Positions 1 through 64,000 of a stretch of DNA of 64,000 nucleotides are shown one piece after another. Both the position numbers and the translations under genes were made by a program. Numbering within the stretch: position 1 is the first letter of the stretch; each line of letters starts with the position of its first letter. The DNA is from a bacterium (lineage in GTDB: Bacteria; Armatimonadota; Zipacnadia; Zipacnadales; Zipacnadaceae), in NCBI GenBank assembly GCA_030602615.1, contig JAUVZM010000008.1:1322-65321 (forward strand). Reading direction: 5' to 3'. Below the pieces are notes generated by a model. That model did not search any database and was not told the origin of the DNA. It saw only the letters and a list, made by a program, of their open reading frames with translations.

Positions 1-461
1 GCACCGTGGCCTCATTCTGGACCATTCTGCACCTGTACTACATCTTCGGGGCTACTGCCAAGGGCGGAATGAATATATGGGTGCCGCAGAACTTCAAACT
101 ACTCAGTTCGTGGATAAGCGCTCCGCGGGGCCCGGAATGGGGAGCAGTTATTGCTATCGGCTTCGGTGCTGTGTTTGCCTTCTTCCTACAAGCTATGCGG
201 ATGAGATTCGTCAACTGGCCCTTCCACCCCTTGGCCTTTGCCATTAGCGGAGATACCACTTCTAACTACCTCTGGATGCCCCTGATGATCGCGTGGCTGG
301 TGAAAAGTTCGGTAATCAAGTACGCTGGACACAAGATGTACCAGCGGCTGATGCCGTTGTTTATGGGGTTAATCCTGGGGCAGTTTATGGTGGGGGGGAC
401 CATAAACATTGTCAGTATCGCCCTCAATCTGCGCCGCCCCTTCTGTTTCTTTCTCCCTTAG
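1..461 (+). CDS. C-terminal fragment of a polytopic membrane protein (5' end lies outside the window)
   Basis: The ORF is open to the window edge and stops at 459-461. The product is dominated by hydrophobic helices (AVIAIGFGAVFAFFLQA, LMPLFMGLILGQFMVGGTINIV). Family not recognised. Confidence 0.5.
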   Translation, partial: TVASFWTILHLYYIFGATAKGGMNIWVPQNFKLLSSWISAPRGPEWGAVIAIGFGAVFAFFLQAMRMRFVNWPFHPLAFAISGDTTSNYLWMPLMIAWLVKSSVIKYAGHKMYQRLMPLFMGLILGQFMVGGTINIVSIALNLRRPFCFFLP

Positions 462-491
462 CTCACATGAGGCAAGGGCGGCGAGGCCTGC

Positions 492-1340
492 CTAGTCCGA
501 TTTCGTGGGCTCGCCCATCCGCCGGAACTTTTCGTATCTTTGGGCCAGCAGTTCGTCCGGTGACATCTGCCCAAGTTCGTTGAGGGCATCTTTGAGAGCG
601 TCCTCCAGTAGGCGGGCTGCCGTGGCGTGGTCGGTGTGCGCGCCGGTGCCCGGTTCGGGGATGATGCGGTCGATTATACCCAGCTCCAGCGCGTCTTGGG
701 CGGTCAGCTTGAGAGCCTCGGCGGCCTGTTGATTCAGCGAGGAATCCCGCCACAGGATGGCCGCGCACGACTCAGGCGCAATTACCGAGTAGTAGGAGTT
801 CTCCATCATCATAATCCGGTTGCCTACCCCGATGCCAATCGCCCCCCCGCTGCCGCCTTCGCCAACTACTACCGAAACAATGGGCACGGGCAGAGCGAAC
901 ATCTCCCGCTGGTTGGTGGCGATAGCCTCGCTGATGCCCCGACTCTCGGAATCTTCCAGGCAGTCGGCGCCGGGCGTATCAATAAGGGTGATGATCGGCC
1001 GGCCGGCTCGCCCGGCCAGCTTCATCACTCGCAGGGCCTTGCGGTAGCCCTCCGGTCGGGCCATAGCGAAGTTGCGCTCGCGGCGCTGGCTGACCGTACG
1101 GCCCTTCTGGTGGCCGATTACGGCAACTGGCTGCGTCTGTAGAAAGCCCAGGCCGGCAACGATAGCGGGATCGTCCCCGTAGCGGCGGTCTCCGTGCAGC
1201 TCCACGAAGTGATGGATGCTCCGCTCGACGTAGTCGAGCGTGTAGGGGCGGTCCGGGTGGCGGGCCAGCTCGACCCTCTGCCAGGCGCTCTTGGCCGCTG
1301 TTACCTCGTCGGGCGGGAGTGTTTCCTGATCACTCATCAT
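492..1340 (-). CDS. accA: acetyl-CoA carboxylase carboxyltransferase alpha subunit
   Basis: The 282-aa product has AccA hallmarks (HPDRPYTLDYV, GHQKGR, PIITLIDTPGA, VVVGEGGSGGA). Its start overlaps the accD stop in a 4-nt ATGA at 1337-1340. Confidence 0.9.
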   Translation of the reverse strand: MMSDQETLPPDEVTAAKSAWQRVELARHPDRPYTLDYVERSIHHFVELHGDRRYGDDPAIVAGLGFLQTQPVAVIGHQKGRTVSQRRERNFAMARPEGYRKALRVMKLAGRAGRPIITLIDTPGADCLEDSESRGISEAIATNQREMFALPVPIVSVVVGEGGSGGAIGIGVGNRIMMMENSYYSVIAPESCAAILWRDSSLNQQAAEALKLTAQDALELGIIDRIIPEPGTGAHTDHATAARLLEDALKDALNELGQMSPDELLAQRYEKFRRMGEPTKSD

Positions 1341-2191
1341 TCATCAAGCTCCCCCACCATCGCTGGCTTGCCGTTCTGTTCGTTTGCAGTTGGTGGGCGT
1401 ATTCCCTGAAACCAGCACAGAAGAGAGTGTATGGTTCTACGCATATCCCGGCGATTGACTATCAGGTCAATCATGCCGTGTTCGTACTGGAATTCTGCGC
1501 TTTGGACGTCGGGCCGCATCTCCAGGCCAGTCACTTCCACTACTCGCGGCCCGGCGAAGCCCACCGCCGCCTGCGGTTCGGCGATGATGATATCGCCCAG
1601 AAAGCTATAACTTGCCGCCACGCCACCGTAGGTAGGGTGAGTAATAACGGAGATGTAGGGCACTGACGCCTCGCGCAGCTTGCTGGCTGCTGCTGAGGTC
1701 TTGGGCATCTGCATCAGCGAGACCAGGCTCTCCTGCATCCGCGCCCCACCACTGGCACAGAATATCACCACGGGCAACTGCAGGTCGGCACACCGTTCCA
1801 GCAGCCGCGTGATGCGTTCACCGACCACCCATCCCATGCTCCCGCCGATGAAGCTCAAGTCCATAATGCCTACGCCCAGGGCAATACCGTTCAGCGTAGC
1901 TTGTCCCGTCAGCACCGCCTCGTTCATCTGGGTGCGCTTGCGAGCGCGCTCGACCTTGGCTTGATAATCCGGGAAATTGAGCGGATCAACCAGCGGTAGA
2001 TCGTCGTCCCAGGGCTGGAAACTTCCGGGATCGGAGCTGATCTGGAGCCGCTGCCAGACGCTCAAGCGCAGGTGATGCCCGCAGCGCGGGCAGACCCACT
2101 GTTCGTTGGCCAGTTGCTTGGCGTACAACAACTGGTGGCAAGAAGGGCACTCTTCCCACAGATCCGGCGGAATGTTGTTTACTGGAGCCAT
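1337..2191 (-). CDS. accD: acetyl-CoA carboxylase carboxyltransferase beta subunit
   Basis: N-terminal Cys4 zinc ribbon (CPSC...CPRC) followed by the carboxyltransferase core (GGSMG, SGGARMQE). It lies directly upstream of accA. Confidence 0.9.
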   Translation of the reverse strand: MAPVNNIPPDLWEECPSCHQLLYAKQLANEQWVCPRCGHHLRLSVWQRLQISSDPGSFQPWDDDLPLVDPLNFPDYQAKVERARKRTQMNEAVLTGQATLNGIALGVGIMDLSFIGGSMGWVVGERITRLLERCADLQLPVVIFCASGGARMQESLVSLMQMPKTSAAASKLREASVPYISVITHPTYGGVAASYSFLGDIIIAEPQAAVGFAGPRVVEVTGLEMRPDVQSAEFQYEHGMIDLIVNRRDMRRTIHSLLCWFQGIRPPTANEQNGKPAMVGELDE

Positions 2192-2382
2192 CTGGGCACG
2201 CCCTGTCCCTGGACTAACTGTGTGTCAGTGCTGCCTCGGACAGCTTCCTGCCTTTAAGGTTTCTCTGTTCCGTCCACTTTCTCCTTTGCCACCATCTAAT
2301 CATGTTGCGCAGTATCACATACCTATGCTAATATAGCTGATCGTAGGCATCCAGTCATAGTGATGTATTGGAGGCTGCGCCG

Positions 2383-3444
2383 ATGAATCTGGACGAGCTG
2401 CGCCAACGCATTGACCAGATAGACGAGCAGATTGTACAACTACTCGACCAGCGAGCAAACGCTGCTGCGCGAATAGGAAGCCGCAAACAGGACAGCGACA
2501 CTGCCGTCTACGACGCCGCTCGTGAGGCGCAGATTCTGCGCCAGTTGGCACAATACGATACCAGTTCGCTGCCCAACGCGGCGCTGGCAAGCATCTTTCG
2601 GGAAATACTGGCAGCCTGCCGCAGTATCCAACAGCCACTGAAAGTGGCCTACCTGGGCCCCCAATATACCTTCACCCATATGGCGGCTCTTCAACAGTTT
2701 GGTACTACCTCCGAACTGATACCCTCTGGCAGCATAACCGAGGTCTTTGGCGCTGTCCAGCGTGAGCAAGCCGACTATGGCATCATCCCTATCGAGAACT
2801 CGACTGGCGGCGTTGTCGCTGAGACTCTGGACTGCTTCCTGGACAGCCATCTGCTGATTAGCGGGGAACTGTATGTGCCGGTGCACCTGTGTGCTGCGGG
2901 CGGTTGCGCGCTGGAAGAGGTCACTACCCTCTACAGTCATCCTCAGCCACTGGCTCAGGCTCGTCAGTGGCTGCACCAGAACCTGGCCACAGTTGCCGTC
3001 GAGAATGTCGCCAGCACCGCAGTTGCCGCGCAGCGAGCCTCAGAAGACCCCCGGGGCGTGGCTATCACCACCAGGCTGGCTGCGGAGAGCTACGGATTGG
3101 AGATTTTGGCTGAGAATATTGAAGATGAACCGACCAACCGTACCCGCTTCTTTGTCATCGGGAGCCATGACGCGGAGGCCACCGGCCGGGATAAGACCTC
3201 AATTGTCTTCACCACGACCCACCAGGCCGGAGCGCTGCATGCCGCGCTGGGGCCGCTGGTGACGTATGACATAAATATGACCTTCATCCAGTCGCGCCCT
3301 GCCCGCGGCCGGCTGTGGGAGTATGTCTTCTTTGTGGACTTCGAGGGCCATCGGAGCCAGCCCTGCATCCAGCAGGCCCTGGGGGCGCTGGATGGTCACT
3401 GCCCCCTGCTGCAGGTGCTGGGCTCGTATCCCGCAGCAGAATAG
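2383..3444 (+). CDS. pheA: bifunctional chorismate mutase / prephenate dehydratase (P-protein)
   Basis: Chorismate mutase helix (LDELRQRIDQIDEQIVQLLDQRA), prephenate dehydratase core (VAYLGPQYTFTH, GIIPIENSTGG) and a C-terminal ACT-like region. ATG 2383 is preferred over TTG 2368 because GGAGG lies 8 nt upstream. Confidence 0.85.
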   Translation: MNLDELRQRIDQIDEQIVQLLDQRANAAARIGSRKQDSDTAVYDAAREAQILRQLAQYDTSSLPNAALASIFREILAACRSIQQPLKVAYLGPQYTFTHMAALQQFGTTSELIPSGSITEVFGAVQREQADYGIIPIENSTGGVVAETLDCFLDSHLLISGELYVPVHLCAAGGCALEEVTTLYSHPQPLAQARQWLHQNLATVAVENVASTAVAAQRASEDPRGVAITTRLAAESYGLEILAENIEDEPTNRTRFFVIGSHDAEATGRDKTSIVFTTTHQAGALHAALGPLVTYDINMTFIQSRPARGRLWEYVFFVDFEGHRSQPCIQQALGALDGHCPLLQVLGSYPAAE

Positions 3445-3550
3445 GGTATGTTTTGCCATCCGCAATTGGGTTCTGCGGCGAGAGATTGACTCGTACGGGG
3501 TACACTCGTCGGTGCGGTGGAGGGAAACGGCTACGACGCCTGCTGGCGGA

Positions 3551-4795
3551 TCACTCATCTTCTTCAGGTCGGACAATCACGCGTAAACGCTGAATCTGTT
3601 GTTCGTCACCTTCCTGGATGATGAATTTGACCTGACCGCATCTGACCACATCACCCGGCTCGGGAATATGGCTGGCAATGGCGCTGACCAGGCCGGCGGC
3701 CGTCTCATATTCGTCTTCGGGGAGGTCCGTGCCGAGAACCTCGTTGATATCCTCAATACGAGCCCTGCCCTGTACCACTGCTTCTGTGGGGCTGAGCAAT
3801 TCAATCTCCTGCTCGGGCAAGTCGTGTTCGTCTTCGATCTCACCAACCAATTCCTCCAAAATATCCTCAATGGTAGCTAGACCGGCGGTGCTACCAAACT
3901 CGTCAATCAACACCGCCAGGTGGGTGGAACGCTGGCGCATCATCCAGAGCAACTCGTCCACTGGCTTGCTTTCCGGGGCCAGCAGCGGCTGGCGAGCAAT
4001 ATCGCGCAGCTTCAGATCGCGCCACTGTTCGGTGGGAGTGGCCAGCAGATCGTGCACATAAAGCACGCCTACAATGTGGTCAATATCCTCGTCGTAGACA
4101 GGTATGCGTGAGTAACCGCTGCTGAGAGCAGTCTCTACTACCTCGTCCATTGGTGCCGTTGATGATAGCGCCACAATGTCCACGCGGGGGGTCATCACCT
4201 CGCGGGCGGTGGTCCGTGTCAATTCCAAGACACTGTCCAGTATTTCGGTCTCTTCATGGGTAACCTGTCCGTTTTCTAGCCCCAGCTCAGCCGCTGCCCG
4301 GATCTGCTCGGGAGTCATCTGTTGGCCCCGATACTCCACAGCCGCGCCCACCGCCGGGAAGAACGTACGGCTGACGGCTGTCAGCACGCATGTGATCGGA
4401 TATAGCAGGCGAGTCAGTCGCTGCGCCGAGCGAGCTACTCGCAGAGCTACTGGCTCAGCTCGCAGGGACCCGTAGGTCTTGGGTATCAGTTCACCCAGCA
4501 CCACAATAATAGCGATCATCGCGATATGGAGCAGCTCATGATGAGTCAGCAACGTCATTATTGTCGCAATTAGGATGATCCCCGCGTTCAGCGCGATAAT
4601 CAGCGCTGTCAGGTAGTTGCCGCTTTCGTGCAGGCTGGCGATGATTAGGGCGCTTTTTTCTCCCCGCTCAGCCCGGCGGCGCACTGCTACCGGATTTACC
4701 CCCACCAGGGCTGACTCGGCCAGCGAGACAAAGAATATCCCCGCCAGTGATACACCGATGGCCACCAGTCCTATTATGCTCAGAGAAATGCCCAA
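3551..4795 (-). CDS. CNNM/HlyC-CorC family transporter (DUF21 membrane domain + CBS pair + CorC_HlyC)
   Basis: N-terminal TM helices containing SLAESALV, a central CBS pair (VMTPRVDIVAL, SRIPVYDEDIDHIVGVLYVHD) and a C-terminal CorC-type domain. It is a tandem paralog of the next gene. Confidence 0.85.
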   Translation of the reverse strand: MGISLSIIGLVAIGVSLAGIFFVSLAESALVGVNPVAVRRRAERGEKSALIIASLHESGNYLTALIIALNAGIILIATIMTLLTHHELLHIAMIAIIVVLGELIPKTYGSLRAEPVALRVARSAQRLTRLLYPITCVLTAVSRTFFPAVGAAVEYRGQQMTPEQIRAAAELGLENGQVTHEETEILDSVLELTRTTAREVMTPRVDIVALSSTAPMDEVVETALSSGYSRIPVYDEDIDHIVGVLYVHDLLATPTEQWRDLKLRDIARQPLLAPESKPVDELLWMMRQRSTHLAVLIDEFGSTAGLATIEDILEELVGEIEDEHDLPEQEIELLSPTEAVVQGRARIEDINEVLGTDLPEDEYETAAGLVSAIASHIPEPGDVVRCGQVKFIIQEGDEQQIQRLRVIVRPEEDE

Positions 4796-4871
4796 GGCTG
4801 CGCCTGGCCTCCTGGTAGTGGGTTAGGAGTCAATCTACACATGTCGTTTGGCCTGGAAAGTGGCGCTGCTT

Positions 4872-6131
4872 TCATAAAGGCGCCTCCAGCCTAGCCTGGA
4901 CAACGCGTACCTTCTCGATGCGGTTGTTCGCAGTCTGCTCAATGCGAAAAGTCAACTTGCCCCAGGAGACCTGCTCGCCGGCCGATGGTATATGTCCGGC
5001 TAGATCCAGGATTAGGCCTGCAAGACTGTCGTAGTCGGTTTCCGGCAGATCTTCCCGCACGTAGTTGGCCAGCAGGTGCAGGGATATGCGCGCGTCACAA
5101 ATCAGTTCGTCCTCGCCTAACTGCTCGATCTCGGGCTCTTCGACATCGTACTCGTCGGTAATCTCGCCGACTATTTCCTCCAGCAGGTCCTCGACGGTCA
5201 CCACTCCGGCCGTACCGCCAAACTCATCCTTGACCACCGCGATGCTTCCGCGCCTGCTTTGCAACTGTTGGAGCAGAACGTTAGCTGGCAGACTTTCCGG
5301 CACAAAGAATGAAGCGCGCGCCACCTGGCGCGCGGACTTGTCCATCTCCTCGGTTCGCAGATAGGGCAAAATGTCCTTGATGTAGATGATCCCCACGACG
5401 TCGTCAGGGTCCTCCTTGCAGACTGGCAGGCGGGAAAAACCTGCGCTGGTGGCGAGCTCCAGCGCCCCTTGCAGAGTCTTGTCTTGCTCAACCCATACGA
5501 TGTCGGGCCTTGGCGTCATAACTTGAGCCACGGTCTGGTCACCGAAGTCCAGCGCCCCGTACAACATCCGCTGCTGGGGACTTGGCACCGTCCCCTGACG
5601 CTGGCCTTGCTCGATCATTGTCTTGAGCTGGTCTTCGGTAACTGGTGGACTGATTGTGTCTTGCCGTACCCCCGCTAGGAATAGCACGGCGCGGGTCAGT
5701 CCCGTCAGTATGAGAACTATGGGTGCCAGCACTGTAGCCAGCACGACTATGGGAATCGAGGCTCGCAGGCCCACTGTCTCGCGGTGACGGGCAGCATATT
5801 GTATGGGGGTAATCTCACAGAAGATGACGACTATGATAGTAATGACAATGTAGGCTACCAGGGGACCCCAGACAGAGCCAATGCTCGTGGTAGCCATCCG
5901 GGTGGCCAACCGCTCGGCTGAGTAGTTAGAGGCTGTGATGGCGATCAGGACGGTCGACAACACCCAGACACGGCGGCGTCGCAAGAACGCCAGGACCTGC
6001 GCTAACCTGGATCCCTGCTTGGATAGGTAGTGCAGGCGCGTGTCCGAGACTGCCAGGAAGGCAACTTCACTGCCGGAGAAGAACGCTGAAATGCCTAGGA
6101 GGAGGACAATTAGGCCTAACTCCGCTTCCAA
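4872..6131 (-). CDS. CNNM/HlyC-CorC family transporter (second tandem paralog)
   Basis: Same architecture as 3551-4795 (FFSGSEVAFLAV, VMTPRPDIVWV, SRLPVCKEDPDDVVGIIYIKD). The start codon appears to be TTG. Confidence 0.85.
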   Translation of the reverse strand: MEAELGLIVLLLGISAFFSGSEVAFLAVSDTRLHYLSKQGSRLAQVLAFLRRRRVWVLSTVLIAITASNYSAERLATRMATTSIGSVWGPLVAYIVITIIVVIFCEITPIQYAARHRETVGLRASIPIVVLATVLAPIVLILTGLTRAVLFLAGVRQDTISPPVTEDQLKTMIEQGQRQGTVPSPQQRMLYGALDFGDQTVAQVMTPRPDIVWVEQDKTLQGALELATSAGFSRLPVCKEDPDDVVGIIYIKDILPYLRTEEMDKSARQVARASFFVPESLPANVLLQQLQSRRGSIAVVKDEFGGTAGVVTVEDLLEEIVGEITDEYDVEEPEIEQLGEDELICDARISLHLLANYVREDLPETDYDSLAGLILDLAGHIPSAGEQVSWGKLTFRIEQTANNRIEKVRVVQARLEAPL

Positions 6132-6175
6132 ATCTGCAAATCACCCGGTAACCGACTAGACCAACTAACAGCTTC

Positions 6176-6204
6176 ATTATAGCAAAAACACGAACCTGCT
6201 GCAA
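6176..6204 (-). promoter_or_regulatory. sigma70-type promoter for the CNNM gene pair
   Basis: The minus strand reads TTGCAG-N17-TATAAT, with the -35 at 6199-6204 and the -10 at 6176-6181. This is about 45 nt upstream of the 6131 start. Confidence 0.5.
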
Positions 6205-6300
6205 GCATATTGGGAAGCCGGTGCTGTGCCAGCGGCTATTGCCGGCCTGTAGGCTATTGTGCTGGATGGGCCAGGGCAACAGCGCCTCGCCGGCTCCTCA

Positions 6301-7518
6301 TTACTCCTTGCTGATCGCTGCCAGTGCGTGTTGGTAGCTGTCCGGCACGCGGGCATCGTCTACGAAATTCAGGAAGTCCATTTTCTCGTTGGAGCGATTG
6401 TAACCGTCGTCAAAGGATATCTTTTGGTCGTTGACCAGTTGAGCGAGATTGCTCTCCAGAAGCTGCATGCCCAGGGACTGGCCGCTGCTCTGGATAACCG
6501 ACCGCATCATGGAGGTCTTCCGTTCCCGAATGAGGTTACCAATGGCCGGTGAGCCACCCGCCTCACCTACCATTATCTCGAAGGCAGCTATGCGGCCGTC
6601 CGTGTCGATGCGAGGGATCAACTCCTCAGAGAATACCGCTGCCAGTGATGTAGAAGTCATCGCCCGGATCTCTTCCTGCTCAGCACTGGGAAAAGCCGTC
6701 ACCAGCCGGTCAATAGTCTTTGGCGCGCTAACGGTGTGCAGTGTAGAGAAAACCAAGTGACCAGTCTCCGCAGCTTGCAGGCACGCGCGCATCGTCTCCA
6801 GGTCACGCATCTCGCCTACCAGCATAACATCGGGGTCTGACCGCATATTACGAGTAACCGCTTCAGCGAAGGTTGAAACGTCTATACCCACCTCGCGCTG
6901 ATTCATGATACTCTGCTTACCCTCATGAAAATACTCAATGGGGTCTTCGATGGTGATGATGTGTACGTCTCGCTCCCGATTGATATAGTCAATCATGGAG
7001 GCAATGGTGGTGGTTTTGCCGCAACCAGTCGGTCCGGTCAGTAGAACGACACCTCGCTGGCGGTGACAGAGTTCTCTGATGTGCTCGGGCGGCAGCCCGA
7101 GCTGCTCAAAGGTTAGTATCTCGTGGGGGATCAGTCGCAGTGCCAGGGCCGGAGCCTGTTTTTGGCGAAAGACACTAACACGGAAACGGGCCTGATCCTC
7201 ATGTGCGTAGCCAATATCGGCTCCGCCCCTTTCGTGATACCGGCTCCAGTAGATGTTGTCACCACTGTCCTCGCCGAGGAAGAAACTCACGGCAGCCACC
7301 ATGTCGTCTATATCCAGTTTCCGATAGCCCTCCAGTTCGTACAGGCGGCCGTGTCGCCGATATATCGGAGGCTCATTGTTGCCTAGATGAAGGTCGGACG
7401 CATTAATCTTCACGCACCCGTCCAGGAGGGCCTCCATCACCTCGGCATCCAGCGGCTCGCCCACTTTATTAGCCACCACCTCCGGCGCCTGCACTGTCTT
7501 GCGGAATTGCTCTGCCAT
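6301..7518 (-). CDS. pilT: PilT-family type IV pilus retraction ATPase
   Basis: Walker A (GPTGCGKTTT), IITIEDPIEY, Asp box/Walker B (DPDVMLVGEMRD) and His box (TGHLVFSTLHT). ATG 7518 is preferred because GAGGTG lies 6 nt upstream; the longer ORF begins at GTG 7527. Confidence 0.8.
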   Translation of the reverse strand: MAEQFRKTVQAPEVVANKVGEPLDAEVMEALLDGCVKINASDLHLGNNEPPIYRRHGRLYELEGYRKLDIDDMVAAVSFFLGEDSGDNIYWSRYHERGGADIGYAHEDQARFRVSVFRQKQAPALALRLIPHEILTFEQLGLPPEHIRELCHRQRGVVLLTGPTGCGKTTTIASMIDYINRERDVHIITIEDPIEYFHEGKQSIMNQREVGIDVSTFAEAVTRNMRSDPDVMLVGEMRDLETMRACLQAAETGHLVFSTLHTVSAPKTIDRLVTAFPSAEQEEIRAMTSTSLAAVFSEELIPRIDTDGRIAAFEIMVGEAGGSPAIGNLIRERKTSMMRSVIQSSGQSLGMQLLESNLAQLVNDQKISFDDGYNRSNEKMDFLNFVDDARVPDSYQHALAAISKE

Positions 7519-7566
7519 TTGACTCACCTCTATCAGCGGGTAACTACTTGGCCCACACTGCTGACA

Positions 7567-7596
7567 ATCTTACCGTTTTTTGGCCGGGGCTGTCAA
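7567..7596 (-). promoter_or_regulatory. sigma70-type promoter for pilT
   Basis: The minus strand reads TTGACA-N18-TAAGAT, with the -35 at 7591-7596 and the -10 at 7567-7572. This is about 45 nt upstream of ATG 7518. Confidence 0.45.
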
Positions 7597-7915
7597 GTCT
7601 CTCCAGCCACCCTCAATTGTTTGTTCCCTAACTGTTGTTTAGTTCCTTCATCGCAGGGGAGTTTTTTCCTGTGCCGGCGTACTCCCCCACAGCAGCCGCT
7701 TGTGGACTTGACAGAATGAGTGGGGTATGCTACGAGTTGGCACATCGTGTCACCAATCACCCAAATAAACTGTGCCGGGGAGTAGAACATCGGCCTACTC
7801 CGTCTCTTGTCGCCTTCTCGAGGGGAAGGGATATTGCCAGACTCTCGCGAAATCCCCCACTGTACTTGGTGCTTTTTACAGCAAGTTATTGGTCGTCATT
7901 ATTTAGGAGGCAAAG

Positions 7916-9331
7916 ATGGAAAAAGCAGACAATGGCAAATTTGATATCGGCATTATCGGGGGAGGCCCCGCTGGCTATGTTGCAGCCATTCGCGCAGCTC
8001 AGCTTGGTGCCAGGACCGCCCTCGTAGAAGCCCGCGAGCTGGGCGGCACCTGCCTGAACCGTGGCTGTATCCCCTCAAAGGCATTACTGCGCTGCGTCGA
8101 GATTCTGGAGCTGGCGGGCAGTGCCCGGCGCATGGGAATCAAGTTCGCCGATCCCGAGATTGACTTTGACGGGGTTCGGCGTCACGCCTCCCGCGCTATC
8201 AAGACTCTGGTGGCTGGCGTCGAGTCACTTATGGACGGCAATGGTATAACTGTCTTCCGTGGCCACGGCAAACTGCTGGAGCCGACGCGCGTGCAGGTGA
8301 CTGGCGATGAGCAGACTGCCGAGTTTGAAGCCGAGAAGATCGTTCTCTGCACCGGGTCTGTCCCCTTTATCCCGCCGATTCCTGGCATTGACAGCAGTGG
8401 CGTCATTGACAGTGACCAGGCAGTCGCGCTGGACCAGGTGCCCGAGAGCCTGGCGGTAATCGGCGCCGGTGCAGTCGGCTGTGAGCTGGCGCAGGTCTAC
8501 GCCGGTTTCGGCAGCAAAGTCACGCTGATTGAGATGCTGGAGCGGATTGTTCCCACGGAGGATCCTGAAGCCAGTGACCTGCTGGCGAGTACCGTGAGCA
8601 AGCAGGGCATCCGCGTACTTGCCGGGGCGCGCGCCACCAAGCTGGAAGATGGCGGCGACCACAAGCGGCTCATCGTAGACTGTGGCGGCGAGACTGAGGT
8701 AGTTGAGGCTGACCTGATTCTGATGGCAACCAGCCGCAGAGCCTACATTGAGGGCCTGGGGGTGGAGGAGCTGGGGGTTGCTCTGGATAGGGGCTGCATC
8801 GTGGTCAACGATCGGCTGCAGACCAGCGTGGAAAATATCTACGCGGCTGGTGACGTCCGCCGCGGCGTGGGCCTGGCTCACCTGGCCTCTCACGAAGGCA
8901 TTGTCGCGGTTGAAAATGCTCTGGACGGCGGCGGTGGCGAGCCGATTGACTACGCTGCGGTTCCTGGTGTCATCTATACTCACCCGGAGATTGCTTCGGT
9001 TGGTATCCAGGAACACAAAATCGAGGACTGCGACTTCGAATGCCAGGTTGGCAAGTTTCCGTTCAGCGCTCTGGGCCGGGCTGCTGCCTACGGGGCACGC
9101 CAGGGATTTGTCAAGCTGATCTCTGAGACTTCTTCAGGGCGGATTGTTGGCGGGACGGTAGTCGGGCTTTCGGCCAGTGAGCTGATCGCGGAGATCACCC
9201 TGGCGGTGCGTAGGGGGCTAACGCTGGGCGATGTTGCGGAGACCATTCACAGTCATCCCACCATGAGCGAGGCAGTCGGTGAGGCCGCTCTGGCCGGTCT
9301 GGGCCGGGCGATACACTTGCCGCCCAGTTAG
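7916..9331 (+). CDS. lpd: dihydrolipoyl dehydrogenase
   Basis: FAD motif (GGGPAGY), redox disulfide (GGTCLNRGCIPSK), NAD motif (GAGAVGCE) and C-terminal HSHPTMSE. The SD TAGGAGG lies 5 nt upstream. Confidence 0.9.
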   Translation: MEKADNGKFDIGIIGGGPAGYVAAIRAAQLGARTALVEARELGGTCLNRGCIPSKALLRCVEILELAGSARRMGIKFADPEIDFDGVRRHASRAIKTLVAGVESLMDGNGITVFRGHGKLLEPTRVQVTGDEQTAEFEAEKIVLCTGSVPFIPPIPGIDSSGVIDSDQAVALDQVPESLAVIGAGAVGCELAQVYAGFGSKVTLIEMLERIVPTEDPEASDLLASTVSKQGIRVLAGARATKLEDGGDHKRLIVDCGGETEVVEADLILMATSRRAYIEGLGVEELGVALDRGCIVVNDRLQTSVENIYAAGDVRRGVGLAHLASHEGIVAVENALDGGGGEPIDYAAVPGVIYTHPEIASVGIQEHKIEDCDFECQVGKFPFSALGRAAAYGARQGFVKLISETSSGRIVGGTVVGLSASELIAEITLAVRRGLTLGDVAETIHSHPTMSEAVGEAALAGLGRAIHLPPS

Positions 9332-9355
9332 ATCAGGCATGAGCGGTATTGGTCA

Positions 9356-9382
9356 GTAGGACAGGCGAGACGCCTGTCCTAC
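9356..9382. terminator. perfect 12-bp hairpin between convergent genes (candidate bidirectional terminator)
   Basis: GTAGGACAGGCG-aga-CGCCTGTCCTAC lies between the lpd stop (9331) and the stop of the convergent nitroreductase gene (9427). There is no clear U-tract. Confidence 0.5.
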
Positions 9383-9426
9383 CGATTAGTCTTGAGGTCT
9401 GTCGTTGTGCTGCTGTTGTGCTGTCG

Positions 9427-9942
9427 CTACTGCCCCCACTTTTCGTGGAAGACAATCTCATCCAGCGCCAGGCGCTGCTTCGGTTTGGGCTGATCTGCCG
9501 GATAGCCCAGCGGCATCAGCTCCACCACTCGAACCGCCTGCGGTATGTCCAGGATTTGCCTCGCCGCTGCCTCGTCAAAGGCGCCGACCCAGCAGGTGCC
9601 CAGGCCCTCTTCAGTGGCTTGCAGGGCGATGTGCTCCAGGGCGATAGCCACGTCAATGGGGTACGAAGCCTGCCCGCACGGCATTACCTGTTCATCAGTC
9701 TCGGCGCAGGCAGCGATCACCACCGGCGCTTGCCCGACGAAGGCCTGGCCGCTGGCTGCTTCCATCAATTGCTGGCGGGCCTGCTCGTCACGCACCACCA
9801 CAAAACGCCACTCCTGGCGGTTGCCCGCCGACGGCGCCAGGCGTGCCGCCTCCAGGACACGCTCCAGTTTCTCCGGCTCGACCGGCTGCGTGCGGTATTG
9901 CCGCACGCTGTACCGCTGCTGAATTGCTTCAAAAACATCCAT
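9427..9942 (-). CDS. nitroreductase family protein
   Basis: Motifs RYSVRQY and PSAGNRQEWRFVVV; size is typical for the family at 171 aa. It lies 1 nt downstream of the preceding methyltransferase gene. Confidence 0.8.
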   Translation of the reverse strand: MDVFEAIQQRYSVRQYRTQPVEPEKLERVLEAARLAPSAGNRQEWRFVVVRDEQARQQLMEAASGQAFVGQAPVVIAACAETDEQVMPCGQASYPIDVAIALEHIALQATEEGLGTCWVGAFDEAAARQILDIPQAVRVVELMPLGYPADQPKPKQRLALDEIVFHEKWGQ

Positions 9943-9943
9943 A

Positions 9944-10588
9944 TCAATCTACCTCCTGTGACTGTTTTTTGCATTTGAATACCCGATAGCCCCACTTGCG
10001 TGAGACGATCTCGCATTCAGAAAACATTGGCGCCATCTCGCGAAGGTGGCTCTTGGCGCCCTGGCGAGTGTGAATGACCATCCATAGGACACCGCCGGGA
10101 TGTAGCCGCTCGGCGGCATCACCTATCAACTCGTAGAGCTTCTGCTTGCCGACGCGAATCGGCGGATTGCACAGCACCACATCAAAATGCCGCTCGCCCA
10201 GTACCTGTGGCGCATCGCCAGTGAGCACCTCGACATTGCTTATTACGTTGGCCTGGGCGTTGTCGGCGGCCAGCTTAGTGGCCCGCTCGTTGATGTCCAC
10301 CAGCGTCACGCGGGCCTCTGGTCGCAGTTCGGCCGCCACCAGCCCGATTACGCCGTATCCGCAGCCCAGATCGAGAAAATCTCCCGCCTCGGGCAGCTCC
10401 ATCTTCTTGAGCAGCCGCAGCGTGCCATCGTCAAGCTGACCATGCGAGAACACACCCCGGTCGGAAGTCAGCGTCAGCTCCACGCCTCGCACCGAAATGG
10501 TGAACTGTTCGGGTTGCGACTTGGCCGCCGGCTGGGCAGTGAAGTAGTGATCGCTACCGGAGTTTGTGGTCTCTTTGTTACCATTCAT
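9944..10588 (-). CDS. class I SAM-dependent methyltransferase (RsmC/RlmG-like small-domain type)
   Basis: SAM motif I (DLGCGYGVIG) and NPPIRVG motif. ATG 10588 was chosen because the longer ORF (to 10735) would overlap thiD by about 100 nt. Confidence 0.75.
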   Translation of the reverse strand: MNGNKETTNSGSDHYFTAQPAAKSQPEQFTISVRGVELTLTSDRGVFSHGQLDDGTLRLLKKMELPEAGDFLDLGCGYGVIGLVAAELRPEARVTLVDINERATKLAADNAQANVISNVEVLTGDAPQVLGERHFDVVLCNPPIRVGKQKLYELIGDAAERLHPGGVLWMVIHTRQGAKSHLREMAPMFSECEIVSRKWGYRVFKCKKQSQEVD

Positions 10589-10628
10589 TATTGTTGGCGT
10601 GCCGTTGCTTCTCGCAGGCAGTGATGTT

Positions 10629-11441
10629 CTATCTGGCAAATGTTCCGGGATTAACCGGCCCCGGACCTTCGCCGATTGGCAAGGCTGCCTCAATCGCCTG
10701 CATCGTAAACTGTTTGGCTTGTTTGATTGCTTCAAGGCGGTCGCTCCCCTTCGCCAGGTATGCTGCTATCGCCGACGAGAAGGTGCAACCGCTACCGTGG
10801 GTCCCCGCGCTGGCTACCTTCGGCGAGGCTAATTCGCGCAAGTCATCACTTTCACTGTCATAGATAATGTCAATTGTGTTGTCGCTCAAGTGCCCGCCGG
10901 TGACGACCACCGCCCGCGGGCCCAACTCACACAGCGCTACCGCTGCCTGGCGCATCTGCTCGATACTCTCGACGGGCCGGTCCAGCAGCACGCTGGCCTC
11001 CGCCGCGTTGGGCGTGATGACCTCCGCCAGCGGGAAAAGCTGCTCAATGTAGACCGCCTCGGCCGCCTCCAGCAGCAGCCTGGCGCCCGACGTCGCCACC
11101 ATTACTGGATCCACCACCAGGTGGGGAATGTTGTGGTGCCGGATGCGGTCGGCCACCACCTCTATGATGGCAGCGTTGGCCAGCATCCCCGTCTTCGCTG
11201 CGTGACAGGGCAGGTCGGATATGATAGAATCTATCTGTGCGGCGACCAGCTCAGGCGGCAGCGGATGAGCCTGCTGGACGCCGACGGTGTTCTGGGCGGT
11301 AATCGCAGTAATCACGCAGGTCCCATATATGCCGAGGGCAGCGAAAGTCTTCAGATCAGCCTGAATGCCGGCACCGCCGCCGGAGTCCGACCCGGCAATA
11401 GTCATACTTACGGGAATGTTCGGTTGGACTCGTTCAGACAT
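10629..11441 (-). CDS. thiD: hydroxymethylpyrimidine/phosphomethylpyrimidine kinase
   Basis: IAGSDSGGGAGIQADLKT and a C-terminal GTHGSGCTFSSAI anion-hole motif. Confidence 0.9.
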   Translation of the reverse strand: MSERVQPNIPVSMTIAGSDSGGGAGIQADLKTFAALGIYGTCVITAITAQNTVGVQQAHPLPPELVAAQIDSIISDLPCHAAKTGMLANAAIIEVVADRIRHHNIPHLVVDPVMVATSGARLLLEAAEAVYIEQLFPLAEVITPNAAEASVLLDRPVESIEQMRQAAVALCELGPRAVVVTGGHLSDNTIDIIYDSESDDLRELASPKVASAGTHGSGCTFSSAIAAYLAKGSDRLEAIKQAKQFTMQAIEAALPIGEGPGPVNPGTFAR

Positions 11442-11529
11442 ATAGTTGATATCATCCCATTGAATGACTGCCTTGCATCATTACTATTCACCATATAGCA
11501 ACCTTATACCTACCTGGGAGCAGCAACTG

Positions 11530-12090
11530 ATGCGCCGCAAGCCGGCCATATTGCTCGATCGCGATGGAGTAATCAACACCGACAAGGTTGGCTGGGTGGA
11601 GAGGTGGGACGAGTTCGAGTTTTGTCCCGGTGCACTGGCGGCTATCCGCAAGCTCACTGAGGCCGGCTGGGAGGTCTATGTAATCACCAACCAGTCGGGC
11701 ATAGCCAAGGGCTTGTACTCAGAGCAGCGCCTGGTAGATATTCACTGGCGGATGATGATAGAGATACGCCGGGCTGGCGGGCGGGTGCTGGGCATCCAGT
11801 TCTGCCCCCATACTGACGAAGATGAGTGCCTGTGCCGCAAGCCGCGACTGGGGATGCTGCTCAAGACCGCCGCCAAATGGGGACTCGACCTGGGGTGCTC
11901 TTATTTCGTCGGCGATTCAGCCCGTGATATTCAGGCCGGGGCCGCCGTCGGCTGCACGACCTTCTGGGTGCAGACCCATTACAGCGATGGGCGCACCCAG
12001 CGCCAGCGCGAAGAGATGGTCATTGCGCCCGACTATGAGGTGACAGATCTAGCCAAAGCAGTGGAGATTATCATGGCAAGGAGGCCCTAA
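11530..12090 (+). CDS. gmhB: HAD-IIIA phosphatase, D-glycero-D-manno-heptose 1,7-bisphosphate phosphatase-like
   Basis: HAD motif I (DRDGVIN), ITNQSGI, a Zn-loop (CPH...C.CRKP) and VGDSARD. ATG 11530 was chosen. Confidence 0.7.
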   Translation: MRRKPAILLDRDGVINTDKVGWVERWDEFEFCPGALAAIRKLTEAGWEVYVITNQSGIAKGLYSEQRLVDIHWRMMIEIRRAGGRVLGIQFCPHTDEDECLCRKPRLGMLLKTAAKWGLDLGCSYFVGDSARDIQAGAAVGCTTFWVQTHYSDGRTQRQREEMVIAPDYEVTDLAKAVEIIMARRP

Positions 12091-12119
12091 TAACGGCGCA
12101 CCGCCTTAAGAACCCTTTC

Positions 12120-12148
12120 TTGACTGGTTTTGTTGTGGGCGATATAGT
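12120..12148 (+). promoter_or_regulatory. sigma70-type promoter
   Basis: TTGACT-N17-TATAGT, with the -35 at 12120-12125 and the -10 at 12143-12148. It is followed by the SD GGGAGG and ATG 12187. Confidence 0.5.
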
Positions 12149-12186
12149 GGATTTGTGCACACTATGGGTTTCGGGAGGCTATCGGC

Positions 12187-12669
12187 ATGCCAGATATACA
12201 GGATTATGTGTTAATGAGCGGGGCATACTCCACGATGGTCGTCGGCGTCGCGGTTCTCGTCGCCTTGGTATACCTATACGTGACCGTCCGACTGCGCGGG
12301 ACACTATTTCTGCTCATGTGGAAGTCACCGGTAATGGCGCTGGGAGCCTATCTGTATCTGCGCAGCGCCTGGCGCTGGCCTAAGTCGTTGGCGATATGGC
12401 TCCCGTTCGGCTCACTTGGGGTGGCTTACGAGTTCGTCTTCCCGCAATGGAGGGGCCAATGGGCGAATTATCTCATGAGCCACCCCACCGCCATGTTCGG
12501 CATGAGCGCCGGTTCGTTAATTGCTTTTACAGGCTATGTAACGGGTCTCATTACCAGCGGATTGCTATTGCTGGCCGTTATTTTCCTCATCCAGGATTTC
12601 CTTCACTTGCGTCGTCAGCCGAGGAATCTGGATGAAAAGCTGGCCGCTGCCTCTGAGGGGTTGCAATAA
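12187..12669 (+). CDS. hypothetical integral membrane protein
   Basis: 160 aa with about 4 hydrophobic helices and an SD GGGAGG 8 nt upstream. Its stop overlaps the next start by 1 nt (TAATG at 12667-12671). Confidence 0.6.
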   Translation: MPDIQDYVLMSGAYSTMVVGVAVLVALVYLYVTVRLRGTLFLLMWKSPVMALGAYLYLRSAWRWPKSLAIWLPFGSLGVAYEFVFPQWRGQWANYLMSHPTAMFGMSAGSLIAFTGYVTGLITSGLLLLAVIFLIQDFLHLRRQPRNLDEKLAAASEGLQ

Positions 12670-13796
12670 TGACCGATACACCCGATGCAGTACAGGGCTT
12701 AACTCCGCTGCATGGCCGGGTGGCCGCAGTGTGGACGCGGCCCGAAACAGTCCTAGATGACATCCAGCGGGTGATGGAACTGGCCGGATACACTGAAGCT
12801 CTGCCTGCTGGTATTGACACGCTGCTCAAGATCAATATTTCCTGGCACCACTACTACCCGGCTTGCTCGACCACCGCCTGGCAGTTTGACGGGGTGACTC
12901 GGGCGATGCTGGAGGCTGGCTGGCAGCCTGAGCAGCTCATCCCCGCCCAGAATGCCACTGTGGTGGTGGACCCCAAGCTCGGTTCGGTCAACAATCACCT
13001 GGTTTCCGTCGCCGACAAGTATGGCCTGGAGTTTGTCTGGCTTTATGAGCCGGACGTGAAGTGGATCATCTACGAGCCTGAGAGTGAGTTGCTGGCTCTA
13101 CCCGATATATATCCCGATGGCATCGAAATCCCCGAGATGTTCATCGGCAAAAGCGCCATTCACCTGCCCACGGTCAAGACCCACGTCTTCACGACTACCA
13201 CCGGGGCTATGAAAAACGCCTTTGGCGGGCTGCTCAACAACAATCGCCACTGGTGTCATACCCGCATTCACGAGGCCCTGGTGGACTTGCTGGCCATTCA
13301 GCAGGAGATTCATCCTGGGTTATTCGCAGTCATGGACGGGACCATCGCCGGCAGCGGCCCCGGTCCCCGCTGCATGGTTCCGCAGGTCAAGAATGTCCTG
13401 CTGGCCTCGGCTGATCAGGTGGCGATTGATGCCATTGCCGCCAAGATAATGGGCTTTGATCCGCTGAGCCTGGACTACATTCGCCTGGCAAGTGAACGGG
13501 GTCTGGGCATTGGCGACCCGGAGCAGATAGAAGTGGTCGGCGACGAAGAAATCGCCGAGCAGAATTGGGGCTTCGAGGTGGGGGAGACCTTCGCCAGTCG
13601 CGGGCAGAAGTGCATCTATCATGGCTGCCTGAAGCCCTTCGAGAAGCTGCTTCTGCGCACTGCGATAGCCCCGTGGTCCTATGCCGCCTCCCGTGTGTAC
13701 CATGATGCCTGGTGGTTCCCCCGTTATGGTCGTCCCCGCGCCCAAAAGATCATCGAGACCACCGGCTGGGGCGAGTTGTTCAAGCAGTATGGCTAG
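12669..13796 (+). CDS. DUF362-like protein
   Basis: Segments remembered from the DUF362 family (LLKINISW, LPTVKTHVFTTTTGAMKN, DGTIAGSGPGP, ASADQVAIDAI). This recognition is from memory and was not searched. Confidence 0.7.
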   Translation: MTDTPDAVQGLTPLHGRVAAVWTRPETVLDDIQRVMELAGYTEALPAGIDTLLKINISWHHYYPACSTTAWQFDGVTRAMLEAGWQPEQLIPAQNATVVVDPKLGSVNNHLVSVADKYGLEFVWLYEPDVKWIIYEPESELLALPDIYPDGIEIPEMFIGKSAIHLPTVKTHVFTTTTGAMKNAFGGLLNNNRHWCHTRIHEALVDLLAIQQEIHPGLFAVMDGTIAGSGPGPRCMVPQVKNVLLASADQVAIDAIAAKIMGFDPLSLDYIRLASERGLGIGDPEQIEVVGDEEIAEQNWGFEVGETFASRGQKCIYHGCLKPFEKLLLRTAIAPWSYAASRVYHDAWWFPRYGRPRAQKIIETTGWGELFKQYG

Positions 13797-13891
13797 AGTC
13801 CTTGCTATTAGTTGCTTGAAGAGAGGAGCACGGGGAGCAAGCAGGTGTCCGAAAGCGATCAGACAATTCTACGCGAACTGGCCGATAATCC

Positions 13892-13921
13892 TTGACGTAA
13901 TGGCCAAAATTGGGATATAAT
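13892..13921 (+). promoter_or_regulatory. sigma70-type promoter for the NfeD-flotillin operon
   Basis: TTGACG-N18-TATAAT, with the -35 at 13892-13897 and the -10 at 13916-13921. The SD GGGGAGGTG precedes ATG 13957. Confidence 0.55.
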
Positions 13922-13956
13922 CGCTGTCACACAGCGTATTCTGGGGAGGTGAGCCT

Positions 13957-14538
13957 ATGGACAGCCTGCACATTATCTATTGGTCAATGGCCGGAGTAGG
14001 TACGTTGGTCGTGGTGCTGTTGCTGATCCTCGGGCTTGACCACGATCTTGACTTCGGTGTTGACGCTGACGTGGATGTCGGATTTGATGCCGACGTCGCC
14101 TTTGATGCGGCTCATGACCTGGCCCTTGCTCACGAGGGACCCAGCCCACTCGGTCTTAAGACCATTATGGCCTTCGTTGGGGGCTGGGGGTGGGGCGGTC
14201 TGATCGGCCTCGATGCCCTTAAGTGGGGGGTGTTCAGCCTGCCTTTCGGAATGGCAGTCGGCCTGGCCCTCGCCGCAGTTGTCTTCTACTTCATGCGATT
14301 CCTCTATGCTCAGGAGGCTACTAGCACCGTCGGAGTGGCCCATATGATTGGGCAGGAGGGCGTGGTACTTACCACCATCCCATCCGGTGGCACTGGCGAA
14401 GTCCGCGTGAACGTGCAGGGTACGTCTCTCAAATGCCTGGCTCGTTCCGAGTCGGAAGAAGCTGTACCCGCTGGTGCGACCATTAGTGTAGTGGCAGAGG
14501 TCGGCGGAACACTGCTTGTCCGCCCGATTCGGCTATAA
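13957..14538 (+). CDS. NfeD-family membrane protein (short form, C-terminal OB fold)
   Basis: TM helices, an Asp-rich loop and a C-terminal OB-like segment (GTGEVRVNVQGTSLKCLARSE...ISVVAEVGGTLLVRP). It lies immediately upstream of a flotillin gene, as yuaF does relative to floT. Confidence 0.75.
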   Translation: MDSLHIIYWSMAGVGTLVVVLLLILGLDHDLDFGVDADVDVGFDADVAFDAAHDLALAHEGPSPLGLKTIMAFVGGWGWGGLIGLDALKWGVFSLPFGMAVGLALAAVVFYFMRFLYAQEATSTVGVAHMIGQEGVVLTTIPSGGTGEVRVNVQGTSLKCLARSESEEAVPAGATISVVAEVGGTLLVRPIRL

Positions 14539-14569
14539 AGACCGACTGACCCAGGGAGGAGGCGTAAGC

Positions 14570-16198
14570 ATGTACGAAGGAATTGGCATGCTGCCCGTTT
14601 ACATCGGCGGGGTAGTCATACTGGTCATTGCCGTCATGGCTATCGCCGCAAGCTACTACGTGAGAGTTCCCCCAAACCAGGTGGCAGTCGTCTTCGGCCG
14701 GCGATCCCGGGATGCTGAAGGCCATCTTACCGGTTTCCGGCTGGTACAGGGCGGGGGCTTCATCAACTGGCCTATCATTATCTCGGTGGAGTGGCTCTCA
14801 CTGGAGGTCATGCCCATTCCGGTCGAGACTACAGCAGCCGTCACCATTGATGGCGTACCCATACGAGTTGATACGCTGGCCAACATCAAGATCGGCTCCA
14901 TGGCGAGTTTGCAGAGGGCGGCGGCCGAGCGCTTTCTCACTATGCGCCATGAGAGCATCATAGCTCTCATCCAGCAGACGATGGAGGGCCATCTCCGTGC
15001 TATAGTTGGCACGATGACCGTTGAGGATTTAATCCAGAATCGGGCTGCCTTTTCGGCGAACCTCGTCGACCAGTCCGGCCTGGACCTCGAGACCATGGGT
15101 CTGGTCATTGACAACATGCCCATTCGGGAGATTAGTGACGAGCATGGCTACATTGATGCGCTGGGCAAGAGGCGGACCGCCGAAGTTAAGCGCGATGCCC
15201 AGATCGGTGAGGCGGAAGCGCAGCGGGATGCCGACATTCGTGCCTCGGAGGCCCTCCGGATTGGCGAGACAGCCAAGATCGAAGCTGACGTCGGCATCGC
15301 CGACGCCGACCGAGATCGGCGCGTCAAGGTAGCGCAGTTCGATGCCCAGGCTGACGGCGAGCGGGCCACGGCTGACCAGGCCGGGCCACTATCCTCCGCT
15401 CGGGCCCGGCAGGACGTGAAGCTTGAAGAGGTCAAAATCGAAGAAGTAGACCGCCAGTCCCGCATTGCCGTGCAACAGCAGGAAGCACTGCGCCGGGAAC
15501 AGGAGCTGGTTGCGACGGTCGTCAAACCAGCAGAGGCCGGGCGCGAGAAAGCAGTTATTGACGCTGAGGGCGTGCGCCGGTCGGCCATCGTGGTGGCCGA
15601 AGGGGACAAGCAGGCTGCCGTGTTGAGGGCCGAGGGACAAAGAGATGCTCGCATCGCTCAGGCTGAAGCCGACCAGACCGAACGTGAGCGGAGCGGGCTG
15701 GGTGACGGCGCCAAGTTCCAGGCGATTGGTGAGGGCGAGGCTGAAGCCATCCGCGCCAAAGGTCTGGCCGAAGGTGATGCCATCAAGGCCCGGATGCTCG
15801 CGGAAGCTGACGGCATGCAGGAGAAGGCCGCCGCCTGGAAGGAATACGGCGACGCCGCGGTCATCCAGCTCTTGCTGGAGCGGTATCCGGACATCGTCAC
15901 GGCTATGGGCGAGCCAATGCAGGCCATCGGCACCGGCCTGGCCGGAGTCGATCACATATCTATCGTGGATATCGGTGGTGGCAGTGGCGACGGACAGCCG
16001 CCCGTTGGCCGGCTCATCAACCAGATTCCCGAGCAATTCCTGAAGCTCAACGAACAGTTGAAGGCAGTCTTCGGCATCGATTTGGCCGAACTGCTGGCTC
16101 GTAGAATCGAGAGCAGTGGCTCCTCGGCAGGTGCGATGTCGCACCCCGAAGACGACTCCTCGGACACTAAGTCTGCACCCCAAGACGAGGAAGCATGA
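14570..16198 (+). CDS. flotillin-family SPFH/band-7 protein
   Basis: N-terminal TM, an SPFH domain and a long Ala/Glu/Arg-rich coiled-coil flotillin region (AEAQRDADIRASEA...). ATG 14570 is preferred because GGGAGGAGG lies 8 nt upstream. Confidence 0.85.
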   Translation: MYEGIGMLPVYIGGVVILVIAVMAIAASYYVRVPPNQVAVVFGRRSRDAEGHLTGFRLVQGGGFINWPIIISVEWLSLEVMPIPVETTAAVTIDGVPIRVDTLANIKIGSMASLQRAAAERFLTMRHESIIALIQQTMEGHLRAIVGTMTVEDLIQNRAAFSANLVDQSGLDLETMGLVIDNMPIREISDEHGYIDALGKRRTAEVKRDAQIGEAEAQRDADIRASEALRIGETAKIEADVGIADADRDRRVKVAQFDAQADGERATADQAGPLSSARARQDVKLEEVKIEEVDRQSRIAVQQQEALRREQELVATVVKPAEAGREKAVIDAEGVRRSAIVVAEGDKQAAVLRAEGQRDARIAQAEADQTERERSGLGDGAKFQAIGEGEAEAIRAKGLAEGDAIKARMLAEADGMQEKAAAWKEYGDAAVIQLLLERYPDIVTAMGEPMQAIGTGLAGVDHISIVDIGGGSGDGQPPVGRLINQIPEQFLKLNEQLKAVFGIDLAELLARRIESSGSSAGAMSHPEDDSSDTKSAPQDEEA

Positions 16199-16403
16199 TC
16201 TGCATGGTCGAGCAGCTCGGCCATTCGGCTTTCGCCCTCACAAATCCGAGCAGACTCCGAGAGCCGAGCCTTCGGTTCGCCTCTGGCCTACTGGATTCGC
16301 TTGGACTGCTGTTGGCGGAAGCGTAGCTCTTCGGGCGGCATAGAAGTTCTGATCACCAGTAACGGCATCACTCGATATCCGCAAAGAAAGGAAGCCCGAA
16401 CCT

Positions 16404-16955
16404 ATGAAAGTAGTGGCTTTTGTGGGCAGTCCGCGTAAGGGTGGTAATACCGACACTTTGATAGAACAGGTACTGGCCGGCGCGGCTGATGCCGATCATG
16501 AAACAGAGAAAGTCTACCTGGCCGACTATGTCTTGACACCAATTGACCCGGTGTATGGCGAGGAGGCAAACTGGACCGACCCGCGCCAGGACGTAGCTGA
16601 CCAGCTCATTGATAAGATGGTGGCAGCCGATGCAGTGGTCCTCGGTACGCCGGTCTATTGGTTCAGTGTCAGCGGCCTGCTGAAGCTCTTCATTGATCGG
16701 TGGTCATTGTATCAGCGGGGCGATGAGCGGCTGCGCGATCTGACGCCGGGGAAGAAGCTGGTGGTAGTTGTGGCTATGGCCGACAGTGACACCAGCTATC
16801 TTGAGGCGGTGCTCGCGCCGCTGCGCTGGGCGGCCAAGTGGCTGAAGATGCAATGGGTCGGGGAGGTAGTCGCTACTGGCGTCAGTGACCCCGGAGAGGT
16901 CGAGCAGCACCCTGATCTGCTGGCCGACGCCCGCGCCCTGGGCCAGTCGCTATAA
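16404..16955 (+). CDS. flavodoxin-like NAD(P)H-dependent FMN reductase family protein
   Basis: MKVVAFVGSPRKGGNT and VLGTPVYWFSVSG..LFIDR motifs. Confidence 0.75.
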   Translation: MKVVAFVGSPRKGGNTDTLIEQVLAGAADADHETEKVYLADYVLTPIDPVYGEEANWTDPRQDVADQLIDKMVAADAVVLGTPVYWFSVSGLLKLFIDRWSLYQRGDERLRDLTPGKKLVVVVAMADSDTSYLEAVLAPLRWAAKWLKMQWVGEVVATGVSDPGEVEQHPDLLADARALGQSL

Positions 16956-17142
16956 TCACCAATCACGTGAGCAGAATGGACTAGGCACCAGAACACCTGT
17001 TGACGAAGTTCCGGGCGTGAAGTAGTGCTCTACCACCTCTATGCCCGTCTCCGCCAGCTCTGCTCGCTTGGGAGGTGCTCCAGGCGGCTCAGCAGGCTGA
17101 TCTGTCCATGATAGCAGGCACAGCAGCCTTTACTGTGAGGAC

Positions 17143-17517
17143 CTACACAGCGTTGAGGACATCACTCACTGAGACGATGCCCTGCACCTTGCCCCCAAAG
17201 ATGACTGGCGCCCGCGACAGTCCCTGGTTGGCCATCAGTCGTGCTACATGCCTGATGTCCAGGTCCTTGTTGACCACCACCAGCGGCTTGCTCATGATCT
17301 CGTGGATCGCCACCGCCGTTGGATCCTCCTCGTGGGCGATCACCTCATAGCAAATATCGCGCTGAGTGACAATACCGTAGGCGTCGTCCTCGGAGCGACG
17401 GTCAACTATCAGGCACCTGACCCCCTCGTCCTTCATCATCTGGATGGCATCCGCCACCGTTGCGCTCCCGTCGATGGTGACTATGTCCCTGGTCATCAGA
17501 TCTTGGGCCGTAGCCAT
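17143..17517 (-). CDS. CBS-pair domain protein
   Basis: Two CBS repeats (LMTRDIVTI..., IMSKPLVVV...GIVSVSDVL). ATG 17517 is preferred because GGAAGGAG lies 8 nt upstream. Confidence 0.8.
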   Translation of the reverse strand: MATAQDLMTRDIVTIDGSATVADAIQMMKDEGVRCLIVDRRSEDDAYGIVTQRDICYEVIAHEEDPTAVAIHEIMSKPLVVVNKDLDIRHVARLMANQGLSRAPVIFGGKVQGIVSVSDVLNAV

Positions 17518-17655
17518 ATCTGCCACTCCTTCCCGTCTAAAGACTCTGTGTGGGATGGGTCTTATTACATCTATTCGTCGTACGCACGCAGATTCCTTCC
17601 CAGCCCGCTTTCCCCAGGCTGGCAGGTCAGCCTGCCTCCCGTCTGCCCGGGCGGA

Positions 17656-17898
17656 TCAGGGCATCTCTGATTGCTGGCCGACGGCGGGTAGGCTCTCTTT
17701 GGTTCGCTTCGCCCATGCCAGGGCCAGCATCTCCTCTAACATCAGGGCGATAGCAAAGAACAGAAGCATGTCGGTAAATCTCAGCCAGGCTGAAGGTGTA
17801 GCTACCGCGCGCAGTGCCACCCACCAGTACTTGGCCAGAATAGCTCCTATTCCGCTGGCGATGGCAAACAGAATCAACAATCGGCGCACCACTATCAT
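17656..17898 (-). CDS. small hypothetical membrane protein (80 aa)
   Basis: Two predicted TM helices and an SD GAGGAGGG about 8 nt upstream of the ATG. Confidence 0.5.
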   Translation of the reverse strand: MIVVRRLLILFAIASGIGAILAKYWWVALRAVATPSAWLRFTDMLLFFAIALMLEEMLALAWAKRTKESLPAVGQQSEMP

Positions 17899-18042
17899 CT
17901 TTGGTCCCTCCTCGTCGCAATTACCTGTTCACCGCATAACTAATGTTCGCTGCTGGCAACTTAATTCCTTGTGACTCCGGGCATCAGAGCCTGTGATTTT
18001 CTCCCATTCAGTTGCTGTGGTAGACTATTATCCCCAGCGGCC

Positions 18043-18513
18043 CTATTGATCCTCCAGATTCATTTCGTAGGTGTAACTTTCGCCCTCGTGGTGGACCAGC
18101 TCGAACCCAGCTTTTTCATAGACTCGACGCGCCGCCGGCACATGGGTGGTGTGAACTCCGATGCGCCTGGCGCCCAGCCTACCTAGCTCTGCTACGGTCC
18201 GCTGCACCAGTTGCGTACTGATGCCGCGGTCGCGATACTCATCAAGCACCGCATTATTCTGGATTCTGCCACTGCGCTGCTCTCCATCATATTCAATGGT
18301 AGCAAAGCCCACGATGTCATCATCTTCAATGGCGACATAGACCCAGTCGGGATGGTCCAGGCAGTACTGGCGGGCTTCTGTGCGGCGCTCGTGTTGAAGC
18401 TGTTCGTCCTGCGCCATGCTATGCGCTTCGCCCCATCCGCTGCTGAGGAACGAACGGGCGTCCACTTCACCTATCCGCTGGGCATCTTCGGGACTGGCCT
18501 TCCTGATCAGCAT
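18043..18513 (-). CDS. GNAT-family N-acetyltransferase
   Basis: VAIEDDDIVGFATI plus the acetyl-CoA loop YRDRGISTQLV. ATG 18513 was chosen because of the spacing to AAGGAAG. Confidence 0.8.
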   Translation of the reverse strand: MLIRKASPEDAQRIGEVDARSFLSSGWGEAHSMAQDEQLQHERRTEARQYCLDHPDWVYVAIEDDDIVGFATIEYDGEQRSGRIQNNAVLDEYRDRGISTQLVQRTVAELGRLGARRIGVHTTHVPAARRVYEKAGFELVHHEGESYTYEMNLEDQ

Positions 18514-18577
18514 GCCCATCACTTCCTTTGTGTGCTGCTTTCGGTGACGATTACAGTGATTCGCCACACGCCCGCAA

Positions 18578-19348
18578 CTAGTGTTGACTTTGCCCAAAGA
18601 ACTCTTCATAAAGCTGGCCGGCAGCCTCGTCTTGTTTGACAGCGCGGATCTGCTTGACTACCTTCTCCACTGCCGCTTCTATCATTTCTTCCCCTTGTTC
18701 CACTGTGCCGCGACTGCCGTCGCCGGCATACTGGTTTGGGTAGTCGGCGTACCAATTGGTCGCCGTAGCCAGCCCGGGCAGGTGAGCATATCTGTCCAAA
18801 GGTTGACCCTGTTCTGGAGGGGGAACCTGGTCCATCTTTACCAGCTCGGGGTTGACGGCCAATTGCCCACTGGTCTCCCCCTCGCCAGCGTGTCCGATCC
18901 GCTTGACGCCATCCACGTCCAGGCCTTCCCACCAGTTGCTCACATACACTACGAAGTCCCGCTGTTCTTCCAGCGCGGTCCTCAAAAAGAAGCCCAGGAA
19001 GTCATTATTGCCACCGTGGCCATTGACTATCAGGATTTTCTTGAGACCGTTACGCGCGATTTCCGCGCAAACGCTATCCAGCAGGCACAGGATTAGCTCT
19101 CCGCCTAGGGCCACTGTTCCCGGTTTGTGCTTGGCCTCCAGGATCTGACCGAAGTAGTACCAGGGGAAGATAATGACCGGCTCCTGGCGGGCGGCGCGGA
19201 TAGCCACCTCCTGGGCCGCCGATAGGTCGGCCACCAGTGGTAAATGGCCGCCGTGAGGTTCGATAACCCCTAGTGGCAGCAAGCATACCCCTTGTGCTTG
19301 CTCTACTGCTGCCGGGAAATCCGCTGTGGTGAGCTCTTCCCATTTCAT
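18578..19348 (-). CDS. creatininase-family amidohydrolase
   Basis: LPLGVIEPHGGHLP, IVNGHGGN and GHAGEGETS motifs. ATG 19348 has GGAGGTG 7 nt upstream. Confidence 0.8.
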   Translation of the reverse strand: MKWEELTTADFPAAVEQAQGVCLLPLGVIEPHGGHLPLVADLSAAQEVAIRAARQEPVIIFPWYYFGQILEAKHKPGTVALGGELILCLLDSVCAEIARNGLKKILIVNGHGGNNDFLGFFLRTALEEQRDFVVYVSNWWEGLDVDGVKRIGHAGEGETSGQLAVNPELVKMDQVPPPEQGQPLDRYAHLPGLATATNWYADYPNQYAGDGSRGTVEQGEEMIEAAVEKVVKQIRAVKQDEAAGQLYEEFFGQSQH

Positions 19349-19573
19349 TGTCTGGTCACCTCCGAGTTTTATTCGGCTTGCCACAACTCTTCGTCGTCAC
19401 TCACAGAAATCCTCCTTGCACACCGGTAACTGCTGGCTCTGTAGGATAAAAAAGAGAGCCACGAGTTGCATCTAGACCGACCCTGGGCTGGTCCGCGGTC
19501 AGGGGAAGGAATCTTACCTGTTGCTGGTGAACAACTGCCCGACTGTCCACATTCGTGTTCGGAGGCAAATGCT

Positions 19574-20560
19574 ATGGTCGTTTCGGAGCCTATTAAGATG
19601 GGATTCATCGGATGCGGCAATATCGCTAACTCGCATATGAATGCCATCGAGCGCATCCCTGAGATCGAAATCGTAGCGGGCGCTGACATCAAGGTAGAGC
19701 GCGCCCGGGAGTTTGTCGAGAAAGCCGGGGCTGAAGCCTACTTCACGGACTGGCGCCAGATGCTGGAAGAGATTGAGCTTGACGCCATTGACGTATGTAC
19801 TCCGCACACCCTCCATATGGAGCCAACTGTGGCGGCCGCCCAGAGAGGCATCCACGTCTTCACCGAAAAGCCCATGGCCACCGAGCTGGAAGAATGCGAC
19901 CGGATGATTGCTGCTTGCCAAGATGCGGGTGTGATTCTGATGGTCGGACAGGTCCTGCGCTTCTATGCTCCTCATATCGAGGCCCGCAGGATAGTCAGTT
20001 CCGGCCAGCTCGGCCAGATAAAGAACGTCGTCCGCCGCCGCTGGGGCTACATGAAAGATGTACCTTCAGAGCCGTGGTCGGGCGACCCCGAGTTGTCGGG
20101 CGGATGGCTGCTGTATGGCATGGGCTCACACGCTGCCGACCTCATTCTCTGGATGACAGATTCCGAAGCTACCAACGTCTTCGCTATGGGTCGCCAGATT
20201 AACCCCTCGTGGGATGATGTGGACGAAGTCACCATCCAGATGGAGCTTGCCAACGGGGCTATGGCCCTGCAGACTCACTGCCTGAACTGCTACGCCCATG
20301 CCTGGGACCTGGCCGTCAACGGCACTGATGACGGCCTGTATGTCAATGGAGAGACACTAATAGTTGGCGGCGAAGAACAACACGTACCCATGCAGGAAGG
20401 CGGGGGTATGTACACCCAGCTAGCTGAGTTCGCCTCGGCTGTGCTGGAGGGCCGCGAGCCGGAGGCCTCCGGCAAAGACGTGCGCCGAACCTATGCCCTG
20501 CTGGAAGCGGCCAAGCTCTCTATGAAAGAGGGCCGCATAGTGGACGCCAGTCAGCTCTAG
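19574..20560 (+). CDS. Gfo/Idh/MocA-family oxidoreductase
   Basis: Rossmann motif (MGFIGCGNIANSH) and the EKP motif (FTEKPMA). ATG 19574 has GGAGG 8 nt upstream. Confidence 0.85.
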   Translation: MVVSEPIKMGFIGCGNIANSHMNAIERIPEIEIVAGADIKVERAREFVEKAGAEAYFTDWRQMLEEIELDAIDVCTPHTLHMEPTVAAAQRGIHVFTEKPMATELEECDRMIAACQDAGVILMVGQVLRFYAPHIEARRIVSSGQLGQIKNVVRRRWGYMKDVPSEPWSGDPELSGGWLLYGMGSHAADLILWMTDSEATNVFAMGRQINPSWDDVDEVTIQMELANGAMALQTHCLNCYAHAWDLAVNGTDDGLYVNGETLIVGGEEQHVPMQEGGGMYTQLAEFASAVLEGREPEASGKDVRRTYALLEAAKLSMKEGRIVDASQL

Positions 20561-20680
20561 CCTCGGCGGGGAGGGGTCAGCAATCCTGCTCGACTGCCTG
20601 CTCTGCCCCGATCTGCGCAGCGCTGCGGAACCTCACACCAGTCATCAGCCTTGTATTGCGGCAGACTGATGGCGAGCTGC

Positions 20681-20709
20681 TTGCTGGCGAGGGAGGATTG
20701 TGCTACACT
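20681..20709 (+). promoter_or_regulatory. candidate promoter of the secretin operon
   Basis: TTGCTG-N17-TACACT with a TGc extended -10 element (-35 at 20681-20686, -10 at 20704-20709). It would give an A/T-rich leader of about 180 nt. Confidence 0.35.
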
Positions 20710-20894
20710 GTACTGTCTTTCGCGCCACAGGACCATCTACATCCTGTTTGTCAACCTATGCCGGCCGAAAAGCGTATATCTGATGTAACTGGTTTTGACT
20801 GGTCTGTCGTTGTATTAAGTGACAATACTATTACTATCTATGTTCGGGCAGGAAAAGGGGCCATAACCCTCGGAATACTCGAATCAAGGAGCCG

Positions 20895-22292
20895 ATGATG
20901 CGAATCATATTGTCGATTATTGCGCTACTATTCGCAATTGCTATTATGATAGGGCCAACAAGTGTGTCTGTCTGCGGCGCTGATGAGGCAGCGGTAGAGC
21001 CGCCACCGGCGGCGGTGGCTGAAGAAGCTGCGGCTGAGGCAGACAGTGAATCCTCAGAGGCTGACGACGAGGAAGGCGAAGCTGAGGACGAAAACGGCGA
21101 GGAAGAAGAGGAGGAAGAAGAGGAGAAGATACTGGAGATCGAGCCGGCCCCGCATGGCTGGACGGTGTACGCTGTTAATATCAATGCCCACGAACTACTC
21201 ACTACCTTCGCTGCTGATGCTCACCTGCCGCTGATCGTTGATGACACGGTCAAGCGCAATCTGACCATCAATGTGGTGGACAAGCCGGCACGAGAGGTGC
21301 TGCAGGTTATTGTTGACGCCTACGGTTTTTCGTGGGCGGAGGTGGAGGGTGTGCATATTATCTCAGAAGGCATGCCGCGTACTCCTTCGTCCTATCTGCT
21401 TTCGGATATTGCCTCCGTCACCACTAAGTACGTTTCGCCGGCCCAGGCCAAGCAGCTTTTCCCATTGTTTCTGCAGGGTAACATCAAGGTGAACACGGAC
21501 CAGAACGCCGTAGTGCTCTCCGGCCCTCAGGCGGTGCTCGATAAGTTCCGGCAGGACGTGGAGCAGTTCGACGTGCCTGCTGCCCAGATCATGCTGGATG
21601 TCAATGTGGTTGAATTCACGGATATGGATACGGACACCTTCGCGGCTATGTTAGGATACAGCAATGCCAATTTGGGCTTGACCACTGACTCGCTGACGGG
21701 CCAACTAACGCTCAACGCGATAGTGGACCTGCCTACTATGTTCTTCTCCCAGCTACAAGCCCTGGTCGAAAAGCGCCAAGCTCGAGTGCGAGCCAACCCG
21801 CGCATCGCGACCGTGAGCGGGCAGAGGGCCACGATCTTCATCGGCCAGGAGCAGTACCTGACGACACGAGTGGGCTCCTCGGGCAACTCTATCGAGGCCG
21901 GTGTCCGCCTCAGCATGACTCCCCTGACCGGAGGAGCTGGGGAGATTATTCTGGACATTAACCAAGAAATAAGCACGCTCAGCGCTCCGGATGCCGTCAC
22001 CGGGCTTCCTACCAAGACCACGCGGACGGCCCGCACCACGGTGCGAGTGCGTGACGGTCAGACGATTGTGACCGGAGGCCTGCGCCAGACTGAGAGCAGG
22101 TCGGTGCGCCGGGCTATTCCGATATTGAGTGAGATTCCGGTGATCGGCAACTTATTCCGCTCGAAGAAGACCGAGAAAACCACAGTAGATCTGGCCATAT
22201 TCATAACCGCTCGATCGCTAAGCCCGACCGGGCATCTGCCAGCTGAGGAAGAGACGCAGATCCGAGAGCGTTTTGGGATAGAGGAGCAATGA
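20895..22292 (+). CDS. secretin-family outer-membrane channel protein, paralog 1 (acidic linker + STN/N0-like + secretin_N + secretin)
   Basis: Signal-like N-terminus, an STN-like module (LTINVVDKPAREVLQVIVDAYGFSW) and an N1-type module (VTTKYVSPAQAKQLFPLF...NAVVLSGPQ). Secretin core: RANPRIATVSGQRATIFIG, VRDGQTIVTGGL, AIPILSEIPVIGNLFRS. The SD AAGGAG is at 20886-20891, and the second ATG at 20898 is equally possible. Confidence 0.8.
   Translation: MMRIILSIIALLFAIAIMIGPTSVSVCGADEAAVEPPPAAVAEEAAAEADSESSEADDEEGEAEDENGEEEEEEEEEKILEIEPAPHGWTVYAVNINAHELLTTFAADAHLPLIVDDTVKRNLTINVVDKPAREVLQVIVDAYGFSWAEVEGVHIISEGMPRTPSSYLLSDIASVTTKYVSPAQAKQLFPLFLQGNIKVNTDQNAVVLSGPQAVLDKFRQDVEQFDVPAAQIMLDVNVVEFTDMDTDTFAAMLGYSNANLGLTTDSLTGQLTLNAIVDLPTMFFSQLQALVEKRQARVRANPRIATVSGQRATIFIGQEQYLTTRVGSSGNSIEAGVRLSMTPLTGGAGEIILDINQEISTLSAPDAVTGLPTKTTRTARTTVRVRDGQTIVTGGLRQTESRSVRRAIPILSEIPVIGNLFRSKKTEKTTVDLAIFITARSLSPTGHLPAEEETQIRERFGIEEQ
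21099..21128 (+). repeat. GAR codon run (Glu9-Lys) inside the acidic linker of secretin paralog 1
   Basis: The sequence gaggaagaagaggaggaagaagaggagaag is seen directly. It is part of a roughly 50-aa Asp/Glu/Ala-rich segment at 20979-21128. Confidence 0.6.
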
Positions 22293-23995
22293 TGCCGGCG
22301 AGACAGTTGACACTACTTATGCTAGTTGCCTTGGTCCTACTCGCGCCGGCCGTCGTCTTCGGTCAGCGGGAGGACTTTGTCGAGCTTGAGAAGATCGAGG
22401 TGGAGGAGGTCTCTAACGCAGTGCGCCTGCGTCTTACCGCCGACGGCGTCCTGCAGGTCAATGCCAGCACCTACTGGGCCTATGGTCGGACTCTTTGGGG
22501 GCTTCTCTCTGGGGTCGGGGATGAGCCTGAGGCTGGCCCTGACCGGCGTATTAGCTTTATGCTGCCCAACGTTCGCAGCGGTGCGGCGCCGGCGGTGCAG
22601 GTGGCGAAGTATCCGGTGAGCCATCTGGAGTTTTCCTTAGTGCCGTTGGGGCAGGACAGCCTGCTTATCTGTACCTTGGTTCTGTACCGGCCCGGCTACC
22701 TGACGGTCGTTCAAACAGGCGGGGGCATGGGCCCGGACCCCAGCCAAGAGCAAGAGTACGATGGGCCCCAGGTTATGCTTCAGACCACCAGGAAGCAAAA
22801 CGAGCTGCTTATCACCGTGCTGAGTGATCGCCCTAAGGAGCCACCGCCGGAGCGCCCGGTGGTGAAGCCGGCTGCTGCCGAATTGGAGGTAACTGGCGAG
22901 GCCGATAACCTAAGCATACATGCCATCAACGCGGATATGCACCTGCTGTTGGAGCGTGTATCGCGGCTGGCGCAAGTCCAGGTGTATCTGGATGACAAGG
23001 TGGACCTACAGGTCACGACCCACTTGGAAAGTGTGCCGCTGCAGCGTTTGCTGCAGACCCTGGTAGTGGGCTACGGCCTGTCCCTGCGTCGCGAAGGCGG
23101 TACATACTTCGTCAGCCTCAGCCAGGCGGAGACGGCTGTCCCCTTCTGGACCGCGGAGACGCGCTCGGTGCCGCTGCGGTACCTGCCGTGCGACGAGGCG
23201 CTGCTCCTGTTGCCCGACGTGCTGCTCTCTTATGTCCGGTCTAACGAGGAGGGCAACGCCCTGGTCATGAACGGGCCGTCGCCCCTGCTCGACCGGATCG
23301 AGCAAGACCTGCGGGTGATTGACCAACCGGCTTACCACTGTCGCCTGCGGGCGTGGGTGGTCTCCGCCCGGGACGTGGCTGAGCGTCTGCAGGAAATTAC
23401 AGGCCGGGCAAGTGGCGGTACGACTGCGTGGCAGGCCGACAGTTCTGGACAAGTTCGCATAGAGGTGGCCGAGGGGCGGGCTCACGAGTTCGTGACCAGC
23501 CTGCGCCGTCTGGCGACGCGGCGCCTGCTGCACACGGAGGCGCTGCCGGTCGTGCAGGTTAAGAATGGCCAGCGGGCCCGACTGTTCGTGGGCGAGAAGA
23601 TCTACTATTGGAAGCTGTCTGGCTACGGGTGGCAGAATATGGCTCTCGACTCAGTGGAGGCCGGCGCCGAATTGGAGATCGAGCCGCTCACGGCTGGAGA
23701 TTGGATCACCGCCACTGTCAAGGTCAACAGCAGCTTCCTGGGGGAAACCAACGACCTCGGGCCGCTAGTGTTTCGCCGCGCGGCCGAGGGGATGGTGCGG
23801 CTGCGGTCCGGCGATACGATAATCATAGGCGGCTTGCGTCTGGTCGAGAGGAGCAAGGAGCGGCGTAAGACCGCAATGCTGTTGGAGGGACGCTACAGCT
23901 ACGAAGAGGAGCAAGAGGTCTGTGTACTGCTGCAGGCGCGGGCCAGCCGGGCGCCGCTGAAATACCAGGACAATGCAATGGAGGTTGTACCATGA
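22289..23995 (+). CDS. secretin-like protein, paralog 2 (AMIN-like + STN-like + secretin_N + degenerate secretin domain)
   Basis: ATGA overlap with paralog 1 and a signal-like N-terminus. STN-like module (QVTTHLESVPLQRLLQTLVVGYGLSL), N1-type module (VPLRYLPCDEALLLLPD...NALVMNGPS) and secretin-like segments (VVQVKNGQRARLFVGE, LRSGDTIIIGGL). It lacks the IPxL..IPxxGxLF segment. Confidence 0.7.
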   Translation: MMPARQLTLLMLVALVLLAPAVVFGQREDFVELEKIEVEEVSNAVRLRLTADGVLQVNASTYWAYGRTLWGLLSGVGDEPEAGPDRRISFMLPNVRSGAAPAVQVAKYPVSHLEFSLVPLGQDSLLICTLVLYRPGYLTVVQTGGGMGPDPSQEQEYDGPQVMLQTTRKQNELLITVLSDRPKEPPPERPVVKPAAAELEVTGEADNLSIHAINADMHLLLERVSRLAQVQVYLDDKVDLQVTTHLESVPLQRLLQTLVVGYGLSLRREGGTYFVSLSQAETAVPFWTAETRSVPLRYLPCDEALLLLPDVLLSYVRSNEEGNALVMNGPSPLLDRIEQDLRVIDQPAYHCRLRAWVVSARDVAERLQEITGRASGGTTAWQADSSGQVRIEVAEGRAHEFVTSLRRLATRRLLHTEALPVVQVKNGQRARLFVGEKIYYWKLSGYGWQNMALDSVEAGAELEIEPLTAGDWITATVKVNSSFLGETNDLGPLVFRRAAEGMVRLRSGDTIIIGGLRLVERSKERRKTAMLLEGRYSYEEEQEVCVLLQARASRAPLKYQDNAMEVVP

Positions 23996-25722
23996 AATGC
24001 ACACTGCTGGCGAAGTTAGCCATTCTAGGAGCGCTATCTCTGGGTCTAGGCGTGGGGTTTGCGGTCCGGGCCCACGCCCAAGGAGACGCATATTGCTACA
24101 TTAACGAAGTCAAAACCACCGTGATGAGCAACGGTGTCCAGATTCAGGTGAAGGCCGACGGTATTCTGACTTTGGACCGGGACACCCAACGCATGTGGGG
24201 GTATGGTCGAAGCGTGACCGAGGCTACATTCCGTTTTCCCGATGCTCGTTTGAACATGGATAAAACGCTTTACAATGTTGAGGAGGATCCAGTCAGCACC
24301 ATCAGCCTGTATGTGCCGCAGGACGCAGTTGACGGGAAGGGCGTGGCAATGACGGTGACCATGACCGAGCGCTCCCGGGTGAAGGCGGAACTCAGCGAGG
24401 ACCGACAGACCTATCTGGTGACGGTCTACGGCAGCCGCACGGTGGAGCGAATCGTGGGAGAGACAGAAGCCAAGGAGGTTAAGGAGGGCGAGATCCAAGT
24501 CACCGCCGTCGAGGGTCTGATCAGCGTGCACGCGGTCAAGGCGGACATCCACAAGGTGGTCGGGCAAATCGCGCGCGAGGGCGAGATCAGTGTAGCGGTA
24601 GATGATGCGGTGCAGCACAAGGTCAGCGTCAACGTTCAGGATCGAGAGCCGCTGGCAGTATTGCGGGGTATTGCTGCCGGTTACGGTCTGGCCCTGTCGG
24701 CGGTCGGAGACGTCTACATGCTCAGCGAGGGGGTGCCGGCGGACTTGCCTACCTACCTCCGCAGTGGCACGGCCTCCTTCCCGATGCGCTATCTGAAAGC
24801 CAGCGACGCCCCCTCGCTGCTGCCCACCTTTCTTTTTCAGTATGTCCACGACAATCCTGAGCAGAACGCTGTAGTGGTGACCGCGCCCTCTCAAATGCTG
24901 GCCAAAATAAAGGAAGACCTAGAAGCGGTGGACATTCCCCCGCCGATGATCATGGTGGAGTGCGCGGTCATCGAGTTGACGGACTCGGCTGACCTGGATT
25001 ACCAGTTCCGCTGGCGCTACGATAGTGAGAACTACGGTGCAGGCACCGACAGCCGCACCGGGGAAATTGATTTCGAGCACGGGGATTTCGATGCTCTGGC
25101 CACCGCGGTAGCACCCACCGCCCAGTTGCAAGCGTGGCTGCAAGAGTTGATAACTGAGGGCCGGGCGGAAGTTCGCTCCCACCCCTCCATAGCCGCGGTC
25201 AATGGCAAACAGGCGTCCATTTTCGTCGGCTCGGAACGTTACATAAAGGTGCAGTATTCGCAGTCAGGATACGAGCAGGAGCGGATCGAAGTGGTGCCGG
25301 TGGGGGTAAAGCTCAGCGTACGTCCCTGGACCGGCGGCAATCAGGAGATCACTACTTACGTGAACGTGGAGGTTTCCAATATCGTGGAGCTGGACCCGGA
25401 GACCGGAGTACCACGCCTCAGCTCCCGGTCAGCCGCCACAACCTTACGCACGCGCGACGGTGAGACCATCGTTATCGGCGGCCTCACGCAAAAGCAGCAG
25501 GAAAAGACCTACCGGCGCATCCCCATACTGGGTAGCCTGCCCATCATCGGTCCCCTGTTTCGCAGCCGGTCGCAACGCGCCAGCACTACGGAACTGGTCA
25601 TTCTGGTCCGGCCCCGACTGCTGGACGAAAGTGGCCGCCTGCCGGCCCAGGAGGATGAGCAGATGCGCCGGCAGTTTCTACAGCCGGGCGACCTGGGATA
25701 TCTTGAGGAGGCCGCGCAATAG
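23992..25722 (+). CDS. secretin-family outer-membrane channel protein, paralog 3 (AMIN-like + STN-like + secretin_N + secretin)
   Basis: ATGA overlap with paralog 2 and an SD GGAGG 7 nt upstream. STN-like module (VSVNVQDREPLAVLRGIAAGYGLAL) and N1-type module (FPMRYLKASDAPSLLPT...NAVVVTAPS). Secretin core: RSHPSIAAVNGKQASIFVG, TRDGETIVIGGL, RIPILGSLPIIGPLFRS. Confidence 0.8.
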   Translation: MKCTLLAKLAILGALSLGLGVGFAVRAHAQGDAYCYINEVKTTVMSNGVQIQVKADGILTLDRDTQRMWGYGRSVTEATFRFPDARLNMDKTLYNVEEDPVSTISLYVPQDAVDGKGVAMTVTMTERSRVKAELSEDRQTYLVTVYGSRTVERIVGETEAKEVKEGEIQVTAVEGLISVHAVKADIHKVVGQIAREGEISVAVDDAVQHKVSVNVQDREPLAVLRGIAAGYGLALSAVGDVYMLSEGVPADLPTYLRSGTASFPMRYLKASDAPSLLPTFLFQYVHDNPEQNAVVVTAPSQMLAKIKEDLEAVDIPPPMIMVECAVIELTDSADLDYQFRWRYDSENYGAGTDSRTGEIDFEHGDFDALATAVAPTAQLQAWLQELITEGRAEVRSHPSIAAVNGKQASIFVGSERYIKVQYSQSGYEQERIEVVPVGVKLSVRPWTGGNQEITTYVNVEVSNIVELDPETGVPRLSSRSAATTLRTRDGETIVIGGLTQKQQEKTYRRIPILGSLPIIGPLFRSRSQRASTTELVILVRPRLLDESGRLPAQEDEQMRRQFLQPGDLGYLEEAAQ

Positions 25723-25793
25723 TACGGGCGGGCCGATGTGGTGCAAGAGGGTCTTGCGGGTGGTGTGGGGAGCTAGCGGGTTGTCGCCAGTGG

Positions 25794-27302
25794 TCAGGTC
25801 AATTCCAGCTTCGTCGTGGGCGAGCCGGAGCTTGGCTGGTGCTTGGGCAGTACAGAGCGGAAAACGCTGCCCTCGCCCAGCTCGCTTTCAATCTCCACTT
25901 GGCCGCCGTGAGCCTCGGTGACGCGGCGCACATATACCATACCCAGGCCGATTCCCCCAGCCTGATCTTTGGACGCGCTGGTGCGGAAGCCGGGTTCCTT
26001 GCCGATGCGCTCGATATCTTCCGGGGGGATACCTATACCTTCATCCCTGACTTCCATAGCTACTTCGCCGTCCTGATCCTCGATGCTCACTGTGATGGTC
26101 GTACCCGGATTGGAGTATTTGGCGGCATTCTTCAGATAGTTATCCAGGATTGACATGATCTTGTCCCGATCACCCTCTATTGTCAGGGCTTCTGGGGCCT
26201 GGCGGAGGAGCTGGTGGCCGGCCAATTTGTCGGCCAGCTCCAGGAGGATCTGGTCAAGGGCCTCGATGAGGTCGAACTCGGTGACGTCCAGCTCAATTTC
26301 TTTGCCCGCGTGGATGCGGGAGATATTAAGCGTCTCGGATATCAGACGGAACATACGGGATGATTGGATGATGGCAGTTCCGATGAACTCGTCGGCTACT
26401 TGCAGATCTTCTGCAGTGACCTCCTCGCCCATGATAGCCTCGATGGTCTGGAGGTTGCCCTGGATCACGGTTAGAGGTGTGCGCAACTCATGAGCGACTT
26501 GCCCGACCAGTTCCTCAGCAGCCGTAGAAAAGGGAGACCGGGTGAATGCAAGAATGGACTGGCCTTCGCGGGTAAGTTGGGCGCTGGCAGCGTAGGTCTC
26601 GCCCAATGGGCTGACGAATGAGGCAGTGGCTTGGCTCTGTGCTCCTGGCTGCAGTTGGGAGATCAATTCCCGCAACTGCCCTCGGGAGTCAACCTGGCTG
26701 AGGGGCTTGCCCTGCAGCACATTGACCTGGAGGACCTGGCGGGCGGCGGCATTGGCCACTATAATGCTCTCCTCAGTGTCAATCAATATCAAGCCGACCG
26801 GAACGGTGGCAAAGGCAGTCTGGATGTCTTCGAACTCTTCGAGATGTGCCTCGACCAGCAGGGCAGCCGCCTGCTGGGCGAGCGTCCCGGCCAATTGCTG
26901 GTCCTCATCGTCGAAGGTTGGCCTCCCGCGCTTGCCCCAGAGAGTGAGGATGCCCACTGGGTGTTTGACTGGCTCCTCTTCTGGTTCGAGTGCCTCGCGC
27001 TCCCAGATAACAGGGACGACCATTACTGGGCCGCCCAGCTCTATATCCGATAAGTGGATCGGCTCATCAAGTATGATGCATCTGTCTGACTCTATGGCGT
27101 CGACTACGGCTCTGGTAAGATGGGTGTTATTGTCAATGTCAACCTGGGGGCCTAGTTCCGGGACGGCTCTTTGCGAGAGGTCCACAAATGACTGCAAGTA
27201 TAAGCGGTTATCGGCTGCGCCCAGTGTGAAGCAGGCAGTGCCTTCACTTTGTATAATCTGGCTGACCTTTTGACAGAAGCGATCAAGTATGGCAGAGGCC
27301 AC
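25794..27302 (-). CDS. cytoplasmic sensor histidine kinase (GAF-like + PAS-like + HisKA + HATPase_c)
   Basis: H-box (AHELRTPLTVIQGN), N-box (LDNYLKNAAKY) and G-boxes (RDEGIGI, GIGLGMVY). No TM helix is present and there is no adjacent response regulator. Confidence 0.85.
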   Translation of the reverse strand: MASAILDRFCQKVSQIIQSEGTACFTLGAADNRLYLQSFVDLSQRAVPELGPQVDIDNNTHLTRAVVDAIESDRCIILDEPIHLSDIELGGPVMVVPVIWEREALEPEEEPVKHPVGILTLWGKRGRPTFDDEDQQLAGTLAQQAAALLVEAHLEEFEDIQTAFATVPVGLILIDTEESIIVANAAARQVLQVNVLQGKPLSQVDSRGQLRELISQLQPGAQSQATASFVSPLGETYAASAQLTREGQSILAFTRSPFSTAAEELVGQVAHELRTPLTVIQGNLQTIEAIMGEEVTAEDLQVADEFIGTAIIQSSRMFRLISETLNISRIHAGKEIELDVTEFDLIEALDQILLELADKLAGHQLLRQAPEALTIEGDRDKIMSILDNYLKNAAKYSNPGTTITVSIEDQDGEVAMEVRDEGIGIPPEDIERIGKEPGFRTSASKDQAGGIGLGMVYVRRVTEAHGGQVEIESELGEGSVFRSVLPKHQPSSGSPTTKLELT

Positions 27303-27874
27303 TGGCGGTCACCATCACTTAGTAGCGGTCAATCGAGATGATAGCGCAAACATTGCTAATACTATTAGAGCTGACCGGCGAAGTCAAGGCTGCCCCTGAA
27401 GTCTTGCCAGCGGATATGTTGGTCGAGTATGATTCGTCGCCAGACAGATCCGGCTCTACTTCTGTGGGGCTTCTGGCTTGTTTTCGGCGGAGCAGGGCAG
27501 CCAAGAGACACTGAGAAAGCAAGGATCGCCGCTGGGGCGCACAGAAATTGTGGCGGAGGTCAATGCAGTCCGCGCCGCGAAGTAACTAGCTATGCAGCGC
27601 TGGGAGTGGATAGCAACGCAGCGATACCGAAAGCTCTGAGCATACCAAATCTGTGCCCTACCAGCGGCTGATGCTCCCGGGGGCCTGACGTGGCTTGCCG
27701 AAATCCAGCGCTACGAGGAAACTGTCCTGGACCAGCGCGAGTGAGTGGGCTGCCATCAGTAGCCAGAACATCTTGCGATAAACGGAGTATTGTCCCACCC
27801 AGAGCGGATGCTGACGGACCGGGTTGCCCAGTGACGCGTACAGAAGCCTCAACAGATAGAAAGAGCGGTTCAAT

Positions 27875-29002
27875 GTGACAAGCTATCTCACAAACAGGCT
27901 AAGCAAGCTTCGAAAGTTCCTGCGCGTTGGTGGCTGGCAAATCCTATGCAGTCCGCGTGTGATTGCAAATTACTTTTTGAACCAGCGAGAGCAACGCGCC
28001 AAGGCCGTGGTGATGAAGTCTCTGCCCTCGAAAGTGGAGATAGAAATTAGCGGAAAGTGCAATCTGCGTTGTCGCCATTGCCTTCGTTCGTACAGCCACT
28101 ATCCCAGGCCCCAAGAATTTATCACGCTGGCTAACTTCGAAGCTATTGTGAAGCAATTGCCCTATACAGTGACCCTGACATTAACGGGAGCGGGAGAGCC
28201 GTTACTTCATCCTGATTTCCTGAAGATAGTGCACAGGGCGCGCCAGCTCCTACCGCATCTCAACATCGTTGTCTACACGAACTTTACTCTGATCGGCAAA
28301 GCTGTCACTGCACACGAACTTGTCCGCAGTGGCGTAAGTCAGATTCACGTTTCTCTTGATGCTGCTAGTGCCGACGTCTATCGCCAGGTACGCGGGGCAG
28401 ACGCCTGGGACCACATAGTTGAAGGGATTAAGAAGCTACTGGAAGCACGAAGTCAACTTGGTGCCCGCCGGCCGCTCGTTGGGACCAATTTCACCATGAT
28501 GCGGGATAACTTCCACCAAGCTTCTATGTATGTGCAGCTTGCCCATGAGCTGGGCGTTGACTATATTGCCCGGCCGTCCTTGTTAATGACAAGCTGGGGT
28601 TACTCCAGTGGCGCTGCGGGTATGACTAAATCTGCCCTCTGCGAGGTCATGCATGAGACCCGCAGTATAGCTCAAAAGCTAGGAGCGCCAATGCCGGTGG
28701 AGGCTTATGTAGCGGATCCAGATGGCTGGTTTTCTCACTACGAAGAATTGCGCGCCAACTATTTTGAGAGCTGTATGTTCTTCCGAAATCAGATCCAGAT
28801 TGATGCCGCGGGTAACTTCCGTCTTTGCTGCCGCCACCCTGGCTCCTCACATACTTATGGCAATGTGCTGGAGAAGCCGTTCAGCGAATTGTGGAATGGT
28901 CCGGTGATGATAGCCGCCCGTCGACGCCAGGTGGCTGGTGAGGTACCGCTGCCGCCTTGTGGGGAGGTCTGCGTCGTCCCGGATCCACCGCTTGCGCCCT
29001 GA
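27875..29002 (+). CDS. radical SAM protein with C-terminal SPASM/twitch-like Cys cluster
   Basis: CX3CX2C motif (GKCNLRCRHC), GAGEPLL and C-terminal cysteines (ESCMFF, RLCCRH, PPCGEVC). The start is GTG at 27875; the alternative ATG (MKSLPSK) lies 46 codons downstream. Confidence 0.8.
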   Translation: MTSYLTNRLSKLRKFLRVGGWQILCSPRVIANYFLNQREQRAKAVVMKSLPSKVEIEISGKCNLRCRHCLRSYSHYPRPQEFITLANFEAIVKQLPYTVTLTLTGAGEPLLHPDFLKIVHRARQLLPHLNIVVYTNFTLIGKAVTAHELVRSGVSQIHVSLDAASADVYRQVRGADAWDHIVEGIKKLLEARSQLGARRPLVGTNFTMMRDNFHQASMYVQLAHELGVDYIARPSLLMTSWGYSSGAAGMTKSALCEVMHETRSIAQKLGAPMPVEAYVADPDGWFSHYEELRANYFESCMFFRNQIQIDAAGNFRLCCRHPGSSHTYGNVLEKPFSELWNGPVMIAARRRQVAGEVPLPPCGEVCVVPDPPLAP

Positions 29003-29135
29003 GCTTGAGACCTCGTTATATACAAATCGCACCAGCTACATATCCCGCCGGTCGAAATGTTCTCCCATCAGAGCGTGAATCCTTCCCCGTCTATCGCTGC
29101 TGAGTTGTCTTACGCGCGAGCCGCGCGATCACCGC

Positions 29136-29927
29136 TCACATTTCGATGATACGGCGAATGGCCGCAGCCGTGTCCTCGAACGGTGCTGTCCCTGCATCCA
29201 CCTCCGAAAGTAGTGCATCATCATAGCCAATATTGCGCAATTCGTTCATAACTGCTGGGAAGTCCACGTCGCCTTCAGTAAGCGGCGGCCAGGAGTGATC
29301 GCTGCGTCGGAAGTCTTTGATGTGGACCTTCTTAATGTGCCGGCCCAGAATATTGACCCACTGTTCGGGGTAGCCCTGAATCACCATATTCCCCGAGTCG
29401 AAGTAGAAGCCAATCAGGGGGCAGTCCACGTCATCGAGAAACCGGCGGTATTCCAGCGGGCTGACCAGGAACCAGTTCCACACGTACTCAAGTGCCAGGT
29501 TCACGCCGATCTCCTCGACTGCAGGGGCAAGCGCGCGCAGTGAAGTCAAGGCATTGAAGTAAGCCTCGTCGTAGTGGCAATCCGGGCCCAGGGTCCCCGG
29601 GGTTATGAGCATGGCGTCTACACCCAAAGCCTGTGTCACGTGCAAGCCGCGTTCGATGCTCACCATGGACGCGCTGCGGACGTCGGCATCATTGCTCATA
29701 ATGTTCACCCTGCCGGCCGAGAGCGCGACGCTCGCCAACTCAACACCGGCGGCTTGAGCCTCGGCCGCCATCCCGGCGAGTAGGGATGGGTCGGTATCCA
29801 ACGTGAGCTCGCCTGCATCGCTAATGACCAGCTCGACCGCCTCGTAGCCCAGTTCCGGACACTTCTTCAGCATTTCAGCAAACGACCACTCGGACGGCGT
29901 AATAATGCAGCTTATGCCAACTTTCAT
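29136..29927 (-). CDS. sugar phosphate isomerase/epimerase (xylose isomerase-like TIM barrel)
   Basis: Size and layout match the family (YEAVEL..., NLALEY, FDSGN, HIKD). The SD AGGAGG lies 7 nt upstream. Confidence 0.75.
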   Translation of the reverse strand: MKVGISCIITPSEWSFAEMLKKCPELGYEAVELVISDAGELTLDTDPSLLAGMAAEAQAAGVELASVALSAGRVNIMSNDADVRSASMVSIERGLHVTQALGVDAMLITPGTLGPDCHYDEAYFNALTSLRALAPAVEEIGVNLALEYVWNWFLVSPLEYRRFLDDVDCPLIGFYFDSGNMVIQGYPEQWVNILGRHIKKVHIKDFRRSDHSWPPLTEGDVDFPAVMNELRNIGYDDALLSEVDAGTAPFEDTAAAIRRIIEM

Positions 29928-30297
29928 GATATAACCTCCTCGGCTAGCGTTACAATACTAAGGAACACGGGCCGTCGTGTGCCGACATCAGTCGCGGCCG
30001 TGGGTTAGGCTTGCCTTGCTGCGTGTGTACTGTAGCTCCCCCCACTCCTTGACGCCCGTCATGATGCTCCAGGCCAGGGGAACGTCCTCGCACGCCTCAT
30101 CCGGGTTGAATTGTGCGGCTGGATGTATACAGCATACCCTACCCATGAGACCGCTGCAAAACCTACTTTATTGTGATTATAACAGCGGGGGGGCTTGCTG
30201 TCAAGGAGGCGGCGAAAGTGAGGCTTCCTAGGAACAGTTGCGGGTGCATTTGCGTCTAACAACTACGAGCGTCAATATTGTTGAAGGGGTGAGCCTT

Positions 30298-32595
30298 ATG
30301 CCGCGAGTAAGTCTGCTGACGATTCTATTGATTCTGGTGATTTGTGCTCCTGTCTTCGCTGACGGAATGCTGATCCCCGGGCCACCGACCCACATTATTC
30401 CTGACGAGCCGTACTTCACGGTGAAATACCATCACGTCAAGGTCGAGATTGAGGACCAGGTATGCACCACCTATGTGGATCAGGTCTTTGTCAACGAGAG
30501 TCGCCGCGAGATGGAGGCGACCTATCTGTTTCCGCTGCCGCCGGGCGCAGTGGTCACCGAGTTTGTGCTGATTGCCGACGGTGAGGAAATAGAAGCCAGG
30601 CTGCTGGATAAGGACGAAGCCCAGAAGATATACGAGGAGATTGTGCGCAAGCGCAAGGACCCCGCGATATTGACTTACGCGGGCAACAACGCCTACCAGG
30701 CCAAGATCTACCCAATTCCGGCCGGTGGCGAGCGCCGCGTGGAGTTGCGTTACTCTGAGGTGCTATCCTACGACAACGGCCTGGTAAGCTACCTGTACCC
30801 GCTCAGCCCCGAGGGGCTGTCGCACAAGCCGATTGAGTCGGTAGTCTTCACCGCTGACATTCGTTCGCAGCAGCCCATTGGCAGTGTCTATTGCCCTTCG
30901 CACGAGATTGAGGTCAATAAGATAAGCGAGAGCCACGTACGGGTCTCGTATGAGGCTAACGACGTTCTGCCCGAGCGCGATGTGCTGCTGTATTACAACG
31001 TTGCGCAGGACCCGGTGGGCTTAAGTCTGGTAACCTTCAAGGAGGCCGGCGACGACGGTTTCTTCCTGCTATTGGCCGCACCGACGGTGGAAGAAGATGA
31101 GGGCGAGGTTGTGCCCAAGAACATCTGCTTTGTGCTGGATACCTCCGGCAGTATGGCGCGCGACGGTAAGATTGAGCAGGCCAAGGATGCGCTTGACTTT
31201 TGTGTTGGTAGCCTCAATCGGCAAGACCAGTTCAATATCATCGCCTTCAGCAGTACCATCCGGGATTTCGAGGGCAGGCTCGTTCCCGCGCGAGAGGACC
31301 ACATCGAGGAGGCGCGGAAGTTCATCAAGCGATTCGACGCGACTGGCGGCACCGACATTGACACCGCGCTGCGTACTGCCCTGGCGCAGCGCAAGCAGGG
31401 TGAGGTCAACTACATCGTCTTTTTGACCGACGGTCAGCCGACCGTGGGTGTCACTGAAGAATCCCAGATTATTAAGAACATCGCCGAGGAAGCAGACGAG
31501 ATGGAGCGCACGCCAACCCGCCTCTTTGTCTTCGGGGTCGGCTATAAGGTGAACACCAACTTCCTGGATAAGCTGGCGCAGGACAACGGCGGGCTGACCA
31601 CCTACGTGCGCCCGACTGAAGACATTGAGGTCAAGGTCTCCAACTTCTACAGCAAGATCTCCCGACCGCTGCTGACCGAGCTCCGCATAGGCTACGGAAG
31701 TGTGGAGACGTACGACGAGCTTCCCCGCGAGCTGCCCGATCTGTTCTATGGTTCGCAGCTCGAGATCTTCGGGCGCTACAAGCATAATACCTCTGGCCGC
31801 ACGACTGTCCGACTCAGTGGCACGGCCAAGGACGACTCGAAAAGCTTCACGCTCGACTGCCAGTTTCCTGAAGTGAAGAAGGGCACCGATCAGATTGCCG
31901 CGCTGTGGGCCGCCCGCAAGATCGGCTACTTGCTTGACCAAATTCGCCTCCACGGTGAAGACAAGGAATTGGTTGACGAAATAGTCCGGGTCAGCCTGGA
32001 ATACGGGATATTGACCGAATATACGGCGTTTCTGGCCGACGAGGATCGGGCCATACCGGTTGCGGAAGCGGCGGCGCGAGCCGCTGGGACTTTTAGGGGC
32101 ATGACGGCTCCCGGCGCGGGCTATGGCGGGGCCGGGCAGGCGCGATCGCAGAATGCGTACGCTATGCAGCAGCAGGCGCAGGTACATACTATCAATACCT
32201 ATCTGGACGCCGAGGGCAATCGCCAGCGCATCGCTAACATCCAGAACGTCGGCCAGCGCGGCTATGTACAGCGCCAGGGCCGCTGGGAGGATACCCGCTA
32301 CCAGCCGGATATGGAGATCGCGCTGCAGGTGCAGGCCTACTCGGAGGCCCACTTCCAGCTCAGCCGCAACTTCCCGCAGCTTAACAGCCAGATGAGCGTG
32401 GGCGACAACGTCCTGGTTATTCTCAACAACCAGGTCATCGAAATCGGCGCAGCGGGCAAGACGGTGCTGACTGAAGCTGAGCTGAAAGCGCTGGGGGTGA
32501 GTGCAGAGGTGCAGACCGGAGCACGCCCAGATGCACAGGCTAACCCGGGACTACTGGCGATGCTGCTTGAGTGGTTAGGCGGGCTGTTTAGCTGA
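30298..32595 (+). CDS. secreted VIT-domain + von Willebrand factor A-domain protein
   Basis: Signal peptide (MPRVSLLTILLILVICAPVFA), a VIT region (TYVDQVFVN...ATYLFPLPPGAVV...YPIPAGGERRVELRYSE) and vWA with a MIDAS motif (FVLDTSGSM). ATG 30298 was chosen. Confidence 0.85.
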   Translation: MPRVSLLTILLILVICAPVFADGMLIPGPPTHIIPDEPYFTVKYHHVKVEIEDQVCTTYVDQVFVNESRREMEATYLFPLPPGAVVTEFVLIADGEEIEARLLDKDEAQKIYEEIVRKRKDPAILTYAGNNAYQAKIYPIPAGGERRVELRYSEVLSYDNGLVSYLYPLSPEGLSHKPIESVVFTADIRSQQPIGSVYCPSHEIEVNKISESHVRVSYEANDVLPERDVLLYYNVAQDPVGLSLVTFKEAGDDGFFLLLAAPTVEEDEGEVVPKNICFVLDTSGSMARDGKIEQAKDALDFCVGSLNRQDQFNIIAFSSTIRDFEGRLVPAREDHIEEARKFIKRFDATGGTDIDTALRTALAQRKQGEVNYIVFLTDGQPTVGVTEESQIIKNIAEEADEMERTPTRLFVFGVGYKVNTNFLDKLAQDNGGLTTYVRPTEDIEVKVSNFYSKISRPLLTELRIGYGSVETYDELPRELPDLFYGSQLEIFGRYKHNTSGRTTVRLSGTAKDDSKSFTLDCQFPEVKKGTDQIAALWAARKIGYLLDQIRLHGEDKELVDEIVRVSLEYGILTEYTAFLADEDRAIPVAEAAARAAGTFRGMTAPGAGYGGAGQARSQNAYAMQQQAQVHTINTYLDAEGNRQRIANIQNVGQRGYVQRQGRWEDTRYQPDMEIALQVQAYSEAHFQLSRNFPQLNSQMSVGDNVLVILNNQVIEIGAAGKTVLTEAELKALGVSAEVQTGARPDAQANPGLLAMLLEWLGGLFS

Positions 32596-32704
32596 GTTGC
32601 TCTGCGCGGCGCTTGCCGACATGGTTTATCCACGGCACCGGCCAGTTAGCGCACACCCCTGACTTGTGGGCAGCAAAAAACAGGCATCGCCGTCCTTGGC
32701 TTGA

Positions 32705-33004
32705 TTATTGATCTGGGGGGTCCGTAGCTTCTTCCCTCGCGATGCCGAGGCGTACTTTGATCACGGCAATGTCTGTCTTGATAGTCGCAATATCGTCGAG
32801 GATCTTTTCCTGTCCCTCGGCGAACTCCTCAAATTGGGTCTTCTCGATATATATCTTGCGCGCGTCTTCGCGTGGCAGGGCTTGGTAGGCTTTGAGGGTG
32901 ACAGCACCGAGTCCTATTATGATGGCTGCTACCACCACTATGAGAACTCCTCTTACAAATGGATGGTCTATAAACGAAGATCCAGGCTTCTCGTCGGCGG
33001 CCAT
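32705..33004 (-). CDS. small single-pass membrane protein with coiled-coil tail (99 aa)
   Basis: One TM helix (VLIVVVAAIIIGLGAVTL) followed by a charged heptad-like segment. The SD GGAGTG lies 7 nt upstream. Confidence 0.5.
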   Translation of the reverse strand: MAADEKPGSSFIDHPFVRGVLIVVVAAIIIGLGAVTLKAYQALPREDARKIYIEKTQFEEFAEGQEKILDDIATIKTDIAVIKVRLGIAREEATDPPDQ

Positions 33005-33423
33005 TATTGTTCACTCCATCAGCTGTATGCGGATGATAGGCGTTGCTGCGATCGAAGCCTCTTTGGCTTGGCAATCACCGTACAGTCTATATCGGGCAAC
33101 CCCTTGAAAACATTACACAGAAGAACCGAGCCGTCCCAAATTACAGGGCGTCTCAGTTCTTAGCACGCGCTATACAACTGCGCGGTACACTCCATTATAG
33201 AGGCAGTATTTTTTTCATACTCAATAAAGAATACTGGAGCCAAACAAATTCACTGCATCAACATTAATCACGAAAACCGGCGGCAATGCTCCCCAATGCA
33301 CCTATCGCCATTACTTCTACTATATCCGTATAAGACATGTACTACACTGTTGGGCGGGGACTGGACCATAGCAGCGGGAACCGTCCGGTGAACCCACCTA
33401 TATTTATTATAGCACACAAGGCC

Positions 33424-33618
33424 CTATTTGGCAAATCCCTGCAGCATCCTGGACCACGTCTCTGCCATGGCTTCCCCCAAGGTATCACCGGCGTACCCGC
33501 TCGAAATCGTTATCCACACGAAGACGGCTGCTGCAAGACCCAAGTTAATCTGGGTCTCGTAACCTCTCCCGTGCGTCGGATATTCCCGGATTTGCTCATC
33601 ACCTTCGAGCACATTCAT
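33424..33618 (-). CDS. small hypothetical membrane protein (64 aa)
   Basis: A strong SD (AGGAGG) lies 8 nt upstream of ATG 33618, and there is one TM helix (INLGLAAAVFVWITISSGYAG). No family recognised. Confidence 0.45.
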   Translation of the reverse strand: MNVLEGDEQIREYPTHGRGYETQINLGLAAAVFVWITISSGYAGDTLGEAMAETWSRMLQGFAK

Positions 33619-33755
33619 CTGTCACGCCTCCTGCTCGTCCTCAAGGCCAAAACGATAGGCCGAAAACTAGAACGGCACAAGGGCTCTCTATCTGAGCCAG
33701 TTGGCTTCTGACTCTGGATAGAGTGCAAGCTAAATCTGACAGTTTAACCAGCCGA

Positions 33756-34574
33756 CTACCCGAGTGACGGAGGCGGTTCGTTAGCCGGTGGGCTCTGCTC
33801 TTCTTCTGACCCGGCCTGCGGCAGGAAAGCCTGTGTGATCCGCTCGACGGCGCTAAACATCTCCAGCGGTAGCGGGAAGACGACGGTAGAGGCCTTCTCT
33901 GTGGAGATTTCAACCACCGTCTGCAGGAAGCGCAACTGCAGGGCCGGCGGGTGGGCACCGATGATGTCGGCGGCATCGGAGAGGCGCTGGGAGGCCTGGA
34001 ACTCGCCTTCGGCGGCGATGACCTTGGCACGACGTTCCCGTTCGGCTTCGGCCTGGCGGGCGATGGCCCGGCGCATCTCGTCGGGCAGCTCGACGTCCTT
34101 GACCTCGACAGCGGTCACCTTGATACCCCACGGATCAGTGTGGCCATCAATAATCTTCTGCAGGGTGTTATTGATCTTGTCGCGCTCGGCCAGCATCTCG
34201 TCAAGCTCTGATTGGCCGATGACCGCGCGCATGGTGGTCTGAGCGATCTGGCTGGTGGCCCGCAGGAAGTCCTGGATTTGCACTATAGCGTCCACGGGGT
34301 CGTAGACGCGGAAATACAGGACCGCGTTGACGCTGATGGTCACGTTATCGCGGGTGATAACCTCCTGGCGAGGTATATCCAGGGTAACGATACGCAGCTC
34401 CACCTTGACCATCTGCTCGATGATCGGCCACACGTAGAAGATCCCGGGCCCGCGGGCCCCCACCAGCCGGCCCAGGCGGAAGATCACCGCACGCTCATAC
34501 TCCCGCACTACCTTGATATCGCCTAGCAGTATCAAGAACGCAACTACCCCCACGCTAATCAGAAATGTTCCCAT
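33756..34574 (-). CDS. stomatin-like SPFH/band-7 protein
   Basis: N-terminal [33 protein letters not shown] and an [12 protein letters not shown] coiled coil. ATG 34574 has AAGGAG 8 nt upstream. Confidence 0.85.
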
Positions 34575-34640
34575 CTGCCTCACTCCTTCGCCGGAATTTG
34601 GTTTAACCCGGGCAGCGCCGACTCTGCCAGGGATGGTACA

Positions 34641-35960
34641 CTACTCTTTGCGCTTGACCTTCAGGCGCATATGGGCCAGCTCCTCAGTGACAATAATCTC
34701 TTCGCCGGCCTCAATCGGTTCTCCTTCGCAGGTGGCTGACCACACTGCTCCGTCCACGTGCACCAGCCCGTCGGGATCAAGCCGCTGGCGAACCGTGCCG
34801 GTGGCGCCAGCCAACGCTCCTATGCCGATAGCGAGCGGACGTCGCTGCCCCTTGACGATAGCGCCCAAGGCCAGCAGGAAAAAGCCGCCGGTGGCGACCG
34901 CAACGCCCAGGATCAGCGGTCGCGAGATAGGCGTGGCCGGCGACTCCATTAGAATCAGTGAGCCGATTACAAAAGCAGCCAGGCCGCCGACGCCCAGCAC
35001 TCCGTAGGTGGGCGTGTACAGTTCGGCAATTAGCATCGCTACTCCCGCCACGATCAGGGCCAGCCCGGCCCAATTGAAGGACAGCACTGACAGCCCGTAC
35101 AGCCCCAGAATCAAGCAGATCAGGCCGACAACCCCTGCTCCGCCGATGCCGGGAACCTTCAGCTCGAAGATGATGCCGTAGAAGCCGATTATGAGCAGCA
35201 GATAAGCGACATTGGGATGGGCCAGTACGCTTAACAGACTCTCGCGCCAGCTCATTTCCACTGATTCGATGCGCGCGCCTGATGTCTCCAAAGTGACCTC
35301 TCCGGCTGGCGTATCGACCCTGCGGCCGGCGGCCTGCTCGGCGAATTGGTCGGCAGTTGCCGCAATGAAGTCCACCACGCTCTGTTCAACTGCTTCAGTG
35401 GCAGTGGCCGTGATGCTCTCACGCACGGCCTGCTCGGCCCACTGGGCATTGCGGCCACGCTTATCGGCCAGGCCGCGAATCTGAGCCACGGCATCGTTGA
35501 CGATTTTCTCAGTCAGCGTTTCAAGCTGCTTCGCAGCCCCCTCGCTGGGCTCACCACCAGGCATACCACCAGTCATCATCACCGGGTGAGCCGCGCCAAT
35601 GGTAGTGGAGGGCGCCATACCGCTGACGTGAGCGGCATAGACCAGGAAAGTGCCCGCCGAGGCGGCGCGGGCGCCTTCCGGCGCCACCCACATTCCTACC
35701 GGGATGGTCGAGTGCAGGATGTCGCTGGTAATCTGGCGCATCGAGATCATCTGGCCGCCGGGAGTATCAAGCTTGATAAGCACCAGGTCTGCATCGCGCC
35801 GTCGCGCCGCCTCAATGCCGCGACTGATGTAGCTGGCGGTAGCCGGATTTATATCGCTGGCTACGGTCAGTTCAATAATCAGCGGCTCGCTGTGAGCCGC
35901 CCCACTGACCGCCAGGCCAATGGTCATCACCAGCAAGAGCAGCATCCGTCGCATTTTCAT
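34641..35960 (-). CDS. NfeD-family membrane-bound serine protease (long form: ClpP-like domain + TM bundle + OB fold)
   Basis: Signal/TM segment, a ClpP-class region (LIKLDTPGG, ASAGTF), 4-5 TM helices and a C-terminal OB segment (VHVDGAVWSATCEGEPIEAGEEIIV). It lies directly upstream of the stomatin gene. Confidence 0.85.
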   Translation of the reverse strand: MKMRRMLLLLVMTIGLAVSGAAHSEPLIIELTVASDINPATASYISRGIEAARRRDADLVLIKLDTPGGQMISMRQITSDILHSTIPVGMWVAPEGARAASAGTFLVYAAHVSGMAPSTTIGAAHPVMMTGGMPGGEPSEGAAKQLETLTEKIVNDAVAQIRGLADKRGRNAQWAEQAVRESITATATEAVEQSVVDFIAATADQFAEQAAGRRVDTPAGEVTLETSGARIESVEMSWRESLLSVLAHPNVAYLLLIIGFYGIIFELKVPGIGGAGVVGLICLILGLYGLSVLSFNWAGLALIVAGVAMLIAELYTPTYGVLGVGGLAAFVIGSLILMESPATPISRPLILGVAVATGGFFLLALGAIVKGQRRPLAIGIGALAGATGTVRQRLDPDGLVHVDGAVWSATCEGEPIEAGEEIIVTEELAHMRLKVKRKE

Positions 35961-35999
35961 TTCCTCCTAATTGCCGATGTGAGCTGGGGCCCCACACCG

Positions 36000-36608
36000 C
36001 TAGCGTGCTTCGGCGGTGTCCAGAAGAATGGCGAGTCCCACAGCAATACGCCGGTCCAGTCGTCTGTCCGGATCATTGGTCAGGTCGAGGGCATACTTGT
36101 CTCCGATAGTGAACTTGCGGTGGAAAGCGCCAACATAGGTATTGTCGGCAAGCAGTATTTCGAAGTCGGTGCGCATCAGACCGCTGATAAACCGGCGAAA
36201 CAGGGCCTTGATCCACGAGTCTTCGCGGGCCTGGGCAATCTCCTGACCCACAGGATTCCGGATGACCCATGTGCGCCGGAGCAGGGATAAGATGCCCCGC
36301 CGCTCGTAAGTGCAGAGGACCTGATCATCCGGAGTCAGCAAGGTGAAGTGCTGATTAATAGCCAGGATGCGGTCCTGACGCAGGGTTAGGCGCCTCACAT
36401 TCTTTGTGTCATCGTCGAATATTTCAATATGTGCTTTCAGCCTCAGCGCCGGTCGCTGTACAAAGAACAATGGCTCTTGGTCTTCGTCGTAGACGTAGTA
36501 CTTCGCGCCGATGCTCAGTATCTTCTGGTGGACGAGAAACTTGTCGTGATCGAACTTCGGATCTTTGCCCTTGTCGGAGAAAGACGTCGGCGAATCTGCA
36601 CTTGTCAT
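36000..36608 (-). CDS. LURP-one-related / Tubby C-terminal-like (scramblase-fold) family protein (tentative)
   Basis: FLVHQKILSIGAKYYVYDEDQEPLFFVQRP and KFTIGDKYALDL resemble the family as I remember it; no search was run. The alternative start is ATG 36641. Confidence 0.55.
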   Translation of the reverse strand: MTSADSPTSFSDKGKDPKFDHDKFLVHQKILSIGAKYYVYDEDQEPLFFVQRPALRLKAHIEIFDDDTKNVRRLTLRQDRILAINQHFTLLTPDDQVLCTYERRGILSLLRRTWVIRNPVGQEIAQAREDSWIKALFRRFISGLMRTDFEILLADNTYVGAFHRKFTIGDKYALDLTNDPDRRLDRRIAVGLAILLDTAEAR

Positions 36609-36650
36609 TTTCGTTCCTCTCTTCCCGAGTGCGGCCTGCATTGCGCACCG

Positions 36651-36935
36651 TTAAGCCGTGCGGGCCTGCTGCACCGGTGGGTTATTGGCCCGGTAGATCA
36701 CAATGTAATAGATTAGTGCACCCAGCCATCTGGTCATCACAATGAGCACACACCATAGTGCGCGGGTGCCGGGCTCAGGGAAATCACGGCGGGCACAGTC
36801 CCAGACCGCCAGGATTGTTATCACCCAACTGGCTACCCCACATAGCATGGCCGTGCCGATAAATAGGAAATAAAACGCGAAGAAGGCAAAGGCGAACGCT
36901 GCACCAGCTGTCTCTTCCATAGTGTTGTCACCCAC
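36651..36935 (-). CDS. small PLDc_N-type membrane protein
   Basis: Two TM helices flanking VWDCARRDF...W..L...ALIYYIV, which is typical of the PLD-nuclease N-terminal domain family. The start is uncertain (GTG 36935 or ATG 36920). Confidence 0.55.
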   Translation of the reverse strand: MGDNTMEETAGAAFAFAFFAFYFLFIGTAMLCGVASWVITILAVWDCARRDFPEPGTRALWCVLIVMTRWLGALIYYIVIYRANNPPVQQARTA

Positions 36936-37169
36936 TAATCGGACGGATAGGAACTCATCCCATCATCATAGTATTCGCCCTTTGGCGGCGGATTCCTTCT
37001 GCTATCATGACTACACTCCCTACTTGCGGACGAAGCCGGATTGCCGCAGGCAGGTCTTTAGCCACGCCTTCCGCTTGCCGGGCAGAACAAGAAGGACATT
37101 TGCCGACGCTTGGCGAATTATAAAAGTGAAAAGTTGCGGGCAGTTACCTTTAGCAAGGGAGGAATCAAG

Positions 37170-38414
37170 ATGGTTTCAACAGGGTCGCATGGCAGGACAC
37201 GTCTTCTGGTCGGTATCGTCGTGGGAATTGGTGTGTTGGGACTGGTCGTGGTGGGATTTACGACAGTTGGGCAGGCGCAAACAGCAAGCGGGGTTGCGAA
37301 GTCAGCGTGGCCGATGTTCCGCCACGACGTTCGCGGCACAGGGTGCACAACTGGTTACCAGGTGGCACCACAGGAGGGCGAAGAGGTCAAGCCACCGGTC
37401 AATGGTCCACAGACCGCAACCTTGAAGTGGGTATTCGAGGGCGCGGAAAAGGAGATGAAGAGTAATCCAGTGATCGGCGTGGATGGGACGATCTATGTCG
37501 GGTCGGACGACTACCACCTCTACGCGATCAACCCCGACGGGACGCTGAAATGGAAACTGAAGCCCGAGCGAATGTCACAGGTTGTGGCGAGTCCGGCCAT
37601 CGCCGCCGACGGCACGCTCTACGTGACCTTCCTGACGCTGTGCGGGGTGACTCCGGCGGGGACGGTCAAGTGGACGTCGGATGTATATCAGCACACTAGC
37701 AGCACCGGCGCGGCCATCGGCAGCGACGGGACCATCTACGTGGCTAACAGCGACATGCGCATGGTTGCCGTGAACCCCGACGGATCGGAGAAGTGGCGCA
37801 CGAGGTGCGGCGCACCTCAGGGTAGCCCCGTAATTGGTGCGGACGGTACAGTATACGCCGCCAGCTATGGGGGAAGCTTGCGCGCCTTCTCTCCGGCGGA
37901 CGGGACAGAGAAGTGGCAGCTCTACGTCACTGGTGGCAACTGTTATTCGCAGGGAGCCGCGATTGGCAAGGACGGCACAATCTACGTGGGCGGCAAGGAT
38001 CACCTCGACGCCATAAACCCGGACGGGACACGGAAGTGGGCCTGCGACCTGGACAGGATGGTCTTGGGCGGGCCGGCAATAGGTCCCGATGGGACAATCT
38101 ACGCACTGGCCGGCGCCCTGTGCGCCGTGGCGCCGGATGGGACGCTGAAGTGGAAGTACGAGGCAGGCTATGGGGCGTTCGCGGAGACCAGCCCGGCGAT
38201 CGGCGCAGACGGAACAGTGTATGTCGGGTCGAACGGGGGCTCGGTCTATGCAGTCAACCCTGACGGGACCCTGAAGTGGGAGTATGAGGTGGCCCGAGGC
38301 TCGGAGATGTACAGCCCCACCATCGGTCCTGACGGAACGCTCTACATTGGCTGCCAGGACGATAAACTGTACACATTCCAGGATGAACAGAAAGCCGAGC
38401 ACCCTGGCACTTGA
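37170..38414 (+). CDS. membrane-anchored PQQ-like (BamB-type) eight-bladed beta-propeller protein
   Basis: An N-terminal TM/signal segment followed by eight repeats of the form G.DGT[IVL]Y[VA]...NPDGT.KW. The SD AAGGGAGG lies upstream of ATG 37170. Confidence 0.8.
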   Translation: MVSTGSHGRTRLLVGIVVGIGVLGLVVVGFTTVGQAQTASGVAKSAWPMFRHDVRGTGCTTGYQVAPQEGEEVKPPVNGPQTATLKWVFEGAEKEMKSNPVIGVDGTIYVGSDDYHLYAINPDGTLKWKLKPERMSQVVASPAIAADGTLYVTFLTLCGVTPAGTVKWTSDVYQHTSSTGAAIGSDGTIYVANSDMRMVAVNPDGSEKWRTRCGAPQGSPVIGADGTVYAASYGGSLRAFSPADGTEKWQLYVTGGNCYSQGAAIGKDGTIYVGGKDHLDAINPDGTRKWACDLDRMVLGGPAIGPDGTIYALAGALCAVAPDGTLKWKYEAGYGAFAETSPAIGADGTVYVGSNGGSVYAVNPDGTLKWEYEVARGSEMYSPTIGPDGTLYIGCQDDKLYTFQDEQKAEHPGT

Positions 38415-38579
38415 CAGCACGCTGGCCACGGAATGAGCAGCACCAATCAAGGCTCGCTGCACGAAGTGTGGCATTAGGCAGCCGCTGCTCTGACGCGCCT
38501 AGCTTCCACCTTGGTCTGTGCAGCAAAGATCAGCACTAGCACCATAGTGCCGACGTATCCTACCGTCTGCCGAAAGCCG

Positions 38580-39272
38580 TCACGCGAATACTCCGAAGAT
38601 GTGGGCCAGACAGTAATAGATGCCTACGGCGATGAAGATGCCCCCGGTGATGCGCCGGGCCCACCGCTCGAAGGGCACAAGCTTGTTGTAGGCCTGTCCG
38701 ACCCACTTCGCCCCGAGGGCGATCAGCACCGCGAAGACCAGCACAGGCAGCCCTGTGGCTATGCCGTAGGTCGAGGGGATGGTTATCCCCGACTCATACC
38801 GCAGCGCCAGAGGGATGAGGGCCCCGAAGAACAGCGCTGCCGACGTGGGACAGAATGAAAGTGCGAAGATCACGCCCAGCAGCAGGGCCCCCCACATACC
38901 CAGCGCCTCAATCCGCTTCTGCACCCTTTCGCTCACGCTCGCGCCGGAAAAGTTGGGCTGTATCAGCTCGACCAGGATCATTCCCACCAGGATGAGAATC
39001 GGGCCGAGAACCTTGTTCATGTGTTTCTGGAGCAGGTGCGAGACGGACGGGGCTGAAAGTAGGCTGGCGACGAGCAGCGCCCCCAGGAGCATGTAGGTTA
39101 GCGTCCGTCCCGCCGTGTAAAGCAGGCCTGTGAGAAAGACCCGGAAGGGGCTTCCTACCCTCTGGCCCACGAAGGAGATGGCCGCGATGTTGGTGGCCAG
39201 AGGACACGGGCTGATCGAGGTCAGAATACCCAGCCAGAAGGCCGAGGCCACAGCCAACAGAAACTCCGCCAT
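38580..39272 (-). CDS. ccdA: CcdA/DsbD-family thiol:disulfide electron-transfer membrane protein
   Basis: Six TM helices, with SISPCPL in the first helix. It overlaps the upstream gene by 1 nt (TGATG). Confidence 0.75.
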   Translation of the reverse strand: MAEFLLAVASAFWLGILTSISPCPLATNIAAISFVGQRVGSPFRVFLTGLLYTAGRTLTYMLLGALLVASLLSAPSVSHLLQKHMNKVLGPILILVGMILVELIQPNFSGASVSERVQKRIEALGMWGALLLGVIFALSFCPTSAALFFGALIPLALRYESGITIPSTYGIATGLPVLVFAVLIALGAKWVGQAYNKLVPFERWARRITGGIFIAVGIYYCLAHIFGVFA

Positions 39273-39790
39273 CAGTCTGTAGCCTCCAGGTAACTACGAG
39301 TTTCGTCCTGGACGTACTTCAGGAACGCCTCCTTGTCGCGGACGAGTTGCCACACACGCTGGAGGTTCTTCCACTGCTCCTGCTGGCCGTCGGCGAACTT
39401 CACGAGCACAACCGAGCGCGTCGTGAGTTGGTAGTCCTGGACGAAGTGTTCATTGCCCGGCTTCTCGATGTTCACGACCCGAAACTCCAGACGACCGTCT
39501 TTGAGGGCTTCGGGGAAGCCGGTCTCGACAGCCTCCTTGGCATAGGCCTCGATGGTTCGGCAAGTCCAGCAGCGCATATTGCCGTGGAAGTAGTAGGCAA
39601 CGAGCTCAGCAGCGCCCCTCGCGGTCTGCGGGGCCTCGGGCGCTCCGGTGTCCCCGAATTGGGGAACAGAGGCAGACGCAGATTGCCCGCTGGCGGCGGG
39701 TCTCCCGCTAGTCTCCTTTGCGACCAGGTAGATGACGCTCGCCGCGACGAAAGCCAGCAGAACGGTAGTAACGATGGCCTTGGTCTTCAT
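39272..39790 (-). CDS. membrane-anchored thioredoxin-like CxxC protein
   Basis: N-terminal TM helix followed by YYFHGNMRCWTCRTIEAY (CWTC motif). It resembles proteins found in ars-type operons. Family name is not certain. Confidence 0.55.
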   Translation of the reverse strand: MKTKAIVTTVLLAFVAASVIYLVAKETSGRPAASGQSASASVPQFGDTGAPEAPQTARGAAELVAYYFHGNMRCWTCRTIEAYAKEAVETGFPEALKDGRLEFRVVNIEKPGNEHFVQDYQLTTRSVVLVKFADGQQEQWKNLQRVWQLVRDKEAFLKYVQDETRSYLEATD

Positions 39791-39827
39791 GCACAGGTCT
39801 CCTTAGAAAGCAGCTCTCTTCCCCTGA

Positions 39828-40061
39828 TTAGCTAAGGAACTCCTTGATATTGTCGGTGGAGAGCGCCTTCCCTGCCGACTTCACAGCACCGTCCACGACG
39901 AGCGCGGGCGTGATCATGACGCCGGACTTCATGATCTCCGTGATGTCGGTGACCTTCTCGATCTCATACTCGATACCAAGAGCCTGGGCCGCCGCCTCGG
40001 CGTTCTCGGCCAGCTTCTTGCACTTGGGACACCCGGCACCCAGGATTTGTATCTTCATCAA
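39828..40061 (-). CDS. small thioredoxin-fold protein (redox-active disulfide protein 2 type)
   Basis: 77 aa beginning MKIQILGAGCPKCKKL, with ITPALVVDG. Confidence 0.8.
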   Translation of the reverse strand: MMKIQILGAGCPKCKKLAENAEAAAQALGIEYEIEKVTDITEIMKSGVMITPALVVDGAVKSAGKALSTDNIKEFLS

Positions 40062-40077
40062 AATTACCTTCCTTGAA

Positions 40078-41253
40078 TCAGGCTAACGCACCATAGATCA
40101 TTCCGGCTATAGTCGACATGATGGCGACGATGGCGACGAACACCGTTGTCTTCTTGGCACCGATGACGCTGGCGATTACCAACATGTTCGGTAGCGAAAG
40201 CGCGGGGCCAGCCAGCAGCAAGGCCAGCGCTGGCCCCTTGCCCATGCCGCTACCCAGTAAGCTCTGGAGAATTGGCACCTCAGTGAGAGTGGCAAAGTAC
40301 ATAAAAGCGCCCACAATTGACGCAAAGAAATTAGCGCCCAGCGAGTTGCCGCCGACAAGCCTGGCTATGAAGGCGTTGGGAATGATTCCATGATCTGTGC
40401 CCGGCATTCCCAGCAGGAACCCGGCGGCCAACACCCCCGCGAACAGCAGCGGCATTATCTGCAGGGTAAAGCCCCAGGTAGAGTCCAGCCAATCTTGCGT
40501 TTCATTGCGGTTAAACCACCGCCGCAACATCACTGCCAGCACGACCAGTAACGGCACGACAATATACCAGTGTATCCTGTAAACCTCCCACCATAGCCCC
40601 GATTCTTCGGCGGGTCTTGCCCAGGCTGCGAAGATGAGAATCAGGACCATCACCCCAACAAAGGACGCCGTCTGGAACAGGGGCCGGTCTTCGTCCTCGT
40701 CCCCACCCGCGAAGGCCGCCTCGGTCTCGGCGGCTCGCTCGACTTCCTCTTTGCGGAAGATGAGAGCCATGAGCAGGCCAATCACGATCGCAAAGACCAC
40801 CGCTCCCACCGCTCGCGCCAAGCCCATCTGCCAGCCGAGGACCCGAGCGGTGAGGATTATGGCCAGCACGTTGATGGCGGGTCCCGAATACAGAAAGGCA
40901 CAGGCTGGTCCTAAGCCGGCCCCCCGGGTGTAAATCCCGGCAAACAGTGGCAGCACCGTGCAGGAGCAAACCGCCAGAATCGTGCCCGACACTGAGGCCA
41001 CACTGTAGGCCAGGACCTTTTTCGCCTTGGCCCCGAAATATCTCATCACCGATGCCCGGCTGATGAACACTGCTATGGCTCCGGCAATGAAAAAAGCTGG
41101 TACCAGGCAGAACAGCACGTGCTTGCGGGCGTAGTCCTGTAGCATCAGGAACATATCCGCGATAGCCGACTGCGTCCGGGGGTCCTGCAGGGGTATGAAG
41201 TACGCGGCCAGGAACACTGCTGCTATGAGCAAGAATTTGGTGCGTTCGGACAT
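40078..41253 (-). CDS. permease of the ArsP/DUF318 type (vicinal-Cys membrane permease)
   Basis: Two membrane halves joined by an acidic loop, with the AVCSCTVLPLF motif. The start is ATG 41253, or alternatively GTG 41295. Confidence 0.75.
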   Translation of the reverse strand: MSERTKFLLIAAVFLAAYFIPLQDPRTQSAIADMFLMLQDYARKHVLFCLVPAFFIAGAIAVFISRASVMRYFGAKAKKVLAYSVASVSGTILAVCSCTVLPLFAGIYTRGAGLGPACAFLYSGPAINVLAIILTARVLGWQMGLARAVGAVVFAIVIGLLMALIFRKEEVERAAETEAAFAGGDEDEDRPLFQTASFVGVMVLILIFAAWARPAEESGLWWEVYRIHWYIVVPLLVVLAVMLRRWFNRNETQDWLDSTWGFTLQIMPLLFAGVLAAGFLLGMPGTDHGIIPNAFIARLVGGNSLGANFFASIVGAFMYFATLTEVPILQSLLGSGMGKGPALALLLAGPALSLPNMLVIASVIGAKKTTVFVAIVAIMSTIAGMIYGALA

Positions 41254-41319
41254 ATTAAGCGCTCTCACTTTCCGGGAAACTGTCGGGAGGGGCACACACG
41301 CCCCCGACGTTCAACCAAC

Positions 41320-41610
41320 TTAACTGCGCTGGGTACTTAGCACTTCGTCAATACATGGAAATATCTTGGTGATGCAGGGGACCAGTAGTCGGTAGTAGAT
41401 CCGATTATCCTCCCGCCGTCCGGCTATGATTCCGGCGCTTTTCATCTTTGCCAGATGCTGTGAGACAGTGGGCATCGCCGAGCCGACCAGCTCCTGCAAC
41501 TCACACACGCACTTTTCGCCCTCGGCCAGGGCGTCAACCATCATCAGGCGGGCGGGGTGGGCGACAGCCTTGAGCACTTCAGCTCTGATTTCATAGGTAG
41601 TCGTGTCCAT
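41320..41610 (-). CDS. arsR: ArsR/SmtB-family metalloregulator
   Basis: 96-aa winged helix-turn-helix protein with the CVCEL metal or metalloid site and the recognition helix region VSQHLAKMK. The SD AGGAGG lies 8 nt upstream. Confidence 0.85.
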   Translation of the reverse strand: MDTTTYEIRAEVLKAVAHPARLMMVDALAEGEKCVCELQELVGSAMPTVSQHLAKMKSAGIIAGRREDNRIYYRLLVPCITKIFPCIDEVLSTQRS

Positions 41611-41643
41611 TCGGTTTGCCTCCTGTATGTGCAGGTTATTTAT

Positions 41644-41672
41644 ATTTTAGCTAAATTGCTAAATCCTGTCAA
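41644..41672 (-). promoter_or_regulatory. sigma70-type promoter with embedded candidate ArsR operator
   Basis: The minus strand reads TTGACA-N17-TAAAAT, with the -35 at 41667-41672 and the -10 at 41644-41649. The spacer and -10 contain the direct repeat ATTTAGC-a-ATTTAGC and the 10-bp palindrome TTTAGCTAAA (41646-41655). Confidence 0.65.
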
Positions 41673-41901
41673 GCCCGAGCTCTCCATCCGCCAGTTTCTC
41701 TCTCGCGTCTCAACTGGGTGTGGCCATTGAACCGGGCGTGCGGAGGTGCTACAATGCGGCGTGTAGAAGGGGGGATAAGCAATGCGCAGGCGTGAATCCC
41801 TAGCTAGCATCGCCGGCGGCGCGGCCTTCGCGCTGACCGGGAGAGTGCTTAATGCCGACGACAACCGGGCGGGACCGCAGCCCGCCAAGGGAGGAGACAC
41901 T

Positions 41902-42858
41902 ATGAGCAAGCAGATTGATGATTTGCGCTGGCGACCGAGGTGGGTCAGTCACCTGGGCTGCGTCAAGGGGTGCCTAGAGTATCTGGGGGTGGATATTTCC
42001 TGGGCGTGGCTCTACGGTGGCACCGGCCACGCCTTCGTCATCAACATCCACGAGGTAGTCTGCCCCAGCGGCCCCACCGCGTGGCACTACGCCTCGCTCC
42101 TGTTCGACCTGCCGCCGAACCTGGGCTACCGGCTCACTGGGGTGCACGGCGAGAAGAAGAACCCGGACTTTGCCGCTAAGCAGGAGCAGGCCTGGGACAT
42201 GCTGCGCGAGAGTCTCGACAACGGCCTTCCTTGCTACGGGTGGGAGCTGGAGATCCCGGAGTGGTACGTGATTCACGGCTATGACGACGTGGGCTACTTC
42301 TACTCCGGCCCGGGATGCGACGAGGGCAAGGGGCCCAAGCCGTGGCAGGAAATCGGCACGTCAGATATTGGATTCTTCGAGATGTACAGCGTTCAGCGTG
42401 TCTCCCCTGCGCCGCCCGAGAAGATGGTCAAAGATGCATTTGCCTTCGCGCTGAAGCACGCCGAGAACCCCGGGGAATGGATCTTCGACAAGTACCGCTC
42501 TGGGCCGGCGGGCTTTGACCTGTGGGCGGAGGCGCTCGAACAGGGCACGGCTGACCGGTTCGGCCAAGGCTATAACGGAGCAGTGTGGGCGGAGTGTCGC
42601 GCGGAGGCGGTCTGGTTCCTCGCGGAAGCCCGGAACCGGTTGCCCGGCAAGGCCGACGCGCTGTTCATCGAGGCCATATCATACTATGCCAGTGTCGCAG
42701 CCAAGCTGCGGAAACTGTCCGAGTTGTACCCCTTCCAGTTTGAGGGTGGCGGTGACGAACAGCTTAAGGACCCCCAGGCCGGGGCGCTGGTGCGAAGGGC
42801 GGGCGAAGCGGAGCGGCGGGGGCTGGAGGCCCTTGCCCGGATTATCGAAGCACTTTGA
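41902..42858 (+). CDS. hypothetical protein, possibly papain-fold (BtrH_N / peptidase C39-like) N-terminal domain
   Basis: ATG 41902 has GGGAGGAG 6 nt upstream. The N-terminal pattern HLGCVKGCLEYLGVDIS...GGTGHAF and a later VIHGYDD suggest a Cys/His fold. This assignment is tentative. Confidence 0.55.
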   Translation: MSKQIDDLRWRPRWVSHLGCVKGCLEYLGVDISWAWLYGGTGHAFVINIHEVVCPSGPTAWHYASLLFDLPPNLGYRLTGVHGEKKNPDFAAKQEQAWDMLRESLDNGLPCYGWELEIPEWYVIHGYDDVGYFYSGPGCDEGKGPKPWQEIGTSDIGFFEMYSVQRVSPAPPEKMVKDAFAFALKHAENPGEWIFDKYRSGPAGFDLWAEALEQGTADRFGQGYNGAVWAECRAEAVWFLAEARNRLPGKADALFIEAISYYASVAAKLRKLSELYPFQFEGGGDEQLKDPQAGALVRRAGEAERRGLEALARIIEAL

Positions 42859-43063
42859 TCAGTCATGGCACGTCGAAGAATGGTCTGGGCGGTGCGCAAG
42901 GAGCTGTTTGAGCAGAACAAGTCTTGTAAGCTCGGGTTTTGCTGGCGGAATGATCCGCAGCAGGAAGAATGAGTGCAGGACACAGAGAATGTGATACGCA
43001 GCAACAGAGGATATGGGAAATCCCAGACTAGACCTGCTTCAACCCTTAGCTAGCGGTTACCTC

Positions 43064-43092
43064 TTGACTTATTCTTGGATATCATGTATACT
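43064..43092 (+). promoter_or_regulatory. sigma70-type promoter for the PEP-CTERM protein gene
   Basis: TTGACT-N17-TATACT, with the -35 at 43064-43069 and the -10 at 43087-43092. The leader contains a 7-bp hairpin (43119-43137) just before the SD AAGGAG. Confidence 0.55.
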
Positions 43093-43153
43093 GCGAACTA
43101 TATGACAGCAGTGACGAGGGTCAGAGACAATCTGACCAAGGAGCAGTAGTGCT

Positions 43154-43831
43154 ATGAGCATGGCAAAAAAGGCTGCGCTAGTGGTATGTGTGCTTCTTCT
43201 GTTCATGGTGGCAGCTCAGACCGATGTCATTACCATTGACGGGTCTAACGCCGACTGGGGCAGCCCCGACACCACCAACAACGACCCCGACGAAGGCGCT
43301 ATTGCCCAAGACTACGACATCGACTTGAACTATTTCGAGTGGGACGACAGCGCGAACCAGAACCTATGCTTTGCGTACTATACTTACAACGACCTTGCCG
43401 GCTATACGGCCGGCAATTTCAGCCGCATCCTGATCAATGTGGACTCTAACTCCGGCACGGGCGGCGAGGTTAACGCCGTACCTGGGATGGAGTATTACCT
43501 GGACTGGGACCTGGACCGAGTCACTCCCAACCCGACGCTCTGGTATTGGGATTCCGGTACAACTTCGTGGTTGCAGAACGCTAGCCCCACTTATCTAGCC
43601 GTAGACACCAGTGGTAAGTTCGTCGAGTGGGGACTATATTCCGGTGACATTGGGTCGCCAGCGGAATTCGTATGGGGCGCGTATCTGGACAACTTCGGCG
43701 TCGGCGACGACGACTTGTGCCCAGACAACGTTTGGCAGCGCGGCTACACCCCCGAGCCGGGGACGATGGCGCTAATGTCATTTGGGCTTTTGGGCCTGGG
43801 TGCTTGGCGCAGGCGCAAACGCAGCAGCTAA
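43154..43831 (+). CDS. PEP-CTERM sorting-domain secreted protein
   Basis: Signal peptide (KKAALVVCVLLLFMVAAQT) and the C-terminal sorting signal TPEPGTMALMSFGLLGLGAWRRRKRSS (PEP motif + TM + basic tail). Confidence 0.85.
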   Translation: MSMAKKAALVVCVLLLFMVAAQTDVITIDGSNADWGSPDTTNNDPDEGAIAQDYDIDLNYFEWDDSANQNLCFAYYTYNDLAGYTAGNFSRILINVDSNSGTGGEVNAVPGMEYYLDWDLDRVTPNPTLWYWDSGTTSWLQNASPTYLAVDTSGKFVEWGLYSGDIGSPAEFVWGAYLDNFGVGDDDLCPDNVWQRGYTPEPGTMALMSFGLLGLGAWRRRKRSS

Positions 43832-43868
43832 GCTTTTGGATAACCTGACAGCCCGGTAAATAGACCAA

Positions 43869-43898
43869 GCGTCCGCTACAACGGCGGGCGCTTTCTTT
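43869..43898 (+). terminator. Rho-independent terminator
   Basis: An 8-bp GC-rich stem (GCGTCCGC / GCGGGCGC, one G-U pair) with a 7-nt loop, followed by TTTCTTT. It starts 38 nt after the stop codon. Confidence 0.6.
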
Positions 43899-44055
43899 CG
43901 TGGCGACTTGGCTCGGCGCGCCCGGTTGCTGCCCCGTGCTCTTGTGCCAGGCTTGTTACGGGTGGGGAGTCTGCGCCAGATCAAGAAGAGCAAGGGGATG
44001 GGATACCAGCAAGTCCAGTGGGTCTACGGTATTGCAGTTCAATGGAGATCACACT

Positions 44056-44562
44056 ATGGGTGAGAATCAGCCAATCTTCGTGATTCAAAAGCATGATGCC
44101 CGCACGCTGCACTACGACTTTCGGCTGGAGGTGGACGGGGTGCTCAAATCGTGGGCGGTGCCCAAGGGGCCATCTACTGACCCCCGCACTCGGCGTCTGG
44201 CTGTAGCTGTCGAGGATCATCCGCTCGACTACGCGGACTTTGAGGGCAGAATCCCCAACGGCGAATATGGTGCTGGAGCGGTCCTGGTTTGGGATCGCGG
44301 CACCTACCGTAATCTCCGGGCAGAAGATGACGAGCCGGTCTCGATGGCAGAAGCTCTCCGGGACGGACGCGTGGCCGTATGGCTCGAAGGGGAAAAGCTG
44401 CGCGGGGGGTATGCGCTGATTCGCACCGGCAAGGGCGATGACAACCGCTGGCTGCTAATCAAGATGAAAGACGAAGAGGCCGACGCCCGTCGCAATCCCG
44501 TCAGCACTCAGCCAGAATCCGTGCTTACTGGACGCACTCTGGAGGAAATAGCCGGGCAGTAG
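44056..44562 (+). CDS. stand-alone LigD-type 3'-phosphoesterase domain protein
   Basis: FVIQKHDARTLHYDFRLE, GVLKSWAVPKGPS and VEDHPLDYADFEG motifs. ATG 44056 was chosen because a terminator and a non-coding stretch precede it. Confidence 0.8.
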   Translation: MGENQPIFVIQKHDARTLHYDFRLEVDGVLKSWAVPKGPSTDPRTRRLAVAVEDHPLDYADFEGRIPNGEYGAGAVLVWDRGTYRNLRAEDDEPVSMAEALRDGRVAVWLEGEKLRGGYALIRTGKGDDNRWLLIKMKDEEADARRNPVSTQPESVLTGRTLEEIAGQ

Positions 44563-44572
44563 CGGAGGCAAG

Positions 44573-45376
44573 TCAGAGTCGTACTGTCACGCCGCGGCCG
44601 GCCAGCTCCTGCTTGACCTGGCCGACTGTGTACTGGCCGAAGTGGAAGATGCTGGCCGCCAGCACGGCGTCGGCTTTCCCGGCGGTCAGCGCCTGGTACA
44701 TATGCTCGACGTTACCTGCACCACCTGAGGCAATCACCGGCACGATGACCCGCTCGGAGATACGGCGCAGCAGTTCAATATCGTAGCCGGCGCGGGTGCC
44801 ATCGGCGTCCATCGAAGTGACGAGCAACTCGCCGGCACCTCGCTCGGTTGCCTCCACGGCCCAGTCCAGAGCATCCACATCTGTCGGCTCGTGGCCCCCG
44901 TAAGTCCAGACTTTCCACTCAATATCTTCTTCAGGAGCCAGTCCCAGGTCGCTGTCATCGCGGCCTTCGTGCTGGATTCGCTGAGCGTCAATGGCGCAGA
45001 CGATACACTGGCTGCCGAAGCGCTGGGCACCCTCGTTGATGATGTCAGGGTCAAGAATGCCTGCGGTCATCACGGAAATCTTGTCGGCGCCGGCCAGCAG
45101 TACCTGGCGAATATCGTCTATGGTGCGGATGCCTCCGCCTACGGTAAAGGGTATGAAGATCGTCTCGGCGACGCGCCCGACGATGTCCAGCATTATCTGG
45201 CGGTGCTCCAACGAGGCGGTGATGTCCAGGAAAACCAGCTCGTCAGCGCCCTGGCGATCGTACTCGGCGGCTTGTTCGACGGGGTCGCCAGCGTCTACGT
45301 GATCTACATATTTTATGCCTTTGACAACGCGGCCGTCGGTGACATCCAGGCAAGGGATTATCCGCTTGGCTAGCAT
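44573..45376 (-). CDS. hisF: imidazole glycerol phosphate synthase cyclase subunit
   Basis: [24 protein letters not shown](I)S and ASGGAG motifs. Confidence 0.9.
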
Positions 45377-45383
45377 TTGGGCA

Positions 45384-46019
45384 TCACTCCTGCTCGTCTC
45401 GTTCGCTGGGTGGTGTGATTTGGGTCAATTGTTCGAAATTCTCGAGAAGCTTAAGACCGGCGGCCTGGCTTTTTTCCGGATGAAACTGGCAGGCAAATAT
45501 GTTGTCCTGGTAGACTGCCGAGCAGAATTCATAACCATATTCGGTGGTGGTGGCTACTATTGACTCGTCGGCGGGCTGGACATAGTAGGAGTGGACGAAG
45601 TAGAACCAGCTTCCCGGGCTGATGCCCGCGAGGTGGGGAACAGGCTGGTTCGGCCATACCTGATTCCAGCCGATCTGTGGTATTTTCAAGTCGTGGTCAA
45701 AGCGCACTACCTGGCCGGGAAAGATGCCCAGGCCCGACTCCTGGCCTTCTTCGGACTGTTCAAACAGCATCTGCAGGCCCAGGCAGATGCCCAGATATGG
45801 CTTTCCACCAGCAATCAGCTCGCGTAAGGGGTTGAGCAGGCCGCGCTCTCGCAGCCCCCGTATGCAGTCGTCGAAGGCACCTACCCCTGGTAGCACAATC
45901 CCGCTGGCCTCCTCGAGCTGCTGGAGGCTGGAGGTTATCACAGGCGCACATCCCACATACTGCAGCGCCTTTTCGACACTGCCCAGGTTGCCCATTCCGT
46001 AGTCAATTAGTGCTATCAA
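45384..46019 (-). CDS. hisH: imidazole glycerol phosphate synthase glutamine amidotransferase subunit
   Basis: [18 protein letters not shown] (catalytic Cys) and FHPEKS motifs. It lies 7 nt upstream of hisF. Confidence 0.9.
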
Positions 46020-46412
46020 TGGTCTTCACTGCACCGGAGTAATTTGCTATCTCGGAGGACATCGGAGCTAATTGTAAACCTGGGGAAAGAATTCGTCAAC
46101 TTGCCAAGTGTAGAGTGAGCTCACCGCGAGGTTGTCCCAAAGGTAGTGGAAAGTGAAAAGGATGGCGGTTCTACGGGGCGTGATGTGGTAAAATCACCCC
46201 GAGGTAAAGACCAACTAAAAGGGAGAGAGCCGCCATGGGAGAATTGCCCCAGATTATCGAGAAAAAAGATAGTAAGCAACTGACTGAATATCTTAGCGAA
46301 CATCGGGCCGGGCACACCGATCGCTCACCCCATCAAGTTTCCTGGACCTGAACCCAGACAACGGTATTGGGCAAATTCATCGCAACCATTCAGCCTGTTC
46401 TCCGATAGGCTG

Positions 46413-47390
46413 CTATGGAAGGCATCTTTTTAGGTCTACGACTGCAGGGTAGTCGTCGAGCCACACTACCCCAGCCAAGAACAATCCGTGGTGATCAGGC
46501 TCATAATCGTCTCTCTTGGCTGGAACGTGGAGTTCCCCGATGTTGTTACAACAAGATGTGATGAAATACGTTCCGTCCTCGGGGCGGCGGAATATCTCCG
46601 AAGCGTGATAGGCCCCTACGACTCTAGCGGGGCCTTGAAAATGCAGCGGGTCGTAGCTGGTTACAACTGAGACGCCATATTTGTGGGTAAAATGGAGCAC
46701 GTATTTGGAACCTGCTTCCGTAGCGATAGCGTTAACCCCCGCTGATTCCATACGGTGTTGGCCAGGACCTGAGTAGTTTACAGGTGCTGTATAAACCGGG
46801 CCACGATCCTCCCAGTCCAGTAGATTGGCAGAACGGCAGGCCGCTATGCAGCAGACCTCTGGGTCAAGCGTATTAGCAGTATAGTAACAGATGAATTCCC
46901 CAAGGCTTATCTCTAGAATGTGGGGGTCTCTGCAGGAGTGATATCCCTCGCTTCGCCAATTTGACCAGGCAGAGCAGGGAGTTATCACCGGGTTCTTTTC
47001 ATACTTTGTCCAAGTGTACAGATCCTGGCTAGTTGCGGCGCCTATCTGTTGGGAGTCTTTGTGCGTGCCGCAATAGAGCATGACGTAGCTGCCGTCCGGT
47101 GCCCGATGTACGCCAGGCGCATAAATGGCATCTTCTTCCCAGGTATCAGGTCCCTCGCGCAGACAGATATCGACAAAACTCCACTGCAGCAAATCGGGGC
47201 TTTGCGCGTGGCCTATACCGTACTCCAGCTTTCCCCCCGCCGACCGCCGTTCGTCGCGCGGGAAGTAAATATAGAACAGGTGCCAAAGCCCATCGTCAGC
47301 TTGCACCGGGCAGTGGTCGTTCAGGTAGTGGTCCCCAGGTTCGTAAACTAGCTTGAAAATACACGGTTGAGAAAGGACTGATAGATTCAT
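46413..47390 (-). CDS. five-bladed beta-propeller glycoside hydrolase-like protein (GH32/GH68-clan-like)
   Basis: YLNDH, WHLFY, CRDPH (RDP motif) and a later MESAG fit the clan pattern. The SD GGAGGTG is upstream. The gene is visibly more A/T-rich than its neighbours. Confidence 0.55.
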   Translation of the reverse strand: MNLSVLSQPCIFKLVYEPGDHYLNDHCPVQADDGLWHLFYIYFPRDERRSAGGKLEYGIGHAQSPDLLQWSFVDICLREGPDTWEEDAIYAPGVHRAPDGSYVMLYCGTHKDSQQIGAATSQDLYTWTKYEKNPVITPCSAWSNWRSEGYHSCRDPHILEISLGEFICYYTANTLDPEVCCIAACRSANLLDWEDRGPVYTAPVNYSGPGQHRMESAGVNAIATEAGSKYVLHFTHKYGVSVVTSYDPLHFQGPARVVGAYHASEIFRRPEDGTYFITSCCNNIGELHVPAKRDDYEPDHHGLFLAGVVWLDDYPAVVDLKRCLP

Positions 47391-47574
47391 ACGGCACCTC
47401 CATTATTGAGTCTTATACAGGATTTATTGTATACTTGCTCGGTCATGTCGCCAAAATCCTCCTAACCGTGCGACGTCGGCACAAGAAACAGAAATTCATC
47501 GAGACCCTCACCACGAACTGTACGCCGGCACCCCCTCTTCGTAGCAATCAGAATACTATCTTTCTTCGGCACTA

Positions 47575-47766
47575 CTCACCTTCAGGCTTGTCGAAGGGCA
47601 GAAAGACTACAGGGCTCTGGCCCTTGCCGCCAGTTGTTAGCTCGGCTTTCAATACAATTTCCGGAGCGGCCAGAAAGCCGAGGTTGGTGCCACTGGCTAT
47701 GTCAGCCACCAGAGTATTGCCTTCCGGGTCAGCAATAGCAAAGCGACTCTGAGCAAGGAAGGTGCA
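47575..47766 (-). pseudogene. possible gene remnant (start-less coding-like frame)
   Basis: A 64-codon stop-to-stop frame encodes a protein-like string (RFAIADPEGNTLVADIASGTNLGFLAAPEIVLKAEL...). It has no in-frame ATG or TTG and only a late in-frame GTG that would leave about 42 aa; the only nearby ATG (47767) is out of frame. Confidence 0.25.
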
Positions 47767-47840
47767 TCAGGCCGGAGCGGGGAAAGTGTCTGTATAGCTT
47801 CCTCCAATCTGGCAGGGAAGACCCTTCCATCACTAAAAAG

Positions 47841-48644
47841 ATGCATGCTCAGAACCCGCCGACAGAATCCGCTGACAACGGTGACCAGGTTCCTATCTTA
47901 GTCTATCACCGAGTCCACCCCGACGATGATGCGCCGCCGGTAGTTGCCAGCGAGTACTGTGGGCACGTACTACTCAGCAGCTTTATTCGTCAGATGAGCT
48001 ACTTGCGCGACCAGGGCTTCTCGGTGATAACCCACCAAGGGTTGTATGACTGGCTGCGGGACGAGGCCAGCTTGCCACCCAAACCCGTGCTGATAGATTT
48101 TGATGACAATCGCGGGGCTGTCTACGACTACGCTGTCCCAGTGCTGGCAGAGTATGGATGGCCGGCGACCTGCTTTGTCATCACCGCTCTGGCCGACGGG
48201 AAGCTGCCCGGACTGGAGCACGACGGGTCGCCGTGGTACACACCTATGGACTGGCAACAATTGGGACAGTTACGCGAGGCCGGCTGGACTATCGGTGCTC
48301 ACACGCGCACTCATCCCAGTCTGCGCGAGTTGGACGAAGCAGGTTGTCAGAACAGCGTAGAAGCCGAGTTGCGCGGATGCCGTGAAGATATTAAGCGGAA
48401 ACTGGGTTTTACGCCCTTTTGCTTTGCCTACCCTGAGGGGCAATGGAATGAAGCAGTGGAAGCGGTAGTGGCTCAGCTTTTTGCCACTGCCCGTCATTGG
48501 TACGAGGGTTACCCGTTTCGCTATGTTACCAAGCGCACCAATCCGTTGCGTCTGCCCGCGCACAGTATCTCAGAGCAACTTTCCTTTGCTGGTTTTGTCG
48601 CCTTTGTGAAGCAAGCTGTCGGTGGGGACGAGATGAGCGGTTAA
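47841..48644 (+). CDS. polysaccharide deacetylase (NodB/CE4) family protein
   Basis: ILVYHRV, IDFDDN and HTRTHPSL motifs. Confidence 0.8.
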   Translation: MHAQNPPTESADNGDQVPILVYHRVHPDDDAPPVVASEYCGHVLLSSFIRQMSYLRDQGFSVITHQGLYDWLRDEASLPPKPVLIDFDDNRGAVYDYAVPVLAEYGWPATCFVITALADGKLPGLEHDGSPWYTPMDWQQLGQLREAGWTIGAHTRTHPSLRELDEAGCQNSVEAELRGCREDIKRKLGFTPFCFAYPEGQWNEAVEAVVAQLFATARHWYEGYPFRYVTKRTNPLRLPAHSISEQLSFAGFVAFVKQAVGGDEMSG

Positions 48645-48674
48645 CAGTCGTGCCCATAATAGAGGGGACGATAA

Positions 48675-49769
48675 TTGATGATCATTGGCATACCTACTGA
48701 AATCAAGCAGGGCGAGAACCGCGTAGCTATGACTCCTGCCGGAGCACACTCCGTGACCGGCGACGGCCATACGGTGATGGTGCAAAGCGGGGCAGGCCAA
48801 GGCAGCGGCATGACCGATGCCGAATATGAGGCGGCGGGCACCGAACTTGTAGACGACGCCGCTCAACTCTGGCAACGAGCCGAGTTGATTCTCAAGGTCA
48901 AGGAGCCATTGGCTGCCGAATATGAGTATCTGCGCGAAGATTTGTGTCTGTTTACCTATCTGCATTTGGCCTCCGAGCCCGACTTGACCCGGGCACTAGT
49001 GGAGGCTAAAACCACAGCGCTTGCCTATGAGACCGTACAAACCGACGACGGCAAACTCCCCTTGCTTACGCCGATGAGTGAGGTAGCTGGCAAGCTGGCC
49101 GTGCAGATCGGCGCTCACTACCTGGCGCAACATCACGGAGGGCGAGGGGTACTGCTAGGAGGAGTGCCGGGCGTGCCTCCGGCGGAGGTAGTGATTATTG
49201 GCTGCGGCACGGTGGGTTTCAACGCGGCGCAGGTCGCTATGGGAATGGGCGCCCACGTGACCATTCTGGATATCGACCACGACCGGCTCAGGCATCTGGA
49301 CGAGATCATGCACGGGAGCATCGTCACTGTCTACTCAAATCCCTACAATGTTGCCCGCTCGGTGGCCTATGCCGATTTGCTCATCGGTTCGGTGCTCATC
49401 CCCGGGGCCCGCGCGCCCAATATTGTGACTGAACAGATGGTCAAGAAGATGAAGTCGGGGGCGGTGATTATTGATGTGGCAGTGGACCAGGGTGGCTGCA
49501 TTGAGACCATCGAGCCGACCTCTCATGCCCAGCCCACATATGTGCAGCACGACGTTCTACACTACGCCGTGCCCAACATGCCCGCAGCAGTCCCCCGCAC
49601 TGCCACCTTTGCTCTGACCAATGCCACCCTGCCCTACGTGCGCGCGATTGCCAATCTGGGGCTGGAGCAAGCCATGGAGCAGTCTTCAGAGCTAGCTCAG
49701 GGCCTGAATGTAGCCGAAGGCGAGATCGTCTACCCTGCGGTCGCGGAAGCATATAGGAGCACCCAATAG
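48675..49769 (+). CDS. ald: alanine dehydrogenase
   Basis: IGIPTEIKQGENRVAMTP, the NAD motif IIGCGTVG and IDVAVDQGG. Confidence 0.9.
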   Translation: MMIIGIPTEIKQGENRVAMTPAGAHSVTGDGHTVMVQSGAGQGSGMTDAEYEAAGTELVDDAAQLWQRAELILKVKEPLAAEYEYLREDLCLFTYLHLASEPDLTRALVEAKTTALAYETVQTDDGKLPLLTPMSEVAGKLAVQIGAHYLAQHHGGRGVLLGGVPGVPPAEVVIIGCGTVGFNAAQVAMGMGAHVTILDIDHDRLRHLDEIMHGSIVTVYSNPYNVARSVAYADLLIGSVLIPGARAPNIVTEQMVKKMKSGAVIIDVAVDQGGCIETIEPTSHAQPTYVQHDVLHYAVPNMPAAVPRTATFALTNATLPYVRAIANLGLEQAMEQSSELAQGLNVAEGEIVYPAVAEAYRSTQ

Positions 49770-50030
49770 ACCTGCTGCGGCTGTTTCGTGATGTTTCAGG
49801 TGACGGTGTGTCGTTGAGTCGTTTGGACGCGGTGTGTGCCAACGTGTTGGTCAATACGGGTAGAGGCGGCTCCGTGGATGCGCCGCAGCGGGCCGCTACG
49901 CTGACTATTGATGAGATCGAGACCATGTTTGTGGCCGGGAAGTCGTTCTTGCCTGTTGCCACATTCTGGCCTATAAGCAGTGAGAGAATTATCCGAAGAT
50001 GCACAACTCAATTTGACAGGAGGTTTGGAA

Positions 50031-51029
50031 ATGAGAACCGTAAACTATGGCGTCATTGGACTGGGATTTTTTGGGGAGAAGCACTGTGAAGCGCTTGCGA
50101 CGCTTCCTCAGGTCAATATCTACGCGCTGTGCACGCGCACCGAGTCGCGCCTGGCCGAGTTAGGTGAAAAGTTTGGGGCGGACAAGACCTTCACCGACTA
50201 CAACGAGATGCTGGCCGACCCCGACCTGGAAGCAGTCAGCGTGGTGACGATGTACGACCAGCATAAGGAGCCGGCTATTGCCGCTCTGGAGGCCGGCAAA
50301 CACGTGTTGCTGGAGAAGCCCATGGCCTCGACATTGGATGATTGTCAGGCCATTGTCCAGGCGGCCGCGGCAGCGCCGGGCTTCTTCATGGTCGGGCACA
50401 TCTGCCGCTTCAATCCCCGGTACGCAGCGGCCAAGGAAGCTATCGCCGAAGGGCGCATCGGCGAAATTGTCTCGATGTACGCCCGCCGCAACATTCCGGC
50501 CTGGGTTGGTGCGGGTGTCCTGCCCAAGATTGGCCCAATCATCGGTGACGGCGTCCACGACACCGATTTGCTGCTGTGGTACAGCGGAGCTGAGATTGTC
50601 AGCGCCTATGCGCAGACGGTGGCAGTGCGGGGTCTGGCGAATCCTGACATCGGTTGGACAATGTACCGCTTTGACAGTGGCGCCACCGGCGTGCTGGAAA
50701 ATGTCTGGTTCCTGCCTGATAGCACCCCCTTCCAGATTGATGAGCGGATGGAGATCATCGGTACCGAAGGTTCAGTTCATATCCATGAGACGCATCCGAA
50801 CTTCTCGGTACTCGACGCTGACGGCTGGCACTGTCCTGACACGACGTACTGGCCGGAAATCCGCGGCGAGCTCTGGGGCGCGCTGCCCAAAGAGTTAGGC
50901 TATTTCGTAAACTGTGTAGCTACCGGCCAGCCGCCGACCGTCATCACTCCAGGGGAGTCTATGGCAGCCGTGGAAGCCTGCCTCGCCGCCGAGCGGTCAG
51001 CGGCGAGTGGCCAGCTCGTTGAGCTGTAG
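50031..51029 (+). CDS. Gfo/Idh/MocA-family oxidoreductase
   Basis: YGVIGLGFFG Rossmann motif and LLEKPMA. ATG 50031 has CAGGAGG 7 nt upstream. Confidence 0.85.
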   Translation: MRTVNYGVIGLGFFGEKHCEALATLPQVNIYALCTRTESRLAELGEKFGADKTFTDYNEMLADPDLEAVSVVTMYDQHKEPAIAALEAGKHVLLEKPMASTLDDCQAIVQAAAAAPGFFMVGHICRFNPRYAAAKEAIAEGRIGEIVSMYARRNIPAWVGAGVLPKIGPIIGDGVHDTDLLLWYSGAEIVSAYAQTVAVRGLANPDIGWTMYRFDSGATGVLENVWFLPDSTPFQIDERMEIIGTEGSVHIHETHPNFSVLDADGWHCPDTTYWPEIRGELWGALPKELGYFVNCVATGQPPTVITPGESMAAVEACLAAERSAASGQLVEL

Positions 51030-51116
51030 GCCTGGATTGTAGGAACGGAAATGAATAATCTCGCCCTCTGCTGTCTCTATGTGAAGGAGTAGGGACGATT
51101 CGCAGGAGGTGAGCTC

Positions 51117-51695
51117 GTGGGCGTACTTCGGCAGTGGCGGGAACGGCTGCTACTACGGCGCATCCGCAGCGGAGACCGGCAGGCGGCCGAGCAGCTTGTG
51201 GACGAGCACTACCAGAACGTCTACCGCTGGCTGCTGCACCTGTGCCGCCATCGCGAGCACGCGGCTGACCTGACTCAAGAGACGTTTGTGCAGGTCTGGG
51301 ACGGGCTGGATGGCTTTCGTGGGCAGGCATCGCTGAAGACCTGGATCCACCGCGTCGCTTACCACACGTACTTGCGCACTCAGCGCAACCCCGCACCAGA
51401 GCCCCAGCCCCTATCCGAAGTGCCCGACGTCCCCGGCCCGGACATAGCCGAGGTGGCCCTGACCCGACATCTGGTCCACGAGGCACTGGCCCGGCTGCCC
51501 GAGAAGCAGCGGGACGTAGTCGTGCTCCACTACTTGCACGGCCTCACCGCAGCGGAAGTAGCAGGGGTGCTGGAAATCCCGACAGGCACGGTCCTCTCTC
51601 GCCTGCACGCTAGCCGCGCCAAACTCTGCGAGCTGCTCTCCGACGAATCGTCCTCATCCAAACAGGAGGTGCAAGCTGATGTGGCGCAAGAGTGA
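51117..51695 (+). CDS. ECF-type RNA polymerase sigma-70 factor
   Basis: Region 2 (DLTQETFVQVW) and region 4 (VVVLHYLHGLTAAEVAGVLEIPTGTVLSRLH). The GTG start has AGGAGG 7 nt upstream. Confidence 0.85.
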   Translation: MGVLRQWRERLLLRRIRSGDRQAAEQLVDEHYQNVYRWLLHLCRHREHAADLTQETFVQVWDGLDGFRGQASLKTWIHRVAYHTYLRTQRNPAPEPQPLSEVPDVPGPDIAEVALTRHLVHEALARLPEKQRDVVVLHYLHGLTAAEVAGVLEIPTGTVLSRLHASRAKLCELLSDESSSSKQEVQADVAQE

Positions 51696-52905
51696 TGAAC
51701 GAAGAGTAAGAAAACTATTTCGGACCGTACAACAGGAGCCGGCCCCGGACAGACTGTGCAAGGGTCTTCAAGTGGACATCGAGGCGCGCTTTGTCGCGCC
51801 AGCAGTGCCTCGTATCGGTCTCTTCTGGCGCGCACTGCGTCCGAAACCACTGCTGGTGGGAGCGGTCGGCTTACTGGTGGCTGCCCTGGTTGGCGTACTG
51901 CTAACCATCCCTCGTAGCCCGGACGTTATTGCCGCTGTCCTGGAGGCGATGGAACAGGTCAAAACAGCTCACGTAATAGGACCCCATTTTGACATTTGGA
52001 TATCTGCTGACCATGGTACTCGCGAAGAACGGTCCGGATGGGTCCGCATCGCCGGCGTCAGTGCGACGTGGCTATACTTTAGAGGCGAGAATAGGGTTGT
52101 CATCTCGGACCCCCAGCCGAACGCGGCGCACGAGATGATAGAAGATACCTTAAAGGCCCGCGGCATGTTGGCACAGTTAGAGACTGCCCCGCCGCAGGAT
52201 CATGTACGATACCGCGTCACCGATGCAACGCTGAACGGCACACCCGCAAAACGCATCGAGTTTGAGGCGCACGGGTACTCCGGTGTGTATTACATCGACG
52301 CCGATAGCATGCGCATCGTGACTGGTGAAGTCACGGTCGGGCCGGAAACTGGAGCCCATAAGGCGCAGCAAGGGCGGCATCAGTTCCGCGTCGAGTACAA
52401 CTCAGGGGTAGACCCGGCACTGTTCACCTTCGAGCCGCCGGAAGGTGCAAATGTTGTGGACACTCGTACAGATTCTAAGCTCGCAGAGACGGCTGACAAC
52501 ATTCCCATTGAGAAGAATCCAGACTTTGCTCGGGAGCTTATCGACGCTGTATACGCGGGTTCTCTGAGTACTGTGGCGGACTCACTCGATGAACCAACCC
52601 GTCGGTACCATCCTGATTGGGTCATAGCCGGGACGGCCGCGGTACTCCGCCAGCAGTTCGGAACGGTTAAGGATTTAGAGTTTCAGTCCATTAGACCGGT
52701 CCAGCAGTTCTGGGTAGAGGCAGTCTGGGCAGTGATTGCCGAACACGGCAGTTTCAAAATGAAGCTCATCTTTGACCCCGAGGGAAAGGTGGCGGGCGTA
52801 TGGTTCCGGTTCCCACCTGATGTGGAATGGGCTACTGCAGCGGAGCTTGGGGTAGATTATGTCAAGCAACGCAAGAAAGAGGCCTCAGCGCAAAACGGCG
52901 ATTAG
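51679..52905 (+). CDS. putative anti-sigma factor: single-pass membrane protein with large extracytoplasmic domain
   Basis: It overlaps the sigma gene by 17 nt and has an SD AGGAGG. There is one TM helix (LLVGAVGLLVAALVGVLLTI) and no HxxxCxxC zinc motif in the short cytoplasmic part. Confidence 0.55.
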   Translation: MWRKSDERRVRKLFRTVQQEPAPDRLCKGLQVDIEARFVAPAVPRIGLFWRALRPKPLLVGAVGLLVAALVGVLLTIPRSPDVIAAVLEAMEQVKTAHVIGPHFDIWISADHGTREERSGWVRIAGVSATWLYFRGENRVVISDPQPNAAHEMIEDTLKARGMLAQLETAPPQDHVRYRVTDATLNGTPAKRIEFEAHGYSGVYYIDADSMRIVTGEVTVGPETGAHKAQQGRHQFRVEYNSGVDPALFTFEPPEGANVVDTRTDSKLAETADNIPIEKNPDFARELIDAVYAGSLSTVADSLDEPTRRYHPDWVIAGTAAVLRQQFGTVKDLEFQSIRPVQQFWVEAVWAVIAEHGSFKMKLIFDPEGKVAGVWFRFPPDVEWATAAELGVDYVKQRKKEASAQNGD

Positions 52906-53093
52906 AACGGGCCGGATGGCGCAAGAGTTTTGACATCGATTTCATCTTTGATCGGTCTCACGAAGCAGGCCAACAATGAGGACCCTCAGCGGCCCGGCGC
53001 ATCGATCTCACTTCTGCGGACGAAGGGTAAATCGTCCTCGCCTCCAGCCAAGTGCGCGAATAGCCGCCTCGGCAGCTTGAACTCAGGCTGACC

Positions 53094-53864
53094 CTACCAC
53101 GGCGGGAGGGCGAGGGTGCCGCCCTCTAGCATTACCGAGCTGCCGTTGATATAGCCAGCGTCGTCGCTGAGCAAGAAAGCAGCCACCTTGGCCACGTCCT
53201 CGGGCTCGCCCAGGCGCCGCATCGGAATCTTCTCGGCCACTTCGGCGAACAGCTCATCAACCGGTGTATCCCACCCGGCGCAACTGGCTCGCAGCATCGG
53301 AGTGTCAATGGTACCCGGGCAGATCCCTACGACCCGAATGACTCCGGCATGGTCAGTAGCCAGGCAGCGAATCAGCGCCTCCAGGGCTGCTTTGGAGGCG
53401 CAGTACAGTGCATGGGCGGGAAAGCCTACGAAGGCCGCCACGGAAGTGGTGATGAGCACTACTCCCTTGCCTTGTTCCTCCATCACTGGCACTATGTGCT
53501 TGAGCAGCAGGAAGTTGCCCTTGACGTTGACGCCCATCGCCGCCTGCCAGTCGTCTTCGGTGAAATCTTTGACCGTCCCCTCCAGCCATACGCCCGCGTT
53601 ACTGTGCAGGCAATCAATTCGCCCGAAGGCGTCGAGCGTCTCATCAACCAGCTTCTCGACATCTTCTTCCATCGAGACATCAGTCTCAATGAATCGTACC
53701 TGGCGGCCGTCGGCTTCCAGTTCGTCGGCCAGTGCCGCACCTGCCTGCGGCTGGTTAGATGCTATTGCTACTTTGGCCCCCAGTTCACTGAAATACCGAC
53801 TGCATGCCTCGCCAATGCCGGAGGTCCCCCCGGTGACGATTATGACCTTGTCCTGAATGTTCAT
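53094..53864 (-). CDS. short-chain dehydrogenase/reductase (SDR)
   Basis: TGGTSGIG, NAG and the YxxxK motif (YCASKAA). ATG 53864 was chosen. Confidence 0.85.
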   Translation of the reverse strand: MNIQDKVIIVTGGTSGIGEACSRYFSELGAKVAIASNQPQAGAALADELEADGRQVRFIETDVSMEEDVEKLVDETLDAFGRIDCLHSNAGVWLEGTVKDFTEDDWQAAMGVNVKGNFLLLKHIVPVMEEQGKGVVLITTSVAAFVGFPAHALYCASKAALEALIRCLATDHAGVIRVVGICPGTIDTPMLRASCAGWDTPVDELFAEVAEKIPMRRLGEPEDVAKVAAFLLSDDAGYINGSSVMLEGGTLALPPW

Positions 53865-53871
53865 GGCAAAA

Positions 53872-54225
53872 TCACTCCTTAGGGGTGAATCCCCTCTGTT
53901 TGCTGGCCCATTCCATATACTCAAATACCGCACCATCTTCCAATATGAACGCTACGGTCAGTCCCTCCATTGCCTCGAAAGGCTCTAGCAGAACTTGCTT
54001 GTCCTCGATTTCCCGCTGCAAGTCGTCAGTCTCGAAGGCCAGATGGGGCAACGCGCGCAGTGGCCCGGTCACCGGCGAGTCGGGCTCATATCTCAGGAAC
54101 TCAATCCGGTAGGGATGCTCCATAGGGTCAGTGACCCAGACCCGGGTATCTTCAACATAGATTTCTCCGGGCTGCTCCTCGTCGGTCGGTATGCCTACGT
54201 GGTGGAACTGGCGCACAATAAACAA
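53872..54225 (-). CDS. VOC/glyoxalase-fold protein
   Basis: 117 aa, with FHHVGIPT at the N-terminus and a beta-alpha-beta-beta-beta-like layout. Confidence 0.65.
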   Translation of the reverse strand: MFIVRQFHHVGIPTDEEQPGEIYVEDTRVWVTDPMEHPYRIEFLRYEPDSPVTGPLRALPHLAFETDDLQREIEDKQVLLEPFEAMEGLTVAFILEDGAVFEYMEWASKQRGFTPKE

Positions 54226-54255
54226 CCTCCTATCTTAAAGTTGGAAGCCTGCGGT

Positions 54256-55218
54256 TCACTCGCTATGGCCTTGCCGGTAGGCAATAGCCCGGTCAATAAT
54301 ACTGAAGATATCGTTTTGCGGCTCATAGCCTATTATCGCTCGTGCCTTGGAGATGTCAATCTCGAAGGAATGATAGCCGGGGCAGACAATCTCAATGGTA
54401 GGTATCCCCAATTGCTCGCCGATGTATTCTGCGGCCCCCTGATAGTCAAACGGGGCCGGCGCGGCAATATTGAAATCCTGCCCGATAGCCGACTCGTTGC
54501 CCAGGATCTTCTCAAAAGCCTGTATCACATCGTCAATATGGACGATGTGCCGATAATAGGGGCAACCCTCGCTGTCCGTCAGAATGGGGATGCGTTCCTC
54601 GCCAGCGCGGACCAGCGCCTCGATCTCCTCGGTCACCTCGCCAAAGCCGTGTCCTTCTTCTTCCGGGTCAACATTCTCCAGCAGCGAAAAGTGGCCGAGC
54701 AGGTCATCTTCCTCAAATATCCACGAACAGCGCATTATTGAAATGGGCAGCCCATATTGAATCGCATACTGCTCAGCCATAACTTCCTCGATAACCTTGC
54801 TAAATGCATAATAGCCGGGGTAAGCCGTCTTGGGGTGATTCTCGTCAATCGGTCCCGTCTGAGGGTAAAACCATATCCCCTGAGCGGCATCGCCCCCAAA
54901 CATGACGAACTGCTGGATCTCCTCATCCCGGCAGGCCTCCAGCACATTGAACATCCCTCGTATGCTTACGTCAAAGAAAGTGTCAGGGTCCTCCTTGGCC
55001 GTGGCCATGTGCACCACGGCGTCTGCGCTCTCGACCACCTGGCGCACCGCCTCCGGGTCGGTGACACTACCAGGTATACTCTCAATCCCTTCACTGGTGA
55101 TCGGCTTGCTCCAGTGTGACAAAGCCCGAATAGACTTGCCCTGAGCCTTTAGCGCTTCGACGATGTGCGAACCGACCTTGCCGCTACCACCGAAGACGGC
55201 AACTGTTTCTAAGTTCAT
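54256..55218 (-). CDS. NAD-dependent epimerase/dehydratase family protein
   Basis: VFGGSGKVG Rossmann motif and the YxxxK motif (YAFSKVI). The SD AAGGAG lies 7 nt upstream. Confidence 0.85.
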   Translation of the reverse strand: MNLETVAVFGGSGKVGSHIVEALKAQGKSIRALSHWSKPITSEGIESIPGSVTDPEAVRQVVESADAVVHMATAKEDPDTFFDVSIRGMFNVLEACRDEEIQQFVMFGGDAAQGIWFYPQTGPIDENHPKTAYPGYYAFSKVIEEVMAEQYAIQYGLPISIMRCSWIFEEDDLLGHFSLLENVDPEEEGHGFGEVTEEIEALVRAGEERIPILTDSEGCPYYRHIVHIDDVIQAFEKILGNESAIGQDFNIAAPAPFDYQGAAEYIGEQLGIPTIEIVCPGYHSFEIDISKARAIIGYEPQNDIFSIIDRAIAYRQGHSE

Positions 55219-55477
55219 TGTAAATCTCCTTCACTTCGTATTATCAGAGCGGTATTACTGGGGCAACTCACCACGCCCAAATTCCCATGGACAGTGCCCC
55301 TCCACCGTGTCCCATCCTGCACTGCATTGATATTCGCCAGGCAGTTGCCTAAGTCCTTCACCAATTGCGGCCAACTTCCTCTAAAAATGTTGCGCATTCA
55401 GTAGCCCTTCTCCGGGGCAGGAATCAGAACAACTGGCGGCGAATAGACTAACAAGCCTGTCCGGATAGGGAGCAGAT

Positions 55478-56434
55478 ATGAAACTCATTGTCCAGATCCC
55501 TTGCTATAACGAAGCTGAAACGCTGCCGGCGACCCTGGCCGACATCCCCCGCCAGGTTGAGGGCATTGATGAGATCGAGGTGCTGGTTGTTGACGACGGC
55601 AGCACCGACAATTCTGCTGAGGTCGCCCGCCAGCACGGCGCCGATCATATTGTTCGCCTCAAATCCAACCGGGGCCTGGCGGTGGCCTTTAGTGTCGGAC
55701 TGAGCCGGAGCCTGGAGCTGGGCGCTGACATTATTGTCCACACCGACGCTGATAACCAGTACCAGGGCGAGTGCATCCCCGATCTGGTTGCACCGATTCT
55801 ACACGGGGAGGCGGACCTCGTGGTCGGCACGCGCCCCATCGAAGCCATTGCCGAGTTCTCCTGGCTGAAGAAGAAGCTGCAGCGGCTGGGCAGTTGGGTG
55901 GTGCGCCAGGTCTCGGGTACTGATATTCGGGATGCCACCAGCGGCTTTCGCGCTTACAGCCGCACGGCGGCTATGCGCCTGAATGTGGTCTCCGACTTCA
56001 CCTACACTCTGGAGACCCTCATCCAGGCCGGGCGCACCAACCTGGCCATCGCCCAGGTGCCCATCCAGACCAACCCCCAAGCCCGCGCCTCGCGGCTGTT
56101 CTCCAGCATCCCCGCATACATCTGGCAGTCGGCCAAAACCATCCTGCGCATCTACGCGCTGTACCGCCCCCTGCGCTTCTTTGCCACCGTCGGCTTGCTA
56201 CTATTCCTCCCGGGCTTTGCCCTGGGGCTCAGATTTGTCTACTACTATATTACCGGAAATGGTGTGGGGCACGTCCAATCCTTGATCCTGGCCGCCGTGC
56301 TTATGCTGTTAGGCTTCCAAATCGGCATATTCGGCGTCCTGGCCGACCTCATCGGCGCTAATCGGAAGTTGATACAGGAAAACTTATATGCCACACGCGA
56401 GGCGCAGGTTAAAAACCGCACCGGCGAGGATTGA
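55478..56434 (+). CDS. family 2 glycosyltransferase with C-terminal TM helices (polyprenyl-phosphate sugar synthase type, ArnC/GtrB/Dpm1-like)
   Basis: IPCYNEAETL, VVDDGSTDNS and TDADNQ (DxD) motifs, plus two C-terminal TM helices. Confidence 0.8.
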   Translation: MKLIVQIPCYNEAETLPATLADIPRQVEGIDEIEVLVVDDGSTDNSAEVARQHGADHIVRLKSNRGLAVAFSVGLSRSLELGADIIVHTDADNQYQGECIPDLVAPILHGEADLVVGTRPIEAIAEFSWLKKKLQRLGSWVVRQVSGTDIRDATSGFRAYSRTAAMRLNVVSDFTYTLETLIQAGRTNLAIAQVPIQTNPQARASRLFSSIPAYIWQSAKTILRIYALYRPLRFFATVGLLLFLPGFALGLRFVYYYITGNGVGHVQSLILAAVLMLLGFQIGIFGVLADLIGANRKLIQENLYATREAQVKNRTGED

Positions 56435-56458
56435 GCGTAGTGAGAAGGACGAGGCTGA

Positions 56459-57508
56459 ATGCGTATCCTGATTGACATAGTGCATCCTGCTGATGTCCAC
56501 TTCTTTAGAAATGCGATAGACATCTGGCGCCGACATAACCACGAGGTTCGTATCGCCGCCCGCGAAAAAGACGTTACGCTTGAGTTACTGGATTACTACG
56601 GACTGGATTATGAGTGTATTAGCCGGCGCACTGGGGGATTTTTGGGCCTGCTGACCGAATTGGCAAGCCGCAACTGGCGGCTACTGTGCGTAGCACGGCA
56701 GTTCCGTCCCGACGTCTTACTCAGCTTTGGCAGTCCCAGCGCTTCCCAGGTAGCCTTCCTGCTCAGGAGACCGTCTATCGTGTTCTACGACACTGAAAAC
56801 GCATGGCTCCAGAATCTGCTGGCGTATCCGTTTGCGACCGTTGTATGCACGCCCCAGTGTTATCGAGGCAATCTCGGCCGCAAGCACGTGCGCTTTGCTG
56901 GATACAAGGAACTGGCTTACCTGCACCCTAATCACTTCACGCCGGACAAAACGGTACTTGAGCAGGTGGGCCTGTCTGCTGATGACCGTTTCTTCCTGGT
57001 CAGGTTCGTCTCGTGGCAGGCTACCCACGACTGGGCGAAGACGGGTCTATCGGTAAGCGTGAAAAGACGATTGATAAAGCTTCTCGAAGCCCATGGCCGT
57101 CCCGTGATTAGCTCGGAGGGCGCAATCCCTCAAGACCTCGAACGATACCGCCTCCGTATTCAACCCGCACTGATACATCATGTAATGGCATTTGCCGATC
57201 TGTTTGTCGGAGAGAGTGCGACGATGGCTTCCGAGAGCGCGGTGCTGGGGGTGCCTGCTATCTATTTGACTGACCCTGGAGGGCTGGGGTCGATCAGTGA
57301 GCAATCACAGCATTACCAACTTCTCCTCGAGTTTGGCAGCTTGCACGGAGAGGAAGCGCTGGCTAAGATAGAAGAGTTGTTGAGACAACCTGACTTGAGA
57401 GCAACTTGGGCGCACAGGCGTAGTAGGATGCTTCAAGCATCCATCGACGTCACCAAATGGGTGGCCGAATTCGTCGAAGGCTATTGTGGCGTCAATCGGC
57501 ATGTCTGA
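56459..57508 (+). CDS. DUF354 protein (GT-B / epimerase-like fold)
   Basis: The N-terminus MRILIDIVHPADVHFFRNAI is typical of DUF354 as I remember it; no search was run. Confidence 0.7.
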   Translation: MRILIDIVHPADVHFFRNAIDIWRRHNHEVRIAAREKDVTLELLDYYGLDYECISRRTGGFLGLLTELASRNWRLLCVARQFRPDVLLSFGSPSASQVAFLLRRPSIVFYDTENAWLQNLLAYPFATVVCTPQCYRGNLGRKHVRFAGYKELAYLHPNHFTPDKTVLEQVGLSADDRFFLVRFVSWQATHDWAKTGLSVSVKRRLIKLLEAHGRPVISSEGAIPQDLERYRLRIQPALIHHVMAFADLFVGESATMASESAVLGVPAIYLTDPGGLGSISEQSQHYQLLLEFGSLHGEEALAKIEELLRQPDLRATWAHRRSRMLQASIDVTKWVAEFVEGYCGVNRHV

Positions 57509-57513
57509 GTACC

Positions 57514-58182
57514 ATGGCCGAGATGACCAATCTGAGGGCAGCGAGGTGGCACATGACAGGCAGCGATTCTGAGCAGCCTTATTTCATTCATCCAACGGCT
57601 GTGGTGGAAGATGACGTTGTGATAGGGCCAGGCACCAAGATCTGGCACTTCGTACATATCCGCAGCGGTGCCAGGATCGGAAGCAATTGTATATTGGGCA
57701 AAGGCGTGTATGTGGACGCAGGCGTAACAGTGGGCGACGGCGTTCATCTGCAGAACTTCGTTTGCGTCTACCGGGCAGTGCAGCTAGAGGACGAGGTTTT
57801 CGTCGGGCCACATGCTACCTTCACCAATGACCCGTACCCCCGCAGCGGCTCGTCTTACTGGGAACCAGTTCCCACGATCGTGCGGCGGGGTGCTTCCATA
57901 TCGGCCAATGCCACCATCATCTGCGGAGTAACACTGGGGAAGTATGCTATGGTCGGCGCCGGTGCAGTGGTGACCAGCGATGTCCCTGAGCATGGCCTGG
58001 TCTACGGCAATCCAGCCCGCCTGTACGGCTTCGTATGCAAGTGCGGTCAGACTCTGCCACGACCCAAGATAGCCGATGTCAGCGGTGAGCAGGTTGCCAT
58101 TACCTGCTCGCGCTGCGGCGAACAGACCAGCCTTGCCAAGTCCCTGTTGTCGCTACTATCCGTGGAGGTACCACCACAATAG
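57514..58182 (+). CDS. left-handed beta-helix (hexapeptide) acyl/acetyltransferase with C-terminal Cys4 zinc-ribbon-like tail
   Basis: Hexapeptide repeats (IHPTAVVEDDVVIGPGTKIWHFVHIRSGARIGSNCILGKGVYV...). The tail is CKC...(20 aa)...CSRC. The alternative start is ATG 57553. Confidence 0.8.
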   Translation: MAEMTNLRAARWHMTGSDSEQPYFIHPTAVVEDDVVIGPGTKIWHFVHIRSGARIGSNCILGKGVYVDAGVTVGDGVHLQNFVCVYRAVQLEDEVFVGPHATFTNDPYPRSGSSYWEPVPTIVRRGASISANATIICGVTLGKYAMVGAGAVVTSDVPEHGLVYGNPARLYGFVCKCGQTLPRPKIADVSGEQVAITCSRCGEQTSLAKSLLSLLSVEVPPQ

Positions 58183-58237
58183 TTGACAGTTACTATGAGA
58201 ATTCTCCTTGGTCAAGGCCACGAATAAAGGAGAGGAG

Positions 58238-58891
58238 GTGTTAGTCACGAGGACGCCGTCCATCCCAGGGCTAACTGAGAACAGCTTGTTTCCAGGCATA
58301 TCGTATGTCACCCGTGACAAGCGATGGGCCTGCAAGAGATGGCTGGGGAAGAAACTGTATGCCAGCTTCTTGAATACATTGTGCAGTCTCGCGTCGCGCA
58401 CTAACGCCAAACGGGTAATAGATGTCGGCTGCGGAGACGCGGTGCCTCTAATACACCTCTGGCTCCGTTTGCAACTGGAAGAAGCCGTCGGCATTGATGC
58501 GGATCCCCAGGTGCTGCGAGTGGCGGAACGCAACTTGCCCGAAGCACATTTTGTTGTCGGATCAATTTATGACATACCCACACACGGGAGGAACTTCGAC
58601 CTCGTGGTGTGCTCTGAGGTATTAGAGCATCTCGAAGCTCCCCAACGTGCCTTGGCCGCACTTGCGTCGCTAGAGAGTTCGTTTTTCCTTATATCGTGCC
58701 CCAACGAGCCCTTATATCGTCTCTCTCTTTTGTTGCGTGGCAAGTATGTTCGCCGGTGGGGCAGTTCCCCAGGTCATGTGAACCACTGGTCACCTGGTGC
58801 CTTGGTGAAACTAGCCTCAGAGCACTTGCAGATAGTCGAGGCGCGACCTGGTGGGCTCTCGACCGTACTACTGGCTACTCCCAAAAGATGA
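58238..58891 (+). CDS. class I SAM-dependent methyltransferase
   Basis: Motif I (VIDVGCGDA) and DLVVCSEVLEHL. GTG 58238 is preferred because AAGGAG lies 5 nt upstream; the longer ORF starts at TTG 58208. Confidence 0.75.
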   Translation: MLVTRTPSIPGLTENSLFPGISYVTRDKRWACKRWLGKKLYASFLNTLCSLASRTNAKRVIDVGCGDAVPLIHLWLRLQLEEAVGIDADPQVLRVAERNLPEAHFVVGSIYDIPTHGRNFDLVVCSEVLEHLEAPQRALAALASLESSFFLISCPNEPLYRLSLLLRGKYVRRWGSSPGHVNHWSPGALVKLASEHLQIVEARPGGLSTVLLATPKR

Positions 58892-58929
58892 CTCGATAGG
58901 TACTGCCGATCGGAGGATTGGCGTCAGTA

Positions 58930-59925
58930 ATGAATTCATACCATCCAAGGCCGAAGCGTCAACCCCTCTGGACAGCCCTCAAGCTCTTGTTGGGCCTGGC
59001 GCTCGTTGCGCTGGTGGTGCGAGGTATTCGCTGGGAGGGGTTGCGCGAGAGCTGGCAGGCGATATGGTGGCTGCCCTGGGGCTTGATCATTGGCTTGCGG
59101 TTCGTAGTCATCGCCACCCGCGCCTGGCGCTGGCAGGTGCTGCTTCGCCATACACCTTCCTGTCCTACCGTGGGGCAGTTGACGCGAGTCCTGATCAAGG
59201 CCGAGTTGTTCAATACCATTATGCCCAGCACCGCCGGCGGTGATATCTACCGCGTGGTCGCCACCCGCTCCGCCTGTGGTACCCCCTCCGCGACCGCGGC
59301 GGTACTGGCCGACCGCGCTGTCGGTATGATCGTGCTGGTGCTGGCCACGCTGGCGGCTGCGTTCAGCAGCCCGTGGGTACGACAAAGTCGCCTTGGGCAA
59401 ATCGTGATCGCGGTAGCAGTGATGGTCATCCTGGCCGTCGGCCTGCTGTGGGTAGGGCGCCGTCATGCCGGCAACTGGCTCAAAAACCGGGCCCAAGGCG
59501 AGGAGGATAGCGACCACAAGCCAATAATTGCCCATATCCTGGACTACGCCCGCGCCCTGGCCGGCTATGCACGCCGCCCCCGTCAGCTCATCCTGGCGCT
59601 GGTCTTATCAGTTCTCCCCGTGGCCGCCGTAGTAGTGATTATGTACTTGCTCTGTTTGAGCGTCGGGGTAATGCCTGGGGCTGGGGACTTGATTACTGTG
59701 GCCCTGACCACAACAGTCATTGCGATGCTGCCCGTTTTTGTGGGGGGCCTCGGTGGATGGGAGGCAGCCGCCATATTCATGTTTCAGCAAGTAGGAGTCT
59801 CGTCTTCGGCGGCGGTATTGATTGCTGTATTGGGCCGAGCGGCGGGTGTGGTGGTTGCTCTGCTGGCCGGCCTGCTGTATTTATATGATTCAGCGCGCTC
59901 TACCGGCGAAGCCCGCGGCGAGTAG
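58930..59925 (+). CDS. flippase-like membrane protein (LPG_synthase_TM / UPF0104 type)
   Basis: About 8 TM helices, an N-terminal basic stretch followed by LKLLLGLALVALVV, and a RAWRWQVLL motif region. The start is uncertain (ATG 58930 or TTG 58918). Confidence 0.65.
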   Translation: MNSYHPRPKRQPLWTALKLLLGLALVALVVRGIRWEGLRESWQAIWWLPWGLIIGLRFVVIATRAWRWQVLLRHTPSCPTVGQLTRVLIKAELFNTIMPSTAGGDIYRVVATRSACGTPSATAAVLADRAVGMIVLVLATLAAAFSSPWVRQSRLGQIVIAVAVMVILAVGLLWVGRRHAGNWLKNRAQGEEDSDHKPIIAHILDYARALAGYARRPRQLILALVLSVLPVAAVVVIMYLLCLSVGVMPGAGDLITVALTTTVIAMLPVFVGGLGGWEAAAIFMFQQVGVSSSAAVLIAVLGRAAGVVVALLAGLLYLYDSARSTGEARGE

Positions 59926-59936
59926 AATCAACGCAT

Positions 59937-61529
59937 CTATTTTTCTGCGGTGACCACTATCCACAGCCGCCACGCGGCAAAGCCCGTTACCACTATTAGT
60001 ATGACCAGCAACGGTGCCCACAGCTTAGCCGGTACTCCCAGCCGATAGGCATAGACGAACCAGAAATCCAGGCTGTGACGCAGGTTGCTCTTGACCTCTT
60101 CGGTGACGACATCCCCCTGCAAGGCCTGAGCAGAGATGTGGTCAAAGCGCACTCGGCGCAAGGTGTGAATCTGCCCCAATATGGGAAAGTATCGGGGATT
60201 CCAGATGGGCGTCCGCCAGGTACCGGTGACATCCTCGACCCGGTGCAGGTACGTACCGTAGGGCACGGCAATGGCCAGCAACTGAACGACGATGCTCACG
60301 GCGATGAGCGCAATGATGAGCTTGTGCGAGGTGCTCCGCGACCATAGACGCTGCAGAGCGAAGCCCACTGCGATCATTACCAGAGGCGCCAGTATGACCA
60401 GGTATCGCGGCCCCCACGGCCATATCGTGTACCAGCCCGGGCGAGAGCAGAAAAATCCCCCAAATAGTACCACCAGCGCCCAGATGAGAAGACTCTCGGC
60501 GCGCCATCGCCGCCACAGCGGTCTGATGCCCCAGAACATCAGCAGCACAATCGGCGAGTAGACAAAAAAGCCACGGCCGGTGCTGAAGGTATTGCCGAAG
60601 ACTGCTATGAGGAAACCGAGTGGGTTAGTGGTTGCGATATACCCACCGGAGTAACCGGGATGACTGATCGCGTCGGTGCGTAGGGCATTGTACCAGAGGC
60701 TGACGGCCAGCCACGGCGCCATGCCGATAATGATTGCAATTACCGTCAGGAAGTATTGCCGCCACTGCCGAGTGAGAGGCCCGAGACGGCGGCGCAAGGC
60801 AAAGTATAGATAGACAAGTATCGGCAGCCAGGCCAGAGCCATTGTGGGTCGGGTCGCTGTACCCCAGGCCAGCAGGAAAGAAAATGCCAAAATATACCAC
60901 ATGCTCTGCTTGCGTCGGTCAAAGCGCACCACCAACAGCAGCGCAGCTACCAAAGTCAGCGTCATAAAGTGCTCGTAGAAGCCGATCTTGGCGTAGGGCC
61001 AGGCGTATGTCGCCACTCCGTAGAGCAGAGCCGTAGCCGCTGAATAGGAGAGGGGCAGCCCCAAGGTCATCACCAGCAAGAACAACAGGCTGGCCGTAGC
61101 CGCAGTTATGAAGCTGCCGGCCAGATTGATTGCCACTCGTGGCAGAAAATGGGCTATCGGGGCAAGCTGGGGGCGCAGACGAGTGACGGCTTGCCCGGCC
61201 CACTTGCCGGCTAGATACCAGGGGATCTGAAAAATCGGATAGCCCAGCCAGTACTGGCTGTATATGCGACCGTCCGTACCGCGCATTATGCCCGGTGGAT
61301 TGAGGACCTTGTCGGTAAGCCCGGCTGATTCGGGCAGATCAACCCAGCCACGCTCGACAATACTCTCGGTTATCACGTAGTAGGTTTCTACGTCGCCGAT
61401 GTCGCTGAAGCCTTTGGCTGTGAATAGGTACATCCCGCAGAGGGCAACAAAGATTAGCCAAGCAATCACCGCCCGTCGGCTGGTGAGGGCCTGCGAATCA
61501 GTCGCTGCCTCAGGCAGTTTGCCTATCAC
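59937..61529 (-). CDS. GT-C fold membrane glycosyltransferase (ArnT/PMT, GT39/GT83-like)
   Basis: A 530-aa polytopic protein with an acidic first loop (FSDIGDVETYY). Its GTG start overlaps the upstream paralog stop (GTGA at 61526-61529). Confidence 0.65.
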   Translation of the reverse strand: MIGKLPEAATDSQALTSRRAVIAWLIFVALCGMYLFTAKGFSDIGDVETYYVITESIVERGWVDLPESAGLTDKVLNPPGIMRGTDGRIYSQYWLGYPIFQIPWYLAGKWAGQAVTRLRPQLAPIAHFLPRVAINLAGSFITAATASLLFLLVMTLGLPLSYSAATALLYGVATYAWPYAKIGFYEHFMTLTLVAALLLVVRFDRRKQSMWYILAFSFLLAWGTATRPTMALAWLPILVYLYFALRRRLGPLTRQWRQYFLTVIAIIIGMAPWLAVSLWYNALRTDAISHPGYSGGYIATTNPLGFLIAVFGNTFSTGRGFFVYSPIVLLMFWGIRPLWRRWRAESLLIWALVVLFGGFFCSRPGWYTIWPWGPRYLVILAPLVMIAVGFALQRLWSRSTSHKLIIALIAVSIVVQLLAIAVPYGTYLHRVEDVTGTWRTPIWNPRYFPILGQIHTLRRVRFDHISAQALQGDVVTEEVKSNLRHSLDFWFVYAYRLGVPAKLWAPLLVILIVVTGFAAWRLWIVVTAEK

Positions 61530-63583
61530 TGCTCTATCCTCTGCGTCCTATCTATTCTCTTGCTGAACACGTAGACATGCGGGTGGTCGAACAAGCGGAA
61601 GGTCGGTTCCGAGTTCGAGTCGTCAATGGGGATGCCAAATAACGCGGGCCCCGTATCGTACTCGACAAGTAGCCGCCAGTCTGACTGCTCGCCGAACAGG
61701 CGTTCATAGAAGCGACTGATTACCGGAAAGTGCGCACCCAGGTGACAAATGCGTTCGCGCCGCAACTCCGTCAGCACCAGGTAGTCAGCCCACTGGAGAT
61801 GCTCCTGTAGATACTCGCGTTTCGCGGCCAGTTGTGTCGCTGGAATGGACTGGCCGTAGTAGTCGTGTTCAATGTAGTGGGGATCATAAATGCGCACGTT
61901 CCGTCTGCTCAGCGAGTGCCACAGGTTAAGTCCGGTGATGCCCCAGGCGTCGTCTTCTTCGGTCAATATATTGCTCCCCGGCGGCGCAACCGCGTCTACG
62001 TAGTCAAATGCCGCCAGGCGATTGTCTGGGTGTCTGTAGATATTGAGGTAGGCAACGGACCAGCCCGCCGTAGATAACAGCACCAGCGCCACCACTGCCC
62101 CGCCAAGCCACCGCTGATAGCGCACCGTCGTGTTAAGAAATGCGCCCAGCATTCCCCCGGCAAGCAGGCACAGAACGGGAATCTGCGGCAGGACGTAGCG
62201 GGTCATCTTCATCCACATGCCACCCATGCTCCCCAGCATGAGCAGCATGGCGAATACCAGGGGCCAGGCCAGGCCCGCCTGCCGCCGCAACAGTCGGCCG
62301 CACCAGTAGACTACCGCCGCCAGGGCGACAATCATCAGCGGCGTGCCCAGCGCATACGGGTAGATGTGCCTGAGCTGATAAAGATACGGCGTTGTCTCCA
62401 CGAATTGAAAGGTCCAGGCGAACGGTGCGGCACGGTAGGCGCCACTGGCATTTAAGGCATTCCAGGTCAACTTCAGCGTGTCGGTCGGCAGCCAGTAATG
62501 GGCGGGGCTGAGCACCGCGTGGGGATTGATGATCAGGAACACGGCTACCGCCGCCGCGAAGCATCCGATGATTCCGCCCTTCTGCCGCCATGCTGCTGCC
62601 GCCCACCGCCGGCCTCGGCGGGTGAGAGTCACTATCAGGATGACCACGCCCAGGCCGCCCAGCAGGGCGGCAGCACTGTGGGTAGCACCGTCGGCGGCAT
62701 CCAGGGTCTGAGCGATCTTCGTTTCCCAGAAAACCGGCGCATGTTCGGCAGCGAATGGACTGCCGGGATGCGGCCCCAGGAGTCTGCTTTCGGCGAAGCG
62801 GCGGGCCTCCCCTCGCAACTGCCCCCACACGAGTAGCGGCAGCAGGCCCAATATGACCAATCCCACCGCAGCGACCCGTATCTTTGCCACGGCACGCCGG
62901 TGAGAGGCCGGTGGGCTCTGAGGGGACAGCTTGAGCGTAGCGAGCCAAATCAGCACAGGCAGCGGCAGCAGTGGCAGTGCCGAGGTCTTAACTGATAGCA
63001 CCAGGCCCAGACCAACGCCACACAAGATGAAGTTCTTGACAGTTGGCGTCGCGCTGAGGCGTAGGCACAGAAGCAGGAATATGGCCAGCATCAGAGTAGC
63101 CAGGGGGCCTACCGTGAAGAAATGAGCTTCCCGCAGCGGTAACAACGCGGCCGCGTAGCAAGCGGCGGCGATCAGCCCGCCTGTCTTGCCAAATGCACGG
63201 GCGCCGATCAGGTACACCACCAATATCGTCCCGCTGTCAGCCAACGCCGAGATGGTGCGTCCCACCCCCAGCGAGAGCACATTAACGTCGGTGCCTAGGC
63301 CCAGAAGCCTGCTCACACCAAGCGTTGGTGCCAGGCCGAGCAGGAGTAGATACATGGGGAGCGCGCCGTAGTGACTGGCTCGCGGGCGGAGACAACCTGT
63401 CTCCTGGAACTGTGTGCCCAGGTCCAGTGCGATCGCGATGGTCGTGTTCTCATCGCAGTGCAAGTGGACTGGATAGCCCCATGTCAGACCGTACAGACGC
63501 AACACCATGCCCACAGCCACTATGCCAACAAGCACAGCCTGCTCCCAGCGCAGGTTGAGGCGAGATGCGCGTCTGTTCAACAT
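61526..63583 (-). CDS. GT-C fold membrane glycosyltransferase (ArnT/PMT-like) with C-terminal soluble domain
   Basis: A 685-aa protein with more than 10 TM helices, a first-loop motif (HCDENT) and a soluble tail of about 200 aa. Confidence 0.65.
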   Translation of the reverse strand: MLNRRASRLNLRWEQAVLVGIVAVGMVLRLYGLTWGYPVHLHCDENTTIAIALDLGTQFQETGCLRPRASHYGALPMYLLLLGLAPTLGVSRLLGLGTDVNVLSLGVGRTISALADSGTILVVYLIGARAFGKTGGLIAAACYAAALLPLREAHFFTVGPLATLMLAIFLLLCLRLSATPTVKNFILCGVGLGLVLSVKTSALPLLPLPVLIWLATLKLSPQSPPASHRRAVAKIRVAAVGLVILGLLPLLVWGQLRGEARRFAESRLLGPHPGSPFAAEHAPVFWETKIAQTLDAADGATHSAAALLGGLGVVILIVTLTRRGRRWAAAAWRQKGGIIGCFAAAVAVFLIINPHAVLSPAHYWLPTDTLKLTWNALNASGAYRAAPFAWTFQFVETTPYLYQLRHIYPYALGTPLMIVALAAVVYWCGRLLRRQAGLAWPLVFAMLLMLGSMGGMWMKMTRYVLPQIPVLCLLAGGMLGAFLNTTVRYQRWLGGAVVALVLLSTAGWSVAYLNIYRHPDNRLAAFDYVDAVAPPGSNILTEEDDAWGITGLNLWHSLSRRNVRIYDPHYIEHDYYGQSIPATQLAAKREYLQEHLQWADYLVLTELRRERICHLGAHFPVISRFYERLFGEQSDWRLLVEYDTGPALFGIPIDDSNSEPTFRLFDHPHVYVFSKRIDRTQRIEQ

Positions 63584-63618
63584 TCTCCCCTGACCGGATG
63601 CACGTAGACGGCAGCAGA

Positions 63619-64000
63619 TCAGCGCCAGTAGTCCGGTTCGCGCTGGCTGAGAAAATCATGCACTTGCTGGTAACTCTTGATGCCCGTGGTTGTGCCCACA
63701 GCGGTAGTAGCCAAAGCGCCCATGGCGTTGGCGAAGCGGGTTGTGCGCTCCAGGTCCCAGCCCTCCAGGTATCCGTGGATGAAACCAGCGGTGAAGGCGT
63801 CGCCGGCTCCGGTTCCATCCACTACATCAACCTGATAGGCAGGCACGTCAATGGACGTCTCGGCGGTGTAGACGTGAGCGCCTTCTTCTCCCCTGGTCAA
63901 GCCTACAATCTTTATCCCTCTATCCAGGAAGAACTCGGCAACATCGGCTGCTTCCTGCCTCCCGCTGATCTGTCGGGCCTCGACAAGGCTGGGCAGGAAG
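63619..64000 (-). CDS. PfkB-family carbohydrate kinase, C-terminal part (5' end lies outside the window)
   Basis: VVDGTGAGDAFTAGF anion-hole motif. The frame stays open to the window edge (…LPSLVEARQISGRQEAADVAEFFLDRGIKIVGL…). Confidence 0.75.
   Translation of the reverse strand, partial: FLPSLVEARQISGRQEAADVAEFFLDRGIKIVGLTRGEEGAHVYTAETSIDVPAYQVDVVDGTGAGDAFTAGFIHGYLEGWDLERTTRFANAMGALATTAVGTTTGIKSYQQVHDFLSQREPDYWR

Follow-up and report, generated by a model that had tools for sequence, protein, structure and literature searches.

Type II and type III secretion, type IV pili, DNA uptake and the export of filamentous phage all use a secretin as their outer-membrane gate. A hallmark of the superfamily is an outer-membrane ring of 12–15 subunits that resists heat and SDS, and to our knowledge all characterised secretins are homo-oligomers of one gene product. 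The locus described here, within a window of 64 kb (the whole stretch of DNA that was analysed), raises the question of what three adjacent secretin paralogs do together, with no partner machinery beside them. Three forward-strand ORFs, S1 (465 aa, positions 20895–22292), S2 (568 aa, 22289–23995) and S3 (576 aa, 23992–25722), abut with 4-nt ATGA overlaps at 22289–22292 and 23992–23995, exactly where the first-pass annotation had placed them, and each is preceded by a Shine-Dalgarno-like sequence of its own. The AAGGAG of S1 (20886–20891, forward strand) precedes the ATG at 20895 by 3 nt and a second ATG by 6 nt. At the S1/S2 junction (22281–22292), GAGGAG (22281–22286) lies just 2 nt from the first ATG of S2 and 5 nt from a second ATG at 22292, a spacing so short that S2 may start at 22292, in which case its overlap with S1 would be 1 nt. 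At the S2/S3 junction (23980–23995), GGAGG (23980–23984) precedes the overlap. The N-termini of all three products are hydrophobic, signal-like segments, again as noted earlier.

The three products are secretins, as judged from Pfam, NCBIfam and PDB sequence matches and from AF2 models searched with Foldseek. All three exceeded the gathering cutoff of Pfam Secretin (PF00263, 27.5 bits), which bears out the shared secretin core proposed at first pass: S1 at 6.4e-37 (127.2 bits, profile positions 1–166 of 169), S3 at 1.6e-39 (135.6 bits, 2–168 of 169), and S2 through a partial match at 2.2e-10 (40.8 bits, 8–137 of 169). The finer division of that core into an STN/N0 and a Secretin_N module was supported in part. 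Secretin_N (cutoff 28.2 bits) scored near threshold throughout (S1 29.9 bits, 6.4e-07; S2 26.5 bits; S3 28.7 bits), but STN stayed below the Pfam cutoff in S2 and S3 and gave no match in S1, whose putative N0 domain is suggested by alignment to S2 and S3 and by an STN match in an S1 orthologue. Foldseek matches of the S2 and S3 models included the N0-N1 crystal structures 4ec5, 3ezj, 3gr5 and 4ar0, and N0 and N1-type ring domains lie N-terminal to the barrel in the triad proteins. The AMIN-like module that had been assigned to S2 and S3 fared less evenly: Pfam detected no AMIN domain in S1, S2 or S3 of the window and a PDB profile search of the module gave no match, but weak AMIN matches were obtained in 11 of 22 orthologous S3 N-terminal modules (best 1.7e-4). 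The S2 model also matched AmiC (4bin) weakly by Foldseek (E 0.059).

S1 consists of a signal peptide, an acidic low-complexity linker (~aa 29–78) occupying the position of the AMIN-like module of S2 and S3, as the first reading had it, an N0-like domain (~aa 85–165), N1 (aa 175–231), a full secretin domain carrying the signature motif (aa 289–440) and a C-terminal tail. Its PDB sequence matches were GspD, PilQ and pIV at 1e-17 to 1e-22, and its orthologues at the first gene position shared 58–92% identity. S3 has a signal peptide, an AMIN-like module (aa 32–148), N0 (166–246), N1 (257–331), a beta-lip and secretin barrel (336–545) and a helical C-terminal tail; its signature motif, IPILGSLPIIGPLF, lies at aa 510–523 (25519–25560, forward strand). 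The AF2 model of S3, of moderate confidence (pLDDT 73.5), matched InvG, PilQ and GspD at 1e-19 to 1e-20 and placed in the motif a short helix (520–523) flanked by two long strands. S2 has a signal peptide, an AMIN-like beta module (~aa 29–180), N0 (~198–276), N1 (~290–360) and a secretin barrel (~390–553) followed by a short C-terminus; its model was likewise of moderate confidence (pLDDT 67.7), with secretins as the best Foldseek matches, and a search of its family returned 22 matches with identity down to 38%.

We compared the triad with the known secretin families. Like PilQ, the type IVa pilus secretin (6ve2 of P. aeruginosa, 3jc8 of M. xanthus and 6w6m of V. cholerae competence), S2 and S3 have an N-terminal AMIN-like beta module, N0, a single N1/N3-type domain, a beta-lip and a secretin barrel, and their models matched PilQ structures by Foldseek at E 1e-12 to 1e-19. 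Unlike PilQ, the triad comprises three paralogs in one operon without upstream pilMNOP, AMIN, a peptidoglycan-binding domain typical of PilQ (PMC10653833), is only weakly detectable in it, and S2 lacks the signature motif. The best PDB sequence matches of S1 and S3 were GspD of the T2SS (5wq7, 5wq8 and 6i1x, 1e-20 to 1e-23), whose S-domain their helical C-terminal tails recall; GspD, however, has N0–N3, whereas each triad protein has one N0 and one N1-type domain according to AF2 models and Pfam, and the triad, itself three paralogs, has no gsp operon (gspC-M) in the window or at related loci. All three proteins scored below the NCBIfam cutoffs for GspD (TIGR02517, 351.35 bits; S1 124.9, S2 20.4, S3 146.3, the best NCBIfam match of S3), PilQ (TIGR02515, 284.35 bits; 123.0, 40.8 and 114.8) and SctC (TIGR02516, 238.45 bits; 101.1, 21.5 and 108.7). 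No pilMNOP or T4aP cluster accompanies the triad in the 64 kb or within ~10 kb of it in ~80 related loci, and no T3SS genes lie nearby; for the Tad secretin RcpA/CpaC, the match to RcpA (8odn) was weaker than those to GspD and PilQ, and no tad genes were seen. Secretin rings with additional ring or assembly subunits encoded nearby have precedents in PilQ-TsaP (6ve2), BfpB-BfpG (9u5s), RcpA-TadD (8odn) and GspD-pilotin (5zdh). The partners in these complexes are unrelated proteins, whereas the candidate partners in the triad are secretin paralogs, an arrangement for which we found no example in the literature searched. Deinococcus DR_0774 (8co1), which was among the PDB sequence and Foldseek matches of the triad proteins, and Thermus PilQ belong to diderm Terrabacteria with a wide periplasm. 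These secretins span it by one long polypeptide with many N-domains, whereas each triad paralog is short (N0 + N1), so any stacking would need separate gene products. The periplasm of the armatimonad F. sacchari measures ~55 nm (PMC11535203).

The middle paralog is the divergent one. The motif IPxLxxIPxxGxLF is present in S1 and S3 of the window and absent from the barrel of S2, where alignments place RRKTAMLLEGRYSYEEEQE at the expected site (aa 520–539; 23846–23905, forward strand), a segment with pLDDT <50 in the AF2 model. Among triad orthologues the motif is kept in 66/68 S1 and 64/68 S3 but 13/68 S2 proteins, the middle paralog having lost it repeatedly. The conservation of the motif, together with the helix predicted in the S3 model, suggests that it is the amphipathic helical loop (AHL), which is conserved more strongly than any other part of the secretins and is proposed to initiate outer-membrane insertion (PMC6532946, PMC10653833). 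The aromatic fraction of the beta-lip was lower in S2 (0.049) than in the other two positions (0.095 and 0.086), as was hydropathy at the AHL position (0.57 vs 1.14 and 1.17); paired Wilcoxon tests on the differences between S2 and its paralogs gave p values of 7e-10 to 5e-8. By contrast, the N0, N1 and barrel segments of S2 have the lengths of those of its paralogs (81, 75 and 80+39 aa). The membrane-contact elements are thus degraded specifically in S2, which is also the fastest-evolving of the three (mean within-group identity 0.30 vs 0.54 and 0.51) and whose AMIN-like module, at a median of 146 aa, is the largest.

A survey of gene neighborhoods recovered 68 complete, non-redundant S1-S2-S3 triads and three further loci with a frameshift in one gene, which answers the question raised at first pass: the triad is conserved as a unit. 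They span Armatimonadia, Zipacnadia, Hebobacteria, Abditibacteriaceae, Chthonomonadales, Fimbriimonadaceae and Capsulimonas; the triad was present in every Armatimonadota class sampled, cultured Abditibacterium included, and in each context sampled by exact-protein look-up. A search with S3 returned 571 homologues, and all those with a taxon-bearing source name were from Armatimonadota. The order S1-S2-S3 is constant while the neighbors vary among lineages; no recurrent flanking gene family was found at the triad loci, and no small ORF or lipobox is conserved there. Tight junctions recur as well. S1/S2 overlapped by 4 nt in 22 triads and by 1 nt in 7, and S2/S3 in 27 and 10, respectively, giving 49/136 junctions with a 4-nt overlap, 17/136 with a 1-nt overlap and 122/136 within −30 to +20 nt; matches to internal promoters or terminators in the triad did not exceed the frequency seen in shuffled sequence. 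The three genes are almost certainly co-expressed, in keeping with the co-transcription and translational coupling first proposed for this locus, and an arrangement that recurs in 68 non-redundant loci is not due to chance. In a neighbor-joining tree, positions 1, 2 and 3 each split off as their own clade, which places the triplication before the Armatimonadota radiation. Purifying selection acts on all three genes (dN/dS in 10 pairs: S1 0.07–0.23, S2 0.10–0.49, S3 0.05–0.31), and gene order and coupling are conserved phylum-wide. We found no prior description of a three-secretin unit in the literature searched. That selection still maintains a middle copy stripped of its membrane-insertion elements suggests a multi-subunit secretin, which is likewise undescribed there.

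In known secretin systems the N0 domain docks the inner-membrane platform, and such a domain is kept in all three triad proteins. When nearly every ORF of 90 aa or longer in the 64-kb window was scanned with Pfam, no pilMNOP, pilB/C, gsp, pilin or pilotin gene turned up, so that the first-pass annotation was right on this point. None of the window's frames encodes a prepilin-type N-terminus, and no pil or gsp genes occurred within ~10 kb of the triad in ~80 loci. The annotation had overlooked an unlinked T2SSE ATPase of PilT size (408 aa, 6301–7527, reverse strand; Pfam T2SSE 1.2e-45), 13.4 kb upstream of the triad, which is a possible component of filament machinery served by the triad. PilT loci in Armatimonadota are likewise isolated. 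The genomes of this phylum are non-operonic, with even biosynthetic operons dispersed (PMC4959169), so the absence of pil or gsp linkage says little, and independence from any known machine does not follow from it. Conversely, an operon kept intact in such genomes points to selection for co-expression. Type IV filament genes are scattered in cultured Armatimonadota, which encode PilB/C/D/M/T and dozens of pseudopilins; F. ginsengisoli, which is fimbriated, has PilB/C/D/M, six PilT, 79 PulG-like genes and four COG1450 secretins (PMC4072686). T2SS-type systems have also been detected in Armatimonadetes (PMC6668835).

With modest confidence, we favor the explanation that S1, S2 and S3 form one outer-membrane secretin apparatus, in which S2 depends on S1 and/or S3 and which serves type IV filament machinery with dispersed genes. 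These anciently diverged paralogs would be produced jointly from a single operon with translational coupling and would physically co-assemble into the Armatimonadota counterpart of the PilQ/GspD conduit. This would serve pilus or T2SS-like machinery encoded elsewhere in the genome, a link suggested by gene content at the level of the phylum. S1 and S3, which retain the beta-lip, the motif (putative AHL) and the barrel, would have all that is needed for insertion and a gated pore. S2, with full-length N0 and N1 rings and a barrel but without the membrane-touching hydrophobic elements, would rely on S1 and/or S3 because of that loss, either by joining them in a mixed ring or by forming a periplasmic ring of its own, stacked beneath the one embedded in the membrane; peptidoglycan binding by the AMIN-like modules of S2 and S3 probably anchors the complex. 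The hetero-oligomeric or stacked channel suggested at first pass is strengthened as an idea by the loss of membrane contacts in S2 under continued purifying selection. Two observations count against the shared apparatus: the 13/68 S2 proteins with the motif indicate that AHL loss is not obligatory for the role of S2, and a solo S3-like secretin, located after accD-accA in some Abditibacteriaceae, indicates that an S3-type protein may function alone. A more specific form is tentative: a hetero-oligomer that would be the first of its kind, either a 15-mer of five S1-S2-S3 units or a 12-mer of four, or else an obligate stack of paralog rings across the wide periplasm. The homo-oligomeric state of known secretins is a prior against the mixed ring. 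Were it true, one subunit in three (S2) would be without the AHL and a hydrophobic beta-lip, altering seating or gating at the outer membrane, and the innovation would have been fixed at the root of Armatimonadota.

The same prior, and the apparent full competence of S1 and S3 each on its own, would suit three independent homo-oligomeric secretins that serve one machine each (e.g., a pilus, a T2SS-like system and DNA uptake) and are adjacent as a relic of tandem duplication; the solo S3-like copy and the several PilT paralogs and many pseudopilins of the phylum (PMC4072686) agree with this. We nevertheless consider it quite unlikely, as order and tight overlaps are kept in 68/68 complete loci despite the dispersal of operons (PMC4959169), an outer-membrane pore of its own is improbable for S2, which has lost its membrane-contact elements in most lineages, and no triad member was ever found beside its own machine. 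Somewhat less unlikely is a division in which S1 and/or S3 form the pore(s) and S2 is a non-pore assembly factor or peptidoglycan-anchored scaffold, analogous to pilotin, TsaP or GspAB. The rapid evolution of S2, its missing motif and C-tail, its large AMIN-like module and the lack of a conserved pilotin-like small ORF or lipobox nearby all fit such a role, but its ring and barrel domains have exactly the lengths of its paralogs' and its model is a secretin barrel, which exceeds what a chaperone would be expected to need.

A self-contained outer-membrane conduit, independent of type IV filament, T2SS and T3SS machines, was the alternative offered at first pass and now appears very unlikely, even though the triad lies away from pil and gsp genes in ~80 loci and its NCBIfam scores fall far under the GspD, PilQ and SctC cutoffs. 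N0 and N1 are kept in all three proteins, and in known systems this region docks the platform; a PilT-like ATPase is encoded in the window. Linkage is uninformative in these non-operonic genomes (PMC4959169), where PilT loci are isolated too, and the phylum is rich in scattered type IV filament parts and has fimbriae (PMC4072686). Least credible of all is that S2 is a duplicate on its way to becoming a pseudogene, which would leave effectively two secretins. Its weak, partial Pfam match, fast evolution and lost motif would be expected of such a copy, but its frame is intact in 68/71 triads, and its dN/dS, its conserved domain lengths and a phylum-wide position-2 clade, which dates retention of the gene to before the radiation, largely refute decay.

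If the shared apparatus is real, it would be the first natural division of labor among secretin subunits, with one member specialized away from membrane insertion. The triad bears on the BAM-independent insertion of secretins into the outer membrane, on what the AHL and beta-lip contribute to insertion, and on how channels cross thick Terrabacterial envelopes. These questions are testable in cultured Armatimonadota, as Abditibacterium, Chthonomonas, Fimbriimonas and Fervidibacter carry the triad or belong to triad-bearing families. Relatives of the triad proteins are annotated as GspD in databases, and the triad genes are labelled singly as GspD, PilQ or hypothetical, so that the unit has been overlooked.

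The three + strand ORFs of the first-pass annotation were confirmed as S1 (20895-22292, 465 aa), S2 (22289-23995, 568 aa), and S3 (23992-25722, 576 aa), secretin paralogs joined by the described ATGA stop/start overlaps at both the S1/S2 and S2/S3 junctions. Reading of the sequence agreed with a separate ribosome-binding site for each gene, with Shine-Dalgarno-like motifs 5' of all three starts (AAGGAG at 20886-20891, GAGGAG at 22281-22286, and GGAGG at 23980-23984, all +), and a signal-peptide-like segment opens each product, as had been noted. Promoter-like and terminator-like matches within the triad showed no excess over shuffled sequence, and Rfam and tRNA scans returned nothing informative.

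Domain searches found Pfam Secretin in each product, as proposed: S1 (6.4e-37) and S3 (1.6e-39) matched the full profile, and S2 gave a weak match (2.2e-10) covering only profile positions 8-137 of 169. The N1-type module claimed for all three was matched near threshold by Pfam Secretin_N in S1, S2, and S3; the claimed STN/N0-like module held, at a sub-threshold level of Pfam STN, for S2 and S3, and was absent from the matches of S1. AF2 models of S2 and S3 (pLDDT 67.7 and 73.5, respectively) followed the same fold order, from an N-terminal beta module through N0 and one N1-type domain to the secretin barrel, and all Foldseek matches to these models with E < 0.001 were secretins or secretin N-domain structures. 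The description of the N-terminal module of S2 and S3 as AMIN-like is plausible at the family level, where Pfam AMIN was weakly matched by 11 of the 22 orthologous S3 N-terminal modules (best 1.7e-4) and the S2 model weakly matched AmiC; it is unproven for the window's own copies, since Pfam AMIN matched none of S1, S2, or S3, and a PDB profile search with the N-terminal module gave no match. In S1, where the first-pass annotation had noted an acidic linker, this place is taken by a low-complexity linker whose length and composition differ among members of the phylum. A lipoprotein or self-piloting S1 was considered and rejected, the Cys of VSVC|G not being conserved and lipobox-like motifs occurring in only 7 of 68 S1 sequences.

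None of the NCBIfam models GspD, PilQ, SctC, MshL, and HofQ reached its cutoff with the window's proteins, and PDB sequence searches placed S1 and S3 about equally near GspD, PilQ, and phage pIV. In fold and domain order, S2 and S3 are closest to PilQ and S1 to the GspD/pIV-like minimal form, but the triad differs from PilQ, GspD, and SctC in falling below the curated family cutoffs and in lacking the gene contexts typical of these families. Database labels of triad members, assigned singly, are GspD, PilQ, or hypothetical. Known secretin partners (TsaP, BfpG, TadD, and pilotins) are proteins unrelated to secretins. Literature searches returned no account of paralogous, tandem, multiple, or heteromeric secretins, nor of this triad, which within the literature searched is not previously described.

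Homologs of S2 (22, down to 38% identity) and increasingly distant homologs of S3 were placed in their genomic contexts by exact-protein look-up, and every retrieved context held the same three genes, which overlap at their junctions and encode products of ~400-480, 544-635, and 565-587 aa. A reference genome scan with an S3 alignment yielded 80 loci, nearly all labeled Armatimonadota and the remainder carrying generic or probably mis-binned labels, from Armatimonadia, Candidatus Zipacnadia, Hebobacteria, Abditibacteriaceae (including cultured Abditibacterium utsteinense), Chthonomonadales (including a C. calidirosea MAG), Fimbriimonadaceae, and Capsulimonas. The triad is conserved as a unit across Armatimonadota, with 68 complete triads after duplicate removal and three more with one frameshifted gene. 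Among the 136 junctions, 49 overlap by 4 nt and 17 by 1 nt, and the spacing falls between -30 and +20 nt in 122. Flanking genes vary by lineage, and the window's neighbors are shared only by its closest relative, L004 (86-91% identical). The window's nearest relatives are Zipacnadia-type MAGs (86-91% protein identity). In a neighbor-joining tree on a 460-column alignment, the products in position 1, position 2, and position 3 (the last grouped with the solo S3-like proteins) each formed a clean split, which dates the triplication to before the phylum radiated. The frameshifts split S3 in L010 (11683-13384) and S2 in L035 (5067-6963) and L080 (9131-10839), and could reflect assembly error or occasional pseudogenization. 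Two MAGs hold two distinct complete triads each (L023 and L041 in CBFDAZ01, L029 and L055 in CAZKUN01), which may reflect either a genuine duplicate of the triad or a bin that mixes strains.

Triad-less loci with enough upstream sequence comprised four solo S3-like genes only (L060, L070, and L079 from Abditibacteriaceae, and L085; approximately position 10000-11600), with no S1 or S2. These genes lie directly downstream of accD-accA, with a Mg-chelatase-like ATPase also among their neighbors and no pilus genes. The solo S3-like protein, 71% identical to S3 of the L066 triad, may be either an additional copy or an S3 that has moved; a genome scan for solo and triad together returned three loci, one of them the L066 triad S3, and did not show co-occurrence.

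Within the triad, S2 is the divergent member. Its mean within-group identity was 0.30, versus 0.54 for S1 and 0.51 for S3. Nei-Gojobori analysis of ten pairs gave dN/dS values of 0.10-0.49 for S2, 0.07-0.23 for S1, and 0.05-0.31 for S3, with S2 above both neighbors in 9 of the 10 pairs; S2 is clearly under constraint, though more relaxed than S1 and S3. The motif IPxLxxIPxxGxLF, the most conserved of secretins, is missing from the window's S2; it is kept in 66 of 68 S1 and 64 of 68 S3 sequences versus 13 of 68 for S2, and the replacement sequences differ by lineage, which points to repeated independent loss. In the AF2 model of S3 the motif forms a short helix flanked by two long strands, an arrangement that fits an amphipathic helical loop (AHL), and from this model we infer that the signature motif is probably the AHL. 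The beta-lip, the membrane-spanning part of a secretin, is more charged in S2 than in its paralogs and has about half their aromatic fraction (0.049 vs. 0.095 in S1 and 0.086 in S3), hydropathy at the AHL position is 0.57 (vs. 1.14 in S1 and 1.17 in S3), and the C-terminal tail is short; paired Wilcoxon tests of the S2 differences over the 68 loci gave p values of 7e-10 to 5e-8. The lengths of N0 (81 aa), N1 (75 aa), and the barrel segments (80 and 39 aa) equal those of the paralogs, so that S2 is a full-length secretin fold whose membrane-contacting features have been specifically shed.

A scan of essentially all ORFs of at least 90 aa found no pilMNOP, pilB/C, gsp, pilin, or pilotin gene in the 64 kb, in agreement with the earlier reading, and no T3SS genes; no prepilin-type N-terminus occurred in any frame of the window. 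The neighbors originally reported also hold: a GFO/IDH/MocA oxidoreductase gene precedes the triad, and a gene for a histidine kinase, convergent with it, follows. One gene had been missed, that for a PilT-size T2SSE ATPase (408 aa, 6301-7527, -), which stands alone between CorC/CNNM transporters and lpd (dihydrolipoamide dehydrogenase) and is adjoined by no other type IV filament gene. Elsewhere in Zipacnadia and Armatimonadia, the PilT-like ATPase belongs to a tandem PilT pair (L093-L095). Used as bait for type IV filament clusters, it gave seven Armatimonadota loci, in which PilT genes stand singly or in pairs beside FecR, CHASE2 cyclase, RNR, and gyrA, with no pilB, pilC, or pilM nearby. 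At ~80 triad loci, clustering of all neighbors revealed no recurring gene family, prepilin-type N-termini lay near triads in only three loci (3-5 kb away), and clustering of small flanking ORFs recovered clade-local synteny alone (at most five loci), with no conserved small ORF or lipobox. The second-largest neighbor cluster, with members from 17 loci, probably stems from an antisense ORF within S3; long antisense ORFs of up to 282 aa lie inside secretin genes (e.g. window 24046-24894, -) and look like GC-rich artifacts, not genes.

The genomes of C. calidirosea and F. ginsengisoli have been described as "disorganized" and non-operonic (PMC4959169). F. ginsengisoli is fimbriated and encodes PilB/C/D/M/Q, six PilT, PulE/F/J/K/O, 79 PulG-like pseudopilins, and four COG1450 secretins (PMC4072686). 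The four secretins would equal the triad plus one; the triad itself was retrieved from Fimbriimonadaceae MAGs, not from F. ginsengisoli. Denise et al. reported finding T2SS-type systems in Armatimonadetes (PMC6668835). Because Armatimonadota genomes are non-operonic and their PilT loci are isolated too, the missing machinery near the triad is uninformative. The self-contained conduit that the first-pass annotation offered as an alternative loses its argument to the scattered gene layout, and the same layout makes the phylum-wide retention of a tight three-gene operon more telling, a point against the rival reading of S1, S2, and S3 as three independent secretins.

The best-supported reading is one secretin apparatus, with S2 dependent on its paralogs, for dispersed type IV filament machinery. 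We infer co-assembly, the type IV filament link, and peptidoglycan binding: the three proteins would be produced together and act as one apparatus, serving type IV filament machinery encoded at dispersed sites, S1 and S3 would be the pore formers inserting into the membrane, S2 would be interleaved with them in a mixed ring or form a periplasmic ring beneath the pore, and the complex may be anchored to peptidoglycan through the AMIN-like modules that S2 and S3 carry. In the diderm envelope of F. sacchari, an Armatimonadota isolate, the periplasm measures ~55 nm (PMC11535203), so that stacking is at least conceivable; a true heteromeric ring seems rather unlikely. A rival reading of the shed membrane-contacting features of S2 makes it a non-pore accessory. 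The reading of S2 as a decaying copy, a pseudogene in effect, is essentially refuted by the dN/dS values and the clade structure.

Elsewhere in the window, two separate NfeD and SPFH/flotillin gene pairs are present (13957-16198, +, and 33756-35960, -). A radical SAM/SPASM-domain protein (27875-29002, +), a possible peptide maturase, is encoded beside the convergent histidine kinase (25794-27302), and no precursor peptide was identified. A PEP-CTERM-tagged protein (43154-43831, +), with no recognizable exosortase nearby, lies beside a 358-aa ORF (41782-42858) with no Pfam match, and an ECF sigma factor gene shares an overlap with an ORF of 408 aa (together 51117-52905, +), which gave no Pfam match and is a candidate anti-sigma factor. 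Positions 1-11441 are syntenic with L092, a locus from a Guaymas Zipacnadia MAG, at 80-90% protein identity (DUF6784, accA, accD, pheA, two CNNM, PilT, and lpd), supporting placement of the window among Zipacnadia.
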